DNA of 62,551 nucleotides, counting the filler, from Diploschistes diacapsis (Eukaryota): assembly GCA_023645945.1 (NCBI GenBank). It is 21 parts of 21 records of this genome, joined end to end, with 100 filler letters (N's around TTAATTAATTAA, not from the genome) between each part and the next. Parts side by side here need not be neighbours in the genome. Positions count along the whole stretch, not along the records: positions 7,817 to 31,542 come from JALAIB010000256.1; 20 more parts are not named here. The stretch is one strand, 5' to 3'. Positions 1 to 62,551 of this stretch are shown here, in pieces. The notes below the pieces were generated by a model. The model was given only the letters and a program-made list of their open reading frames with translations, searched no databases and was not told the DNA's origin. A program made the translations under genes and the position numbers. Position 1 is the first letter of the stretch; each line of letters opens with the position of its first letter.

Positions 1-749
1 GTAATTCTATTTATTTACTAATCTACTTCGTTAAAAAGCAATTAGCTATATAAGAACGCGCCATGGCTCCTATAAGTCGGGGTATGTTTATTTTTATAAA
101 CATCTTTAGCGATTACTCGAGATCAATTTATATTCGTTTACTTCTATTATTAAATAATAATCTTTTTAGAGATCAGAATAGACTTATTACCGATCTATTT
201 CTTCTCCTTCCATACTCCTTTTCTACCAGAGACCAAATGTTATGATCTCTATCTATACAAGGTATACACGAGTAGGATCAAGGTGGGTTTAGTCTCTGTT
301 AAAAAAGGAATATAATAAAAGAAGAAGATAGAGCAGTCACAAATCTTAAATTATCTCTAAAAAGAAGGCTTTAAAATAATAAAAATAACGAATATAAATT
401 AATCCCGAACAATAACTTAAGATATCTATAAAAATAAACACGCTCTCTTTTACGAAAATAAAATCGTGCTTATATATAATTAACTCGTTCGTCGCTTACC
501 GTAAGCTCAGCGAACGGTACCCCCGAAACTCGTCGTTCATAAAAATAAACGCGACCGTCGAGCGGTAACGAAAGCCTGCTCGCCGTTTACGAGAATGAGC
601 GCGAGCAGTGAGCGCATCACGTGACCCCTGGTCCCGTGACTGATCTATATACAAAGCTGGGACGTGCCAAGTCTGGTACTTGGATCGTAACACCAAACCC
701 ACCTCGATCAATACCTCGTGTCTACGTTGTAGAGATAGAGATCATAATA
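1..749 (+). mobile_element. Gypsy-type LTR (family B), 5'-truncated, interrupted by a second family-B LTR
   Basis: Ends GAGATAGAGATCATAATA (RIP form of ...CATAACA). Joining 1-237 to 698-749 restores the sequence seen at 57600-57717 and 62200-62308. Confidence 0.8.
238..692 (-). mobile_element. Solo LTR, family B (455 bp)
   Basis: Plus-strand ends TGTTATGATC...GATCGTAACA (TG..CA, ~10-bp terminal inverted repeat). 5-bp TSD CCAAA at 233-237 and 693-697. Confidence 0.9.
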
Positions 750-1466
750 TAAACACAAGGCGCGCTGTCTAGGGAGACTTCCCTTGCTGTAGTAGGTAGG
801 TAGTCGTAGGTGGTGTAGTAAGGGAATGTAGTGTGATCTCGTAGTTAACAGCATACCTAGGTGGGACATTTGTGAGGTGTAGGATGCGTTGCTTGTCTAG
901 AGTTACCTAGCAGGCCTCCTTAAATGGAGCTGCCCTATAGGGATTACCTTTATCAAGTCTACCGTTTACTTTTATGTTTATATACGATCCTTTTCTTTAA
1001 TAATTCGCTGTCTTATAGCGAATTTTATATAAGTCTTTTTAATAGGAAATTTCTATCCCGTTATCTTTATATCTTAATGTAGTCCTGTATTTTTCCGATA
1101 ACTGAAATATTTAGAAGTTTATTATATTTAATATTTTTTTATCGACGTAGCCGTGTTTTTAAACTTATTTCTTTATATTTCATTCTTTTAAATATAGTTA
1201 AATAGGAGGGCGGTGCCTATCTAAAGATATCCTTATTTCTAATCGTATTTATATCATCCGTAAATATTTTTTATAAGATATTTTTATTTTTTGTAATATT
1301 TTTATTATCCGTTAATGTTCTTTTAGATAGGTATAATTAGCAGCACGTCTGCTCCTTTTATTTTTCTTCTACCTCCTTTCCCGTTATATTTCTCAAATAG
1401 GTAATAATAAGTAAGCAAGTAGGACAGCAGGTAAGTAGGTTATTATATAAATAATAAGTAAGTAAG

Positions 1467-1681
1467 TAGAACGCCCCTACAGGAATACTACACAACCAGG
1501 GGCTGAGCCTGATCTGGAAGGATCACGTGTAGCTGCAATCTGTAGGCCGAATGGTTCAGATTCGAAAAGGTAAGGAAGGAACTATCTAGGTGGGAGTAGG
1601 GCACAAACAAACAGTCTGGGTGCCAGCCCTACTGCCCTACGGGGTTCAACCCTTGAACCCACAAACGTTCAGGATGTTCCA
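1467..1681 (-). mobile_element. Solo LTR, family A
   Basis: TAGAAC...GTTCCA on the plus strand. TSD GTAAG at 1462-1466 and 1682-1686. Matches six other copies in the window. Confidence 0.92.
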
Positions 1682-1857
1682 GTAAGAAAGTATTAAGCAG
1701 GAAGGTCAATCATATAAAAAATTCGCAAGCAAGGAAGTATTAAGCAAGTAGGTAGGAAAATAAGCTTATTACGAAGCTAGCAAACAACCGAATAGTTATA
1801 TAAATAAGCAGATTTTCCTTTATTATAATTATAGGCCTTTAGGGCTTTGTAATACCG

Positions 1858-1957
1858 NNNNNNNNNNNNNNNNNNNNNNNNNNNNNNNNNNNNNNNNNNN
1901 NTTAATTAATTAANNNNNNNNNNNNNNNNNNNNNNNNNNNNNNNNNNNNNNNNNNNN
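1858..1957. other. Artificial contig linker (first of 20; others start at 3812, 5766, 7717, 31543, 33494, 35442, 37390, 39333, 41276, 43214, 45152, 47088, 49023, 50957, 52891, 54824, 56757, 58690, 60621)
   Basis: Same 100-bp unit each time: 44 N + TTAATTAATTAA (stops in all six frames) + 44 N. The short contigs decrease in length from 1857 to 1831 bp. Confidence 0.98.
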
Positions 1958-3299
1958 ATCCATTTCTTTATTTTTAAGGTATATGCGTATAAGTTCGAAT
2001 TATTATTATTAGATTTCTTTTTTTATGATAAAAGTAATCCGTTTTTTGGATAAGATGTTTATTTTATTATTATTTTCGTGAATAAAAAAAATTTATTAAA
2101 TAGATAACTCGTAGTTAATAAATAATTAATTAATGGTATAAAAAGTGATTTTCTATAATAGAAATAAAAGTAATCGATTAGGTTTAGTAGCGGTTTAATT
2201 GAATTTCGATGGTTGACGAATGGTCGAATGGATTTAGAAGTAGTTCGGCTGGATCTCGGTGATTATCGAAGATATCGAAATGATTCAGCGGCGATAGGTT
2301 GAATATCGATGATTGTCGAAAGATTAAATCGATTTAGTAATAGATTTAGCTGGATATCGATGATTAATAGATGTCGGTTAAGTTCAGTAAGGGTTCAACT
2401 GAATTTCAATAGTTAACGAGGTTTTCGATTAGATCTAGTAGCGTAAATAACGGTTCTATTAGGTATCGAGGGTTAACGAGATGATCGAGAAGGTTTAGCG
2501 TGGTTTAGTTGAATGTCGATTATTGTCGGGAAATATCGAGATAGTTTAACGTGGTTTAATTAATTTTCGATAATGGATAAAATCGAAAGGGTTTAATAAC
2601 GAAAGTAACGATTCTATTAGGTTTCGAGGATTGATAAGAGATTTAATTAGATTTAGTAGAGAAGGTAGCGGCTTTATTGGGTGTCGAAGGTTATTAAGGT
2701 GATCGATGGGGTTCAGCGTGGTTTAGTTGAATTTCGATATTATTAAAGAGAGAAAGAAAGTTTTTTTTTTTGGTCTGTATAGATGATAATCTGGATTTAA
2801 ATATTTCTTATTTAGGCTTATTTTGGGCCAGCGTAATAAAAGCCCGCGTTCTTTTAAAGTAGTATAACTTCTATTTTTGAATTAATTTATTTTAGGGTTT
2901 TATAATTTACATCTTAGGTTTTCGGATTTTTTCGATTTAGGTTTTTTAGATAAGGTTAATGTATCGGTCCCGCGTTCGTAACCGTTTTAATTGTCGGGAA
3001 GATTTATTTTTAATAATTAAAGACGAAGTGATTCGAGTAAATTAATCCGGGCTTATAATCTATTTAATAACGTAATAGATATATTAAAGTTTAAAATTTT
3101 ATCTTATAAAGATATTTTATTGCGTAAATTTTTATATTTTACGGGATCCGTTAAGTTTTATTATTAATACTATTCCCGATCGGTTTAGTTAGAGTATTAA
3201 AAGGTTTAGTTAAATTGAACCTCGGAGTTCAGCTGAACTGAACCCCCGACTGGAACTTAGTCGAACTGCCAGCCATGCCTTCTGACTGTCTGCTCAACA
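1958..3299 (-). mobile_element. Ty1/copia 5' end: LTR family C (3061-3299), PBS and degenerate internal region with tandem repeats
   Basis: Minus strand starts TGTTGAGCAG. The LTR is followed by GATTATAAGCCCGG, a RIP form of the GGTTATGAGCCC copia PBS. Imperfect internal repeats at ~2170-2750. Confidence 0.72.
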
Positions 3300-3329
3300 C
3301 TTTCGAATAATATTTAATTGAATTAAAAA

Positions 3330-3478
3330 CGTAACTATTAAAATACACGAATACGGACACCGTAATAAATAATTTTCGACACGGACACTAACACGGACAC
3401 GGACACTACGGCTAAAAATTTCAAAGCACGGACACTACCACGGACACGGCCGTGTCAGTGTCCGTGACGGCCAGCCTA
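3330..3478. mobile_element. Terminus of family D non-autonomous TIR element
   Basis: ACACGG-rich array ending in ACGGCCAGCCTA. Confidence 0.8.
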
Positions 3479-3811
3479 GCTGGGAGTTCGACTGAGTTCC
3501 AGTCGGGGGTTCAGTTCAGCTGAACTCCGAGGTTTAATTTAACTAAACCTCCTGGAATTCTGACTAGACCGATCGGGAGTAATATTAGTAATAAAACTTA
3601 ACGGATCCCGTAAGGTATAAAAGTCTACGCAGTAAAATATTTTCATAAGATAAAATCTTTAAACTTTAATATATTTATTACGTTATTAAATAGGTTATAA
3701 ACCCGAATTAATCTATTCGAATTACTTCGTTTTTAATTATTAGAAATAAATCTTCCCGATAATTAAAATGGTTACGAACGCGGGACCGAATACGCTAGCC
3801 TTGTTTAGAAG
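3479..3811 (+). mobile_element. Ty1/copia 5' LTR (family C, truncated), PBS and leader
   Basis: Inverted copy of ~2942-3274. PBS GGTTATAAACCCG at 3693-3705. Confidence 0.75.
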
Positions 3812-3911
3812 NNNNNNNNNNNNNNNNNNNNNNNNNNNNNNNNNNNNNNNNNNNNTTAATTAATTAANNNNNNNNNNNNNNNNNNNNNNNNNNNNNNNNN
3901 NNNNNNNNNNN

Positions 3912-4296
3912 GGAGTGTGGTAGGAGAAGAAGATAGATCAGTTATAGGTCTTGGACTGTTTCTAGAAAGAAGGTTCTTTAATGATAGAAGTAACGAATAT
4001 AAATTAATCCTAAATAATAACTAAAGATATTTATAAAAGTAAACACGCCCTAAATTTATAAAGGCCATAACGACGTTTTTATATAACTAACAGCTCCCTT
4101 AATAAAGTAAATAAATAAATGAATAAAATTACCGTTCTTTCTTTCTATTTTCGGTTGAGTAGAATAATCTTTCAGACCTTCTACTCGTCACGTGACCTAT
4201 GTCACCCTCATTGGACTATATACAAAGAGTGGTTGGGACGTGCCCGATTAGCTGTTGCGTGCCAAGTACTACCGCCTAGTACGTTGGATCGTAACA
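3912..4296 (-). mobile_element. LTR family B (partial)
   Basis: Ends GGATCGTAACA. Similar to 238-692 and, inverted, to 32766-33106. Confidence 0.8.
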
Positions 4297-5520
4297 TATA
4301 AGATCTAAACATTTAATGTTTAAAAGATTATTAGAATTAATTCAGTTAAATTTAAAGAAGATAGAACGCTTATTTTTCAAGAAATAAGACTATTTAAAAG
4401 TTATAGAAAGGACGATAACGTAATATTCATCCGAAAGCCACCGGGACGTCCAGCCAACAATTTAATATCTGATATTGAAGGTATCAACGACGGATTAATT
4501 ACTTACGTTAAGGACGCATCAACGATAAAGACAAAGGTTCAGCTAAATCACACTGAACTGTTACCATCTACTCCTTATAAAGATTACAACACCCTAAAAA
4601 CCCCTGTTCCCGTTCCTTATGATCAAGCCGAGCCAGATAATAGTAGCCGACGGTTAATACAGAAGTTCCTACGGGTTGAAGTTTTTAAGAAAGAAAATAT
4701 AAAATCAGAACCTAAATTTGAACCTATTGAACCAGATATACTAAAATCTATTACGTTAATAACGAACATTATATACGTCATTAATAATCTATCTACGCAT
4801 ATAATACCCGTTAACGTCAAATTAACAACGTCTAACACGTAGGATTCTTAAATAATAAACGATATAAACGCCGCGTCAATAATTATAACCGTTTAAAGCA
4901 TTAAAGAGTTATATAACACGAATTCCGTTATTAATAAACGATAACGGGATGTCGAATATTTCTTATTAATTAAAATATTGAGAAATTATATGGCGCTTAT
5001 AATCAATAAATAAAAGATAACGAACGACGTTGGTTTAAAATCGACCCGTGTCAGCATCTTAAGGAACTATAGGGAAGCCGTAAATGATCTAATCTTCGGA
5101 CAAGAATAAAAAACAGTAGTAAAGAAAGAAATTGATTTTTTGTTATTAAATCAGATCTAGACTGAATTACTTAAACCATTTAAACCTATTAATATTATAA
5201 GCTTAAAATAGGTTTTGGATATTAAGTATAATTTTAATGGCGATATTAAAAGGTTTAAGGCTCGATTAATCGTAAAAAGGTTCTCGTAAAGACAAGATAT
5301 CGATTTCGATAAAATATTTATTTCTATTATTTAAGTCGACTCGTTACGGATTCTACTGGCGGTTATAACAACTAAAGATCTAGAATGTCATTAAATGAAC
5401 GTCAATAATACGTTTATCGAAGTATCGTTGACATATCAGATCTACATAACCGTATTAGAAGGATATAGCGTTCTAAAAGGCACCGTGCTTAAAATTAATA
5501 AAAGCTTATATAAGTTAAAT
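4297..5520 (+). mobile_element. RIP-degraded Ty1/copia pol fragment (integrase-RT spacer and start of RT)
   Basis: ~5240-5320 reads GDIKRFKARLIVKRFS*RQDIDFDK, a RIP form of the copia RT motif KARLVAKGFSQ..GIDFD. Multiple stops. Confidence 0.88.
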
Positions 5521-5765
5521 TAGGCTGTCCGTCACTGACACTGACACGGCCGTGTCAGTGACACGGACACTGACAATGTCAGTATCCGTATTTTAGATTT
5601 TTTAGCTGCGGTGTCCGTGTCCGTGGATTCACGGAAGTGCAGTGTCCGTATTAATATTAATATTTTAAAATTTTTAATTGTAGTATCCGTATCCGTGTTT
5701 TTAATATAATGTAATATCCGTATTAATATCCGTGCCGAGAAATTTTTTATTATAATATCCGTGTC
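5521..5765. mobile_element. Family D element end inserted in copia RT
   Basis: TAGGCTGTCCGTCACTGACAC terminus followed by a CCGTGT array. Confidence 0.82.
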
Positions 5766-5865
5766 NNNNNNNNNNNNNNNNNNNNNNNNNNNNNNNNNNN
5801 NNNNNNNNNTTAATTAATTAANNNNNNNNNNNNNNNNNNNNNNNNNNNNNNNNNNNNNNNNNNNN

Positions 5866-7716
5866 ATTCTTAGATTTACGTATTATATCCTTTAATATAG
5901 TTTGCGAATGATTACGCTTTCGAACGCTATTTATAGTTAAATAAAGTTCCTTTAAGTTATCTATAGCGATTATTAGTTTTATATATGTAACCTATAATAT
6001 CGTAAAAAATGAACGTAAGAAATAATACGTACCCGATATTTAAAATATTTTATTATCGTTACCCTTTTCCAAACCTTCGATTATCGAATCATAACCTAAA
6101 AAAAAAAGTATATTATTCTATATAAAATCAAAATCTATTTCCTATAATATCTCGACAGGATCAATCTCGCTAATAAATTCTTCTTTAAATTCTGGATCGT
6201 CGGCCGTTTTAATATATTCTTCTTCCTCCTCTTCCTCGCGCGTAGAATTAGGATCTTAGGGTAAATAACGCCTTCGCCGATTCGTGATATTAGAATCGTC
6301 GGGTTGCCGTAAATAATATCCGATAACGAAAGTCTTACGGATAATTAAATCATGCAAACGAGATCGTCGATATATAATAAGATCTCGACCGCGATTAAAT
6401 ACCCTCTCAATATTAACCTTCGAGATTAAAACCGCTAGGACATCACGCGTCATTCGCGCCAGCTTCGGAACTATTTATTCATTAATACGCCACTATTTAA
6501 GAAAGTTAAGTTCCTTATCTTTATTATAAGTCACGTTACCGTCCAAATATTATAAAGCTTAAGTTCGTTTATTCTTTATAATTCGTTTCGTTTAATAATT
6601 AATTTTAAAATTAATAAAAATTGTTAAACCTGACGTAACGTTAAGCGTTCTCGGTCGATAAATATCACGTTAATAATATTTTTTAAAGAAATTTGTAAAT
6701 TCCTTTTTATATCGACGTTGATATTTTTCATTATTTAGAAATTTATTCTTGTCTTAATCCTATATAGAATCAGTTAATATACTAATAACTAAACTTTAAT
6801 ATTATTATCTTATATAATAATAACTTATTGTTTAAATCGAGAACGGTTGTAAGATTATAAAGAAATCCGTTTTAATTTTTTGTTTTAAAATAATATTCTC
6901 CGATCTTTACGATGGCGGCCTTAATCGCGGGAATAATATCGTTATAAGACCGCTTATGTTTAAATAACCTATCCTTAGATTTTATTAATTGGTCCTCGAA
7001 GTGATCTATAATAGCATATAGAAGATAAAGGAGCGATATAAAAGAAATCCTCGAGATCGCGATAAAATATCCGTAAGTTTTATTAAAGGTTATAGAACGG
7101 AAGTTATTAATCGAATATGAAACTATTCTTCATCCGTAACTTTAAGTTTACGTAACTTGTCTCGGAGATTTCCGCTTAAATCCTATATTTCTTATTTAAG
7201 CTATCTTACGATCGCATCCTTTTTATAATATGCTTGAATGATCATCTAATACGTACTCTTCTAGCGAACAGTGAAATCTTTTTGAATTATCGAAGGTTAT
7301 TTTACGGTCATGTCTCGTTATAACGTCAGAAAACGTTCGTAACGGGTAACCGAAGAATTAATCATATTTGTGAAAATACGAATCTATTATAATTAATATT
7401 TCTTCGTAAGAATTGAGCGTAAGAATTTAAAATTTATTTTAACGATTATATTTATAGGGCCTATTGTTACCGAGATTTTTACGATACGCGAGTTATTGTT
7501 AAACTCGTTCTCGTCGTTGGCCGGAGCTTGAATATCTAGTTTATTATAAAAAGCTTTAATTACGAGTTGAATAACATGCGCAAGATAAGGTATATTAAAT
7601 CTATCCGGGTCTTAATCGGTTCTATTCTTTCTTATATATTTTATAAGAATATTACGCGCGCGGATAAAATTAGTATTATTATTACTTATTATTCTAAGCA
7701 ACCGTGAATATAGATT
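5866..7716 (-). mobile_element. RIP-degraded hAT transposase
   Basis: Minus strand shows IPYLAHVIQLVIKAF (CxxH motif, ~7550-7595), DFTVR*KST (RW motif, ~7250-7285) and the C-terminal dimerisation motif PKLARMTRDVLAVLISKVNIERVFNRGRDLIIYRRSRL (~6350-6470). Confidence 0.88.
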
Positions 7717-8077
7717 NNNNNNNNNNNNNNNNNNNNNNNNNNNNNNNNNNNNNNNNNNNNTTAATTAATTAANNNNNNNNNNNNNNNNNNNNNNNNNNNN
7801 NNNNNNNNNNNNNNNNGGGGGGGCTGGGTTGGTAAGAGGGCACCATGAACCTATTTCCCTATATAATAATATCGTCTTTCCTTCTAGGCCTGTTTACTTT
7901 GTTCGAAAGATAGGTATCTCACTCAAACACTCTCAAAAATCACCATCTTCTTTTTCCTTTCGCGGGTCGTTTTCTGAATTGTACTAGTACATTTCTTTTC
8001 CGATACTTCAGTCTATTTGTTCAATCGTTTTCATTACCCTCAGCCAAAACTTTGTATCAAACCACAGATCCGGCATC

Positions 8078-9142
8078 ATGGTTGTCACTAGCAAAGTTCT
8101 TGGACTTGCTCTTTTGAGCGCCCTGTCGCTCGCCGCCCCCTTTGAGGAATACTCCCTCGCTGCTCGTAACGCCGATGCCGTTGCTGAAGCCTTGCTAAGA
8201 TTTCATGGACTTGAGACCCGTAATGCTGAGCCAGAGGCCTCTTTCGACCTAGAAGAGGATGCTTACTTCCAGGTTAGTTGCACAGCTAAATCATCCTCTT
8301 GCTTGGCTGACATGTCCATAGGCCCGTGATGCTGAGCCAGAGGCTTATCCCGAAGCCGCAGCCGAGCCCAAGAGCAAGAGTAAGCAGAAGAACAGCAAGA
8401 AGGCTCGAAAGGCCGAGCGTGAACTCAAGCAAATAAAGAAATCCTTGAAGCCTCTCCACAAAGCATACCAGAAGCACCACGAGGGCGCGTCATTCACCAA
8501 ATTTGTCAAGAGTCTGCCAAAGGACATGAAGAGGATGCAAAAACGCAGCAAGCGTCTAAGCAAGCGTGTCAAGTCCCTGCGACAGATCAACAGGAAGCAG
8601 AAGAAGCAGATGAAGAAGTTATCCAAGAAGCTCAGCCAATACAAGAACTTCATGGCCCAGAACAAGTCGATGGCCACCAAGTTCAAGAAGTACCAGGAAA
8701 AGCACTCCAAGCGTGACGCCATTCCCGATCCAGAGGCTTTCGCTGAGGCTGACGCCTACGCGATGCCCGAGGCATTGGCCTACCCTGCTCCCTGGGCCTA
8801 TGCTGAGGCTGCCGACCCACCTGCTCAGCCACCAAAGCATGAGGACAAGAAGAAGAAGGAAGATGAGAAGGAGAAGAAGAAGAAGAAGGGAGGAGCCGAG
8901 AAGAACAAGACGGGTGCAGAGAAGGGCCAGACAAAGGCCGAGAAGATGGTAAGTGAACTCCTTCTGCGCCGAAGCTCAACAGTCACTAATTCATCTCACA
9001 GGAGAAGCTCGAAGAAGCGGAGGACAACATCCAGGACCAAGAGGACAAACTAGATAAAGACGAGCCCAAGAAAGACAAGAAAGCGAAGAAAGCTGACAAG
9101 CCCGTTAAGGATGCCAAGAAGAAGGAGGACGATTCAGACTAA
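8078..9142 (+). CDS. Secreted 320-aa precursor with Kex2/Ste13-type processing sites and a Lys-rich cationic segment (exons 8078-8272, 8322-8948, 9002-9142)
   Basis: Hydrophobic signal peptide (VLGLALLSALSLA-AP). Two phase-0 GT..AG introns with branch sites GCTGAC and ACTAAT. Four R/KR sites each followed by X-A/X-P dipeptide runs. Confidence 0.88.
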
Positions 9143-10035
9143 AGTACTTCTTTGAACCCGGATGGTGTATGAATTATTGTCTTCTTTTGCATCAGCGACG
9201 GCGCTAGGGGGTTGGCCTATGTCTGAAAAATACACGACATGTTGGCTTGACCGGGGTCTGATCATGGGGGACGCATGAAACTTTTCCATTGAACATAATC
9301 TGCTGTACAGAGTGGTCCACCACCACGAATTTTCCAATACCCTACTATGTTGTCGAAGCATTCCTTCCAATATGTGTCTTCATATATTATATATGGATAC
9401 CTTTTTCAAACACCAGTTCGTAAAATTCGGCCGCTTGCTATGGAGTATTTGTCCATGTTTGGTCACAAGTGCCTCAAGAAGAGCTCCTTGGCGGCAAGTC
9501 CCATTCGTCAATCATTAACCGGTTGTCGTTTTTCATGCAGACTGCAGGTTGCAATTATATTATTTGCTCCAAGAAAATGCACAGGAAATGCACAGGAGTT
9601 TGAAACGCCAACAGCAATTATTCCAACGGCACTTGCAAAAGCGCCCCATCAGCACGCGCCACAACCTGTCTTCTTCCTTGGCTCGCTTGTACCGACGACG
9701 GACCACCCATGGATGCGCTACCTGACAACGGGGTGCCGCTTATTCTGACCGTTATCTTGGCAGTATGCAAAATGGGGTGCACACACACTATACGGCGGAA
9801 ATTAATAGTGCCATAATTAATGGCTGGAGCAGCAAGCAAGATAAATAGTCTACTTAAATTTTAAGTGTTTTTGCAACGCATGTCACCGCACCGTGTGATT
9901 TCGTGTGCCTTCCTTACATAGTTATAAGCCGGATCAGCTCATCCACGTCATGTCATGAAGTATCTAATACCCGTGCACATGTGAATGCAAAAGCGTCCAC
10001 CAGAACCCATCCGAACACCGTGCTCTCCGCAATAT

Positions 10036-11159
10036 TCATACTTGCTTGCTCTCAGGCTTGGCAAAGGTCGCCGCTACGATCAACGGGAACACCACCGTAG
10101 CCTCTGCATGCACCTTGACACTCTCCGCCGTAGCCTTGATCTTCCCCCAACTGACCGCCTCGTCCGGCCTGGCGCCGGCATCGCTCCCATCGTACTCCTG
10201 TGCGGTGTTCACGTACACCGCATAATCCGCTCCGTTCCGCATCAAGCACGCGTTTGCGATATGATGCTTGACGACCCCTCCCCCCAGGATGATCATGCCC
10301 GCCCTCTTCGCCGCCATGGCCAGACTGTTGATCTCCCGTATGTCCCTTGTGATGCTGATGTCCAGCACTTTGGGAGACGACCGGAAGGTGTGGAAGAAGA
10401 GCATGTCGCCCAAACTCCCGTCAGTCAGCGCGGGGCAGAAGACGGGAATGTCGTTCTTGTACGCCCAATAGTAAATGGACTCGGGATTGTCGATCTCCTT
10501 ACCCAGCCTGCGGATGACGGTGCTAGGAGTCCAAACGAGCGGCTCTTCAGCGCTGCGAGAGGCCTCCTGCTCCTCGAGCATGGCGTCGAGAATGGGGATG
10601 ACCCAGTCTTCGAAGGCGCAGTAGTTGCTGTTGGGCACGATGAGGTTGCCGATGCGATTCATGCCCTTTGCGCGCAGGTCCGCGCCGCGGAGGTGGAAGG
10701 AGCCGAGATAGGTCGGGGCCAGGCATTTGATTAGGTCTTCCTCGATGCCGCCGGCCGTCGTCACGATGGTGGAAACGTGCTTGTGCTGCACGAGCCAGCG
10801 GAGGGTGGAGCGGAGGCCGGAGGACACGAGGTTGGAGGTGTAGCCGAGGAAGATGGTGGCGCGGTCGCCCGTCTCTGGGTCGCGCCACCTTCGCTGGTGG
10901 AATCAGTCGAGTGACGTTGACTACCGGTGGCTGCGGAGAGGCTTACCATCCCGTCTATTATCCGCGTGGCCTCGGATACGGCGCTGGCTTGGAACCCCAT
11001 GTGGGCCATGCCCTTGATTAGCTCGCTAACTGTAAGCTCCTTGTCCGCATGCTGATCGAAATCTATCCCGCCGACTTGCAGCATGTCGGCCTCGACGGGG
11101 TCGGAGGGCTTTAGGACCGCAGTCGTTGCCGTTCTGGGGGCAGAGTTTTCCCCGTCCAT
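10036..11159 (-). CDS. DYS1: Deoxyhypusine synthase (intron 10894-10946; start may be an upstream ATG at 11180 or 11201)
   Basis: Motifs [60 protein letters not shown]. Confidence 0.96.
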
Positions 11160-11924
11160 TGTTTGCTCTTGAGGAGACATACTGGATTCCGTGTTTTGCA
11201 TGGAGATTTTCCGTATCCCCAAACATCTACATACCGCAACAGCTTCTTGGGCGTGAGAGCTTCAGCGATCCGCGAGGCGCGCTGCCAAAGAAAACTCCGC
11301 ACTGCTAGTAATTTACTTGCTCAGATTCTCGACAATTCAAAAGTACTTCTATGTGCTCCATTCATGTTAGCCTAGATTATTCCAAACTTTGATATAAATT
11401 TGATGCAGAGGATAGTATCAACCCCTTCTTGATCGTTTACTGTCTTCTGCAACTAGCTATGGTCGTAAGCTGACCTCTACCGAATCCTACAAAAGCATTT
11501 GCCCTTGTACCCTCGCGAAATGACCAACTTGGAACTTCTCGCAACCCAATTTTGATGAACAAATAAGGCACAACAACCAGGTCTACAATAAACGCTCAAT
11601 ACTCCATATACCAAAATAACACTATTCCCAGAAGTACCACCATATCAGGAAAAGAAAAACTCGGAGCTTTTTTTGCGCTCTTCCCTTGTAGGCAGCGGTT
11701 ATTGTGACCGTTAATTTTGGTAAATTACAGACGCTAAGCTCGGTTGCCTCGACAATACAAAGCTACTTGGATGTTTGTTGTAGGAATTGAAACACCTACA
11801 TTACTTTTCAGCCAGAGTAAAACATTACATATTCTTTGAAATCCTTTACACTCCATATTGCACTTCCTCTCACCCAATTTATATCGCGTTAACTATCAGC
11901 CTCAAAAGTTTAATATCAAGCTTT

Positions 11925-12141
11925 TGGAACATCCTGAACGTTTGTGGGTTCAAGGGCTGAACCCCCTAGGGCTGTAGGGCTGACCTGGGGAAGTATTTAT
12001 ACCTCGCTACTTCCCATCTAGTTAGTTCTGCACCTTTTCGAATCTGAACCATTCAGCCTACAGATGTCTAGTTACACGTAATCCTTCCGGATCAGGCTCA
12101 GCCCCCGGTAGTGTAGCACTTATTCCTGTAGGGGCGTTCTA
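11925..12141 (+). mobile_element. Solo LTR, family A
   Basis: TGGAAC...GTTCTA. TSD GCTTT at 11920-11924 and 12142-12146. Confidence 0.92.
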
Positions 12142-12159
12142 GCTTTTTGGGTTTAAAGC

Positions 12160-12314
12160 TGTAAGGCCTGCGGGGTTACACATCTGCCTCGGCTGCCACA
12201 GCCACGCACCTACATATAGTGTAATAGGGAAACAGTGCTTTCGGGGTTCCTGAAAGTTAGTCTTTTGGCTCAGTGGGATAGCGCTACCTATTAGGCACTA
12301 CCCCCGCTGTTACA
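12160..12314. mobile_element. Short solo LTR of a different family (155 bp)
   Basis: TGTAA...TTACA ends. TSD AAAGC at 12155-12159 and 12315-12319. Only copy in the window. Confidence 0.75.
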
Positions 12315-12919
12315 AAAGCTTAACTCCGTAATAAAATAAAAAAATAACGGCATAACCTTAGCGTGGACGGATATTACTAGTGCCGAGAATGATCGCCCAA
12401 GGCGGGTTTCGCGTGGCGCTTGCAGAGGCGGACTTTGAACAGAACACTCGCTTGCCTGTTCATTCGTGTGCGGTTTAAGTATTAAGTCGAGTGGCTGTGC
12501 AGCGATAGCATGGAAGTTTCATCATGCCTTGACCTGTAGGTTGTAGAGTGCAAGATCGCTGTCGATATATTTGGAAGGTTGCCGGCATGGGGGGTTGCAA
12601 GCAAGCAAGGCTGAAACTTCATTTTCGCGGCAGAAAGAAACTTATGCGACACTACTAATGCCATTTACACCAAAAACTCTCTAATAAGAATGCCCTTTCT
12701 TCCCGTTGATTGGAGCCTCAGGTTGTGCCGTAGGAGTCCCTCTTCCTCTTGGCTGTGCTAGGACTCCCTATATACCACCTAGTCCTGCCAAAGCAGACGT
12801 GATATCATCCTGCATTTTTCACTCTGTATCTATTTCAATACCTTCAATGTTACTATCACCATTCACATATAATATGCTGCTGTTCGACGACATCAAGTAG
12901 GCATCGTTAGCAAGCACCC

Positions 12920-15561
12920 ATGTTTTCGCGACATAATCATCCATATATCCAACTCGACGAGTCATTTCTAGACACTTCCTACAATCCCGATTATGACACG
13001 TCCAGACAGTCCGACAATGGCATTCAGCTGCAAGACCTTGGGCGATTCCGGTCGCTCAAAAGGCACCCTTATAAAGCGCTGGGAACACCGACGGCGAATC
13101 TCGAACAATCTACTTCGCCCTTAAGATGGCCATCCAGCAGTAAATCGCGCCCCCAATGTGATACTTACAAGCCCTTGCCCGCAGCCCCTCGTTCAAGATG
13201 GTCTGGCTGGAGGTTTACGGTCGCCTCTGGGAGTTTGGCCTCCGTTGTCGTGCTCATCTGCAACATTGCCTTGTTGGGCTGGTCCTACAATTTTCCCAGG
13301 AGCAACACAAACAATATTTTGCTATATCAGGGTGATTGTGGCGAAATGAAGAGGATAGATACCCTATCACATTTGTTAATAAATGTTCTTAGCACAATCT
13401 TGCTCGCAGCTAGCAACTATGCAATGCAAGTCCTTGTCGCCCCTACTAGGGCCAATGTCGACAAAGCTCATCCTCTGGGAAAGTACGTGTTTTGCCCCCC
13501 TCATGGTATTTATGACCAGGAGCTTATGGCATCCAGAGTTCTCGACATTGGTATCTCTGGTTTTGGCAACTGGCGATTCATGGGCTGGAACAGGCGCATT
13601 TGCTGGCTGAGCCTCACTCTATCAACTATCCCGCTTCATTTGCTGTGAGCCTGGCATTCTACATGCATTATTCTTCCCCGAGACCACTGCTAATCATATC
13701 AGCTATAACTCAGTCATTTTCTCAACAACGTCAGCCATCAACTATCAGGCCTACGTAGTTTCCCAAGACTTCCTTGGTGGCGCTCCATATAGTTCGTCAG
13801 ATTCATCATCTACTGGAGTTTTCTTTTATTCCGGAGCTCAGGAATCGGGTTTGACGATACAGCAAGCTAATAAAACGCTACTGGAACTGTATACGAAAGC
13901 AAATAATGGCTCTTTGAAGAATGGGTCCATGCAAAACATGACAAACTCGGATTGCATAGCAGCATTCAACCAAAATTACGTACCTAATTACGCTAGCGGT
14001 ATGTTCAACTACTATAATTTGCGAATTACGAATTACTACGGAGTACTGCAAGATTGCTGATAGATTGAACTAGTGCTTCTTGTAACCAACATGACCAGAA
14101 AAGAGGCCAACGGCTCATTATTGAACCTTTTCGCGCATCAATCTGCATTAGCTACTTCGGATCTCTACTGGTTTTGTGGTGCCCAAAGACCTCTGTCTTC
14201 GACGTGTAACCCGGCGCCAACAAACTTCACGCTACCATATTACTCAAACACAAACCCCAACGGAAACAGTTTAATATCAGGAACTACCCACGTTCAATAC
14301 TGTTTGGCCAACCCAGCAGAGCCTCACTGCACAGTCGAGTTGATACCTGGGCTGCTTTACGCGGTTATTCTCTGTAACGTCATAAAGGGTCTTGCCTTTG
14401 CGTACCTCACCTTCCTTCAATTTGATCCCCTGATCACAATTGGTCAGGCCGTAGCTTCTTTCTTAGAAAACCCTGATCCAACGACGGAGGGACTGGGCGC
14501 CCATTCGGCAAGAGACGTTCGTGGAGAATGGCTTTCGAATCCACAAAGTGGGACTTACTGGTCGGAGCTTAATCAGGATCATATATATAAGTCTGAACGC
14601 CGGCGATGGTTTTCCGGCGCTTCACCGCTGCGCTGGTTCTTGACATTGCTCGCGTGAGTTGGGTCCCTCTACTTCTTTCATCATCGCATGTTGATACATG
14701 GTTATGCATTTGCTGAAGAAAACCCGTTGATCTCGCATTAGGTGTCTTTCCTACTGGCTTGTTGGGCTCTCACTCCTGCTTCTCATTCAATACAACGGGA
14801 ACCACCTCGTCCCAACCTTTGCCGTGCAGTGGGCGCTAGGCTTTGGAGCTGTGATACCATCCGAGCTCGCCAGCGTCACGCACGATCCCAGCTGGAACAT
14901 TGAGCTTCTGGAGAACGTGCTCCTTGCCAACTTTCCGCAAATCAGTACGTCAAGGGAATAGCAGAACAGAGTTCTAAAGCTAACGTAATAACAAGTATTA
15001 TCCTTCGTGTATGTTTCATACAACGGGCTCTTTACCTGCATGCTGCTGTCGCGCGAATGGGTATCTTATGCCAGATCCCGGAAAGGTCTGCGGGTTCACT
15101 GGCCTAGGGGTGCCCAGCGGGCCACGTACTGGCTATCTCTCCCATACCGCTATTCCATGCCCCTTCTCGTAACCTCAGGCCTCATACACTGGCTGTTGTC
15201 CCAGTCCATCTTTGTCGCTCAGGTCAACATTTACTCAATCGATGGCGACTTGCAAGTGAACGAAAGCGTCAACGCAATTGGATGGTCAGAGCTGGCCCTG
15301 ACGCTATTGCTGACACTGGGTGGTGCAATGATTCTCACCATACTTGGCTTTGGATTTCTAAGGTATAGGCGTGGCATACCCATTGCTTCATCGAATTCAA
15401 GAGCCATCAGTGCAGCATGTCATCCTGTACCTGGAAGATTCGAGGAATCGACTCAGCGACTTCAGTATGGCATTATTTCAGAGTTGGGAGATGGAAGGTA
15501 TCACGTTGGTTTTAGCAGCCGGGAAGTGAAGCCGCTGGTCGAGGGGGATTATTACGAGTAA
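12920..15561 (+). CDS. Multi-pass membrane protein, DUF6536-like (6 exons; introns ~13483-13536, 13645-13702, 13999-14073, 14654-14741, 14945-14995)
   Basis: Motifs LYQGDC..., HLLINVLSTILLAASNYAMQVLVAPTR..VDKAH, SIPLHLLYNS-like, QRATYWLSLPYRY, HWLLSQSIF, SNSRAISAACHP. Canonical splice sites join the ORF pieces. Confidence 0.85.
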
Positions 15562-15923
15562 TGAACATACATAGACTTACCTAATACTACTAAAGTGCAT
15601 AGTCTTACAACGCATGAAGAAAGAGTGTCGAGGACCATTTTGCCCAGTAATGGCCTGATACTGTAACAAAAGTTCCTCCTAGACCTGCAATGCCCGCCCA
15701 GCCCTACCGCAATTCGCTTAGGGTGAAATTAGCTTCCTCCCGCAAATTGCGGGAACACAGAAGCGAAAAATCAACCGCCCTCTCCCAACTTTCAAAGAGA
15801 GAACGGCAGGTCCTGCAAGATCAGGATCCCCAAGGGTCGCTCCTTGACCCTACAATCACCTCTTTTAGATTTGTCGCAATAACGAGGGAAGCCTTCACGG
15901 AAGGCTGAAAGGCGCTGGACAGA

Positions 15924-17294
15924 ATGGCGGACGTCCAATCCAAGGTGAGTGAAGCGGATCTGGGCTTCAATCAAGCAGTAGAACTGGAATCACCCATCGC
16001 TAACCATGTATGCCAGAATATGTACGCGGTTCTCGGTATGCACTACTTTTGAAAGAATTCCGGGCTTCAATTGACTGAAGCCATCAAGGCAATGACTCCG
16101 ATCAAGACTCTGACCGAGAGCCTGCGCCACCCACCAAAGCCATTGACAAGACGCTGCCGCGGTCAGCGAAGCGTGATGCCCCGGATACAGCTCCGGCACG
16201 GGCTACAGCTGGCGAAGGGCGTGGACGTGGCGGACGTGGCGGTCGAGGCGGCGGACGCGGGGGTAGTGAAGGAGGTAAGTCAGGCTGCTTTGATGCAATC
16301 GTTAATTCATCGCTATTCTTGTTATGCGTGACAAACTACATCTAACCTCGGTTATTTCAGCTTTCCAAGACCGAGATGCCGGGAGCACGGCTAATCGCAG
16401 CCGAGGCTACGTCGAGCAGACTGACCGCCCCTACCGTGGTGGACGTGGTGACCGTCCTCCACGCGGCCCTCACAGAGGACGGGATGGTCGTGATGACAGG
16501 CACAGCCACGGCCGGCCAAAGTATAATTTTCAATCCACGTGGCAAGGACAATACTAACTCTCTAAAGTGAACACGTAAAGCAAGCCGATCAATCGTGGGG
16601 TGCTCAAACTGGCGGATCGGAATGGGACGACGAGAAAGCCGGCGAAGAAATAGCAAAGGCTGAAGCAAAGGAAGGGTTCGATACTAGCGTCAACGCGCCG
16701 GTGAACGCAGACGGCGAAAAGCCCGACGGAGAGAGCGGACAGGCCGAGAACGTCCCATCAACCGAGCCCGCCGAGCCCGAAGACCGGAGCAAGTCGTACG
16801 ATGCTTACCTCGCAGAGCAGGCCGAGAAGCGAATGAACCTGGGTGGCGTCCTCAAGGCCCGTAAACCCAATGAGGGAAACAAGATCGACAAGAAGTGGGC
16901 CAGTGCCAAGCCCATCAATCAGGACGACAACGAGGAGGCTTATATTGCCGGCAAAGAAGCCAAGGCGGGGCGTCAACGCGAGCGCAAGGAGAAGCAGACC
17001 CTCGAGATTGATTATCGTTACCAGGAGCAATCGCGCGGCGAGCGTGGCGGACGTGGCGGCCGCGGCCGCGGAGAATTCCGGGGCGGAGATCGTGGCGGTC
17101 GCGGAGAATCCAGGGGTGGAGATCGTGGAGGACGCGGCGACCGCGGCCGTGGTCGTGGTGATTTCCGTGGTGGTGACTTCCGTGGTAGTGACTTCCGTGG
17201 TGGTGACTTCCGTGGTGGGCGCGGTGGAGGACGTGGCCGTGGCGACAATGTCAACATCTCTGACGAGACTGCCTTCCCCAGTTTGGGCGCTTAG
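15924..17294 (+). CDS. STM1: Stm1/SERBP1-like ribosome-associated RGG protein (multi-exon)
   Basis: Spliced N-terminus MADVQSK|NMYAVLG|NDSDQDSDREPAPPTKAIDK. Later KSYDAYLAEQAEK, long RGG/DFRGG repeats and a C-terminal DETAFPSLG. Confidence 0.85.
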
Positions 17295-18470
17295 GGCGTT
17301 GCTTGCATCTAGTGCGGAATGCTGCTTCTTATGAATTGACTGTATCGATGTATTGAGTGCAGTTGAGATCTGAATTCTGAAAACAAATGGAGATGTCACT
17401 TTTAGGACCAATCAAGGCGATAGCGTTCCGGAGCTGGTGCCAAATGTGAACCCTTTCTTTAATCTAGCTTCACTTAGTCTTGCTTTACTGCCGATTTTGC
17501 CGCAGAATTGCTAGGCAGTGGTGGCTTCTACGATCAGACCTGTCATTACGAAACTGTTGCCTACAGATATTGTTTTCTAGCTTCCGGCCTTTAAAATCAA
17601 GCATCTGTATGATAGACAGTCAACTGTTCCACATGTCGAGGGCTCGGCAAGAGGACATTACGACCGCAACATGAAAGCAAAGAGAATCTGCTTCCACCCC
17701 CCATCTTCAAGCGCGGTTTTATCCCCAGCAGGAGGTCCATCTTTTTTTGCGACTTCTCTTCCTGCTCCCCTCCTCTCTGCAGGTCCTCGAACGCTAGGCA
17801 TAGCTTGCCAAGCTGCCTTTGCTTCAACATCGGTGCAGTAGGCTCTTTTTGACGGTACAACTTTCCGTGGATGGCCAGTTGAACTACATGGTTCGTAGTA
17901 TGCTTGTCTCGTTTTGAAAGAAGCTTCCTATCCTTGGGCATGCAAGAGAAAATAGAATCGTGGCTTGTCTTGTTGTTGCCTTCTTGGTCTGTATATTGGA
18001 TAGAATGTAGCAACCCATGTGGTATCAGCATCTCCAGGTGCTTGTTGTCTAGTCGTCCAGCTGCTAATGCTGGCCTCCTCCCCTGTCCTATAGCGGCGCT
18101 TCCAGTATGGGCGATCCTGTGGCGGTGCAAAGATTGTGTACCACGGCCGCGTTGCGAATAACTTTGCATGCGCCTCAGTATGACGTAGAGCCCCGCGGTT
18201 GGATGGATTGAAGTTTCAGGTTTGGATGCTGCGACGGTGCGCAACAGGTAGGGTTATTGGTTTTCTTAACCGTGAGCTTCTTGGAAGTACGTGCTAGGAT
18301 GCTTGCTTCCCATTTTTCTTGTCTAAGACCGGTTGTGGTGCGATATAGCTCGCTGACTTTTCCTTCTACGTTCTCCTGACTCAGCCTTTCTCTTCCAGCA
18401 ACCCAGGCACGATACGCACCCATCGTCGCACCATAACCTTTCCTACTATCATATCTCGAAACCACCAACA

Positions 18471-20480
18471 ATGGCAGTCCTACACGACAAACTCAAGTCC
18501 CTAGGGCCCGTCTCCTTCTCCTCCGTCCCCACCTCCACTCCCGAGCTCTCCTCCTACCTCCAATCCCACTTCTCCGACGGTCAGTTTATAATCGAGTCCA
18601 TCCCCCAACCCAATCCACCAGCCGCCGCCAAAACCCGTGCGCGAGCTACATCGTCCGCATCAGCCGTGTCCGACATCTCGCTCTCCTCCGCGCGCTCCAA
18701 GACGCCCTCTGAAGAGCACGAGGCGTTGCAGAAAGAGTGGGGTAAGCCTGTCAAGCTCTCGGAGAAAGAGAACCCGTTGGGTATAAGCGTTTATAAGCTA
18801 TCGGCAAAGGATGGCAAGGGAGCGTGGTTTGCGAGGAGGAGCGTACACGAGGGACTAAGCTTTGAGCGGTGGAAGGAGGGGCTGATACAAGAGTTCCCGT
18901 CCAGCTTGAAAGTCGAGGGTGGACCTGGATCGGGGAAGGTGAGGGGCATAGCCGCGGATACTAGGCCCGAAAGGGTAGATGTGAATGGCGTTGGCAGCAT
19001 CGAGGTCTACCATCTCTCAGCGCAGTTTCCCGGACCTTCGGCGCCCAGGGACTTTGTAACATTGCTTTTGACGTCAGACTCGGCGCTGGTCGGGGCCGTG
19101 GAAGACCGTCCGAGGCATTACATGGTCATCTCGAAGCCTTGCGAGCATCCTGATTATCCGGCGAAGAACGGGCTAGTTCGGGGGACATACGAGTCGCTAG
19201 AGTTTATTAGGGAGATACCGAGAGATAGAAAGGCTGCTTCCACTACGGATCTGCTGAAACGCGAAACGAAGCCCAAAGATGACTCGACGGCCGAAGCACC
19301 GGAGACTACACGTCGGAGTCGGGGGAAAACGGTGAGCTTTGCAGAGTCACGAGGCATGGAAGCCAAGGGGGAGATGATTGATCGGCAGACTGGGGCGGAA
19401 GATTCAGACGAGGATGCGAACCCGGTTGAGTGGATCATGATAACCAGGAGTGATCCGGGCGGGAGTGTTCCTCGTTTCCTGGTTGAAAGAGGCACACCTT
19501 CTGGCATCGTTTCTGATGCTTCGAAGTTCCTGGACTGGGCGTGTAAAAGGGGACCTCTCGCTCCACCCGAGAGCAGCGAGGAGCTTGAAGAAGCGTCCAC
19601 ACCAAGACCCGGTATTGCGGTGATGTCTACAGAAGAACAAATAGCCCAGAACGAAAGGGAACAACCGATACCTCCGGCTGAGTCTCAGAGCTTGCTTTCA
19701 ACAGCCGCCAACGCGGCTTATACGGCGGCCGAAGCGTATGCGCCGGCCCTCACCAACGGGCTTTCAAACGCTGCACATTCTGCGCTGCCTGGTGGCTCAG
19801 AAACCCCCATTAATTCCACCACTTCCACAGATCCATCGCGGAAGTCCTCGGTTTCTTCTGACGGCTCTTTTGCAAGCGCAGAGGAAGACTTCTCAGACGC
19901 TGGTTCTCTACCATCAACAGCCAGCGGCTCTACAAGGGCGCTGAGTGCCCAAGAGAAGGAGCTCCTACGTCTCGCTAACAGAAAGAGCGAGCTGGCGGCG
20001 AAACTGGTTCGCACGAAAGAAAAGTCGATCGTCGACAGGGACAAACCTACAGAGAAAGAGTTGTCGCGTGTGAAGAAGGCCAAAGAGAAGCATGACCGCG
20101 AGGTCAGCAAAGCCGAGGAACGGTACGCCAAGGCGACGAAGCAGATCGAGGACAAGCGCCGGCGCGACGAATCACGGGAGGAGGAGCGCAAGGAGCGGGA
20201 GGTCAAGCAGGAAGTGGAGAGGAGGCAGAAGGCGGAGAAGAAGGAGCGGGAGCAGCGGGAGAAGGCGGAGAAGAAGGATGCGGAGGCGAGGCTGAAGACC
20301 GAGGTGGAGGGGCTGAAGAAGGAGGTGGAGAAGCTGAAGGGGGAGAAGGGCGAGTTGGACGAGAGCGTCAGGGTGCTGCAGGCGGAGAATACGAAGCTGG
20401 TGACTATGATGGGGAAGTTGGAAGGCGGGGAGAGGCTTCTGGGGGAGATGAAGGGCGAGAGCGAGCCACCGGAATCGTGA
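18471..20480 (+). CDS. DUF3074-like (START-like fold) protein with charged coiled-coil C-terminus, 669 aa
   Basis: Intact single-exon ORF with motifs WFARRSVHEG, QFPGPSAPRDFVTLL, RGTYESLEFIREI, WIMITRSDPGGSVPRFLVERGTP. Confidence 0.85.
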   Translation: MAVLHDKLKSLGPVSFSSVPTSTPELSSYLQSHFSDGQFIIESIPQPNPPAAAKTRARATSSASAVSDISLSSARSKTPSEEHEALQKEWGKPVKLSEKENPLGISVYKLSAKDGKGAWFARRSVHEGLSFERWKEGLIQEFPSSLKVEGGPGSGKVRGIAADTRPERVDVNGVGSIEVYHLSAQFPGPSAPRDFVTLLLTSDSALVGAVEDRPRHYMVISKPCEHPDYPAKNGLVRGTYESLEFIREIPRDRKAASTTDLLKRETKPKDDSTAEAPETTRRSRGKTVSFAESRGMEAKGEMIDRQTGAEDSDEDANPVEWIMITRSDPGGSVPRFLVERGTPSGIVSDASKFLDWACKRGPLAPPESSEELEEASTPRPGIAVMSTEEQIAQNEREQPIPPAESQSLLSTAANAAYTAAEAYAPALTNGLSNAAHSALPGGSETPINSTTSTDPSRKSSVSSDGSFASAEEDFSDAGSLPSTASGSTRALSAQEKELLRLANRKSELAAKLVRTKEKSIVDRDKPTEKELSRVKKAKEKHDREVSKAEERYAKATKQIEDKRRRDESREEERKEREVKQEVERRQKAEKKEREQREKAEKKDAEARLKTEVEGLKKEVEKLKGEKGELDESVRVLQAENTKLVTMMGKLEGGERLLGEMKGESEPPES

Positions 20481-21244
20481 AGTTATCCTGGAGCCGGATA
20501 ACTTGGTAGCCGTAGCAAGCGGGACTTGACCGACACCCCTATGCAGCAGCAAAACCTTGCTGAAACCGAAAGAAGCCTTCAGTATCTTGGGGCGGTGCTT
20601 GGTGTGTGAAGTGTCATTAGGAATGCACGGGGCGCGTCGCATGTGGGGTTTAGCGGCTTGGTTGGTTGACCACGGTCCCCCCGCCCCCCCTCTCGGGGAA
20701 GTTGAAGTGAGCCAGTGAGGGGCACCCGAGGGTGTTCGATGAGTACGGTATGGTACTTGATCTTGATTTACAGAACGAGATTTTCGAATTCTATCTATAA
20801 AGCTGACTTGAACATGGCTGGAACATCTTGAACATCTTCATGTACCCTACTACCACTACAGAATCTCTACGATATAAGTTTGAATGTAGAACCGACACGG
20901 CGGCTGCAGACGCTTATGCACCGCAGCAAGGTTTGATTGAAACGTGCATTTAGTGGGATAGCTGTGGCTTTGGGGTGCGTGAGCGGCCGCTAAAGATGGG
21001 CGGAACCTGTCAAAGCCGGGGGAGTTTGAGCGAGCGACTCAAGAGATCTCCTACGACTCATCTTTATTCCTGCAGCCAATCACACTCGAGTTCTACTTGT
21101 GCCCAATCCCACACACACACATGTACAGTCTCTTCAACCTCAACCTCACCTACTTCGTACCGTAATGGCTGCTTGTTACTCCTTTTGTGGCCGTACTTCC
21201 CAAACTTAACAGTCCACCACACGCTAGATGCAGAGTGATAAGGA

Positions 21245-24200
21245 ATGTTCTCTCGTTTCACGCCCACGGGCGATTCTCGTTACACGCCCAGAGACAGAGA
21301 CCGAGACCGAGACCGATCTCCGCCAAGGCTCGAAAGACGAGGCTCCAACCAACATGGGTCGCCCATCGCACCGCGAAATACCGATAACTCTTACAGGCCC
21401 GATGATGCACCAGCGTCGTCAGCCAATCCTCGAGACGGCCCCAGAGATCCACCTCGGGGACCAAGAATAACACACGATGGCGGCGGAAGAGGAGGATCGT
21501 ACAGCTCGAGAGGCAGGGGTTATGCTGCACGAGAGTCAAGAGACAACCAATTCCCAAGGCGTGAGTCGGACAGAGACTGGCAGCGCCGTGACGCATTTGA
21601 CAGGAGGTCTCCTCCACCTCGCAACCGCTCGAGGACACCACCAGGGAAAGACTATCGCGATACCAGAGACCCCAGAGATCTTCCAGGCCGTGAGCTTGAT
21701 ATGAGCCGCATTACGAGGAATGTGAGGGATGGTGGACCCATGTCAGCAACCTCAACACATTCTGACTCTCCTTTCTCGATTGGAGGCTTCTACCGTGGCA
21801 GCTCCTTTCGTGGGCGTGGTAGAGGAGACTGGGACGGTCGTGGAAGGGGCAGGGGAGGTCTCTCGGATGACAGAGATCCTTTTCGAGCGCGAAGTCGCTC
21901 AAGAGATCGAATAACTAGGGACTTTCGCGACGAGCGGGGCAGAGATCATGAACGTGACTCTTCACGCCGAGACGATGATAAAAAATCGGAGTGGGACCGC
22001 GACGGTGACCGTTACAGGCGGGATCCACCGTTGCGTCCCGACTCTCGTAACTCCACCGGCAGTCAACATGCTTCTGCCACTCCCTCACATGCCTCAGCAC
22101 CTTACCAACAGAGCAAGCCCGCAGGTCTTATAGCTGAAAGCAGCCGACGCTCATCATTTGCACTGCCACAAGCACGACCGGAACTGTCCAGAAACGCATC
22201 GACCCCACAACCGCCCTCGTCGCCGTTGACATCCGTTCAGGTTCCGATGTTCGGCGCCGTCAATCCATCGATAGTTGCCCCAACTTCCAAACCCTCCACG
22301 GCGCAAACGAGTCCGAAGGAAGCGTCGCCAACGCCGGGCAGGTCGGACTCGGCTGATCCCACAAAGGTGGCCCCCAAAGCGCCAAAAGCAGAACTCAATG
22401 CCCAACCACCTATTGGACCCAAAGCAGCTCTTGGCTTTCAACGACGAGCGCCCTTCCCTCTCAACTCACCGGGCCGTGCATACGACGCCCATTACGATGC
22501 AGTCGCTGGGCAAAGCCCTTCAATGTCCCGTTTTGGTGGGCCTGTCACTCCGTCGTCCGCTCCCCTCTCGTCGGCGCCGCGCATTCGGGCTTTTCCACCA
22601 TGGGCTAGCCCCGAGATGGGTTCTCGGCCAATTCCGTCCGAAGCGCCCACCTCAGTGCATAGCTACCAATGCCCCGATACGCCTTCATCTTTAACGTTTG
22701 CGAACACATCGTCTCGGATACCCACCGGACCCAAGGCTAGCCAGCCGTCGATCAGGGCTCCTATGAACCCAAGGGGCAGCAAGCCCAGTACAATGACATG
22801 GGTCAATCCAAAGCTTCAACGTCCGTCGATACTGCAACCATTGGCACAACACGCCGCGAGGAAAGACGATGGGAAAACAGCCAGGCCAAGCACAAGTGGG
22901 TCCAACCGAGAGATGTCAAAAGGAATATCTCGAGCTTTTGCCGCGGCTTCCAGCCCTTCGTTAGAGGATGCCACCAGATTGAAGCCAGGGTTTTCCGTAA
23001 CAGGAAAAGATAAGCCAGAGGCCCAGGTTCCGTCGGAAGCTACAAGTCCTCGAGCTGCGAGCCCGGAAGATGAGGATGAGAATGCAGCGGAAGATGATGA
23101 GGAAAACATGGACCTCTTCGACCAGGAAGATTTTGAGGAAGCAGAGAGACAATTCGTGAAGGAAATGGACGCGCTTCGCTCCAAGATGGTCCCAAGTCCT
23201 ACAAAACATCCTACTCTTTTGGTCCTCCTCGAAGAACTGGACGCCCTTGCTAGTGCGGCAGAAGACTTGGAAAACGGAGTGTTACCGCCTAAGATCGAGG
23301 AACCTCCGACCTCCACAAGGCCCGTCTCCATGCCAACTCCACCCAATGAAGCCTCCAGCATCAAGAAGAGCGAAGAACCAATGCAGTTCAAGCTCGAGCG
23401 AGAAGAAAGCGTAATTGATGACTTGCCTCTACAAGGGCTGCCGTACTTGGCCAATGGAATTCCGACTCCTATCTCTGACGTGGATTTCCTTGACGAAAGG
23501 GACTGTGAGGAGCAACTATGCCAACAAATCAAGCATTCTCTTGCCGTCGAAAACGAGACCGATGAAGAGTTGCGCCAGGAGTTTGCTCGCTTGTACCGGA
23601 ACTGGAGAGAGGAAGTTGAACTGTATGATAGAGAAAGAGCTGAGATTGAAGAGGCAGAAGAGCGGAGGTTCGCCACACCTCTCCCTGAAGGCCCTGCCGA
23701 GCCTGCGACAGCACCCAGCGCTCAGGGCGACACAAGTATCAACAAGCGCCGAGAAATGTACGCAGATGACCAGGACCTTCAGAAAATCCTAGATCGAACA
23801 AAGACCGAGAATGACATGAAAACAATGCAGCAGGCACAGGATTCTCAAGAAAGGGCCGATCCGACTCGAGAAGCGTCCATACCTGACATGCTGACCGCGT
23901 CAGAAGAGAGACTCTATTTATTCGAGGATGTAAACAATAGGGTCAACGCTGCGTCAACGCTACAGGTCTTCAGGTTCATTCCACCTTCGGACGACTTCAA
24001 AGACGAAGAGCAGGAGCATTTCAAAGAAGCCTATGTAGCCACACCAAAGAAATGGGGTTTCATTGCTCAAGCCATCAATAGAGCTATGACGGATACACAT
24101 GATCAGAGAGGAGATGGGGAAAAGTTCCGACACCGAGACTTTCATGACTGCATCCGACATTACTACTTGACCAAGAAGGAATCCCTGTACAAGAACATGC

Positions 24201-27200
24201 AGAGTAAGAGAGGGAGAAAGCGTGGAAGAGGAACTGGCGTGCGCGGCAGGAAGCCCAAAGCCATTCTCGGCAGCTCTACGTTGCCGGACGATAGTCCGAA
24301 CAAAGTTACTGACACAGGTAGACCGAAACGCAGTGCCGCTCCAGAATTCAACAGCAAGGAAAAGAAGGAAGCCGATTCGATGGGCCGTGGAAGCACTTAC
24401 AGAGCACGCGGTGGAGGAGGAATCTCCATGCTCAACAAGCCGCTGGCAGCGCCGAATGAATCCACGCCGGAAAAGACGCCAGCCAGGAGAGGTCGGCAAC
24501 CAAACAAAGATAAGGGAGCAAAGCGGGGTGCCAAACCTACCGTACTGGCTCCAAACGTTTCGCCAATCAAGAAACCTGGTGTTGCTGAGCCGGCTCCTGT
24601 TCCCGAACCTCCCTTAAACGAAGGTTTCCAGCAGCGCGATCTCGAGACAGCCGAAGTGCTTGCGGGCTTCGGAGGCGCTGTTACCGGATCGCAACAGCAG
24701 CCACCGGTGCCCGTTCCACAGATCACCCAACCGGAGGACCGGCGAGTTGACTCGCAGTCGGAAGCTTCTCATGTGCCATCCGTTGCACCCGTGCAAGCTC
24801 TTGCCACTGCTGAATCGCTCGAAGGACGTCCTCCGCTTGCCCCAGTACAACAGACACTTGCTACCGCTTTGCCGATTCAGCCACAAATATCGCCACCTCA
24901 GTTACCGCCTGAAGTCGTCGTGGCGCAAAGCGTGCCTCAGACACCAGTGCAACAGCCTCAGCAGCAGTCAATGGCCGCAAGTCATACGCAGCCTGGCGTG
25001 GCAATGCAGGCTGCAGCACCTGCACCGGCCAAGCAGAATCAAAGCAGCCGTGCTGCGGGGCAGACTTCTTCTTATTGGAGCGTTCAGGAGCAACAAGATT
25101 TCGAGGCTCTTGTCAAGCACTACGGTCGCGACTGGGAAGCAGTCGGCCGGGAAATGCCTCTGAAGACAGAGACAATGGTAAGCCTGAATGACACTGGTCG
25201 TGGTCCTCGGTTCCCCACTGACGGTCGACAGGTCAAGAACCAGTTCATGCGCCAAGTGCAGAACGGTCGACCGGATCTTGAGGAGTGGGCCAACCAGGCC
25301 GACCGTCATGTTCAGATGCACGGTCAACCAGGAACATTGCTCGATCCTACGCGTTCGGTAAGTAGCACCGGGGCAACCCCCGGTCGACGTCGGGGGCAGA
25401 CGGTCAATGCTTCTCAACGGACGTTGGCGCCAAATCCAGAACAAGTGCAGGCAGAGCCTGTGCAGACCGAGGCCCAAAATGTTGCAATAGCTCCTCAGAT
25501 CTCTCCGCAAGACCGTGGCCATCCGCGACTCGCTATTGCACCGCCACGTCAGCCAATCGCACCCAATGCAACAGCCGCGGTGCAAGCGCTTGTAAGCGAA
25601 CAAGCTGCACCTGTTTCTGCACCTGTTTCGCGTATGCAGCCTCAACCCCAGCCACTTCGACCTGCAAATAGAGACATGGCTCAGACCCAGTCCCAACAAA
25701 TTCAGCTGGCGCCCGCTCAGTCGCAGCAACAGGTGCGAGGGCTTCAGCCGTCACGTTTCGCTTCTGACGTTGCGAACGATAACGCCCCACCTGTGCAGCC
25801 CAGCTCAAAACGGCCGCGCAGTCAAAGTGAACAAGAACTGCTAGATCGTGAGCAGCCTCCCAAAAGGCAAGGAGTGCCGTTTGATGTGTTCAACAACGCT
25901 TTGTCCATGCAACACGAGCAGAAACAACAACAACAGCAGCAGCAGCAGCAGCATCAGCATCAGCAAAGGCCGATCACTAGAGTTGAGCCCCAACCGCCGT
26001 ACGATTACAGAGTCCCGAGACAGCAACAGCAGCCCACGGCACAACAGCAAGCTGTAATTCAATCAAGTATACGCACAGTTTCCAATCCGGAAGATGCCGA
26101 GCGTCTTGGTCGGACTCGTCCCATACAGCCTTCGGTATCTCCTCGTGAATACAGAAATCACTCGAACATTCAACCAAACATACAGCCTCATCCGCCACCA
26201 GCAAATCAGCAGCCGCCATCCCAGACACCAATGCAGGCCGTTATGCAAGCTCGGGCCACGGGAGCCTCGCCCGCACAGCGGACACCGCCAGAAGTCACGC
26301 GTCCAAGCTCAGTTCCGGCCCCTGCTGTTCAACCCCCATTCCGTCCTGCCAGCCAGGCTCCAGCGCGGGTGTCCAACTTGATGTCGTTGTTGAACGACGA
26401 GCCGTCGGAGCCGCAAGCCCGGAAGCCTTCCACTGAACCGAAGCCGCTGCCTCCACCTCCGCCACGTCACAATTCGCCACTAACGCAGGTGCCGATGTAC
26501 CAGACTCCAAGTCAAGCATCACCATACCCTCTTCGTGACATTATGATCGACCCCGTCCGCGAAGCCCATCAGGGTATGAGTAGCCGTGCCTCCTACGCTC
26601 AGCAAGCGTACGGGTCTCCAGCAGAAAGACATCTGAGTTATAGAGATCCCAGCCAACAGCAAGCTTACAACGTCCAGCCTCCGCACCAGCAGCCGCCGGT
26701 ACAACCTCAACATCAACCCCCGCAGCTAAAAGAAACCATAAGCTGGTCCTCGAGCAGAGCGTACTACGCCGACACTATCCGTCCCGTCGAGCCTCCCCGT
26801 CTCTACCAGCCGCCCAACGCTGCCTCTCCACCTCCAGCACCTCACCAGTCAGCACCGAACCCATCCAGTTACCACCCCGCCTCCCGGTCCACCTATCCTA
26901 CCCCACACCAACCTCATCAACAACCACCCACCCAACAGCCGCCGCACAAGCCTCACCAAGACGGCGGTCCCCCTCACCCTCACGGCCCTCACGTCCATAG
27001 TCACTCGCATTCGCACTCTCACGCCCGCGCCTCGTCCTACTCCACCCTCCATCCCAACGCCCCAGGCAAACCGGCCACCGGCCCCGGCCAAGCGCTGGCA
27101 CCCAGCCCGTACTCCACCATCCGTCCGGGTAACTTGCAACAGCCCCTCCAATCCCACCAACCGCCACCAAGTCCGCAGCATCCGAATCCGAGCTATTACG

Positions 27201-27448
27201 CCTCTGCAGGTCCCGGACCAGGGCGAAGTGCGTTTTCAATGGGCCATGAAACTGCTATGAGGGGCGGGCACGAACAGCCTGGACGGGGTGGACCCGGGCC
27301 GGTGGGCAGAGACGTGGTTGGGAGGGATGAGGCATTCGCCGGGGTCCCGAGACGGTACACGCCTACGCAGACTCCGCCGAGCGGAGGGGGGAGGTACGGG
27401 GGTGGTGCAGCGGGGTATGCGCCGCCGGCAAATTATCCGACCGGGTAG
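21245..27448 (+). CDS. SNT1: Snt1/N-CoR-like protein with two SANT/Myb domains (probable 54-nt intron 25178-25231)
   Basis: SANT1 DDFKDEEQEHFKEAYVATPKKWGFIA...DCIRHYYLTK and SANT2 SSYWSVQEQQDFEALVKHYGRDWEAV...TMVKNQF. Arg/Asp-rich N-terminus, Pro/Gln-rich C-terminus with poly-Q near 25920. Confidence 0.85.
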   Translation: MFSRFTPTGDSRYTPRDRDRDRDRSPPRLERRGSNQHGSPIAPRNTDNSYRPDDAPASSANPRDGPRDPPRGPRITHDGGGRGGSYSSRGRGYAARESRDNQFPRRESDRDWQRRDAFDRRSPPPRNRSRTPPGKDYRDTRDPRDLPGRELDMSRITRNVRDGGPMSATSTHSDSPFSIGGFYRGSSFRGRGRGDWDGRGRGRGGLSDDRDPFRARSRSRDRITRDFRDERGRDHERDSSRRDDDKKSEWDRDGDRYRRDPPLRPDSRNSTGSQHASATPSHASAPYQQSKPAGLIAESSRRSSFALPQARPELSRNASTPQPPSSPLTSVQVPMFGAVNPSIVAPTSKPSTAQTSPKEASPTPGRSDSADPTKVAPKAPKAELNAQPPIGPKAALGFQRRAPFPLNSPGRAYDAHYDAVAGQSPSMSRFGGPVTPSSAPLSSAPRIRAFPPWASPEMGSRPIPSEAPTSVHSYQCPDTPSSLTFANTSSRIPTGPKASQPSIRAPMNPRGSKPSTMTWVNPKLQRPSILQPLAQHAARKDDGKTARPSTSGSNREMSKGISRAFAAASSPSLEDATRLKPGFSVTGKDKPEAQVPSEATSPRAASPEDEDENAAEDDEENMDLFDQEDFEEAERQFVKEMDALRSKMVPSPTKHPTLLVLLEELDALASAAEDLENGVLPPKIEEPPTSTRPVSMPTPPNEASSIKKSEEPMQFKLEREESVIDDLPLQGLPYLANGIPTPISDVDFLDERDCEEQLCQQIKHSLAVENETDEELRQEFARLYRNWREEVELYDRERAEIEEAEERRFATPLPEGPAEPATAPSAQGDTSINKRREMYADDQDLQKILDRTKTENDMKTMQQAQDSQERADPTREASIPDMLTASEERLYLFEDVNNRVNAASTLQVFRFIPPSDDFKDEEQEHFKEAYVATPKKWGFIAQAINRAMTDTHDQRGDGEKFRHRDFHDCIRHYYLTKKESLYKNMQSKRGRKRGRGTGVRGRKPKAILGSSTLPDDSPNKVTDTGRPKRSAAPEFNSKEKKEADSMGRGSTYRARGGGGISMLNKPLAAPNESTPEKTPARRGRQPNKDKGAKRGAKPTVLAPNVSPIKKPGVAEPAPVPEPPLNEGFQQRDLETAEVLAGFGGAVTGSQQQPPVPVPQITQPEDRRVDSQSEASHVPSVAPVQALATAESLEGRPPLAPVQQTLATALPIQPQISPPQLPPEVVVAQSVPQTPVQQPQQQSMAASHTQPGVAMQAAAPAPAKQNQSSRAAGQTSSYWSVQEQQDFEALVKHYGRDWEAVGREMPLKTETMVSLNDTGRGPRFPTDGRQVKNQFMRQVQNGRPDLEEWANQADRHVQMHGQPGTLLDPTRSVSSTGATPGRRRGQTVNASQRTLAPNPEQVQAEPVQTEAQNVAIAPQISPQDRGHPRLAIAPPRQPIAPNATAAVQALVSEQAAPVSAPVSRMQPQPQPLRPANRDMAQTQSQQIQLAPAQSQQQVRGLQPSRFASDVANDNAPPVQPSSKRPRSQSEQELLDREQPPKRQGVPFDVFNNALSMQHEQKQQQQQQQQQHQHQQRPITRVEPQPPYDYRVPRQQQQPTAQQQAVIQSSIRTVSNPEDAERLGRTRPIQPSVSPREYRNHSNIQPNIQPHPPPANQQPPSQTPMQAVMQARATGASPAQRTPPEVTRPSSVPAPAVQPPFRPASQAPARVSNLMSLLNDEPSEPQARKPSTEPKPLPPPPPRHNSPLTQVPMYQTPSQASPYPLRDIMIDPVREAHQGMSSRASYAQQAYGSPAERHLSYRDPSQQQAYNVQPPHQQPPVQPQHQPPQLKETISWSSSRAYYADTIRPVEPPRLYQPPNAASPPPAPHQSAPNPSSYHPASRSTYPTPHQPHQQPPTQQPPHKPHQDGGPPHPHGPHVHSHSHSHSHARASSYSTLHPNAPGKPATGPGQALAPSPYSTIRPGNLQQPLQSHQPPPSPQHPNPSYYASAGPGPGRSAFSMGHETAMRGGHEQPGRGGPGPVGRDVVGRDEAFAGVPRRYTPTQTPPSGGGRYGGGAAGYAPPANYPTG

Positions 27449-29286
27449 GGAGAGAGGGAATGGTGGGGAAAAGGGAGGTATATCATGGTTGTTCTTGGGT
27501 GGATGGTTCTTGTTCGCCGCTGGAAGTATCCTGGGTGGGTCCTTGGCATGAGGGAGGGAAGCGGGCTTTACTGTTCCCGGCCGCACACGTATCCGCTTGC
27601 ATGGGCGTTCTTGCGGCCTCGTTGCTTTGGAATTGTACATGTCCTTGGCATATGCGCTCGCGCATATACTTAGCCATATGTGTTGAGCCAATATTGACAG
27701 AGAAAGCAGAAGTGGGAAATAATTCTGGCGATGCGATGGCGATACAGCAATGGCATATCAATGAATGCATGTTGTTTCAAAAAGCAAGGAGCACGTGCAG
27801 TTGGTATGCACTAGGCTAATGTTCCAGATATGGGTCAATCGAATTACATATATGTACGCATAAATCGATGTCTATGCCTATTGACGCTGTCATTCCGCTA
27901 CTGCTACTCGGGCAGAGGCAGATGTACGGTGCGGTGGTGCACGCTCTGCACCTCTCCATCGCATGGTTGAGCGTAGAACTCCGTATAGTGTAACAGCAGT
28001 CTGCCCAGCATCCTGAAATCCCATTCAGGCACCGTTGAACTTGATCCGACTTGACGCTGAGACGGCCTCACGGCGGCAGCGATCTACGGAATGACTGGAT
28101 AGGGTGAATTATGTTATTATACCGTCCCTCGTCCGGGAGGGCCCAACGTCAGCATGACGATACCCAAGTACAAGCAGGATCGGGGTTTGGCGCCTTGGTA
28201 CACCACAAAAAAAATTGGTGACGGACGCCAGCATTTTTGCCCCAACAACAGGAGGGACAAAGACAAAAAGGCTTATACATATATATATGTCTATATCTGC
28301 AAGCTATATCCTGAAGATAAGGATTCCTACAAACTATTTTTTTTCGGAGCCCATAAAGTTGTGCGTAAAGGACGTGGCGGTTATGCCTCGCCGTCCGAGT
28401 TTTTTTTTTTGGGCCCCGCAACGTGTACAGAATAAGTTGCAACAACGTCAGATTGGTGACGGTGGGGCGGCAACTAACTACGGACAGGGGGAGTGGGCCA
28501 ACTGGCAAGCCAATCTAATCTGTTAATCTGGCAATTTATAACTATTTCGTATAGAGGTTTGTTTGGTTTATGCATTGGGTGGTGGGGCCCCGCTGGCCGA
28601 GATTGAAAGGGAGGGTTTGGCTTGCTTTGGCATGTTTTGGCTAGTTCTAGTGGGCTCGATTGGTCTAGGTAATACAAGGTACACACTTTTTAACGTGAAG
28701 TTCTAGTGAAGTTCTACAGCCCCGCTATCTATCGGCCCACGAACCAACAGTGGGCGACTATCAGGGAGCCAAATGCCCCTGAAACAAGCGCCACAGTCAA
28801 ACGAACCAATCATATTCGGGCAAGGCACTTGGTGCCTGCATTAGCTTCGTTTAGCGTCATCCTGCCCTGAACCCGCCACAAACCCACAAACCTTGAATTT
28901 CGATTTCGACCTGAAGACTGAAGTCCCGGCGAGAGAGTGAGAGACAGAGACAAAGAGTCAGAGAGTGGCCGATCAGCTTAGCCAACACCAGCCTAAGCTA
29001 TCGACACGATCAAAGATGGGTCTGAGGAGGCCCACACACCACAAAAAGGTGAACACGCCCAAATAATTCACCTCTCCTTCTTCTCTCACTCACATTTGAT
29101 CTTTGCTTTCCTGTTGTTGTGATATTTAATTTTCGACCCTTGGTCACTGACTGTCATTCTTTCACCCACCCACCACTTTCTTAATCACAGACAGAGCTTC
29201 GATCTAGAAGCAGCCACTCACTTGTCAGCGACATATCCCGTTCTTCAATTCAGACACTATCTTCTTCAATCTTCCAACCAGCAAAA

Positions 29287-30272
29287 ATGCGTTCTTTCGC
29301 TGTTGCTATGGCCCTCGCGGGCGCTGCCAGAGCGGCAATCGTCTCCTCTGCCCCTGGTACCGAGACCGTCGTCAGTACCGCCATCGACACCATCATCAGG
29401 TGAGAAAACTGCAGAGCGAGAAATACTTGGCATTGACTAACATATCAATCAGCTGCGGCCCCGAGGTTACCAGCTGCCCTGGCCGCTCCACCGTGGCCAC
29501 CACGACCACCTACCCAATGACCTTCCCTCAGACTACTACCCCTCCGGCTCAGCCAACTACTCCCACTGCCGGAACCACACCCGTCGAGAGCAGCACGGTT
29601 GTCCCCGTTGTCTCCTCCACCACTGTTCTCATTCCTGGCACTTCATCCGCGGCCGCCCAACACAGCACTGGCACTGGCACCATCGTCCCAGTTCCATCTT
29701 CCTCTGCTCCAGTGGTCGTTCCGCCTCCCAGCAGCGCCCTACCAACCTTCACCCACACCGGCCCCTTCCCTTCGCCAAGCAGCTCTGCCGCTCCCTTGCC
29801 CTCTGGCACTGCTCCTCAGCAGAGCACCGGCATCGTGCCCACCGTTCCGCACACAAGCTCGGCTCAGCCCATCGCTACGTCGCCGGCCCCATCCGTTGGC
29901 ACCTCACCAGCTCAGTCTCAGTCTGTCACCGTCATCGCCATCACCAGCTGCGTGCCAACGACCATCTACTCGACCGTCACCGCCCCGGCTGTTTCTGTTG
30001 CCCCGAGCTCACCCGCCGGTGGCGCTCCAGGTGGAGGCTCTGGCTCATCCAGCGCTCTGCCCATCGCTAGCACCCTGAGCTCAAGCGTCGGCGTCACCTC
30101 TTCTGCTCTGCCCATTGCTTCGAGCCCGGCGCCGTCCGGCGTTGCGTCTGGCACTGGCGTCTCTCCTCAGCCAACCACCAGCCCAATCACCCCCTTCCAG
30201 GGCGCTGCCAGTTCCGTCCACGTCAGCATCATCGCTGTCGGTGCGGCCGCTGTCGCTGCTTTTTTCCTGTAA
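29287..30272 (+). CDS. GPI-anchored Ser/Thr/Pro-rich cell-wall protein, 310 aa (intron 29400-29452)
   Basis: Signal peptide MRSFAVAMALAGAARA, Cys motif TIISCGPEVTSCP, C-terminal FQGAA followed by a hydrophobic tail. Confidence 0.88.
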
Positions 30273-31642
30273 CGGATCAACATAGCATAGATTAACCAAC
30301 CACTCCAGGCTTTCTATCCGCTGAGCGGAAGGAGCGAGTTGGAATAGTACGTACGGATGAAAAATGGGTTGAGATGACCCTCGATACTGTGCAATCGTGA
30401 ATGGCTTTGTTTTTTCGTTTTGATCCTATAGGGAGGATGTGATGGGGTGGCTTGAAGAACAGAGCTCGAGTAGCGGCATGGGATATGTAAAGGTTAACCC
30501 GTTTTACTCGTGCAAGGGTCGTTGCATCTTCGTGTGCATAGGTTCGTGGCATTGGGGAGGGAAGAAACCACAGCACCAGCAGCTAAACGGCTAGGCATCC
30601 TGAAGACAATGAACCCATGATTGAAACTTCACTTCCTATTCTGCGACTGGATCGTGCTGCAAGCGTAATATCGTAGTACGCCTACGACGCTGTACCCCTC
30701 TTCGTCCAGGTACTCAACTGTACTGTGGGACTGTAGGAAGAATGGGATACTGGGAGAAAATTTGATCTCTTTCGGTTTCCTGATGTGCCCCATCGGCTTA
30801 CCTCGTAAGTACCAACGTTGTCCAAAGCCTCCAACAGGTCACCCCAAACAGACCATAGCGCTTGCTCTGTTCCTTGGGACACAAACGAAAGTGCCTAGAG
30901 TAAAAGCGCCATGGTTTCGCTTTAGGAGGAACTACACAGGATCTTACCAATTGGCAGTGCATCTGGATTCAAGCTAAACATCGGAGGCACGGCAGATCCC
31001 GGGCCGGACGCATACATGAAGCGAAAGTGCCACCATCTCCGCTAGCTACAAGTATCGGAGCTCTGATTCTTAAAAGCCCGCAAAGATGGCCTCCTCCGCA
31101 GAAGAAGTCTCTACTGAGGTACACACCCACCGCCTGCCTGCGACCACCTCGGCGCAGTAGTAGCATCAGGGTCCGCATCTCAGGCTCCAACCGTCCGAAC
31201 GACATTCGGGCTGCATCGCCCTTTCAAGGACCGACAAGCTGTTCGGAAACCCGTGGTCGTACTCGAGCCCCCGTCAACCGCATCGTGGAGTCGAGGCGGT
31301 TGGTGACGCGAGTGCTGCAGGCGCTTTTCGATAAAGGCTGGCTGGTGAAAGCCGCGGTGGGCGTGAGCCAGAAGCAGCGCGATAAAGGCAAGATGTCTCC
31401 CCCACCTTCCTCTCTCTCTCTGAAATTCTCCTCCCATGAAACACACAGAGAACACCATCTCAGTACCCTAGCCCCTCAGTTTCCCATCCACCTACTGAGA
31501 AACAACCCCTCCACTCCCTTACCCACACCCTAATCTCCGCCCNNNNNNNNNNNNNNNNNNNNNNNNNNNNNNNNNNNNNNNNNNNNTTAATTAATTAANN
31601 NNNNNNNNNNNNNNNNNNNNNNNNNNNNNNNNNNNNNNNNNN

Positions 31643-32100
31643 TAAAGGACGCGAGAATTAATAATAGATTAAAATATATTAATATTATCTATCATTATAT
31701 ACGGGATTTAGTTAAACGAGGCCGTATTAATATTAGTTATATATTTATAGATAAAATAATTACCGACAGATTAACGAAATTATTAAATTATATTAAACAC
31801 GACATGTTTATTAAAGGATTTGGATTAATATAAAAGATATTTAACTGAACTAAATGAACATGCCGATGGTTCCGCCCGTGAGGGAGTATTAAGCAGGTAG
31901 ATAGAATATATGGCTGGGAAGTTCAGCTAAACCTTAGGTTCAGGTTCAGTTCAGCTGAACCTACTAGGGTTCCTGTTAATCCTAATCGGGAGTAGTGCAA
32001 GTCTATAGGGCTTAGTGGATCCTATTGGTATAAGAGCTTGCATGTAGACTCTTCCTTCTAGTTAGATCTCTAGATATCTAGACTTCAATACATGCGTTGC
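31643..32100 (+). mobile_element. Ty1/copia 3' end: RNase H remnant, PPT and 3' LTR (family C, from 31887)
   Basis: RIP form of SKHID..YH..RD...ADGLTKPL, then GTGAGGGAG, then TATTAAGCAGG (RIP form of TGTTGAGCAGG). Confidence 0.85.
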
Positions 32101-32765
32101 CCAAAAGTATCGAAACTTCTGTAGGGTATATCAGGACGATATAATGATTTATAGTAAGACCTTGCGGGAACATGTTGATCACCTAACGAAGGTGTTTACA
32201 GCGCTGGATCAGGTCAACATAATGCTGGCGCCAAAGAAGTCTTTCGTGGGATATCCGAGCGTGAAATTGCTGGGACAAAAGCCTCGAATTCCCTCGAACC
32301 TTACAAGCCCTTGAGCAATACATCGGGCTTATTAATTATCTACGGCATTATATCCCTATGTTTTCGATAATCGTGGCACCCCTCGAAGAACGCAAGACCT
32401 TCTTAATTAAGGAATTAAGAAATAAGAACTTAATTAAAGGGATAAAGAAAAAGATTAAAGCTACAAAAGAAGTATTAAGATGCCTTATACCGAAGAAATT
32501 GGTTAGTTTTTACCAGTTATAGATCTTGTTTGGAAGAATCACGATGTTAATTTACTTCGATAAAATTAAACGGTTTTATATCGATATCGACATTATTAAA
32601 ATAAGTATAGAGGTTACGGTATATCACGTAAAATCAAAAAAGAAGCTGAATTATAATCCAAAACAGTATCCGGGTTAAAAGAAGATCTTACCGATCCTGT
32701 TCCTTAGCCGCCGATTAACATAAACAGAAAAACGTTATTAATCGACCGAACTCGAAGTAATTGAA
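32101..32765 (+). mobile_element. Ty3/gypsy RT-RNase H fragment
   Basis: FCRVYQDDIMIYSKTLREHVDHL (YxDD at 32129-32140), GYPSVKLLG, ILFLSRRLT..EKRY..TELEV. Frameshifts and stops. Confidence 0.92.
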
Positions 32766-33493
32766 TGTTACAATCCAAGTAACTAGGTGGTAATCTACTT
32801 GGCACTTCACAGCTGATCGGGCCTAACCCAACCATTCCTTGTATATAGTTCAATCATGGTGACGCTGGTTACGTGATGAGTAGAAAGCCTTGGAAGCTAT
32901 TTTACTTTCTGTGGGTAGAACGAAAGAACGGTAATTCTACCCATCTACTGATCTACTTTATTAGGGAACAGTTGACTATATAAAAACGTCGTTATAACTC
33001 CTATAAATCGAGGCGTGTTCACTTTCATAGACATCCTTAACGATTACTCGGGATCAATCTATATTCGTTACCTCGTGTCTACATTATAGAGATAAAGATC
33101 ATAACACTTAAACACCCTCAAGAATGAATGTCACAGGCAGCACAACTGGGCGATCGCCACCGATGGCTAGATCCGCACGAGCACCAAAGGCAGCAACGCC
33201 ACCAAATAAAACCGACGTCCCGATAACGGACACTACGGAAACCAAAAAAACGACCCCGAAAATGACGATAAATCCGACAATAACAAACCGTATAAAAAAC
33301 CCACTATAAAAATTATAAAACCAATAACGTTCCACGGAAATAAAAAGAAACTAAAATACTAGATACTCCAATTCTTAATATACTTCTACTAAAACCAGCA
33401 CATCATAAACGATTAAAAGAAACGAATAATCTTTACCGTAAGATTCATACGCGACCGCGTATTAATATAAATAAAACTCTATCTCGACATATA
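32766..33493 (+). mobile_element. Gypsy family B 5' LTR (32766-33106, internally deleted) followed by gag start
   Basis: TGTTACAATCC...GATCATAACA, then a KPITFHGNKKKL-type gag motif. The same leader follows the LTR at 58170. Confidence 0.75.
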
Positions 33494-33593
33494 NNNNNNN
33501 NNNNNNNNNNNNNNNNNNNNNNNNNNNNNNNNNNNNNTTAATTAATTAANNNNNNNNNNNNNNNNNNNNNNNNNNNNNNNNNNNNNNNNNNNN

Positions 33594-34880
33594 TTATAAA
33601 CTCGAGGATAACACGATTATTTAGGAAATGTAGACATATCTATTAAAGCTTTTAAAACAAATATCGTATAAACGATCGAATCACGTTTTAAAAGTTCTCT
33701 TTTAATAATTATTTATAATATTACCGCTTAATTACGCAGTTATTATCGACGCTATTAATACTTAAATCGATAATATTTTATCCGTTAATATCGATTACGA
33801 TATATAGTTTAATAAATTAACCGATAAGCAAAAAAAATTGATAGAAAAGGTCGTGGCATATTTATTTCGTTAAAAGGAATGTTTTCGGCGATCCGACGAG
33901 AAGCGACGCCGCCGTTTCAACTTAAAAAGCTTATTTAAAAGATATTTATTTTATAATAAAAATAATTATCGCGCGATGCGTTATAAACTCGCGAAAGAAT
34001 TTAAAAAGATGATCATCGCAACAAATAATAAGAACCGAGAAAAGAAATCCCGAAATACCCGCAGTAAGTAAAAGAACAAGAACAAACGCGCCTATGACGC
34101 AGAGAGTTCAGATAATAAAAGTTTAGGAACCGATACTAAACCTGAACCTGAACCTGAGCCCCAATCGTAACTAATTAACTTATTTATCTAAATATTAAAT
34201 TCCTATTCAAAGACGACGAATCAAAGTCGAAGAAAAAATATTTTATTCAAATACTAAACTTTATCATTTAAAATCTTCGGTAGATCATAGCATCCTAAGG
34301 GCTTTTACTTCCTTTAATCGTCCCGAACTAAATAATAGTAACCGACGGTTAATAAAATTAAAAGAGTGTTTTCAGGTTTCAATACTCTGCGTTTGGGATA
34401 TGTTATGTTTTCTTTTATATTATCGGAGCAAAAAGTTATGCAAGGCGAGATTACGAAATGGTCGCTAACTAAGGATTACGACGCTTAAGATAACGCTATT
34501 ATATTACTCGAAAATATAATATCTTTACCAAAGACAATCGATCCTAGTCGAAAAGATATTTAAATAAATTAATATGCTGGATAATTCCGTCTATAGGAAA
34601 ATGTTGAATAAATAGACGGAAGGTATAGCTGTAAAGTCGGCTTATTCTAAGAGGTTCACTAAAAAAACCCGGGAAGTTCAGTTCAGATGAACTTACCGAG
34701 GTTCAGTTCAGTTCAGTTTAGTTAAACCTTATAGAATCCAATAGAATCCTGACTAGACCGATTAAATGTAATGTAGGTAATAGGACTTAGCGAGTCCCGT
34801 GGGGTATAAAAGTCTGTACAGTAAGATACTTCCTAGGATAAGACCTCTAGACTTCAATATATCCATTACGGTACCAAACA
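33594..34880 (+). mobile_element. Degenerate copia internal region and family C LTR (34602-34880)
   Basis: PPT-like CCGTCTATAGGAAAA, then TGTTGAA...CCAAACA matching other C copies. The upstream part is heavily RIP-mutated. Confidence 0.65.
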
Positions 34881-35085
34881 TTATCGTATAATTATTATTT
34901 GTTTTAATTATTCGATGTCGTAGTGTTTTCGCCGTTAAAAAGCGCGTTAGCGTAAAAGACGGATTATATTATTCGATTAAATAAATTACGTATAATACGC
35001 TCGAAATAAATCGAATTATTTTTAATAATTTGAAATCGAGCTGTTACGAGTCGAAACGTTTAAATAAGTTTTATAAATATTAAAT

Positions 35086-35441
35086 TAGGCTGGCCGTTTC
35101 GTGCCACGGTCATTAACACGGACACTGTAGCAAAATTTTTTAAAACACGGACATTAACACGGACACTAACACGGATATTACATTTCCGTGAATCCACGAA
35201 CACGGACACCGCAATTAAAAAATTTAAAATACGGACATTAACTCGGACACCGTAACTAAAAAATTTAAAACACGGATATTAACACGGATACTATATTTCC
35301 GTGAATTTATTAACACGGATATTGCACTGTAGTAAAAGCACGAAAACACTTTTTTTTCAATATTTTTAAAATTATCACGTTTATTTCTTACGCTTTTATT
35401 TTTTAAAATTTTTTTTTAAACACGGACACGGACACGGACAC
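35086..35441. mobile_element. Family D element (truncated by contig end)
   Basis: TAGGCTGGCCGTTTCGTGCCACGG terminus and ACACGG array. Confidence 0.85.
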
Positions 35442-35541
35442 NNNNNNNNNNNNNNNNNNNNNNNNNNNNNNNNNNNNNNNNNNNNTTAATTAATTAANNN
35501 NNNNNNNNNNNNNNNNNNNNNNNNNNNNNNNNNNNNNNNNN

Positions 35542-35790
35542 AGATTATACGTTTTATATAAATTAAGTTTCCTGCATCGTCTGCGTTAATAATAAATATA
35601 GCCGAAAAAATTCGACGCGAAAGAATTTAATTTAATCGAATTTAGAAATCACGATCGCGAATTTTTAACCTATTAAAAAAAGTAAGAATCGCGATTTTAC
35701 AAACGATTTCTTAAAATTATTAATATTTAGACGAGATAAATCAAGTCGAATAAATTTAATACGATAAATTACGACATTATATAACGATAA
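35542..35790 (+). mobile_element. pogo/Fot1 transposase fragment
   Basis: Reverse complement of ~53320-53560, which lies in a TIR-bounded Fot1-like 5' end. Confidence 0.7.
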
Positions 35791-35799
35791 TTCCACGAC

Positions 35800-37389
35800 T
35801 ACGAGCCATTCCACGGAAACTGCCGAATCACGCAATGCTTTAATTGCTATAGCTTTAGGCACATAGCAGCCCGCTGCGGACGATCGAGACACTACGGGTT
35901 TTACGCGGGCACGATTTACGAAACGAACGCTTACTCGATAAAAGAATAACTCTAAAACCACAAATACGTAAATTATAATCATAAAGGTTACCCGTTATAG
36001 TCGAGATATTATTTCGTAAACTAAACGATAACGGACCGCGCTCGTAAGAAATATAAAATAAGACCTAAAACATTCCGAAAATAAACCGTAACGTATTTCC
36101 CGATAATTATTATAAAATATAAAAAACGATTATATTCTTACGTTTAATCTTCTCCTTTTTTTTTAACTTCTTTCATCGCCTTAATTATTTTATTCTATTC
36201 GCTCTACTTTTCGTCCCAGGACGATTTCCGGGACCCGACCGAAAACCCGTTTAAAACCATAACATCAATAAATTTAACGCGTATTAAACCGAAATCTAAT
36301 AAAAGAATGAAAAGAATCGTTATAAAAGATCAAAACGATAAAAATACGAAAAGAACGAGAAATACGGATTCGAAAAAAGAACGAACACGCGCCGACGATA
36401 TAACGATAATAATTTATCGTCGAGGAAATTAATTTATAACGAAACGATTATAAAAATTCGTAAAAGATTCGATTAATATTTAGTTTTTTTAAATAAATAG
36501 TTCGAAAAATCTACGCGAAATAAAAAAAAATAACGGAAATAATATTATTTTAATAATTAATTTATATAAAATATTATTATCTATCAATATAACGTATAAA
36601 AAAATAAAAATAAAAAAATAATATCTTTTTTCGTAAATAAAAAGACGGCGTATTACGATATCGTAATTATTCAAAAATCGTAACGGAATAAAACGCCCCT
36701 ACAGGAATACTACACAACCAGGGACTAAGCCTGATCTGGAAGGATCACGTGTAGCTACAATCTGTAGGCTGAATGGTTCAGATTCAAAAAGGTAAAGAAA
36801 GAACTATCTAGGTGGGAGCAGGGCACATATAAATACTAGGTGCCAGCCCTACCAGCCCTACCAGGGTTCAACCCTTGAACCCACAAACGTTCAGGATGTT
36901 CCACGGAATTTATATTAAAACGATATATATTAATTAAAAAGATAATATATTATTATCGTAACGGGGAACATCCGCGCGCGTATCGCGGTAATAATTAATA
37001 AAAAGATAATAATAAAAATATCAAGAATCGAACGAACAAAACCGGATTAAATAATAATATTAATTTAACACGACGATTCCGTCCCGATCATAATCTATTA
37101 CGTATATAATTAACCCCCGCCGAATCATAATAATACTTCATTCCTTTCTTTAATTCTCGAGTTCTATAACATATTCACGGGTTTATAAATAATAATAGGC
37201 GATTTTAATATCTATTATTTAAACTAATCTGGACCCGGGTTACCGATAATCCACGTCTTAAACCACGTTTTAATTAAAAGGATAAACCGAATAAGCATAC
37301 AGTTACTAACCGTTCCGGAAACGCGGACGTAGAAAAGGAAACTTTCGTTATTAATAATCGACTTAATATAATATTTCGAGGATATATAG
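35800..37389 (+). mobile_element. Tad1-like LINE: ORF1 zinc knuckles and ORF2 APE endonuclease (RIP-degraded)
   Basis: QCFNCYSFRHIAARC (CCHC) at ~35833-35877 followed by further RIP-altered knuckles. YDIVIIQKS*R (DIVAIQEPWR-like) at ~36655 and IIGDFN at ~37195. Confidence 0.85.
36689..36903 (-). mobile_element. Solo LTR, family A, inserted in the LINE endonuclease
   Basis: TSD CGGAA at 36684-36688 and 36904-36908. Confidence 0.92.
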
Positions 37390-38919
37390 NNNNNNNNNNN
37401 NNNNNNNNNNNNNNNNNNNNNNNNNNNNNNNNNTTAATTAATTAANNNNNNNNNNNNNNNNNNNNNNNNNNNNNNNNNNNNNNNNNNNNGTTATAAATTG
37501 ATAACGAAATAAATACGGGTTTTTTACGGGTTATAAAAAGAGAACGATCGGACGTAGAAGTCGAAGTCGAGTCGGTGTAAAGAAGTCCCGATTTAGAATC
37601 AGTACGAAAAAATGTAGGAAAATCGACGGTAAATTTACGAAATATAAGGACCGGCGTCGAGACGAATAAGTCTTAATGGTCAGAAATAGTTCTAGATAGG
37701 TTCATATCGTTTAATTTATTAGTTATTCGTCGTAGATTAATAGCTTAATTCGTAAGAATATCGTTCGTAATCCGCGTTTTATATAAGCGTAAATACTCGT
37801 AATTTAAGACAATTTTCGGCCTAAATCACCCTATTAATACTATAAACGCAAAGATATTTAACCTATATACGCTTTTTTAGGTTTATTGGTCCTATAAAAG
37901 CTCTTTTAAACTAAATAACGGTCTAAACCCGCTTTCTATGTTTCAAATTAAGTCAGAAGCTGTTCGAAAGGAAATACGTTTCGATTATAAATCGATTAAA
38001 TATCGATCATTAATCGGCGTAGATCTATTATAAAGAAATTAAGGACTTATTAAACATTATTAATAGGCCGAATCTTTAGTTTATTAAATGGAAGCGATTT
38101 ACAAGTTTATAAACCTACTTTGCTTTCGGATCCGAATAAGCCGCATAAACAAATCTTCTAAGAGAAAGTCCGGGATAAGGAGGCCAGGCAGGTATCATAT
38201 TAGCAATCAACAGGTTCCGGGAATAGGCGAGATAGTAAGCCATAAGGAAAATTTCCGACTGAAACTGGAATGTTTTTTATTAATAACGATCGTTAGCCTT
38301 CCGGAACCCGATCGTATGGTATACGTATACCAAACGGGGTAGAAATATTTTAAAGAAGTTCTTTATCGTGCTTTTATTTATAAAGGTAATTATTCTGTCT
38401 AAGTTATATCTAAAGATGGAAAAAGAAAGAAAATACGGAAGGATTATAAAGGCTATAAAGATATATCGAGATAAAAAGATTTATTATTAATATATTTATT
38501 TTATAAAACTGTTATGTATTACAATCTATAAATACTCGTGATTTATATACCCGCGTTACACGCACCGGGGGATCGATATTAATTCATATATTAATTAACC
38601 GGAGCCGTGCCGATAACTTTCCCGCTCAACGGCGAGCACGTGCCCGCCATCCTTCCGCGGGGTTAACGGAGGTATATCGGGAGTTTTACGGACGTCCTTA
38701 GATAAATATGAACAACGGCTCTGGAAATCTAGAGTTAAGAAAGGGAGAAGTAACTATAATAGATAATTATGACAGTTTTCCGGGCGAGCGGAGGAACTCA
38801 GTCCTAACGCCGCGCCAAGGCCGCTAATCATAAGAGGAGTTTTTACAAAGGGATCTCCTCTTTTCTTCTCTAGAGATTAGTTCATGAATACTATAACCAT
38901 TATTATCACACTACTGCAT

Positions 38920-39332
38920 TTTATCCTTTATAAAGAAATTATCGTATCGATATATTAAGCCATTTCGTATTATAGGAGCAACGAGATCGCAGATATATAA
39001 ATTAATATTATTAATTAAGTATAATAAAATATATCCTATATTTTATATATCGTTCCTAGAGCCTTATACCGCAAAAAATAAACTTAAAAATAACGAATAT
39101 CTCCTACCTCCAGATTTTATAGACGATGAAGAAGAATAAAAAATAAAAAAAATATTGAATAAAAAATTAAAAGCTAAGGTCCTATAATATAAAATATAAT
39201 AAAAGGACTAATCGTTAGAATATAATAATTAAATATTAATAAACTAGTTTAAGAACGTCACGAGCATGCTCGAAAACTATAAAATAACTTATCTATAATC
39301 TAAAAGAAGGCCAAAACGGCATTAAATAATAT
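38920..39332 (+). mobile_element. Chromovirus (Ty3/gypsy) integrase C-terminus and chromodomain, RIP-degraded
   Basis: IYPIFYISFLEPY (IHPVFHVS.LEPY-like), then PPDFIDDEEE*KIKKIL and a degraded chromodomain pattern. Confidence 0.75.
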
Positions 39333-39432
39333 NNNNNNNNNNNNNNNNNNNNNNNNNNNNNNNNNNNNNNNNNNNNTTAATTAATTAANNNNNNNNNNNN
39401 NNNNNNNNNNNNNNNNNNNNNNNNNNNNNNNN

Positions 39433-39587
39433 GTAAGCTTTTATACCAATAGGATCTATTAAGCCCTATAGACTTACACTACTCCCGATTAGGATTAGTA
39501 GGAACCCTAGTAGGTTCAGCTGAACTGAACCTGAACCTGAGGTTCAGCTGAACTTCCCAGCCATGCATTCTGCCTGCCTGCTCAACA
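39433..39587 (-). mobile_element. Family C (copia) LTR, 5' part
   Basis: Minus strand starts TGTTGAGCAGGCAGGCAGAATGCATGGCTGGGAAG and matches the LTR at 31887. Confidence 0.85.
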
Positions 39588-39834
39588 CGGAAACTAGCCG
39601 TTATATGGCCGAATTATTTAAAAACTTTCGGATTTTGAGGAAAAAGCTATATAACAACTATATACCGTTAAACAAACCTTTTTTTATGTCTTTAATGAAA
39701 TCTACGCATGGAACCACTCATAATATTTTATTTATAAAAAATACTTTTTATGGTGTCATAACAGATTTCGAAAGATTAAAAAATCCGTTTTTTCGAGTCG
39801 TAATATTTTATTCGCTTAAAAAAGTTATCTGCTG

Positions 39835-40205
39835 ACGTAATCAATGTGCACTTTTTAAATAACGTGTTTCACCACTTAACGGCTCACCCCACAAAGCCGC
39901 TCACAATCCCTGCACCTTCGTAAAATGTTATTCTTAACATTTTCACCTTTCGTACAAATAATATTATGTGTGCTTGTAGGGCTCAAAAGCTCGCTTAAAA
40001 CAATCTAGCGCAATTACATTATAATGTAGTGAGCCTCTTTGTGGTGTGATCCGTTAAGTGGTGAAACACCTTATCATAAAAAATGGTCGAAAAACAATAT
40101 TTCGTGAAAAAAACAAAAACAACGGTTAATTTCGATGAATTATTGATTATTTAACATATTTCTTGCCAAAAGTGGCCGGAATCTAGGGGTGGCCGTCAAA
40201 CACGT
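39835..40205. mobile_element. pogo/Fot1-like element end (family E) carrying MITE G
   Basis: Ends GTGGCCGGAATCTAGGGGTGGCCGTCAAACACGT+TA. An uninterrupted version is at 51057-51225. Confidence 0.8.
39862..40071. mobile_element. MITE G (210 bp, Fot1-like TIRs, TA duplication)
   Basis: TA|ACGTGTTTCACCAC...GTGGTGAAACACCT|TA. Inverted second copy at 44089-44296. Confidence 0.88.
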
Positions 40206-41113
40206 TACCGTAAAAACTCCCTTGGGCTTTGAAAGAAAACCAGCCCACAAGTATTAATCCCAAATAACATTCCAAACAGACAATCAAGCCACATTAATAT
40301 CCTACATAAAGTATTGTTCTCACCTGCTCTCCTCATCTTTTTGCGACTGTAGCAATTTTTTTCTGTTTCAAACATGGCTTTTTTGCTATCCGTAATTTTC
40401 GACAGAGTGTCTGTCCGTTGGATGACGAATTGATATATTATTAAAACGGAATTTAATCGCTTAGGATTATTAGACCAGGTTACAAAGCCTAAAGTGAAGA
40501 ATATTCAATTAGGATAACAATTATAAAATAGTCAGTATTGAACCCATGACTTTTAAATGGAAATCGAAGGTCTGTCAACAGTCGTCTTCACCATTCGACC
40601 ATACTTATTGTTCAATATTATAATTATTTAAATTCCTAAGCGTAACCAACGTATAATATTCAAACCTTTATACCTTGAGTAGTGTATTCCTTCTTATTTA
40701 TCTGAATGAACTTCCACGGATACTGCTTGCCATGCGCCAGCACCTTCGGCATCCTTTACGCCGCTACCGCCGCCACCATTTTTACCTATAATTCCTCCAG
40801 ATTGCGCATTCTACATATCTTACCTTTTTGTTACGATCCGCGGTATCGGCCTCGTCACTCCAAGCCACATATTTGGATCTGGAAACAAACCACGGTTAAC
40901 ACAGATTACGTGATTATCAGCCAGATTGTTAATAATCACTTAATTCGTAATAGATCTGCTCGCGATAAATTATCGTCGATAATAAATCTGTCGTAATAAT
41001 TAAATCATCATGTAAAAGCTATCGCTCCGGAGTGTATAAAATTTATTGTAAACGCCAGTAATTTAAACACATTTTTTAATACCAGGTAATCGTTGGCAGC
41101 AGGATCGAATGGT

Positions 41114-41275
41114 TGTTATGATCTCTATCTCTACAAGGTAGACACGAGGTATTGATCAAGGTGGGTTTGGTCTCGTATAGAAGAGGAGTGCAAACAGGAG
41201 AAGAAGTAATTCGGTTATAGATCTGTACTGATTTCTAGGAAGATGCTTTATATTAATAGAAGGTAACGAATATAG
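41114..41275 (-). mobile_element. LTR family B (partial)
   Basis: TGTTATGATCTCTATCTCTACAAGG terminus. Confidence 0.85.
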
Positions 41276-41622
41276 NNNNNNNNNNNNNNNNNNNNNNNNN
41301 NNNNNNNNNNNNNNNNNNNTTAATTAATTAANNNNNNNNNNNNNNNNNNNNNNNNNNNNNNNNNNNNNNNNNNNNGCGCATTGAAGGGCGGTGGAGGTGG
41401 CGGTTGAGTGAGAGGGAAGGAATTCTATGGATGCAATGAGTGTCGCGCAGCGAAGAATAGGATTTTTGGCGATGAAACTACTAACAGTTCATCCCCCCTA
41501 AGCCAGCTTCATCCTATCGCATTTCCAAGCTGATCATCTCCTGTCTCCCCAGCACACTCCCCACTACCCAGTTACGCTTCCTCTCCATCCCCCCAACAAT
41601 CCACCTCCCCAAGCTCACACCT

Positions 41623-42718
41623 TCACGCCTTCACTGCCACCTTCCCCTCCCCACCCCTCACCATCCCAACCACCCTCTCCGCCAACAACTTGGCATCCCC
41701 TGGCCACCTCGCACTAACATAACGATACCTTTCGTCCTCAACCACAAATGGCTTGAGGCCCGCATATCCCTTGAACTGCCTCTTATCTGCCAATCTCTTC
41801 GTCACCGCCTCCTCCACGTGCTCGCTGCCCGCCCCGTACGTCTTGTAGTAATCCCCCAGAAACAGCCTCGTTGCCTGATACGCCGCGCGCTCGAAGATCG
41901 CCGGTAACGCCGTCGTGTGGGTATCGTATAGCACGCTCTTGCCGGCCTTGTCGCCCGCGGATGATTGGTTCATGGGGTGTATGGACTCCGAGAGGACCAT
42001 GACGCCGTGGCAGACGGCGGCGATGGTTTTTGTGGAGGGGGTCGAGGTGGCGGAGGAGCCATTTGTGGAGGCAGATGGGCGAAGAGTTTGCGGGAAATAG
42101 TTTGCGACGTGTGTGTGGATGACGGGCGAGTCGATGACCTGCCGCACACCCTTCTCGTGGCCGCCGGGGAAGAAGAGAAGGTTGTAGGGGTCTAGCGAGA
42201 AGGAGGGGGAGGACCAGGAGATCGGGTGTTGGATGGAGGGAAGGGAGAGCATGGATTTGTGGGCGGCGAGGGCAGAGGCGTCGGCGCCCTGGGGAAAGTT
42301 AGGATAGCAAGGTAGTAGAACAGAACCGAACAATAACAAGACTCCGCGAAGCGAAACAGAGGTCTCTATAGAGATCTGACATACCAAAAGCTTCTGCGTG
42401 ATCCCCTCGAGCATCTTCCTATCACACTGCGGCTGCTTCCCGTTCTCCGTCGCAAACTCGATGTCGAAGCCGGCCTCATGAAAGGCCATGAAGGGGACTG
42501 CCGTTTCTAAGACAGTGAGTGTTAGTTAGTACGGCTCGATCCTCGAACATCTCATCTTTCTTAATAATCTCGGAATTTCGTTCTTCTGGTTTCAATGACC
42601 GCGGGAGGCATCACAAGTATATTTTGCATTCGCGATTAACAATATGAGCTCTCTCTCACTTACCCGTAGGATCATGCCCGTAGTCGGCCATTATGAAGAG
42701 CACTTTCGGCGTTGGCAT
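41623..42718 (-). CDS. DJ-1/PfpI (class I glutamine amidotransferase-like) protein (exons 42664-42718, 42385-42506, 41623-42288)
   Basis: MPTPKVLFIMADYGHDPTETAVPF, FPGGH, nucleophile elbow AAVCHG, VSARWPGDA. Canonical introns. Confidence 0.9.
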
Positions 42719-43945
42719 GGTGGACAATCTCCTAAGGATTAGCTTCAAAGACCAGACGAGTCTTTTAGCTTCTACGTTCCTACTCTAGTACTCCCTAAAG
42801 CCTGATGTAAGAGATGAGATGCTTCATCCTTCAAGCGTGGGTATGAAGCTCTGCTTGTTGTAGAGTTGACATCATCAAAGCTTGTCGGCGCGACTTCGGC
42901 AATCGTCGGGAGACCCCTAATAACATATTTTCAGGAGGAGACGCACCTAGGTAAATATATTGGATATGCTACCGAGATCGATGAGCTTTTTTTCGCAAAA
43001 CAAATTCTCGCTTCACCGACAGCACAGATCTGGAATGTAACAAATCTTTTTTAGCCCCCACAATTTCTGTACCCAGGGAGAGGCTGCTGCACGCTACACG
43101 CATATGACCTCGAAACTAGAGCAGAACATGTTCTGCGGATATAGTCCCTCTTCCTACATCTCATCACACGCTCCCACCAGAGCTTCCCACCCCCTTCGTA
43201 AACCCCTCCAACCNNNNNNNNNNNNNNNNNNNNNNNNNNNNNNNNNNNNNNNNNNNNTTAATTAATTAANNNNNNNNNNNNNNNNNNNNNNNNNNNNNNN
43301 NNNNNNNNNNNNNATACTATTTTAATAGTAATTCTTTTTATCTTTTCGACGAGAGCATCTTTTCGCGCCTTTATTATCTCCCTATTTACAAGCTTTATAT
43401 CTTATCTCATTCCTAATAATATATTTTTAATTATTTCTAATATATCTTTTAATATAGATTCGAAATCATCCTCTTGCTCTAACGACTTGTTTATTAAGGG
43501 TTTACCTTTAAATTACGACTTTCGTTCTTGTTGTTCGGTATAATCTGAATCTTCTTTATTAAGAAAAATGATTCTGGATCGTTCGTTTCTTCCTTTTAAT
43601 TCATTTTCTTCCATATCGATTTAATTGCGTGGGTTTATCCCACGTGTACGTTACGAAAAACGTGCTATCTTATCGCATCGTCGTCCTTAGGAAAAGATAA
43701 TAATTATAACTATAAAAAATATAATACAAAAATATGGCACGATGGCTACACATAGGGTAAATTCATGCCAGGACTAATCACTAGAAACAAGAAAAAAATA
43801 ACAAGCGCAAACTCCCCCCTTCAAGTACCAGCCAGCCAAGACCTTGAGTGTCGCTTAGACTCTTGGCGTCCTCGGTGTCCTTTTAGCTTGGCCTCACATA
43901 TTTTGTTTTCGTTTTCGGGTGTAATTTAATAAAAATCAAGACATA

Positions 43946-44598
43946 CAGTACTATCCCAAAAGTAATGGACCCTCCCCCAAATTACACCAAAATGCGTCTA
44001 TTGCATAGAGCTATTATACCACCCATAAGCCTTTTAAAAATCTAAAAACATATTCAAGCTTTTTATAGTAACATGAATATTTATTCTAACGTGTTTCACC
44101 ACATAACGGGTTACACCACAAAGCGGGTTACTCATTATAATGTAGATGCGCTAGATAGTTTTAAGCGAGCTTTTGAGCCCCACAACCACACATAAAACTA
44201 TTTGTACGAAACTAAATCTGTTTTCAACTACATTATACGAAGGTGCAGGGACTGTAACCCGCTTTGTGGTGTAACCCGTTATGTGGTGAAACACGTTACT
44301 GTTTTTTTTTGAAATTATTAAAGCTATAACGGAAGTAATTACGTTGTAAAAATCGAGAACGTACCGCTGCCGCGATTTTTGGCGGCAGCGGTACACTTCA
44401 AAAGTTTACCGTGTTATCAATCACTCTATATCGCACGGAATTTTTTTAAAAGAATTTATATATATTCCGCGTAGTTTTAAATGTCTTTTATAATCTTTTC
44501 AATTCCTAAAACCATTAATTGATGAGTTGGGAGCTTCCTGAAATGCGAAAATTTTGGTGTGTTTTGCTGGAGGGACCATTACTTTTGGGACGTGACTG
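43946..44598. mobile_element. Tc1/mariner-type MITE H containing MITE G
   Basis: TA|CAGT...TCCCAAAAGTAATGG.CCCTCC, a ~30-bp imperfect TIR at both ends, flanked by TA. Confidence 0.85.
44089..44296. mobile_element. MITE G, second copy
   Basis: TA|ACGTGTTTCACCACATAACGGGTTACACCACAAAGCGGGTTAC long TIR ...ACACGT|TA. Confidence 0.9.
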
Positions 44599-44600
44599 TA

Positions 44601-45041
44601 TAGGCCAAAGCCATTTTTAATTAATATATAAAATGATAGTTTTTAAAACCGAGATCAAGATATTTCGTACGGTAAATAAGGTATTCAATAAACGACAAAG
44701 GATTAATAAAACGCGCGTACGAGCTGAAAAATCATTTAACGTATTAGAAATAATCGTGTTACAATTTTTAAAATTCGAAATTCGTATAGAAAAGGTTGAT
44801 ATATCTAAAAATAAAAATCGTCCGAAGGAGGTCGGATTGCACGTATAACGTTATAATTAATATAATAAATTTAAGTATAATGCGCGAACTTGCGAAATAG
44901 AATTTATAACTTCTGAAGAAGATATTGATAATTAATATAATGAATTATTGTACGAATTGATTGCGTATATGTAATTGTAACTCGTATAAATCGAGAAGGG
45001 TGTCCGTTCGCTATGAGTGTCCGTTCGCTATGCATATACGT
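44601..45041 (+). mobile_element. pogo/Fot1 transposon 3' end (family F)
   Basis: RIP form of the Fot1 C-terminus (FRTVNKVFNKRQRINKTRVRA; knuckle remnant ..YNARTCE). TIR contains a duplicated GTGTCCGTTCGCTATG and ends ACGT|TA. Confidence 0.82.
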
Positions 45042-45251
45042 TATTATAAAAACCGTATATATGTTTTAAAAAACGACGATATTAAATCGAAATTCTCACG
45101 ATTAATTCACGATTTTAAATTATTGGATTATTATAATAAGGAACGTATTCANNNNNNNNNNNNNNNNNNNNNNNNNNNNNNNNNNNNNNNNNNNNTTAAT
45201 TAATTAANNNNNNNNNNNNNNNNNNNNNNNNNNNNNNNNNNNNNNNNNNNN

Positions 45252-46745
45252 TGTCCTCCCAGTCCCCCTCGCAGCCCCCCTCCGGGCAGTCGCCCGCCTA
45301 CGTGATCGGCGTCGGCATGACCAAGTTCATGAAGCCGCGGGGCAAAGTCGACTACACGGAGCTGGGCTACGAAGCCGGGATCAAAGCGCTGCTGGACGCG
45401 CACGTCAACTACGACGACATCGACCAGGGCGTGGCGTGCTACTGCTACGGCGACAGCACGTGCGGGCAACGCGTCTTCTACCAGTTCGGCATGACGGGCA
45501 TCCCCATCTACAACGTCAACAACAACTGCAGCACGGGCTCGACGGGGCTCAACCTGGCGCGCACCATGGTGCAGGGCGGCGCCGCCCACGCCGTCCTGGT
45601 CGTCGGCTTCGAGAAGATGGAGCGCGGCAGCCTGCAGAGCAAGTGGACGGACCGCGAGAGCCCGACGGCGACCTCCGGGCTGATGATGGCGGCGACGCGC
45701 GGCGTCACGAACGCGCCGGGCGCGGCGCAGATGTTCGGCAACGCCGGCCGCGAATACATGGAGAAGTACGGCGCCCGGGCCGAGGACTTCGCCGAGATCG
45801 CGCGCGTCAACCACGAGCACTCGCAGCGCAACCCGTACTCGCAGTTCCGCGACGTCTACAGCCTCGAGCAGGTCCTCGCCGCGCCCACGGTGCACGAGCC
45901 CCTGACCAAGCTCCAGTGCTGCCCGACCTCCGACGGCGGCGCCGCGGCCGTCGTCGTCTCCCGGGCCTTCCTGGACGCGCGCCCACGCCTGCGCGACCGG
46001 GCCGTCCTCATCGCGGGCCAGTGCCTCGCGACGGATGCGCCGTCGCTGTTCGATCGCTCGGCCATCAACCTGATGGGCTTCGAGATGACGCAGCACGCGG
46101 CGCGGGCGGCGCTGGCGCAGGCCGGCGTGACGCCGCGGGATGTCAAGGTGTGCGAGCTGCACGACTGCTTCTCGGCGAACGAGATGATTGTCCTGGATGC
46201 GCTGGGCCTGGCGGAGCACGGGAAGGCGCACGAGATGGTGCGGAGCGGCGACATCACGTACGGTGGCCGCGTGGTTGTGAATCCCTCGGGCGGCTTGATT
46301 TCGAAAGGTGCGTGCAATGCGGGGAGCTTTGTAGAGAGACGGTGGAAAAATGTTGGTTTTTTTGATTCTTGGGGACTTGTGCTGATTGATGCGTGCTGCG
46401 ACAGGCCACCCGCTCGGCGCAACGGGCATCGCGCAGCTCGCGGAGCTGACCTGGCAGCTGCGCGGCTGGGCCAACAACCGGCTCGTCGAGGGCTGTGCGG
46501 TTGCGCTGCAGCATAACCTGGGCCTTGGCGGCGCGGTCGTGGTCACGGTGTATAAGCGCGCGGATGGGGCTGAGAATAGGAGGGTGGAGGATGGCGTGAT
46601 CAGCGAGATGAGCGGGGTGGGATACAATCCAGCCGTTGTGGCGAAGGGGTTTACAGAGAAGCAGGCGGATCAGGTGCGGAGCAAGAAGCGGCGGAGCGAT
46701 TGGGCGCTGCAGGACGTGGCGCGGAAGGTCGAGGCGAGGATATGA
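45252..46745 (+). CDS. SCP-x/SCP2-type thiolase (intron 46308-46404; first base of ATG probably lost at contig edge)
   Basis: VIGVGMTKF, catalytic [48 protein letters not shown]. Confidence 0.93.
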
Positions 46746-47590
46746 GTGGTGTTGCGTGTGCGTGTGCGTGTGCGCGGAATCGTAGATTGTATAGTTTACG
46801 GCTGAAATGCATGAGCGGCTTGGGAGACCAGGCATGGTTGAGTTTAAGCTTGGTTGTCTGGGTTGTTTGTTTTGAAGGCCGAGTATCTTTGCTCCGGCTA
46901 TGTCTCTCTTCTTCTTCGTATTTGCATTTTGCGTGGTGGGAGTCGACAAACTGTCAAACTACCTCCTCCCTTTTTCCACCACCATGATCATCATCATCAT
47001 CATCATTCCCGTGTTCTCTCCTCCTTTGCTATTGGTCCTCCTCCCTCTGCACCTCCCCTATCTCCCCCCTTCTTTTCCCTTCCCTTCNNNNNNNNNNNNN
47101 NNNNNNNNNNNNNNNNNNNNNNNNNNNNNNNTTAATTAATTAANNNNNNNNNNNNNNNNNNNNNNNNNNNNNNNNNNNNNNNNNNNNTCATAATACTTAT
47201 TATATAATTTATGTATATAATAGGCAGAATAAGACTTGCCAAGATTTCTAGAAGTTCCCACTTCCTGTTGATCAAACAGAGAGACTTCACGGATCTACTA
47301 AAAAGAGAAAAAGAGATATATATACATCAGCTTTCTATATTTTGTTTGGTCCGGCTCGCCATTCTAGGAGCTCCCTCCTATCTCCTTTCCTCAGAGGTGC
47401 TGCATTTGTAAGCCATAGTAAGCAACAACAAGCTTCCTCATCCACATAACGCCTTGCTTAGAAAGCTCCATTGATTACATTACATTAAATTTTGTTCGTT
47501 TCTATTGAATATGATGTGTATATATGTACGGCATGGTCTCGAGCGAAGAGCCTCCACCATCCTCACAGTACATATTCTATCATTCGAACC

Positions 47591-48805
47591 ATGCCTGTTC
47601 ACGAGATCGTCATCCTTGGTGGTAGTTTCGGCGGCGTAGGCGCCGCCCACTATCTTCTCCGGCATACTATTCCTGCCTTGACCGCCCAGGACCCGGGCCA
47701 GACATATCACATTACCATCGTTTCCCCTTCGACGCACCTCTACTTTAAGATTGCCGGGCCGCGTGTCATCGCCGCACCCAGCAAGATCTCCCTCGAGAAG
47801 GTCTTTGTGCCAATCGTGGCTGAGTTCTCCACCTACCCGCCCTCTCAGTTCAGCTTCGTCCAAGGAAAAGCCACCGGGGTGAATTCGCAGAGCCAGACAG
47901 TGGCGGTCGAGCTTACCGAGGGCGCCTCACAGCGGTCCTTGCCCTACTCAACGCTGATCGTTGCGACCGGTAGCCTTTCGGATCCCCTCTGGACCCTCAA
48001 CGACTCCCACACCGTCTCGCGAGCAGCATTCGAGAGTCTCCACGCCTCGTTACCAAGCGCAAGAACCATCTTCATCGCAGGCGGAGGAGCTGCAGGCGTG
48101 GAGACGGCCGGAGAGATAGCCGAGAACTTCCCTCACGCCAAGACAACGATCCTCTCCGGATCCTCGCGGCTCCTGCCACGACTGCACAACAAAACCTCCG
48201 CCACAGCCGAGAGCAAACTACACAAACTAGGCGTGAACGTCATGCACGCCGCGAAGGTCTTGTCCAGCACCAAGCAAGCGAACGGGCAGACGCGCGTGGA
48301 ACTCTCCAACGGCACCGACCAGCTCGTCGACGTCTACATCGACGCGACGGGCGGCCGTCCCAACACCGGCTTCCTGCCGCACGAGTGGCTCGACGAGCGA
48401 GGAAGGGTGCTGGTCGACGCCGAGACGCTCCGCGGCACGGGCCCGAACATGCAGGGCGTCTACGCCATCGGGGACGCGGCCTCGTACTCGTCCGCGGCCG
48501 TCATGGACGTCTCGTTCGGCATGCGACCGATGTGCACGAGCATCGGCATCGATATCCGGGCCGGGCTCGCGAACGGCGAGAAGCAGGGAGGTCAGCCGCG
48601 GGGCAGGACGAGCAAGGCGCTGGTGCAGCAGAAGTACAAGCCGTTTAAGGACACGCAGATGGTGCCGATCGGGAGCAAGGGAGGCGTCATGCAGGTCATG
48701 GGTTGGCGGCTGCCGTCGTTTATTGTCTGGTTGGTCAAGAGTCGGGATTTCATGATTGGGGAGGCGCAGAATACTGTCAAAGGCGCGAGCTTTTTGAAGG
48801 CTTGA
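47591..48805 (+). CDS. AMID/AIF-like FAD/NAD(P)-dependent oxidoreductase, 404 aa
   Basis: IVILGGSFGG (FAD), LIVATG, IAGGGAAGVETAGEI (NAD), VYAIGD. First ATG at 47591. Confidence 0.9.
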   Translation: MPVHEIVILGGSFGGVGAAHYLLRHTIPALTAQDPGQTYHITIVSPSTHLYFKIAGPRVIAAPSKISLEKVFVPIVAEFSTYPPSQFSFVQGKATGVNSQSQTVAVELTEGASQRSLPYSTLIVATGSLSDPLWTLNDSHTVSRAAFESLHASLPSARTIFIAGGGAAGVETAGEIAENFPHAKTTILSGSSRLLPRLHNKTSATAESKLHKLGVNVMHAAKVLSSTKQANGQTRVELSNGTDQLVDVYIDATGGRPNTGFLPHEWLDERGRVLVDAETLRGTGPNMQGVYAIGDAASYSSAAVMDVSFGMRPMCTSIGIDIRAGLANGEKQGGQPRGRTSKALVQQKYKPFKDTQMVPIGSKGGVMQVMGWRLPSFIVWLVKSRDFMIGEAQNTVKGASFLKA

Positions 48806-49122
48806 GTTCAGGCGTATTGCATTCCTTGACGCGGACGTTTCTTATTTTGGATTGGCTTGATACTCATACCCGGGGTTCGTCCCTCTTCTAGCGTTTCAAG
48901 CTGCATAATACGGCGCGTCTGTTTAGCTTAGCTCTCGCATGTCCCAATACTACACGTTGTCTTACATCCTCCCTCCCCTCCACCCTATCCTCGCTTAGCC
49001 AGCCTGGTGGTCTGAATGCTTTNNNNNNNNNNNNNNNNNNNNNNNNNNNNNNNNNNNNNNNNNNNNTTAATTAATTAANNNNNNNNNNNNNNNNNNNNNN
49101 NNNNNNNNNNNNNNNNNNNNNN

Positions 49123-49254
49123 ATATTAAATTATATTAAAATCGAATTATTATCATGCGAGGTAGTTATTGTTGAGAAAGATCGAATGTAAGATGAAAAT
49201 AATGATTTAAAGTGGCCGAAATCTAGGGGTGGCCAGAATCCCCGTGGAACACGT
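49123..49254 (-). mobile_element. pogo/Fot1 family E 5' terminus
   Basis: Similar to 53750-53890. TIR ends ACACGT|TA. Confidence 0.75.
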
Positions 49255-49420
49255 TAATTTTTATAAAAGATTTATTATATATATTTTAAAATAATAAACC
49301 AATTAATTAATTTATTATAAAATAATAAGAACGAGAAGAAATCCGGATTTCTATCGTAGGACGATCGATAATAAACCGCGTTTAAAAAGTTAAAGATCAA
49401 TTTTACTCGTGTATTTTTAC

Positions 49421-50462
49421 TAGGCTGGCCGTCACTGACACTGACACGGCCGTGTCAGTGTCAATGTTTTAAATTTTTTTACTACGGTGTCCGTGTTTAT
49501 GGATTCACTAAAATGTAATGTCCGTGTCAGTATCCGTGTTTTAGATTTTTTAATTACGGTGTCCGTGTTCGTGGATTTACGAAAATATATTATCCGTATT
49601 AATATCCGTGTTTTAAAAATTTTAATTATCATATCCGTATTCGTGTCCGTATTTTAAAAAAAATTTTAAAGAATAAAAGCGTAAGAAATAAACGTAATAA
49701 TTTTAAAAATATTAAAAAAAAAAAATGTTTTCGTACTTTTATTATAATATAATATCCGTATTAATAGATTTACGGAAATATAATATTCGTATTAATATTC
49801 GTGTTTTAAATTTTTTAATTATAATATCCGTATTAATACTTTATTACATTATAATGTCCGTGTCAGTATCCGTGTTTTAAAAATCTTAATTATAATATCC
49901 GTGTTCGTATTTTTATTGTAACATAATATCCGTGTTAATGTCCGTGGCAAAAAAAAATTTTCTGCGGTATCCGTGTTAGTGTCCGTGCAGAGAAAATTTT
50001 TGCTGCGGTGTCTGTGTCAGTGTCCGTGGCATGAAACGGCCAGCCTAATATATTTCCGTAAAGCTATTAACACGGACACTATATTATAATAAAATAACGA
50101 AAACATTTTTTTTTAATATTTTTAAAATTATTACGCTTATTTCTCACGCTTTTATTTCTTAAAAATTTATTTTTAATACGGACACGGACACGGACGTTAT
50201 ATTATAATAAATACACGGACACGGACACTGGAATTAAAAAATTTAAAACACGGATATTAATACGGATACTATATTTTCGTAAATCCACGAACACGGACAC
50301 CGCAACTAAAAAATCTAAAACACGGATACTAACACGGATATTATATTTCCGTGAATCCACGGACACGGACACCGTAGCAAAAAAATCTAAAACACTAACC
50401 TTGACACTACGGTGTCCGTGTTACTGACACTGGCAGTGTCAGTGTCAGTGACGGCCAGCCTA
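49421..50462. mobile_element. Family D: complete unit 49421-50047 plus inverted partial unit to 50462
   Basis: TAGGCTGGCCGTCAC...GAAACGGCCAGCCTA, then an ACACGG array ending GTGACGGCCAGCCTA. Confidence 0.85.
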
Positions 50463-50533
50463 ATATAAAGTGATTAGCCGAAAATAAGTTACCCGAATTA
50501 AAAAACTTAAACAGCCTGGAAAACGATGATATA

Positions 50534-50956
50534 ACGTATATGCATAGCGAGCGGACACTCATAGCGGACGGACACCCTTCTCGATTCGTATTAGTTATAA
50601 TTATATTTACGCAATCAATTTTTACGATACTTTAATATATGAATTATTAATATTTTCTTTAGAAGTTATAGATTTTATTACGTAAATTCGCGCATTATGC
50701 CCGGACTAATTATATTTATTATAATATCATACGCGTAATCCGATTTACTTGGTATAATCTTTATTTTTAGATATATTAATCATTTTTATACGAACTTCGA
50801 TCTTTAAAGATTATAATACGATTATTTCTAATAAGTTAAATAATCCTTCAATTCGTACGCGCCTTTTTTAATCCTTTTTCATTTATTAAGTATTTTATTT
50901 ACCGCAAAAAATATCTTAATCTCGATTTTAACAATTATTGTTTTATATTTTAATTT
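50534..50956 (-). mobile_element. pogo/Fot1 family F 3' end
   Basis: Reverse complement of 44620-45041. Confidence 0.82.
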
Positions 50957-51056
50957 NNNNNNNNNNNNNNNNNNNNNNNNNNNNNNNNNNNNNNNNNNNN
51001 TTAATTAATTAANNNNNNNNNNNNNNNNNNNNNNNNNNNNNNNNNNNNNNNNNNNN

Positions 51057-51225
51057 GCCGTAATCAATGTGCACTTTCTAAATATAATAGATAATTGATT
51101 GAAAAGTAATATTTTGAAAAAAAAAAAAAATAACGATTAATTTCGAAGAATTATTGAAGATTAAAACAATTTCTTGGCAAAAGTGGCCGGAATCTGGGGG
51201 TGGCCAGAATCCCCGTAAAACACGT
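51057..51225. mobile_element. pogo/Fot1 family E terminus (further copies 52823-52890, 58399-58689, 60721-60871)
   Basis: Duplicated GTGGCCGGAATC motif in the TIR, ending ACGT|TA. Confidence 0.78.
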
Positions 51226-51272
51226 TACATAAAAACCGCTGACATATAAAAAGTCTTTAAAATAAGCGGCTT

Positions 51273-52539
51273 TAGAACGCCCCTACAGGAATAGGTGCTA
51301 CACTACCGGGGGCTGAGCCTGATCCGGAAGGATTACGTGTAACTGGGCATCTGTAGGCTGAATGGTTCAGATTCGAAAAGGTAAGGAAGGAACTATCTAG
51401 GTGGGAGTAGGGCACAAATAAATAGTCTGGGTGCCAGCCCTACTGCCATACGAGGCTCAACCTTTGAACCCATTAACGTTCAGGATGTTCCACTATCTCC
51501 CTTTCCAAACTGTTGCTATCCCCTAGCAACAAAATAAAACAAAACAAAACCCTTATTCCCTCTTTTTTAGTTCGGATATCTGCTTCTCTTATACCTTAAT
51601 ATCATACTCTTTTCGGCCTAGTCTAGTCCCTTTTTTCTTTATTATCTTCAACCCGTATTACACGTAGACACGTGCCCGATCTTATTCCTTTCAAGTTTCG
51701 GCGTCGTAAATGGATGTTATTAGACCAATAATACTAAAAACAGGCAATTTCTAGGACAAAAAGTAGTAATAGTACCAGTAATCGTGGCAGCAGAAATCGC
51801 TTTCGAAAGATAGCGAAATGAAGGTTTATTTGTTGATAAAATAAAGGTTCGACTGGTTTAAAAACTTGTATAGAACTCCAAGCTCTTTCATCGTAATTGA
51901 TTAGATTAGATCGTGGCTTCTAATTCGTCGATCTATTTATCGTAGGTTCTTCATAGAAGCTTTTCGTCGCTCCAGATGGGTGTGTCGTAAATCTACTACT
52001 ACCAAATTATTCGTTTAGGTAATATCTTATCGCGACAGATAAAATTAGATCTAACACTTCAACTATGGTCATAGCTAAATACTAATTACATCGAGGGTTC
52101 TAATTAATCGATCTTTTACTTGTCGTAAAAGATTTTTCGTTACTCCTAGGTGGGTATGTCGTAAAAGGGTTTTCGTCGTTCCTAAATGTCGTAGACCTTC
52201 ATCTTCAAAAACGCGCCAGCTCGCGTAGGCAGCACCAGATAAGATTAGGTCTAGATTCTTTCTATATATAGGATGAATACTTCAGGTCTTAAGCCAAGCA
52301 GGTAGACCTGAAGGACCTTTTCGAATATAGAACGCCCCTACAGGAATAGGTGCTACATTACCGGGGGCTGAGCCTGATCCGGAAGGATTACGTGTAACTG
52401 GGCATCTGTAGGCTGAATGGTTCAGATTCGAAAAGTTAAGGAAGGAACTATCTAGATAGGTGGATGGCACAAATAAATAGTGCGGGTGCCAGTCCTACGG
52501 GGTTCAATCCTTGAACCCACAAAGGTTCAGGATGTTCCA
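51273..52539 (-). mobile_element. Complete non-coding TRIM-like LTR element, family A (5' LTR 52328-52539, 3' LTR 51273-51492, 835-bp interior)
   Basis: Two direct LTRs. Outer TSD GGCTT at 51268-51272 and 52540-52544. PPT GGAAAGGGAGATAG (minus strand, 51493-51506) abuts the 3' LTR. No long internal ORF. Confidence 0.9.
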
Positions 52540-52990
52540 GGCTTGCTGGTTCGAGCTATTATTAAAAAGGATTATAAAATAAAATAATAATAATTCCGAT
52601 CAACATAATAACGTTTTTCATTATATTTATTATAATAACCTCTCCTAAATTCATATTTATTAACGAAATCTCTTTACAAGAATGATTGTTAAATTTAATT
52701 AATGTATTATATACTTTTCTATCACGTTTACTTCGGAGCTATTATTGAGAAACGCGCGAATCCGATAGTTTTAATCGTAATTACTACTTCCGGATAAATA
52801 GTCGAATATATAATATCTTATAACGAGTTTGACGGGGAAGTGGGCCATCCCCAGAATTGGACCACTTTTGCCAAGAGATATCCTAAATCTNNNNNNNNNN
52901 NNNNNNNNNNNNNNNNNNNNNNNNNNNNNNNNNNTTAATTAATTAANNNNNNNNNNNNNNNNNNNNNNNNNNNNNNNNNNNNNNNNNNNN

Positions 52991-53890
52991 GTGTCCATTT
53001 ATTGTTCATCCTTTATTATTAATACTAAACAGCCAGTTTCGAGACGTTTCGACTAAAATCCAGCTAATATTGATATATAATGCTTTAAAAATAATCATAG
53101 GCGGTAATATCCCGCCAGTAACTAAAATATATTCGATCGCAGTTATTTACTTTTGTTTTCTTTTAATAATCTTTTAATTCGAGTTTGTTCGACTTGAAAC
53201 GAAAGCTTTAAAAAAAGAATTATTATTAATACTAAAACCTAATTCGTTCATATTGTAAATATATTTAGGCGCGTATTGTTTTTTATTATATTAAATTATC
53301 ACTGCATCGAACCACCGTTGTATAGCCTCGTAACTTATCGCATTAAATTTATTCAATTCGATTTATCTCGTTCAGATATTAATAATTTTAAAAAATCGTT
53401 TACGAAATCGCGATATCTAATATTTACCGATAGGTTAAAGATTCGCGATCGTGATCTCTAAATTCGAACCGAATCGAATACGTTCGCGTCGAATCTTTTC
53501 GGTCATATCTATTACCAACGCAAGCGATGCAGAAAAGCCAGTTTATATAAGACGTGTAATCCATCGTACTAATATCTTTTCTTCTAAATTTAAAAGGATT
53601 TAAATCGTTTCGTGGCTATTAGAGCGAGATTAAGCTCCATCGAGTCGATCCATAATAATCGATCGAGATACTTTAAATACGCGGACAGCTTCTCGAATAT
53701 TAATATATTATTATGATTTTAGGGCCTATAAACAGTCGTTGATATTAGATTCTATTAAAATCGAATTATTGCGATGCGAGGTAATCATTATTAAAAAAAA
53801 TCGAATGTAAGATAAAAATAGTGGTTTGAAATGGCCGGAATCTGGGGGTGGCCGGAATCTAGGGGTGGCCGGAATCCCCGTCAAACACGT
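52991..53890 (-). mobile_element. pogo/Fot1 family E 5' end with RIP-degraded transposase N-terminus
   Basis: TIR with three GGCCGGAATC repeats. Minus strand IREAVRVFKVSRS (psq-type HTH) near 53660-53700. Confidence 0.82.
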
Positions 53891-53958
53891 TACCAAAAAG
53901 TAGCGATTTAGGGGTGTAACGGTTAATAATTTAATTAGGTTTTTAAGATTTTATTATA

Positions 53959-54151
53959 GAGCAGGGGTTTGGGGATGCACTCCCCAAAAATTAAAAAAAA
54001 GCCGGGGTTTGGGGGTGCAACCCCCAATAAACCTACCCTGTTTTTTAAGCTTTAATTACGGAGCAGGGATCTGAGGATGTAATCCTTAATAATAAAAAAA
54101 GACAAAGGTTTGGGGGTGCAACCCCTAATAACCTATCTAGTTTTTTAAGCT
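53959..54151. repeat. Two ~102-bp tandem units, each with two G/C hairpin motifs
   Basis: GAGCAGGG at 53959 and 54061. Motif GGGGTTTGGGGGTGCAACCCCCAA and variants. Confidence 0.75.
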
Positions 54152-54923
54152 AGATTTTTTATCTAATACTTACTGCTTCGCTTAAAAACTTGGAAAGCGA
54201 CATCATATGTCGCCAGACACATGATATTATAATAAATTTAGGTCGTTTAAGATGTGTGTATTTTATTAATAATGATTATCATTATTAAACAAAGTCTAGC
54301 CTTTACCGCCAAATCTGTTTTATTTAACCCGGGATTTATGCTCTAGTATACTACAAGAAAAACGTCGGAGAAGTCAAATAAAAAATATTAAAGAAAGAAT
54401 ATAGACGGAAAAATCACGTCCGCACAACATCCATTTAAAGGGCTAGAAATCAGAATGTATTCTGGATCATTTATCCATATTCTGAATAACGATCAAGAGA
54501 TTCGGAATCGCGATAAAGAAAATTTAACTAATAATTCGTCGATAAACGGTAAAGCGATAACGTAATTATATAAAATTGTAGAGACATCTTTTAGATAATT
54601 CGAATATATAGGAAGTTTACATTCATATCGATATTAAAAAGATATATAATTATTATATTTTTTACGTTTTGGTGCTGATTAAATATAGCGTATTTTCGAA
54701 AACTTTTTCTTTAAATACGAAACGATAAAAAGATTTATATTATTAATTTATAAAGAGTTGGGATCAATACAGGACGCGTAAATCTTTTTAAAGAAACGTA
54801 AATACGGAACATTTAATTTATATNNNNNNNNNNNNNNNNNNNNNNNNNNNNNNNNNNNNNNNNNNNNTTAATTAATTAANNNNNNNNNNNNNNNNNNNNN
54901 NNNNNNNNNNNNNNNNNNNNNNN

Positions 54924-55341
54924 GAGTAAAGTTAAGATAAATTTAATTTATATGAAAAGAGAAATATGATAAAAAAAAATACTTATAGATTTTAAATTAT
55001 TTCTGAAATGAAGGTTCTCTAAAAATAAAAATAACGAATAAAGATTTATCACTAATAATAATTAAGGATATCTATAAAAATAAATACGTCTTTTTTTACG
55101 AAGATAAAATCGTGTTTATATATAACTAACTCGCTCGCCGTTTATCGTAAGCTTAACGAACGATACCTTCGAGATTTGCCGTTTATAAAAATAAGCGCGA
55201 TTATCGAGCGGTAACGAAAGCCTGCTCACCGCTCACAAAAATAAGCGTAAGCAGTGAGCATATCACGTGACCCCCCGTCCCGTGACTGGTCTATATACAA
55301 TAAAGCTGGGACGTGCCAAGTCTGGTACTTGGATCGTAACA
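54924..55341 (-). mobile_element. LTR family B (partial)
   Basis: Close match to ~340-692, ending GGATCGTAACA. Confidence 0.85.
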
Positions 55342-56856
55342 GTCGTTAACGTCGCGTAAGACGCGCGAGATATCTTCAAGCTCGTAGCCCAGCGTAATTT
55401 ATTGGATAGCGAGCGTACGAAAGATGCTCGATCTTTTGAAGCAATCGTTTATATTAAGAAACTCGGCGTGATGATCGGCGGACGAGATTATTCGTTTTAT
55501 TATTACATTGCCTGCGTCTCTGCGGATCGCGATGGCCATATTATAGGCCACGCGATCCCGCGTCATCTTCTTTCTCTTTATATCGACACTGCGCGTAGTA
55601 GGTCTCGATTCGGCAGCGATATTACGTGGTGTTTCTAGACGTCCTGTTGGACGTTTAGAAGTTGTCCACGTATGGCTAAAGCGCGTTAAAATCCGCTACG
55701 GTCACCCGCAGGGTGTCCGCGACGGTAAAGAGACGCGCCTTTCACGTCGGGAGGTCCGTAGGGAAGCTGTAAAGCCTTCCCGCAGTAGGCAGCGGCGGTA
55801 AAGGGGGGCGAGGGCGAGCGGGCGCGGCGGGCGCGGCGAGCGCGGCAAGGGCAGGCGAGGTAGGGGCGGTGGGAGGAGCGGAGGGAGGAGCGGAAGAGAG
55901 AACGACATCTCCACGGCCTAGGGCAGCGGCGAGGGTGTCGTAAAGCATGCGGTTTTTAAGATTTAGCTTATCGTCGTTATCGGCATCGGCGATTACGTTA
56001 AACGTGGCCGCATCGGCGGCAGGGGGCGTAGGACGAACAGAGGGCGCAGGGCGAGCAGGCAAGAGAGTATCCATTATATCTAAAAAATAATTAGAAAGAT
56101 AAGATTAAAAACAACAAAAAAAGCATGTAAGTCGCGCAAAAAGTAAATAAATATGGCTGGGAAGGGGGATGACTCCACAGGTACTTGTGGCTGCAGACAA
56201 ATTTGGGTGATTGAGAAAGTATCTGTAGAACCATGGTACTCATCTTGTAATTTATGTGTACAGTAGGCAGAATAGCACTTGCCCCCATTCTGACGTCTTC
56301 AAATAGTATACAAAACCTCGGAGGGTACGAAAAAGATAAGCGGACCTGTTGAGAGAACACAGAGATCGAACTTAAGAGCTCAACTTATCAGCTGCCAACC
56401 AATACAGTACACGCCACCGTCCACCCATCTCCATCGCCCACCTCTGAACCACCATCTCTTGACTTATCTCTACCACCACTTCCTTTCGCGCCGGCTAAAC
56501 TTCCTACAGCTTCCGTGCCCCCAGTTGTCGCGCATCCATCGACCTCCCTGCCGCCCCCACCGTCATCCCAGGCTCGACCCACTCCACAGCGCCCCATCTA
56601 CGACATCTCTGTCCCACAACACGTTGATGCCCATCAAACACGTCAGAAAGGCAAAAAGCAAAACCAAACCCCCACCCCCCATCGACCAAGTTTCACCAGC
56701 GCGAAGCGTATCCCACGCGTATCCAGCACTGGCGAGCAAGCATGTACGAGCCGGACNNNNNNNNNNNNNNNNNNNNNNNNNNNNNNNNNNNNNNNNNNNN
56801 TTAATTAATTAANNNNNNNNNNNNNNNNNNNNNNNNNNNNNNNNNNNNNNNNNNNN

Positions 56857-57474
56857 GCCCTCCTTCATCTTTATAAGATTAAAATTTTCTCATTAATCCA
56901 GTTTCGTATACTATAATACGCTATATAATCGATCTCGCAATTCTTAAATATTCGATATAAAATAACGGTTTTTTACAATGATAATATTAAACTTTCAACC
57001 GGTGTGAACGGGTTAAATAAATGTCTCAGAAAATGGAACGTCCCCGGAATTGAATCGCTAAGATGCCGCTGTGGCGGCGGATTAGAAACGGTCCGATATA
57101 TGGCTATTTTCTACACCCTATATAATAGGGAAGAATTGAGAAATCAAGAAAGATTAGACTGGAAATAATTAACGACAGACCCGTAAGGGATCCGAATCCT
57201 TTCCGGCTGGATTATACGCACAGGCCGTTTGGCCCAGTACAACCTCGCGTTTTCTTTACTTTACGATACCCCGGTTAGCTAGGCAATAGCAACCCGACGA
57301 GGTATTATAGGCGGCGTAGGAACGGATAGGAACCGAATCGCCAGTAAGGCGGTAAACGCCGAATTCTAGGGTTTTAACACCCCAGAGGTTTTTCCTTAGA
57401 GAAGACGCATAGTTAGTCCTACATGCCCCCCGAGGGATAGATTAGAGTAAGATTAAATAAATAAATAAATAAAT
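56857..57474 (+). mobile_element. Tad1-like LINE 3' end with (TAAA)5 tail
   Basis: NVPGIESLRCRCGGGLETVRYMAIFY (RIP form of the C-terminal CCHC finger), 3' UTR and TAAA repeats at 57454-57473. Confidence 0.85.
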
Positions 57475-58396
57475 ATATAAGAACCTTTATTATAATTTCT
57501 TTAAATCCTAATATATTTACTTTTATAAATATTCTTAATTATTATTCGGGATTAATCTATATTCGTTACCTTTATTATTAAAACCTTCTTTTCAGAGACA
57601 GTCTTAGATTTATAATTATTCTATCTTCTTTTCCTGCTTGTACTCTTCTTCTAAACGAGACCAAACTTACCTTGATCAATACCTCGTGTCTACCTTGTAG
57701 AGATAGAGATCATAACAAAGACCTCTAGACTTCAATATATCCATTACGTTGCCAAACCAACTCACTGACGTTCGAGTCACGTGAGCTATTGGAGCGAGCG
57801 ACGCCGCTTCATATGCTTTATAGGAGCAATAAACAGCGCTCCCTTTGTTCCATAAGAGCCACCGTTGGCGTTCTTTATGTTCCGTGAAAGCAAAAAAAAC
57901 TGATATTAGTGTTTTATCGAAAATTTTAATATATAATTCTCGTATTAGGATTGTTTATGTTATATATATTTATTTTTTATAAATATCTTTAATTATTACT
58001 CAAGATCAATTTATATTCGTTATTTTTTATTAATATAAAGCATTTTTTTGAAAATTAATATAGATTTATAATCGATTTTTTTCTTTTTCTGTTTATATTT
58101 TTTTATACGAGATTAAGTTTACTTTAATTAATACCTCGTGTTTATTTTGTAGAGATAAAGATTATAACATTTAAATGTCCTTAAGAATCAATATTTTAAA
58201 TAATATAACCGGGCGATCGTTATCGACGGTTAAATTTATATTATTTTAGGGCTTCGCTACGATTATAACGGATATCGCGGAGGTTAAAGTAGACGACTTC
58301 GGAAGTAACGTATAAGTCGACGAAAGAATTTTAGGGCACTTAATTATAAAGGACTTCAAGCCGGATAAATATTAAGGAAAACGTAAGAAATTAAAG
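57475..58396 (+). mobile_element. Nested LTR fragments: B (57475-57717), C tail (57718-57757), B variant (to 58169) and gag leader
   Basis: Two ...CATAACA/TATAACA ends, family C tail GACCTCTAGACTTCAATATATCCATTACG, and a leader similar to 33107 onward with a PDKY*GKRKKL gag motif. Confidence 0.72.
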
Positions 58397-58789
58397 TAAC
58401 GTGTTTGACGTTGAGTCCGGCCACCCCTAGAATCCGGCCACCTCAAATTACTACCGTTAACATTCTACGGTTTTTAGATATAACCTATTCGTCGCAATTA
58501 AAATCTAATCGATCTAAATCGAATCTATTTTCTTCCTCTTTATCCTCCTCGATTTCAGAAATGTAATAACGTTTTTTACGCGTTATAAATCGTTTCGAAA
58601 CTATCCGACTCGATTTAATCCGAATTATTATTTTAAGAATTTCGTCTATATTAAATATAAAACGATCTTTTAATTCGATTCGTTTACTTNNNNNNNNNNN
58701 NNNNNNNNNNNNNNNNNNNNNNNNNNNNNNNNNTTAATTAATTAANNNNNNNNNNNNNNNNNNNNNNNNNNNNNNNNNNNNNNNNNNNN

Positions 58790-59849
58790 GTTTTTTTATA
58801 TTATGGCCATTTGTTTATTTATTCGCAGGATATCTATCGATCTTAATCTTAATATTATTTTTAAAAAGATGGAACCGGGATAATTAAATAGGTGTATAAG
58901 AATGTTTAATATCAATCCGGATTCCTTTAAGTTTAAAAATGCTTTTAAATACAATCTTTTTTGAATTAAAATGGGTTTGTGGCCTTTTTAGTTATATGAA
59001 ATATGATGGATGCTTATATAGGAAGTTAAAGATATTAAATACGGTTTTTTATGTGACGAGATAGGTTTTGAGAAAGTAAATAATAAAGAATTCACGCGTG
59101 TTTTACGTAAACTTTATTTTTATTATTAATCCGTGTATAGACGTTTTTAGGGCTTAGAAATCATCATAAAATGTACTTATAGCATAACGAGAAGTATAAG
59201 ACGTCTTATAAAACGTGATGGGAGAAAGGAAAATAATTATCGAGCCATTTACCCGTGTTTTACGCAGCTTTTAATTATGTTATTTATCCGTGTATAGACG
59301 TTTTAAGGTTTAAGTATTATCATAATTAGTTATAATATACGTATAATATAGCGAGACGTGCAAGATACTGGAAAGAAAGGTCAGCGTAAAAAGCATTTAA
59401 TAAAAAATAACGACCGAATCTGTTATTTAAGCGAGATATAGGAGTTTATATGTTTATATATATCGAAATCCGATTCCTAACGAATTAACTAAGGCCCTAT
59501 ACGTAATCTAAATTACGGTATTTAGCTGATATATAAACCGGCGTTATTAATATTTTAATGACGTAAAAAAGCGTCGAAATCTATCAACGTAGAAATTGGT
59601 AAGTTTAAATTAATTATAGCCGCACGTTCTAAAAATAAAAAATAAAAGGATCTGTTCTTAAACGAGAATCCGAATTTAATGTAGGTGAATATTAACGGTG
59701 ACGCTTAAGAAAATGCTGATAAAATCATATTATTTGTTAATTTTAATTCCTTAAAAAAAATCGTCGATTTGCCTTCAAATAATCCGAACTTAATCATTAT
59801 ATGACGAAAAAAGGCGTGGATTGAATAAAAATCGCCAGATCATTCTAAT
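58790..59849 (+). pseudogene. RIP-degraded SNF2-like helicase gene fragment
   Basis: LWPF*LYEI*WMLI*E (Q-motif-like) at ~58975-59025 and GFLCDEIGFEK|gt at ~59043-59076 (DEMGLGK|T-like motif I). Confidence 0.62.
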
Positions 59850-60520
59850 TAGGCTGGCCGTTTCGTGCCACGGTCACTGACACGGATACTATAGCAAAAA
59901 TTTTCAAAACACGGATACTAACACGGACTAGGCTGGCCGTTACTGATACTGACACGGCCGTGTCAGTGACACGGATATTGATAATGTCAATATCCGTGTT
60001 TTAGATTTTTTAGCTACGATGTCTGTGTCCGTAGATTTACGGAAGTGCAATATTCGTATTAATATTAATATTTTAAAATTTTTAATTATAATATCCGTGT
60101 TCGTGTTTTTATTATAGTATAATATCCGTGTTAATGTTCGTGTCGAAAAAATTTTTATTGCGATGTCCGTGTCCGTGCATTTATCGAAATATTTTAAATT
60201 ATTTTTTTAATTTTAATAATTTTAGAATTATTACGTTTATTTCTTACGCTTTTATTTTTTTAAAAATTTTTTATTGCGGTGTTTCGGTGGATTTACCGTA
60301 ATATTTCGGTGGATTTACGGAAATATAGTATCCGTGTTAATATTAATATTTTAAAAATTTTAATTATAATGTCCGTGTTCGTGTTTTTATTATAATGTAG
60401 TATTCGTGTTAATGTTCGTATTTTAAAATTTTAGCTATCGTGTCCGTGTTAGTGTCCGTGTTTAAAAAATTTTTGTTATAGTGTCCGTGTCAGTGACCGT
60501 GGCACGAAACGGCCAGCCTA
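59850..60520. mobile_element. Family D composite (short end 59850-59928 plus full unit 59929-60520)
   Basis: Three TAGGCTGGCCGT termini and dense CCGTGT arrays. Confidence 0.85.
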
Positions 60521-60955
60521 TTCTAGATATTTTTAAAAATAACGTCGTATTAGACGCGAAGTTCTTAAAGACGTTTTAAAAACGGACGTAGAATTTCTAA
60601 CGCCGCGACGTCGGCTTTCTNNNNNNNNNNNNNNNNNNNNNNNNNNNNNNNNNNNNNNNNNNNNTTAATTAATTAANNNNNNNNNNNNNNNNNNNNNNNN
60701 NNNNNNNNNNNNNNNNNNNNCTTTTATATAAGATAGATAATTGATTGAAAAGTAATATTTTGAAAAAAAATAAAAATCACGATTAATTTCGAAGAATTAT
60801 TGAAGATTTAAACTATTTCTTTGCAAAAGTGGCCGGAATCTGGGGGTGGCCGGAATCCCCGTGAAACACATTAGATTAATTATGTATTAACTTAACTTTT
60901 TAATAATAAATACGATGTTTAATCTCGAATAAACCGTTAAATATATAATGTTACT

Positions 60956-61830
60956 TGTTTAGCAACGTAATGGATATATTAAAGTCTAGAGGTCTATCTA
61001 GGAGGTTATCCTACTTTGCAGACTTTTATCCTTATAGGATACGCTAAGCCCTATTACCTACACTATTCCTAAACCGGTCTAGTTGAGATTCCAGAATGTT
61101 CAACTGAACTGAATCTCGGAGTTCAGCTGAACTAAACTTCTCTCTAGAACTCAGTCGTATTTCTAATCATACCTTCTATTTATCTACTTAATACTCTCTC
61201 ACAGGCGGAATCGTTCGGTATATTTATGTAGTTCAATTGGATATTGGAACATCCTGAACGTTTGTGGGTTCAAGGGTTGAACCCCGTAGGGCAGTAGGGC
61301 TGACCTGGGAGGTATTTATACCTCGCTACTGCCCACCTAGATAGTTCTTTCTTCACCATTTCGAATCTGAACCATTCAGCCTACAGATGCTTAGTTACAC
61401 GTAATCCTTCCGGATCAGGCTCAGCCCTCGGTAGTGTAGCACCTATTCCTGTAGGGGCGTTCTAGATATCTTTTAAATTAGATCAAGTTCTTTAATAAAG
61501 ATGTCGTGTTTCGAGTAATTTAATGGTTTCGTAAGCCTATTAGTAATCATTTTATCGGTAAAGATATAAAATATTTTAATACGTTCTTGCTTAATAAGAT
61601 CTCGTACGTGATGATAAGTAATATCGACGTATTTTGAACGATCGTTGATCTTTACGTGCTTTATTAAGTCTAGGGAACCAATATTATCATCGAGTAAATT
61701 AATAGTATATAGAAATGATTTTATAAGGTCAAAATAATCAAATATTTTAAAAACTATAAGCATCATAAATCTTATTTAGCGGCGCGAGATAAATTAGTAT
61801 ACTTAGCTTTTATAATTGACGTTAAAATTA
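60956..61830 (-). mobile_element. Ty1/copia 3' end: RNase H remnant, PPT and 3' LTR C (60956-61193)
   Basis: ORF 61473-61766 reads DRSKYVDITYHHVRD...MITNRLTKPL. PPT-like GTGAGAGAG next to the LTR. Confidence 0.87.
61245..61464 (+). mobile_element. Solo LTR, family A, inserted in the copia 3' region
   Basis: TGGAAC...GTTCTA. TSD GATAT at 61240-61244 and 61465-61469. Confidence 0.92.
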
Positions 61831-61860
61831 AAGTTTACTTCTTATTTATGATATTGATTC

Positions 61861-62086
61861 ACCGCAATATTTCGGTAAATTTACGGAAATATAATGTCCG
61901 TATTAATATTAATGTTTTAAAATTTTTAATTATAGTATCCGTGTCCGTGCTTTTATTATAGTGTAATATCCGTGTCAGTATCCGTGTTTTAAAATTTTAG
62001 CTGTCGTGTCCGTGTCAGTGTCCGTGTTTTAAAAATTTTTGCTATAGTGTCCGTGTCAGTGACCGTGGCACGAAACGGCCAGCCTA
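61861..62086. mobile_element. Family D terminus
   Basis: Ends GTGGCACGAAACGGCCAGCCTA. Confidence 0.82.
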
Positions 62087-62308
62087 TTTATAAATTTAAA
62101 ACGTGTTTATTTTTATAAATATTTTTAATTATTACTCGAGATTAATTTATATTCGTTTATTTCTATTATTAGAAAGCCTTCTTTTTAAAAATAGTTTAAG
62201 ATTTATAACTGTTTTACCTTCTTCTCTTACTTGCACTCCTCTTCTAACAGAGACCAAACCTACCTTAACTCTACTCGTGTATACCTTGTATAGATAGAGA
62301 TCATAACA
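62087..62308 (+). mobile_element. LTR family B 3' half
   Basis: Ends GATAGAGATCATAACA. Confidence 0.82.
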
Positions 62309-62441
62309 AATAGCAAGCCCGCAGCCGCAGCGACAGGGTTGCCAAACCTTTCTATTAATAATGATGTAGATGGTTTATTGTAGATGGAAATGATCGCTAG
62401 GAATAATGAGAGGTGAAAGATGTTTTATAGATACTTTCATC

Positions 62442-62551
62442 TAGAACGCCCCTACAGGAATAGGTGCTACACTACCGGGGGCTGAGCCTGATCCGGAAGG
62501 ATTACGTGTAACTGGGCATCTGTAGGCTGAATGGTTCAGATTCGAAAAGGT
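62442..62551 (-). mobile_element. LTR family A (cut by window end)
   Basis: Matches 51273-51382 essentially exactly. Confidence 0.9.

What the first reader, a model, noticed from the sequence alone, without database searches (positions are those of the whole stretch)
8078..9142. Secreted Kex2/Ste13-type precursor predicted to release a hyper-cationic helical polypeptide
Seen: the ORF track splits this gene, but splicing gives a signal peptide and four Arg-ended sites (AR, TR, AR, KR). Each site is followed by an unbroken X-Ala/X-Pro dipeptide run: NA-DA-VA-EA; NA-EP-EA; DA-EP-EA-YP-EA-AA-EP; and 16 in a row (DA-IP-DP-EA-FA-EA-DA-YA-MP-EA-LA-YP-AP-WA-YA-EA). The segments between are LLRFHGLETR, SFDLEEDAYFQAR, a 115-aa Cys-free stretch (8370-8714; by hand 35 K + 9 R vs 5 acidic residues, heptad-like hydrophobic spacing, four more internal KR sites) and a K/E/D-rich tail. 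Established: kexin cleavage followed by dipeptidyl-aminopeptidase trimming matures alpha-factor and fungal KEP peptides, and X-A/X-P trimming also activates promelittin. Inference: the acidic spacers mask a membrane- or polyanion-binding (antimicrobial or effector-like) product. Unlike typical KEPs, the cores are not repeats.
Basis: partly seen in the sequence, partly recalled or inferred. Interest (0 to 1): 0.8.

Follow-up and report, generated by a model that had tools for sequence, protein, structure and literature searches.

The report
Secreted fungal precursor of a polycationic helix
A fungus from a lichen sample carries a real, conserved gene for a secreted protein built like a pro-hormone or pro-venom peptide, whose likely product is an extremely lysine-rich helical polypeptide of unknown function.

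Summary
Exons 8078-8272, 8322-8948 and 9002-9142 join through two canonical short introns into a 320-aa protein. It has a signal peptide, four Arg sites each followed in phase by 4, 3, 7 and 16 X-Ala/X-Pro dipeptides (0 of 20,000 shuffles reach this), and a 115-aa Cys-free core with 35 K, 9 R and 5 acidic residues.

Searches with the Lys-rich exon found nothing. The exon-1 leader found three relatives, all from metagenomes. One of them, P0005/L001, has a homologous core (39% identity over 94 aa). It keeps KR followed by at least 8 in-phase dipeptides, and dN is well below dS.

Across the four proteins, Arg in the acidic pro-region sits in [LIVF]xxR|[DNES] (P4 hydrophobic at 18 of 22). This is the published LxxR Kex2 motif.

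The dipeptide run directly before the core is not kept in the relative. The acidic parts (-19) cannot neutralise the core (+39). A conserved dibasic cluster that includes LSKR lies mid-core. The core is predicted to be helical and to form a parallel dimer.

No data on RNA, secretion or processing were available. Verdict: a real, lineage-restricted kexin/dipeptidyl-aminopeptidase-type precursor, and a new variant of a known kind. Its function is inferred only.

The parts
8065..8077 (+). 13 nt directly before the ATG, identical in the diverged relative L001 (conserved leader and start context, A at -3)
   Evidence: columns 126-146 are invariant, while the rest of the upstream region does not align well
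8078..8272 (+). Exon 1 (65 codons): signal peptide, two Arg sites with dipeptide runs, and most of the second short peptide
8078..8134 (+). Predicted signal peptide, residues 1-19: one Lys, a 13-14 residue hydrophobic stretch, S-L-A before A-P. The cleavage position is inferred; no SignalP was available
   Evidence: Near-identical in 3 of 3 relatives. Against L001 pN is 0.057 and pS is 0.63 over 24 codons
8165..8191 (+). Arg30 (LAAR) followed by 4 dipeptides NA-DA-VA-EA
   Evidence: The Arg and 4-6 dipeptides are kept in 3 of 3 relatives
8219..8239 (+). Arg48 (LETR) followed by 3 dipeptides NA-EP-EA
   Evidence: At the matching site the relatives have 12 (P0004), 3 (P0005) and 0 (P0006) dipeptides
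8273..8321 (+). Intron 1, 49 nt, GTTAGT...CTGAC...TAG; its removal joins two different frames
   Evidence: The spliced junction restores an F-x-A-R|D site that is contiguous in the intronless relative L001 (alignment)
8322..8948 (+). Exon 2 (209 codons, P0001)
8325..8369 (+). Arg67 (FQAR, spanning the exon 1/2 junction) followed by 7 dipeptides DA-EP-EA-YP-EA-AA-EP
   Evidence: This run is NOT kept in P0005
8370..8714 (+). 115-aa polycationic core (net +39), predicted helix-break-long helix with a heptad hydrophobic stripe
   Evidence: Homologous to the P0005 core. Predicted parallel in-register homodimer
8529..8567 (+). Dibasic cluster inside the core: KR, KR, KR and KR, the last in LSKR|V
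   Evidence: P0005 has RR, KR, KR and LRNR at the aligned positions
8709..8810 (+). KR195-196 followed by 16 in-phase X-Ala/X-Pro dipeptides (8715-8810); X is never Pro
   Evidence: P0005 keeps KR plus at least 8 dipeptides. Over 17 aligned spacer codons pN is 0.20 and pS is 0.81
8811..8948 (+). First part of the K/E/D-rich tail. The tail is 92 aa in all, net +2, with no Arg
8949..9001 (+). Intron 2, 53 nt, GTAAGT...ACTAAT...CAG
   Evidence: After splicing the K/E/D composition continues; if the intron is read through, the composition changes to R/S/T
9002..9142 (+). Exon 3: the rest of the tail and the TAA stop (9140-9142)
   Evidence: A close relative's contigs carry an in-frame 3-nt deletion at 9116, which removes one Lys codon
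9188..9206 (+). 19-nt 3'UTR element identical in L001 (1025-1043) within otherwise diverged UTRs

Best explanation
This is a real, lineage-restricted fungal gene for a secreted prepro-protein matured by the late-Golgi kexin, Kex1 and dipeptidyl-aminopeptidase (Ste13-type) route.

Proposed steps; all processing steps are inferred:
1. The 19-residue signal peptide takes the protein into the ER.
2. Kexin cuts the disordered acidic pro-region at the [LIVF]xxR sites (R30, R48, R67) and cuts after KR196. It may also cut at the mid-core dibasic cluster.
3. A Kex1-type carboxypeptidase removes the C-terminal basic residues.
4. A Ste13-type aminopeptidase removes the X-Ala/X-Pro dipeptides two at a time until it meets a pair it cannot cut (LL, SF, KS, AD).

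The main product is a Cys-free polycation, either one 115-aa chain (+39) or two halves of about 50 aa (+16 and +17). It is helical with a heptad stripe and may pair as a parallel coiled coil.

The most likely action is binding to polyanionic surfaces: microbial or algal envelopes, extracellular matrix, or nucleic acids. The acidic pro-pieces would partly shield it during export.
For: Gene reality:
- The introns are canonical and join different frames.
- Codon use is biased as in the neighbouring gene: AAG 56 to AAA 10, GC3 0.66 against GC2 0.34.
- In the contigs of close relatives, exons carry 6 differences in 963 nt. The flanks carry 17 in 486 nt plus two 1-nt deletions. The only exon indel listed in the main contigs is a 3-nt in-frame deletion.
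- Against the diverged relative L001, dN/dS is about 0.33 over 211 codons (dN 0.45, dS 1.39). The signal peptide has pN 0.057 against pS 0.63.

Processing logic:
- Four of four runs of 3 or more dipeptides start right after Arg (0 of 20,000 shuffles).
- X is never Pro in any of the 30 dipeptides, read from the run sequences printed. From recall, Pro at that position would block this type of enzyme.
- P4 is L, I, V, F or M at 18 of 22 pro-region Arg across the 4 family members (composition expectation 0.23, binomial 9e-9). P1' is D, E, N or S at 18 of 22. These sites are partly homologous, so they are not independent.
- LxxR, KR and RR are the Kex2 motifs used for pro-domain effectors (passages of bioRxiv 10.1101/2020.05.27.120113).
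- XA/XP repeats after the Kex2 site are the STE13 signature (passages of PMC6339444, and PMC9769878). The latter paper also detected peptides ending at a single Arg.
- KR plus an in-phase dipeptide run is kept in a relative whose core is 39% identical.

Cargo:
- AlphaFold2 on a single sequence gives helices at 19-51 and 56-132 of P0001, with pLDDT 91-98 over residues 71-120. The relative gives the same pattern, with a low-confidence pro-region.
- Heptad periodicity is reached by 0 of 5,000 shuffles here and by 3 of 5,000 in P0005.
- The homodimer model scores ipSAE 0.63 against a best control of 0.05, with contacts agreeing at 96% or more and partner pLDDT at least 79. This mark was reached by 21 of 30 proteins solved as pairs of one chain and by 0 of 23 solved as single chains. 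For eukaryotes the figures were 17 of 29, but only 1 of 7 with no older solved relative. Such a pass can come from likeness to solved coiled coils.
Against: - No RNA holder was listed, so expression and splicing are not shown. No signal-peptide predictor could be run.
- Three of the four flanking sites are monobasic. Kex2 cuts such sites less well than KR (recalled), and another protease may do it.
- The dipeptide run in front of the core is absent in P0005, and most Arg sites in P0005 and P0006 are not followed by XA/XP. Aminopeptidase trimming is therefore not a fixed feature of every site.
- The first run (ADA[IV]AEA[LI]L) is conserved as sequence and is predicted helical at low confidence in the relative. 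It may be kept for reasons other than trimming.
- The spacer after KR is more conserved (pN 0.20) than trimming alone would need.
- The acidic parts total -19 against +39.
- Among near-identical strains, 4 of the 6 exon differences change the amino acid (D61G, I154T, K164E, S194T). Core dN/dS is about 0.5.
- The core is only 21% strongly hydrophobic. From recall, this is low for membrane-lytic helical peptides.
- A +39 chain pairing in register would face strong charge repulsion, which the model may ignore.
Confidence: 0.6

Rival explanations
1. The protein is secreted but is not trimmed or shredded as proposed. It acts as a whole, or as large fragments. The X-Ala/X-Pro tracts would be stiff, extended linkers, and the polycationic coiled coil would be a structural or adhesive component of the wall or extracellular matrix, binding acidic polysaccharides or mineral surfaces.
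For: - The spacer sequence is conserved beyond the A/P positions (pN 0.20 over 17 codons).
- A parallel dimer is predicted for the intact core, with the dibasic cluster buried in the helix.
- Most Arg sites in the relatives lack XA/XP runs.
- The sample types are lichen and rock metagenomes.
Against: - All four runs start exactly after Arg, and X is never Pro.
- The [LIVF]xxR|[DNES] motif recurs while the sequence between the sites diverges.
- The number and length of the runs vary freely between relatives (4/12/1, 4/3/1/0/0 and 6/0...). This fits disposable spacers better than structural linkers.
Confidence: 0.2
2. The short acidic peptides of the N-terminal region are the bioactive products, as in KEP- or pheromone-type signalling peptides. 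The Lys-rich domain would be only a carrier or export aid.
For: - Relative P0006 has 3-4 tandem units of the form D-[FLI]-F-D-[AGS]-E-L-E-E-R. This is the repeat-between-cleavage-sites pattern that defines KEPs.
- STE13 signatures are described as typical of pheromone-like KEPs.
Against: - In this gene the two short peptides are unlike each other, and the aligned peptides differ strongly between relatives.
- The core is conserved: 39% identity and 71% positives over 94 aa with 1 gap.
- The core makes up 115 of the 301 residues that follow the signal peptide.
- The Pfam MF_alpha_N match is below threshold (12.5 bits against 22).
- No DUF3328 or tyrosinase gene was found in the ORFs scanned downstream.
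Confidence: 0.1
3. The protein is not secreted. The hydrophobic N-terminus is incidental, and the protein is an intracellular Lys-rich nucleic-acid-binding or nucleolar-type coiled-coil protein.
For: - The K/E/D-rich tail and the Lys-rich helices resemble nuclear protein composition (recalled).
- No secretion data exist.
Against: - The N-terminal 19-24 residues are the most conserved part of the family, with pN 0.057 against a near-saturated pS.
- They have the shape of a cleaved signal peptide.
- The Arg plus XA/XP pattern has no known role in the cytosol or nucleus.
Confidence: 0.05

Closest known systems
Kex2-processed pro-domain (K2PP) fungal effectors such as SnTox3, ToxA and SIX1/4/6
   Same: A signal peptide is followed by a disordered pro-domain that ends in LxxR, KR or RR and is removed by Kex2, and then by the mature domain (passages). 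Here LAAR and LETR fit LxxR, FQAR has Phe at P4, and HSKR and LSKR are dibasic. LSKR is the same tetrapeptide as at the SnTox3 junction.
   Different: Here the pro-region holds 3 motif sites, and 5-7 in relatives, rather than one junction. Some sites carry Ste13-type dipeptide runs. The cargo is a Cys-free polycationic helix, not a folded Cys-rich or beta-barrel domain. No host or effector role is known.
KEPs and alpha-factor-type precursors (Kex2, Kex1 and Ste13 processing)
   Same: Signal peptide, cleavage after basic sites, and X-Ala/X-Pro dipeptides removed by Ste13 (passages of PMC6339444, and PMC9769878).
   Different: KEPs are defined by repeats of near-identical short cores between dibasic sites. 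Here the pieces are unlike each other, most flanking sites are monobasic, and the main product has 115 residues. The dipeptide run of 16 is much longer than the KREA/KRDA-type spacers described.
Ece1 / candidalysin of Candida albicans
   Same: A non-repetitive secreted polyprotein is cut at KR sites by Kex2 and trimmed by Kex1, releasing a helical peptide that acts on membranes (passages of PMC7471981).
   Different: No sequence relation was detected; none of the searches returned a named protein. No Ste13 step is mentioned in the candidalysin passages I read, and its peptide is short and hydrophobic at one end. This core is long, +39 and weakly hydrophobic.
Insect pro-peptides trimmed by dipeptidyl peptidase: promelittin, and the apidaecin and hymenoptaecin multipeptide precursors
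   Same: A cationic product is preceded by acidic X-Ala/X-Pro spacers, with RR/KR sites plus stepwise dipeptide removal. Hymenoptaecin products have 97 aa, a size like this core (passages of PMC3415428). Promelittin was seen only as the Kreil 1980 entry in two reference lists; its content is recalled.
   Different: Different kingdom and no homology. The insect precursors repeat one product. Here the longest spacer lies after the cationic core, not before it.
Dikaritin RiPP precursors (ustiloxin type), also sought in lichen fungi
   Same: Signal peptide plus Kex2 sites. The lichen study found candidate precursors without repeats (passages of PMC12048977).
   Different: No DUF3328/UstY, tyrosinase or methyltransferase was found among the 43 ORFs scanned (16 long ORFs in the contig; 27 shorter ORFs in 9143-21200). 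There are no repeated short cores. The upstream side is unknown, because the contig starts 261 nt before the ATG.

Membership tests
KEP (Kex2-processed repeat protein) | N-terminal signal peptide | tested here: met
   Read from the sequence: one Lys, a 13-14 residue hydrophobic stretch, and S-L-A before the predicted cut. Strongly conserved in 3 of 3 relatives. No SignalP was run.
KEP (Kex2-processed repeat protein) | Repeats of identical or near-identical core peptides | tested here: not met
   The pieces between the sites are unlike each other. Only relative P0006 shows 3-4 tandem acidic units.
KEP (Kex2-processed repeat protein) | Dibasic (KR/RR/KK) sites flanking each core | tested here: not met
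   Only 1 of the 4 flanking sites is dibasic (KR196). The others are AR, TR and AR. Four further KR lie inside the core.
KEP (Kex2-processed repeat protein) | STE13 signature (XA/XP after the cleavage site; optional, pheromone-like subclass) | tested here: met
   Runs of 4, 3, 7 and 16 dipeptides lie directly after Arg.
K2PP effector (Kex2-processed pro-domain) | [quoted passage not shown] | tested here: met
   LAAR (R30) and LETR (R48). The pro-region of the relative has low pLDDT and is mostly without structure. 234 of the 301 residues that follow the signal peptide (20-320) lie after R67.
K2PP effector (Kex2-processed pro-domain) | Pro-domain actually removed by Kex2 | not testable with these tools
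   Needs in vitro Kex2 digestion or expression in a kex2 mutant.
K2PP effector (Kex2-processed pro-domain) | Acts as an effector on a host or partner organism | not testable with these tools
   No expression or interaction data. The organism is known only from metagenome runs.
Alpha-factor pheromone precursor (Pfam MF_alpha_N) | Match to the family profile and repeated mature pheromone units | tested here: not met
   PF05436 scores E 0.14 and 12.5 bits against a cut-off of 22. No repeated units.
Dikaritin RiPP precursor | DUF3328 (UstY) gene close by, and repeated cores | tested here: not met
   0 of 43 ORFs scanned hit DUF3328, tyrosinase or methyltransferase. The hits were deoxyhypusine synthase, DUF6536, Stm1_N, DUF3074 and Myb. 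The upstream side could not be tested because the contig ends there.

The most novel reading that the evidence does not exclude
This is a family confined to lichen- and rock-associated fungi that makes a self-shielded polycationic coiled-coil weapon or effector. An acidic pro-domain is shredded at 3-7 [LIVF]xxR sites, and a Ste13-erasable spacer of up to 16 dipeptides follows the core. Together they keep a +39 to +45 helix harmless until the late Golgi. The released dimeric polycation then acts on the photobiont, on bacteria, or on the anionic matrix of the thallus. It would be a fungal counterpart of promelittin or hymenoptaecin with a cargo of no known family.
Probability: 0.25. Interest if true: 0.75.

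Novelty: new variant of a known kind. Interest (0 to 1): 0.55.

Why it matters
Among the examples met in the papers read here, gene-encoded fungal antimicrobial or effector peptides are Cys-stabilised folds (copsin, defensin-type peptides), short repeated KEP peptides, or candidalysin. From recall, the wider field looks the same.

A long, Cys-free polycation with a heptad stripe, made by the alpha-factor processing route, would add a new cargo class to that route. It would also give lichen biology a concrete secreted candidate to test on photobionts and the lichen microbiome.

There is a practical lesson for genome scans. Searches with the Lys-rich part found nothing in 5.8 billion and 1.84 billion proteins, although a relative with a pairwise E-value of 6e-20 was in the first collection. 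Only the signal-peptide and pro-region query found the family.

Tried and rejected
RNA evidence:
- No RNA holder was listed for 7900-9300, so splicing and expression could not be checked with reads. Only DNA contigs of three runs were laid.

Own genome:
- No whole genome is held for this window. Paralogues and the Kex2/Ste13 genes of this organism could therefore not be sought. tblastn of the three exon proteins against the window found only the gene itself.

Homology searches that gave nothing:
- Word-index search with exon 2: 0 at E <= 0.01 among 1,596 candidates.
- phmmer of 8322-8816 against 1.84 billion representatives: 0 at E <= 0.001.
- JGI metagenome loci with exon 2: 595 pattern matches, 0 confirmed.
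- ESM Atlas: no usable hit.
- Pfam: nothing above threshold for the three exon proteins.
- PDB sequences: best E 0.21.
- Searching with P0005 returned only P0005 itself.
- These blanks do not prove absence. P0005 was missed by the search, whose collection holds it. It was also not returned, whose library may not contain it.

Other checks:
- Rfam over the whole window: 0 matches.
- Earlier findings of this scan: nothing by place, by words or by sequence.
- Tail homology to L001: BLASTP was not significant (E 46). The only link is a shared 7-residue word, AKKADKP, read by eye, plus similar composition.
- The five-sequence alignment A1 was too gappy for a locus scan. The four-sequence alignment A2 was used instead and returned one locus, L001.
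Whether these two carry a Lys-rich core is unknown.
- A fold search of the models was not run, because a long helix would match any coiled coil.
Full report
WHAT IS IN THE SEQUENCE

The window is not one stretch of genome. It consists of 21 pieces joined by linkers of 44 N, TTAATTAATTAA and 44 N. The gene lies 261 nt from the start of the only long piece (7817-31542, 23,726 nt, GC 0.53). Nothing upstream of 7817 can be taken as its neighbour.

The first in-frame ATG is at 8078, with A at -3 and G at +4. Two short introns join three ORFs that lie in different frames:
- Intron 1 is 8273-8321 (49 nt) and reads GTTAGT...CTGAC...TAG.
- Intron 2 is 8949-9001 (53 nt) and reads GTAAGT...ACTAAT...CAG.
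The joined CDS is 963 nt and encodes 320 aa.

Codon choice fits the neighbouring deoxyhypusine synthase gene. AAG outnumbers AAA 56 to 10 and GAG outnumbers GAA 25 to 9. GC3 is 0.66 against GC2 0.34.

- Runs of X-[Ala/Pro] with 4, 3, 7 and 16 dipeptides begin directly after R30, R48, R67 and R196.
- The 115-aa stretch 8370-8714 has 35 K, 9 R, 1 D, 4 E and no Cys, with pI 11.3.
- It holds four internal KR plus the terminal KR.

The pattern is far beyond chance:
- None of 20,000 whole-protein shuffles, and none of 20,000 shuffles within 32-residue blocks, reached the longest run, the count of Arg-preceded runs or the total number of dipeptides.
- In the six-frame translation of the whole window the next longest run has 7 dipeptides.
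- Of the 16 places where Arg is followed by 3 or more such dipeptides, 4 are in this gene, and the other 12 have exactly 3.

The hydrophobic residues of the core follow a 3-4-3-4 spacing. The hydrophobic moment near 103 degrees over all 115 residues was reached by 0 of 5,000 shuffles.

THE GENE IS REAL AND HAS RELATIVES

Searches with the Lys-rich exon 2 found nothing. Pfam and PDB gave only sub-threshold matches.

A search with the 65 residues of exon 1, allowing longer proteins, found three relatives, all from metagenome sources and all unnamed. They are P0004 (83% identity), P0005 (58%) and P0006 (58%).

All three share an almost identical signal peptide and an acidic, Arg-punctuated region after it.

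P0005 is encoded without introns on a 1,158-nt contig, L001, and it continues into a Lys-rich core:
- The core is 39% identical and 71% similar to ours over 94 residues with one gap (pairwise E 6e-20).
- The spliced F-x-A-R|D junction of our exons 1 and 2 aligns with a contiguous V-F-A-R|D in this intronless relative. This supports the model for intron 1 independently.
- Between the two genes synonymous sites are near saturation (pS 0.63), while pN is 0.34 over 211 codons.
- pN against pS is 0.057/0.63 in the signal peptide, 0.37/0.68 in the pro-region, 0.40/0.57 in the core and 0.20/0.81 in the spacer.

Contigs of two further runs carry near-identical copies:
- Exons show 6 differences in 963 nt.
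- The flanks show 17 differences in 486 nt, plus two 1-nt deletions.
- One exon indel is in frame: a 3-nt loss of one Lys codon at 9116. A 1-nt deletion at 8154 appears only in a minor contig (24.8 of 156.4 depth), and I did not follow it up.
- Coverage by these contigs is incomplete. X2 covers 29 of 30 bins and X3 covers 17 of 30.
- Four of the six exon differences change the residue: D61G, I154T, K164E and S194T. Protein-level constraint among close strains is therefore not evident from these few sites.

WHAT THE FAMILY SAYS ABOUT PROCESSING

Arg sites in the pro-region:
- Across the four proteins the pro-regions hold 22 Arg.
- The residue at P4 is L, I, V, F or M at 18 of them. The composition expectation is 0.23 and the binomial probability is 9e-9.
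- P1' is D, E, N or S at 18 of 22.
- The four P4 exceptions are our R41, which no relative keeps, and three Arg near the ends of P0004 and P0006. Those ends may be intron read-through.
- The sites are partly homologous, so the binomial figure overstates their independence.
- Still, the sequences between the sites diverge while the motif stays.

This motif is the LxxR Kex2 motif described for fungal pro-domain effectors, alongside KR and RR. The same paper describes the pro-domains as disordered (passages of bioRxiv 10.1101/2020.05.27.120113). AlphaFold2 gives the pro-region of the relative low confidence and little structure.

X-Ala/X-Pro repeats after the Kex2 site are the accepted STE13 signature (passages of PMC6339444, and PMC9769878). 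The latter paper also detected peptides that end at a single Arg.

It gives a mixed answer:
- The first site keeps 4-6 dipeptides in 3 of 3 relatives.
- The second site has 12, 3 and 0 dipeptides.
- KR after the core is followed by at least 8 in-phase dipeptides in P0005, the only relative whose sequence reaches that far.
- The run in front of the core is absent in P0005, where LVAR is followed by DDDDEKPKK.
- The later Arg sites of P0005 and P0006 have 0 or 1 dipeptide.

THE CARGO

AlphaFold2, run on a single sequence, predicts a helix, a short break and then a 77-residue helix. pLDDT is 91-98 over residues 71-120 of P0001, the mean is 72 and pTM is 0.41. The relative gives the same pattern.

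A two-copy model places the chains in a parallel, in-register coiled coil. The closest contacts are between the same residue in each chain: 79, 83, 86, 93, 97, 100 and 104. The scores are:
- ipSAE 0.63 against a best control of 0.05.
- Contacts agree at 96% or more, and partner pLDDT is at least 79.
- The mark was reached by 21 of 30 proteins solved as pairs of one chain and by 0 of 23 solved as single chains.
- On eukaryotes it was reached by 17 of 29, but by only 1 of 7 with no older solved relative.

This supports pairing but does not show it. Heptad sequences may pass through likeness to solved coiled coils, and a +39 chain would repel its copy.

The four internal KR sit inside this helix. 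At the aligned positions P0005 has RR, KR, KR and LRNR. The central site keeps Leu at P4 and Arg at P1 in both proteins, and ours (LSKR) has the same four residues as the SnTox3 junction.

The product is therefore either one 115-aa chain or two halves: 55 residues at +16 and 49 residues at +17, before removal of the C-terminal basic residues. I cannot decide which.

The acidic parts total -12 (residues 20-81) and -7 (the 32-residue spacer), against +39 for the core. In P0005 the figures are -21 and +45. Shielding by charge can only be partial.

Only 21% of core residues are strongly hydrophobic. From recall, this suits polyanion binding better than membrane lysis.

CONTEXT

Downstream genes are housekeeping or of unknown function:
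- deoxyhypusine synthase (10036-10902, minus strand)
- DUF6536
- Stm1_N
- DUF3074
- a 2,068-codon ORF with a Myb domain

None of the 43 ORFs scanned hit DUF3328, tyrosinase or methyltransferase. A dikaritin-type cluster, as sought in lichen fungi (passages of PMC12048977), is therefore not supported on the side that can be seen.

The DNA is held by a lichen metagenome run that may be the source of this DNA, by a run of a coded organism, and by a rock metagenome run.

MOST LIKELY MECHANISM

Shown by computation:
- The gene model, purifying selection and a conserved signal peptide.
- A recurrent [LIVF]xxR|[DNES] motif.
- Arg-anchored dipeptide runs, with KR plus spacer conserved in a relative.
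- A helical core with heptad spacing.

Inferred:
1. The protein enters the ER and is cut after residue 19.
2. Kexin cuts at the motif sites.
3. A Kex1-type enzyme removes the C-terminal basic residues.
4. A Ste13-type enzyme removes dipeptides until it meets LL, SF, KS or AD.
5. One or two polycationic helices are released, along with a K/E/D-rich tail.
6. The polycation acts on anionic surfaces.

I put 0.6 on the processed secreted precursor. The rivals are an unprocessed structural polycation (0.2), short acidic peptides as the true products (0.1) and a non-secreted protein (0.05).

COMPARISON AND NOVELTY

The gene works like a K2PP effector or an alpha-factor/KEP precursor, and like insect multipeptide precursors trimmed by dipeptidyl peptidase (passages of PMC3415428). 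It also resembles Ece1/candidalysin in being a non-repetitive polyprotein (passages of PMC7471981).

It fails the defining repeat criterion of KEPs and the Pfam test for alpha-factor precursors. It has no detectable homology to any named protein.

The processing logic is known. What is new is the cargo, the multi-site LxxR pro-region combined with Ste13-type runs, and the 16-dipeptide spacer placed after the core.

My literature searches listed no paper on such a protein from lichen-associated fungi. This covers only the open library searched.

I rate it a new variant of a known kind, with interest 0.55. It is a real and striking gene that is restricted to a lineage seen only in metagenomes, but there are no data on expression, secretion or function.

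Noticed in passing
window 1-62551 (linkers such as 7717-7816): The window is a concatenation of 21 pieces joined by N44-TTAATTAATTAA-N44. The piece lengths fall steadily from 1,857 to 1,831 nt, except for the 23,726-nt piece that holds the gene. Adjacency across the linkers is not genomic.
   Followed up: yes
for example window 1958-7716, 33594-39332 and 58790-62551: Most of the short pieces are AT-rich (GC 0.29-0.38). Their dinucleotide indices are TpA/ApT 0.96-1.31 and (CpA+TpG)/(ApC+GpT) 0.46-0.99. From recall, these values are typical of repeat-induced point mutation. They could not be placed relative to the gene.
   Followed up: partly
window 9188-9206 and L001 1025-1043: A 19-nt element in the 3'UTR is identical between the two genes, although synonymous sites are near saturation and the rest of the UTRs barely align. 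It contains a 4-bp inverted repeat around ACGG. It may be a regulatory or RNA-binding site.
   Followed up: no
L001 842-940: The relative's ORF stops at TGA 856-858. Another frame runs on (ORF 767-940) through QP-EP-EA and then a K/D/E-rich end that shares the word AKKADKP with our exon 3. A one-base indel, whether an assembly error or a real change, would link the two frames. BLASTP does not support the tail match.
   Followed up: partly
P0006 (relative, protein only): After the first Arg and a 6-dipeptide run, it carries 3-4 tandem acidic units of about 10 residues, each ending in LEER. This shows that the pro-region evolves by unit duplication, as in KEPs. Its DNA and any downstream core could not be fetched.
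   Followed up: no
P0004 (relative, protein only): The second dipeptide run has expanded to 12 dipeptides, mostly Glu-Ala and Asp-Ala. Run length is therefore evolutionarily labile.
   Followed up: no
window 10036-10902 (-), 12911-14060 (+), 16079-16345 (+), 18357-20480 (+), 21242-27448 (+): Neighbouring genes on the same piece are deoxyhypusine synthase, a DUF6536 protein, an Stm1_N protein, a DUF3074 protein and a 2,068-codon ORF with one Myb domain. None suggests a biosynthetic cluster.
   Followed up: partly
searches: A Lys-rich query missed a relative that is present in the searched collection and has a pairwise E-value of 6e-20. The less biased leader found it. Blanks from compositionally biased queries should not be read as orphan status.
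   Followed up: yes

What the first reader, a model, noticed from the sequence alone, without database searches (positions are those of the whole stretch)
52315..52435. tRNA-independent self-priming site (Tf1-style) in the TRIM
Seen: one base after the 5' LTR the minus strand reads ATTCGAAAAGGT (52326-52315), with no TGG tRNA-type PBS. It is the exact complement of ACCTTTTCGAAT inside the LTR: 12/12 in the 3' LTR (51371-51382) and in the 11925 solo LTR, and 10 contiguous nt in the 5' LTR (52426-52435). That motif lies roughly 30-40 nt downstream of a TATTTAT box, where the transcript could start. Established: Tf1-group elements prime reverse transcription with the first ~11 nt of their own RNA. 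Inference: a non-coding element that keeps the self-priming fold-back and borrows RT in trans.
Basis: partly seen in the sequence, partly recalled or inferred. Interest (0 to 1): 0.7.

Follow-up and report, generated by a model that had tools for sequence, protein, structure and literature searches.

The report
Self-priming miniature LTR retrotransposon in fungus
A small, gene-less jumping element in a lichen-associated fungus carries, where such elements normally dock a tRNA, 12 letters that pair with its own terminal repeat, so it probably starts its own copying as yeast Tf1 does; this is a tidy example of a known trick.

Summary
Window 51273-52539 (minus strand) is a real 1267-bp non-coding LTR element. 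It has 212/220-bp LTRs, a 5-bp target duplication (GGCTT), a polypurine tract abutting the 3' LTR and solo LTRs elsewhere. Paralogous empty sites occur in a public sequencing run.

One base after the 5' LTR lie 12 nt (52326-52315) that are the exact complement of a motif at LTR position 111-122. The match is 12/12 to the 3' LTR and to three other copies, and 10 contiguous nt to its own 5' LTR. Only 1 of 20000 shuffled LTRs gives 12 nt. No TGG-type tRNA site is present.

The motif lies 42 nt downstream of a TATTTAT box in both LTRs, at the border between a variable U3 and a conserved R-U5. A leader RNA starting at the motif folds with the motif paired to the site (probability 0.79-1.0 per pair).

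This meets the published computational criterion for Tf1/sushi-type self-priming, which is common in ascomycete Ty3/gypsy elements. Three things could not be tested: the transcription start, the host tRNA set, and covariation in other full copies. This copy is a mutated relic.

Verdict: probable self-priming non-autonomous element, a new member of a known kind, of modest interest.

The parts
52540..52544 (-). Target-site duplication GGCTT (plus-strand letters), upstream copy for the minus-strand element
   Evidence: It is identical to 51268-51272. A contig of run X2 joins 51269 to 52543 with a single intervening base, which is an empty paralogous site carrying one TSD copy (tables 5 and 5c).
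52328..52539 (-). 5' LTR, 212 nt, reading TGGAAC...GTTCTA on the minus strand
   Evidence: It is a direct repeat of 51273-51492 at 88.6% identity. Its ends are fixed by TSDs.
52473..52479 (-). TATTTAT box in U3 of the 5' LTR
   Evidence: It starts 42 nt upstream of the motif, the same spacing as in the 3' LTR. It is retained in 5 of 6 aligned LTR copies (TGTTTGT in solo 1467) while its flanks vary.
52426..52437 (-). Putative self-primer and start of R in the 5' LTR. It reads AACTTTTCGAAT here, with one transversion from the family form ACCTTTTCGAAT.
   Evidence: Ten contiguous nt are complementary to the PBS. These pair with probability 0.79-1.0 in the leader fold.
52328..52425 (-). Rest of R-U5. 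It holds a conserved hairpin (leader nt 13-25) and nested stems (26-32/95-101, 40-46/80-86, 56-59/74-77, 64-66/70-72).
   Evidence: RNAalifold on 7 copies predicts 26 pairs, 1 with a compensatory change and 5 with one-sided changes that keep the pair. Mean pairwise identity is 0.90 against 0.68 for mid-U3.
52315..52326 (-). Primer-binding site ATTCGAAAAGGT, one base after the LTR
   Evidence: It is the exact complement of the LTR motif. Only 1 of 20000 shuffles reaches 12 nt.
52280..52313 (-). Hairpin just downstream of the PBS (stems CTTCAGGTCT and AGACCTGAAG)
   Evidence: It is predicted in the leader folds. Its function is unknown.
51507..52279 (-). Remainder of the non-coding internal region
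   Evidence: There is no ATG ORF of 30 aa or more and no Pfam match at E up to 1 in the three sense frames read with X at stops. It is multi-copy, with length variants, in runs X1 and X2.
51493..51506 (-). Polypurine tract GGAAAGGGAGATAG, directly abutting the 3' LTR
   Evidence: It was read from the sequence. It fixes the orientation of the element.
51273..51492 (-). 3' LTR, 220 nt, with an intact ACCTTTTCGAAT motif at 51382-51371 and TATTTAT at 51424-51418
51268..51272 (-). Target-site duplication GGCTT, downstream copy
1467..1681 (-). Solo LTR of the same family, TSD GTAAG, motif exact
11925..12141 (+). Solo LTR in the 53% GC gene-bearing contig, TSD AAAGC, motif exact (12032-12043)
36689..36903 (-). 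Solo LTR, TSD CGGAA, motif with one transition (ACCTTTTTGAAT)
61245..61464 (+). Solo LTR, TSD ATATC, motif with one mismatch (ACCATTTCGAAT)
62442..62551 (-). R-U5 part of a further LTR copy, cut by the end of the window, motif exact
   Evidence: It is 100% identical to 51273-51382 over 110 nt.

Best explanation
The region is the primer-binding site of a small non-autonomous LTR retrotransposon (1267 bp, TRIM-like) of a lichen-associated ascomycete. The element most likely initiates reverse transcription by Tf1/sushi-type self-priming.

Proposed steps:
1. Transcription starts in the 5' LTR about 35-42 nt downstream of the TATTTAT box, at or near the A of ACCTTTTCGAAT (inferred).
2. The first 12 nt of the RNA fold back onto the PBS one base beyond U5 (complementarity shown; the fold is predicted).
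3. The RNase H of a reverse transcriptase supplied in trans by an autonomous Ty3/gypsy element cuts behind the duplex (inferred by analogy with Tf1).
4. The released 12-mer is extended through U5 and R.
5. The polypurine tract next to the 3' LTR primes the plus strand (tract shown; its role is inferred).

The copy in the window is an old relic. Its LTRs are 88.6% identical, it carries A/T where other copies have G/C, and the motif in its 5' LTR is mutated. The mechanism therefore applies to the family, not to this copy today.
For: Element anatomy:
- It is a real LTR element. Four of 4 complete solo LTRs have perfect 5-bp TSDs, and the LTR pair shares GGCTT.
- Empty paralogous sites are seen in run X2.
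- The polypurine tract abuts the 3' LTR on the minus strand only.
- It is non-coding.

The complementarity:
- A 12-nt exact complement starts 1 nt after the LTR. One of 20000 shuffles reaches 12 nt and 16 of 20000 reach 10 nt. The next best anywhere in the internal region is 9 nt.
- Complementarity ends sharply at both edges, so this is not an inverted LTR fragment.
- The motif is exact in 4 of the 7 LTR copies and off by one base in the other 3.
- In the runs, none of the 40 listed difference rows (281 further rows not shown) falls in the motif or the PBS, while neighbouring positions (51385, 52289-52306) differ in most contigs. This is weak, indirect evidence.
- A divergent LTR subfamily in X1 and X2 keeps GATTCGAAAAG while its flanks differ (table 7).

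Position and structure:
- TATA-to-motif spacing is identical in both LTRs. Pairwise identity is 0.68 in U3 positions 46-110, 0.92 in the motif and 0.90 in R-U5.
- The leader MFE and partition function pair leader nt 3-12 with the PBS at p = 0.79-1.0.
- The R-U5 consensus fold leaves nt 1-12 unpaired.

Exclusions and context:
- There is no tRNA-type TGG site, no tRNA in the window and no Rfam family in the LTR.
- The element meets the criterion of PMC6317226.
- A degenerate Ty3/gypsy RT and RNase H lies in the same window.
Against: - The transcription start is unknown, and the leader fold presupposes it.
- The whole-leader folding energy is not unusual (z = -1.43; 20 of 200 shuffles fold as well).
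- Only one full-length copy is available, so covariation between PBS and motif is untested.
- The host tRNAs could not be examined.
- The third duplex of the Tf1 'pretzel' is only marginal (duplex energy beaten by 4.2% of shuffles).
- The LTR ends in TA, whereas the fission-yeast self-primers always end in CA (PMC10085805).
- No autonomous partner with the same R-U5 and PBS was found.
- The element's own 5' LTR pairs over 10 nt, not 12.
Confidence: 0.66

Rival explanations
1. The 12-nt complementarity is real and selected, but it serves only as a long-range leader structure, for example for packaging, dimerisation or presenting the initiation site. The primer would be some other RNA.
For: Long-range U5/leader pairings exist in retroelements primed by tRNA (general knowledge). 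The leader has further conserved stems. Fungal GalEa Copia elements also lack a PBS and carry an unexplained conserved hairpin at that spot (PMC5445492, section 10 read).
Against: No other candidate primer site exists. There is no TGG within 0-5 nt, and the GalEa motifs CTGATCAGT and CTAATTAGT are absent. The duplex occupies exactly the place where a primer must anneal, 1 nt from U5.
Confidence: 0.13
2. The site binds an internal or cleaved fragment of a host tRNA. TTCGAAT resembles a T-loop, so priming would be tRNA-dependent, as with the half-tRNA primers of some Copia elements.
For: The 12-mer contains TTCGAAT, the usual T-loop sequence (recalled, not from a call). Half-tRNA priming is documented for some Copia lineages (PMC6317226).
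Against: The base before TTCGAAT is T, where cytosolic tRNAs almost always have G53 (recalled knowledge). No known element uses a primer ending inside the T-loop (recalled). The same 12-mer is present in every copy of the element's own LTR, which a tRNA hypothesis does not require. No tRNA-like signal appears in the region.
Confidence: 0.06
3. The match is a coincidence, helped by the TTCGAA palindrome and the AT-rich composition.
For: TTCGAA is self-complementary, so 6 of the 12 positions come 'free' once both sites contain it.
Against: One of 20000 dinucleotide-preserving shuffles reaches 12 nt and 16 reach 10 nt. The best complement elsewhere in 835 nt is 9 nt. The position, 1 nt after U5 and at the U3/R conservation step, is what the mechanism predicts.
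Confidence: 0.04

Closest known systems
[quoted passage not shown]
   Same: - There is no tRNA-type PBS.
- A short site just after the 5' LTR (12 nt here, 11 nt in Tf1) is complementary to a sequence inside the 5' LTR where the transcript should begin.
- The predicted fold-back has an adjacent duplex between the end of U5 and the sequence just after the self-primer.
- The host is an ascomycete.

Sources: PMC7175516, PMC10085805 and PMC6934838, passages read.
   Different: - There are no gag or pol genes, so the element cannot be placed in that clade by phylogeny and must use a partner's enzymes.
- The LTR ends in TA, not CA.
- The third 'pretzel' duplex is not clearly predicted.
- The transcription start and the RNase H cut have not been shown.
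TRIMs (terminal-repeat retrotransposons in miniature) of plants, bivalves and fungi, such as RLX_TRIM_Sinope of Parastagonospora nodorum
   Same: Short LTRs (212-220 bp), no coding capacity, a PPT, 5-bp TSDs and many solo LTRs. It is multi-copy in RIP-affected ascomycete genomes (PMC6934838 and PMC8549362, passages read).
   Different: [quoted passage not shown] This one has a self-complementary PBS and is 1267 bp with an 835-bp internal region.
Fungal GalEa Copia elements with a Conserved Hairpin Site in place of a PBS
   Same: Both are Pezizomycotina LTR elements with 5-bp TSDs, LTRs of about 235 bp and no tRNA PBS (PMC5445492, section 10 read).
   Different: GalEa has TGT...CA LTRs and the palindromic CTGATCAGT or CTAATTAGT followed by an inverse copy 12-41 bp away. 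The authors found no complement to it in the LTR. Here the site is different and is complementary to the LTR.
Self-priming mini LTR elements noted earlier in this scan in other fungal genomes (e1-7579214, e1-7153820, e1-7569233, e1-7574942)
   Same: They show the same design: non-coding LTR elements of 0.5-1.8 kb with a 10-17-nt PBS complementary to their own LTR. These are AI notes that I did not check.
   Different: No sequence similarity to this family was found (0 windows share words), so they are separate families.

Membership tests
Tf1/sushi-type self-priming LTR retrotransposons | A PBS just downstream of the 5' LTR is complementary to a sequence in the 5' LTR (operationally at least 10 bp, starting 0-5 bp after the LTR; PMC6317226) | tested here: met
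   The match is 12/12 to the 3' LTR and the family form, and 10 contiguous nt to the element's own 5' LTR, at an offset of 1 nt. One of 20000 shuffles reaches 12 nt.
Tf1/sushi-type self-priming LTR retrotransposons | The complementary sequence is the very 5' end of the element's mRNA | not testable with these tools
   No RNA run holds the sequence. Indirect evidence only: TATTTAT lies 42 nt upstream in both LTRs, and there is a conservation step at the motif.
Tf1/sushi-type self-priming LTR retrotransposons | No PBS complementary to a tRNA 3' end | tested here: met
   There is no TGG within 30 nt after the LTR. The host tRNA set itself could not be examined.
Tf1/sushi-type self-priming LTR retrotransposons | A three-duplex 'pretzel' leader: the self-primer/PBS duplex plus two duplexes between PBS-adjacent and LTR sequences (PMC10085805) | tested here: inconclusive
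   The central duplex is predicted at p = 0.79-1.0. A 4-bp GAAC/GUUC duplex between R and the end of U5 appears in the MFE. The duplex between PBS-downstream sequence and U5 is only marginal, beaten by 4.2% of 500 shuffles.
Tf1/sushi-type self-priming LTR retrotransposons | Ty3/gypsy gag-pol with a chromodomain integrase (clade membership) | tested here: not met
   There is no ORF of 30 aa or more and no Pfam domain in the element. It can only be a non-autonomous dependant, not a clade member.
Tf1/sushi-type self-priming LTR retrotransposons | The 5' LTR ends in CA (always so in the seven fission-yeast elements, PMC10085805) | tested here: not met
   All 7 copies end in TA (GTTCTA in six, GTTTTA in one) by TSD-defined boundaries.
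Tf1/sushi-type self-priming LTR retrotransposons | RNase H cleavage behind the self-primer generates the primer | not testable with these tools
   This needs biochemistry or cDNA mapping.
[quoted passage not shown] | Two direct terminal repeats of 100-250 bp flanking a short non-coding internal domain, with a TSD | tested here: met
   LTRs are 212 and 220 bp at 88.6% identity, the TSD is GGCTT, and there are no ORFs.
[quoted passage not shown] | The internal domain ends with a polypurine tract | tested here: met
   GGAAAGGGAGATAG at 51506-51493 abuts the 3' LTR.
[quoted passage not shown] | The internal domain starts with a PBS complementary to a tRNA (PMC6934838) | tested here: not met
   There is no TGG-type site; the site is complementary to the element's own LTR.
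[quoted passage not shown] | Total length under 1000 bp (definition quoted in PMC6934838) | tested here: not met
   The element is 1267 bp. It would still count as a TRIM under looser size limits (recalled, not from a call).
Fungal GalEa Copia 'Conserved Hairpin Site' | CTGATCAGT or CTAATTAGT directly after a TGT...CA LTR, with an inverse copy 12-41 bp downstream | tested here: not met
   The sequence after the LTR is T ATTCGAAAAGGT CC..., and the LTR reads TGG...TA.

The most novel reading that the evidence does not exclude
The conserved 110-nt R-U5 block with its self-primer may be a portable 'initiation cassette' shared by several otherwise unrelated LTR families of lichen-forming fungi. 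These could be autonomous and non-autonomous families with different U3 regions and bodies. Under this reading, non-coding elements would gain mobility by keeping or capturing the cassette that one self-priming chromovirus's RT and RNase H recognises.

Three observations hint at this:
- Summed contig depth in the bins holding the conserved R-U5 core exceeds that of most U3 and internal bins several-fold to hundreds-fold in the two runs (table 2).
- A divergent LTR subfamily retains GATTCGAAAAG (table 7).
- U3 varies between copies while R-U5 stays constant.
Probability: 0.2. Interest if true: 0.45.

Novelty: new member of a known kind. Interest (0 to 1): 0.3.

Why it matters
It shows that the tRNA-independent self-priming design of Tf1-like elements is also carried by gene-less parasites of those elements, here in a lichen-associated ascomycete. 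TE annotation pipelines that require a tRNA-type PBS would mislabel such elements.

If the family is or was active, it offers a very small natural substrate: about 125 nt of leader plus a PPT and LTRs. That substrate could be used to dissect what a self-priming RT and RNase H recognises.

In the literature I could search, fungal TRIMs are described without their priming mode. Two searches turned up no paper describing a self-priming TRIM: one of the 3 papers from one search was read in passages and makes no such claim, the other two were seen only as listings, and one search returned none. Four similar cases were already noted by this scan in other fungi, so the phenomenon is probably common rather than exceptional.

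Tried and rejected
Searches for more copies or data:
- Whole genome: none is held.
- RNA evidence: no RNA holder is listed for the contig, so the start could not be mapped.
- More copies: a metagenome-contig scan with an invariant 18-mer gave 6 loci. One search's blastn aligned 5 of them over only the 19-20-nt match itself and gave no row for L003, so none is a relative.
- Two genome-contig scans and one viral-contig scan with 26-nt conserved patterns gave 0 hits.
- Earlier notes by place and by sequence gave nothing.
- Runs X3 and X4 laid 1 and 0 contigs on the contig.

Annotation scans:
- Rfam at gathering thresholds over the whole window gave 0 hits. At E up to 10 over the contig there was only one meaningless lncRNA hit at E 4.8.
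- The bacterial promoter/terminator scan was uninformative for a fungus.
- The tandem-repeat finder found only two 5-nt microsatellites.
- A six-frame Pfam scan of ten contigs failed twice. I then ran it only on contig 31643-33493 and on the element's internal region. The other AT-rich contigs were not scanned for a partner element.

Readings rejected:
- Plus-strand orientation: there is no purine tract before 52328 and no PBS-like site after 51492.
- An inverted LTR fragment as the source of the complementarity: similarity stops after exactly 12 nt.
- A GalEa conserved hairpin site: the motifs are absent.

Papers not held: the primary Tf1 papers. The Tf1 details therefore come from passages in later papers.

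Full report
**Setting**

The window is not one molecule. It is 21 contigs joined by N44-TTAATTAATTAA-N44 linkers. Twenty are 1.83-1.86 kb and one is 23.7 kb, with GC content from 29% to 64%. ORFs of the 23.7-kb contig match the Pfam families DUF3074 and DUF6536, which I recall as fungal families (the taxon range is not from a call). The only public runs holding the finding's contig (51057-52890) are labelled lichen metagenome (X1, 42% of sampled words) and a coded organism A (X2, 9%). The AT-rich contigs are mosaics of repeats. No whole genome is held.

**The element**

A unit of about 220 bp occurs seven times in the window. These are 1467-1681, 11925-12141, 36689-36903, 51273-51492, 52328-52539, 61245-61464, and 62442 to the end of the window.

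Alignment with flanks and a script show two things:
- Each of the 4 complete isolated copies is flanked by a perfect 5-bp duplication: GTAAG, AAAGC, CGGAA and ATATC.
- The two copies in the finding's contig do not have their own duplications, but together they are flanked by GGCTT (51268-51272 and 52540-52544).

That is the signature of solo LTRs plus one complete LTR-internal-LTR element of 1267 bp.

Laying contigs of the runs on the stretch adds three observations:
- The internal region is also multi-copy, with length variants.
- In the listed rows for the internal region this copy mostly has A or T where most others have G or C. I read this as RIP-like decay.
- X2 holds contigs that join 51269/51272 to 52543/52552. 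These are copies of the surrounding repeat without the element, so they are empty sites.

On the minus strand the LTR reads TGGAAC...GTTCTA. A purine tract, GGAAAGGGAGATAG (51506-51493), directly abuts the 3' LTR. The plus-strand reading offers neither a purine tract nor any PBS candidate. The element has no ATG ORF of 30 aa or more, and the internal region has no Pfam match in its three sense frames when read with X at stops.

**The observation**

One base after the 5' LTR the minus strand reads ATTCGAAAAGGT (52326-52315). Its exact complement, ACCTTTTCGAAT, is at position 111-122 of the 220-nt 3' LTR (51382-51371). It is also present in the copies at 1560, 12032 and 62540. The copies at 36782, 61355 and the element's own 5' LTR (52437-52426, AACTTTTCGAAT) each differ by one base.

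The window holds 8 matches with up to one mismatch, against 0.71 expected. Seven are this LTR position and the eighth is the PBS.

Shuffling the LTR 20000 times while preserving dinucleotides gave a complement of at least 12 nt starting 0-5 nt after the LTR once, and of at least 10 nt 16 times. Sliding along the real internal region gave nothing longer than 9 nt elsewhere. The pairing stops exactly at both ends of the 12-mer, so it is not a piece of inverted LTR.

No TGG lies within 30 nt of the LTR. The first TGG (52296-52294) exists only because of a change private to this copy. ARAGORN and Rfam find nothing tRNA-like in the window or the contig.

**Is the motif where the RNA should start?**

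This cannot be measured here, because no RNA run is listed. Indirect evidence is consistent with it:
- A TATTTAT box starts 42 nt upstream of the motif in both LTRs. It is kept, at 31-35 nt from its last base, in the two solo LTRs whose surrounding U3 is otherwise different.
- Mean pairwise identity among six LTR copies is 0.68 for positions 46-110, 0.92 for the motif and 0.90 from there to the LTR end. The motif therefore sits at the step from variable U3 to conserved R-U5.
- The base before the motif's first A is T.

**Predicted structure**

A leader starting at the motif in the native 5' LTR folds with nt 3-12 paired to the PBS (MFE). Each of these 10 pairs has probability 0.79-1.0 in the ensemble. 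With the unmutated 3' LTR form the 12-bp duplex is -14.4 kcal/mol, against -11.0 for the 5' LTR form.

The R-U5 consensus fold of seven copies leaves nt 1-12 single-stranded. It predicts 26 pairs in a hairpin and nested stems. One pair changes on both sides (G-C to A-U in two related copies), five one-sided changes keep a pair, and one cell is broken. With seven related sequences this is only mild support for the structure.

The overall leader energy is not exceptional (z = -1.43).

Tf1 needs a three-duplex 'pretzel' (PMC10085805, passages). Of those three duplexes:
- the central one is clear;
- a short one between the end of U5 and the sequence after the primer is predicted (GAAC/GUUC);
- the third, between PBS-downstream sequence and U5, is marginal (4.2% of 500 shuffles do as well).

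**What is known**

[quoted passage not shown] The mechanism is shared by the Tf1/sushi chromoviruses (PMC10085805; PMC4600332). [quoted passage not shown]

A large plant survey predicts self-priming from at least 10 bp of complementarity starting 0-5 bp after the 5' LTR (PMC6317226, methods passage). This element meets that rule.

TRIMs are defined with a tRNA-type PBS (PMC6934838). They are abundant in ascomycetes such as Parastagonospora nodorum, where their priming mode is not discussed (PMC8549362, passages).

My searches for self-priming together with TRIM/non-autonomous (3 papers; the one read in passages, makes no such claim, the other two were seen only as listings) and for 'self-primer' with 'non-autonomous' (0 papers) found no description of a self-priming TRIM. 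The library lacks most subscription journals.

The fungal GalEa 'conserved hairpin site' is a different motif and, according to its authors, has no complement in the LTR (PMC5445492, section 10).

Four earlier notes of this scan describe the same design in other fungal genomes. I did not check them, and they share no sequence with this family.

**Verdict**

The finding is real and far beyond chance.

- A degenerate Ty3/gypsy RT and RNase H fragment is in the window (31643-33493). Nothing links it to this family.
- Differences from the fission-yeast type elements are the missing genes, the TA rather than CA LTR end, and the unclear third duplex.
- The copy itself is a relic. Its LTRs are 88.6% identical, and the motif in its 5' LTR is mutated.
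- Confidence in self-priming is about two in three. The remaining probability is split between a structural role with another primer, an unusual tRNA fragment, and chance.
- It is a new member of a known kind and of modest interest.

Noticed in passing
whole window; linkers at 1858-1957, 3812-3911 ... 60621-60720: The window is 21 contigs joined by N44-TTAATTAATTAA-N44 linkers, roughly in order of falling length, with one 23.7-kb contig in between. GC ranges from 29% to 64%, so features must not be read across linkers and the contigs may come from more than one organism.
   Followed up: partly
51158-51227 and 52821-52890; also 49209-49256, 53829-53899, 58396-58441, 60722-60879, 40072-40217: The LTR element sits inside another repeat with 70-nt terminal inverted repeats that are 76% complementary (GTGGCCGGAATCTGGGGGTGGCCAGAATCCCCGT...). 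It looks like a MITE. It recurs in several contigs, often at contig ends, and has the highest summed depth in runs X1 and X2.
   Followed up: partly
31643-33493 (+): This is a degenerate Ty3/gypsy pol fragment with many stops. RVT_1 matches at E 1.8e-07 in one frame, and RT_RNaseH_2 at E 1.5e-04 in the next. It is a possible relative of the enzyme donor, but no link to the element is shown.
   Followed up: partly
table 7: loose ends at 51357 and 52412: A divergent LTR subfamily in runs X1 and X2 reads TAAAAGGTCTCGATTCGAAAAG(T/C)T... after the shared U5. It keeps the core GATTCGAAAAG, but the base at position 2 of the motif differs (A or G instead of C on the RNA strand). Whether its PBS changes in step is unknown.
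   Followed up: no
11925-12141 (+): A solo LTR lies in the gene-bearing 53% GC contig, oriented so that its putative promoter points towards the DUF6536 ORF at 12920-13648, about 0.8 kb downstream.
   Followed up: no
49431-50428: This is a large imperfect palindrome (232-nt arms, 84% complementary) built from 72-nt tandem units rich in ACGGACACGG. Related units occur in contigs at 5515-5765, 35061-35439, 59927-60538 and 61856-62109.
   Followed up: no
51747-52201 (internal region): Contigs of X1 and X2 skip or replace 30-182 nt blocks here, so family members differ by internal deletions or repeat-number changes. Short TCGTAAA/TTCGTCG-like words recur.
   Followed up: no
21245-27448 (+): A 2067-aa uninterrupted ORF whose only match is a Myb-like DNA-binding domain at residues 1277-1312.
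   Followed up: no
LTR ends, all seven copies: The LTRs end TG...TA, not TG...CA. The terminal inverted repeat is TGGAAC/GTTCTA (5 of 6). One CpA-to-TpA change from a perfect TGGAAC/GTTCCA would explain this, and it is shared by every copy.
   Followed up: partly
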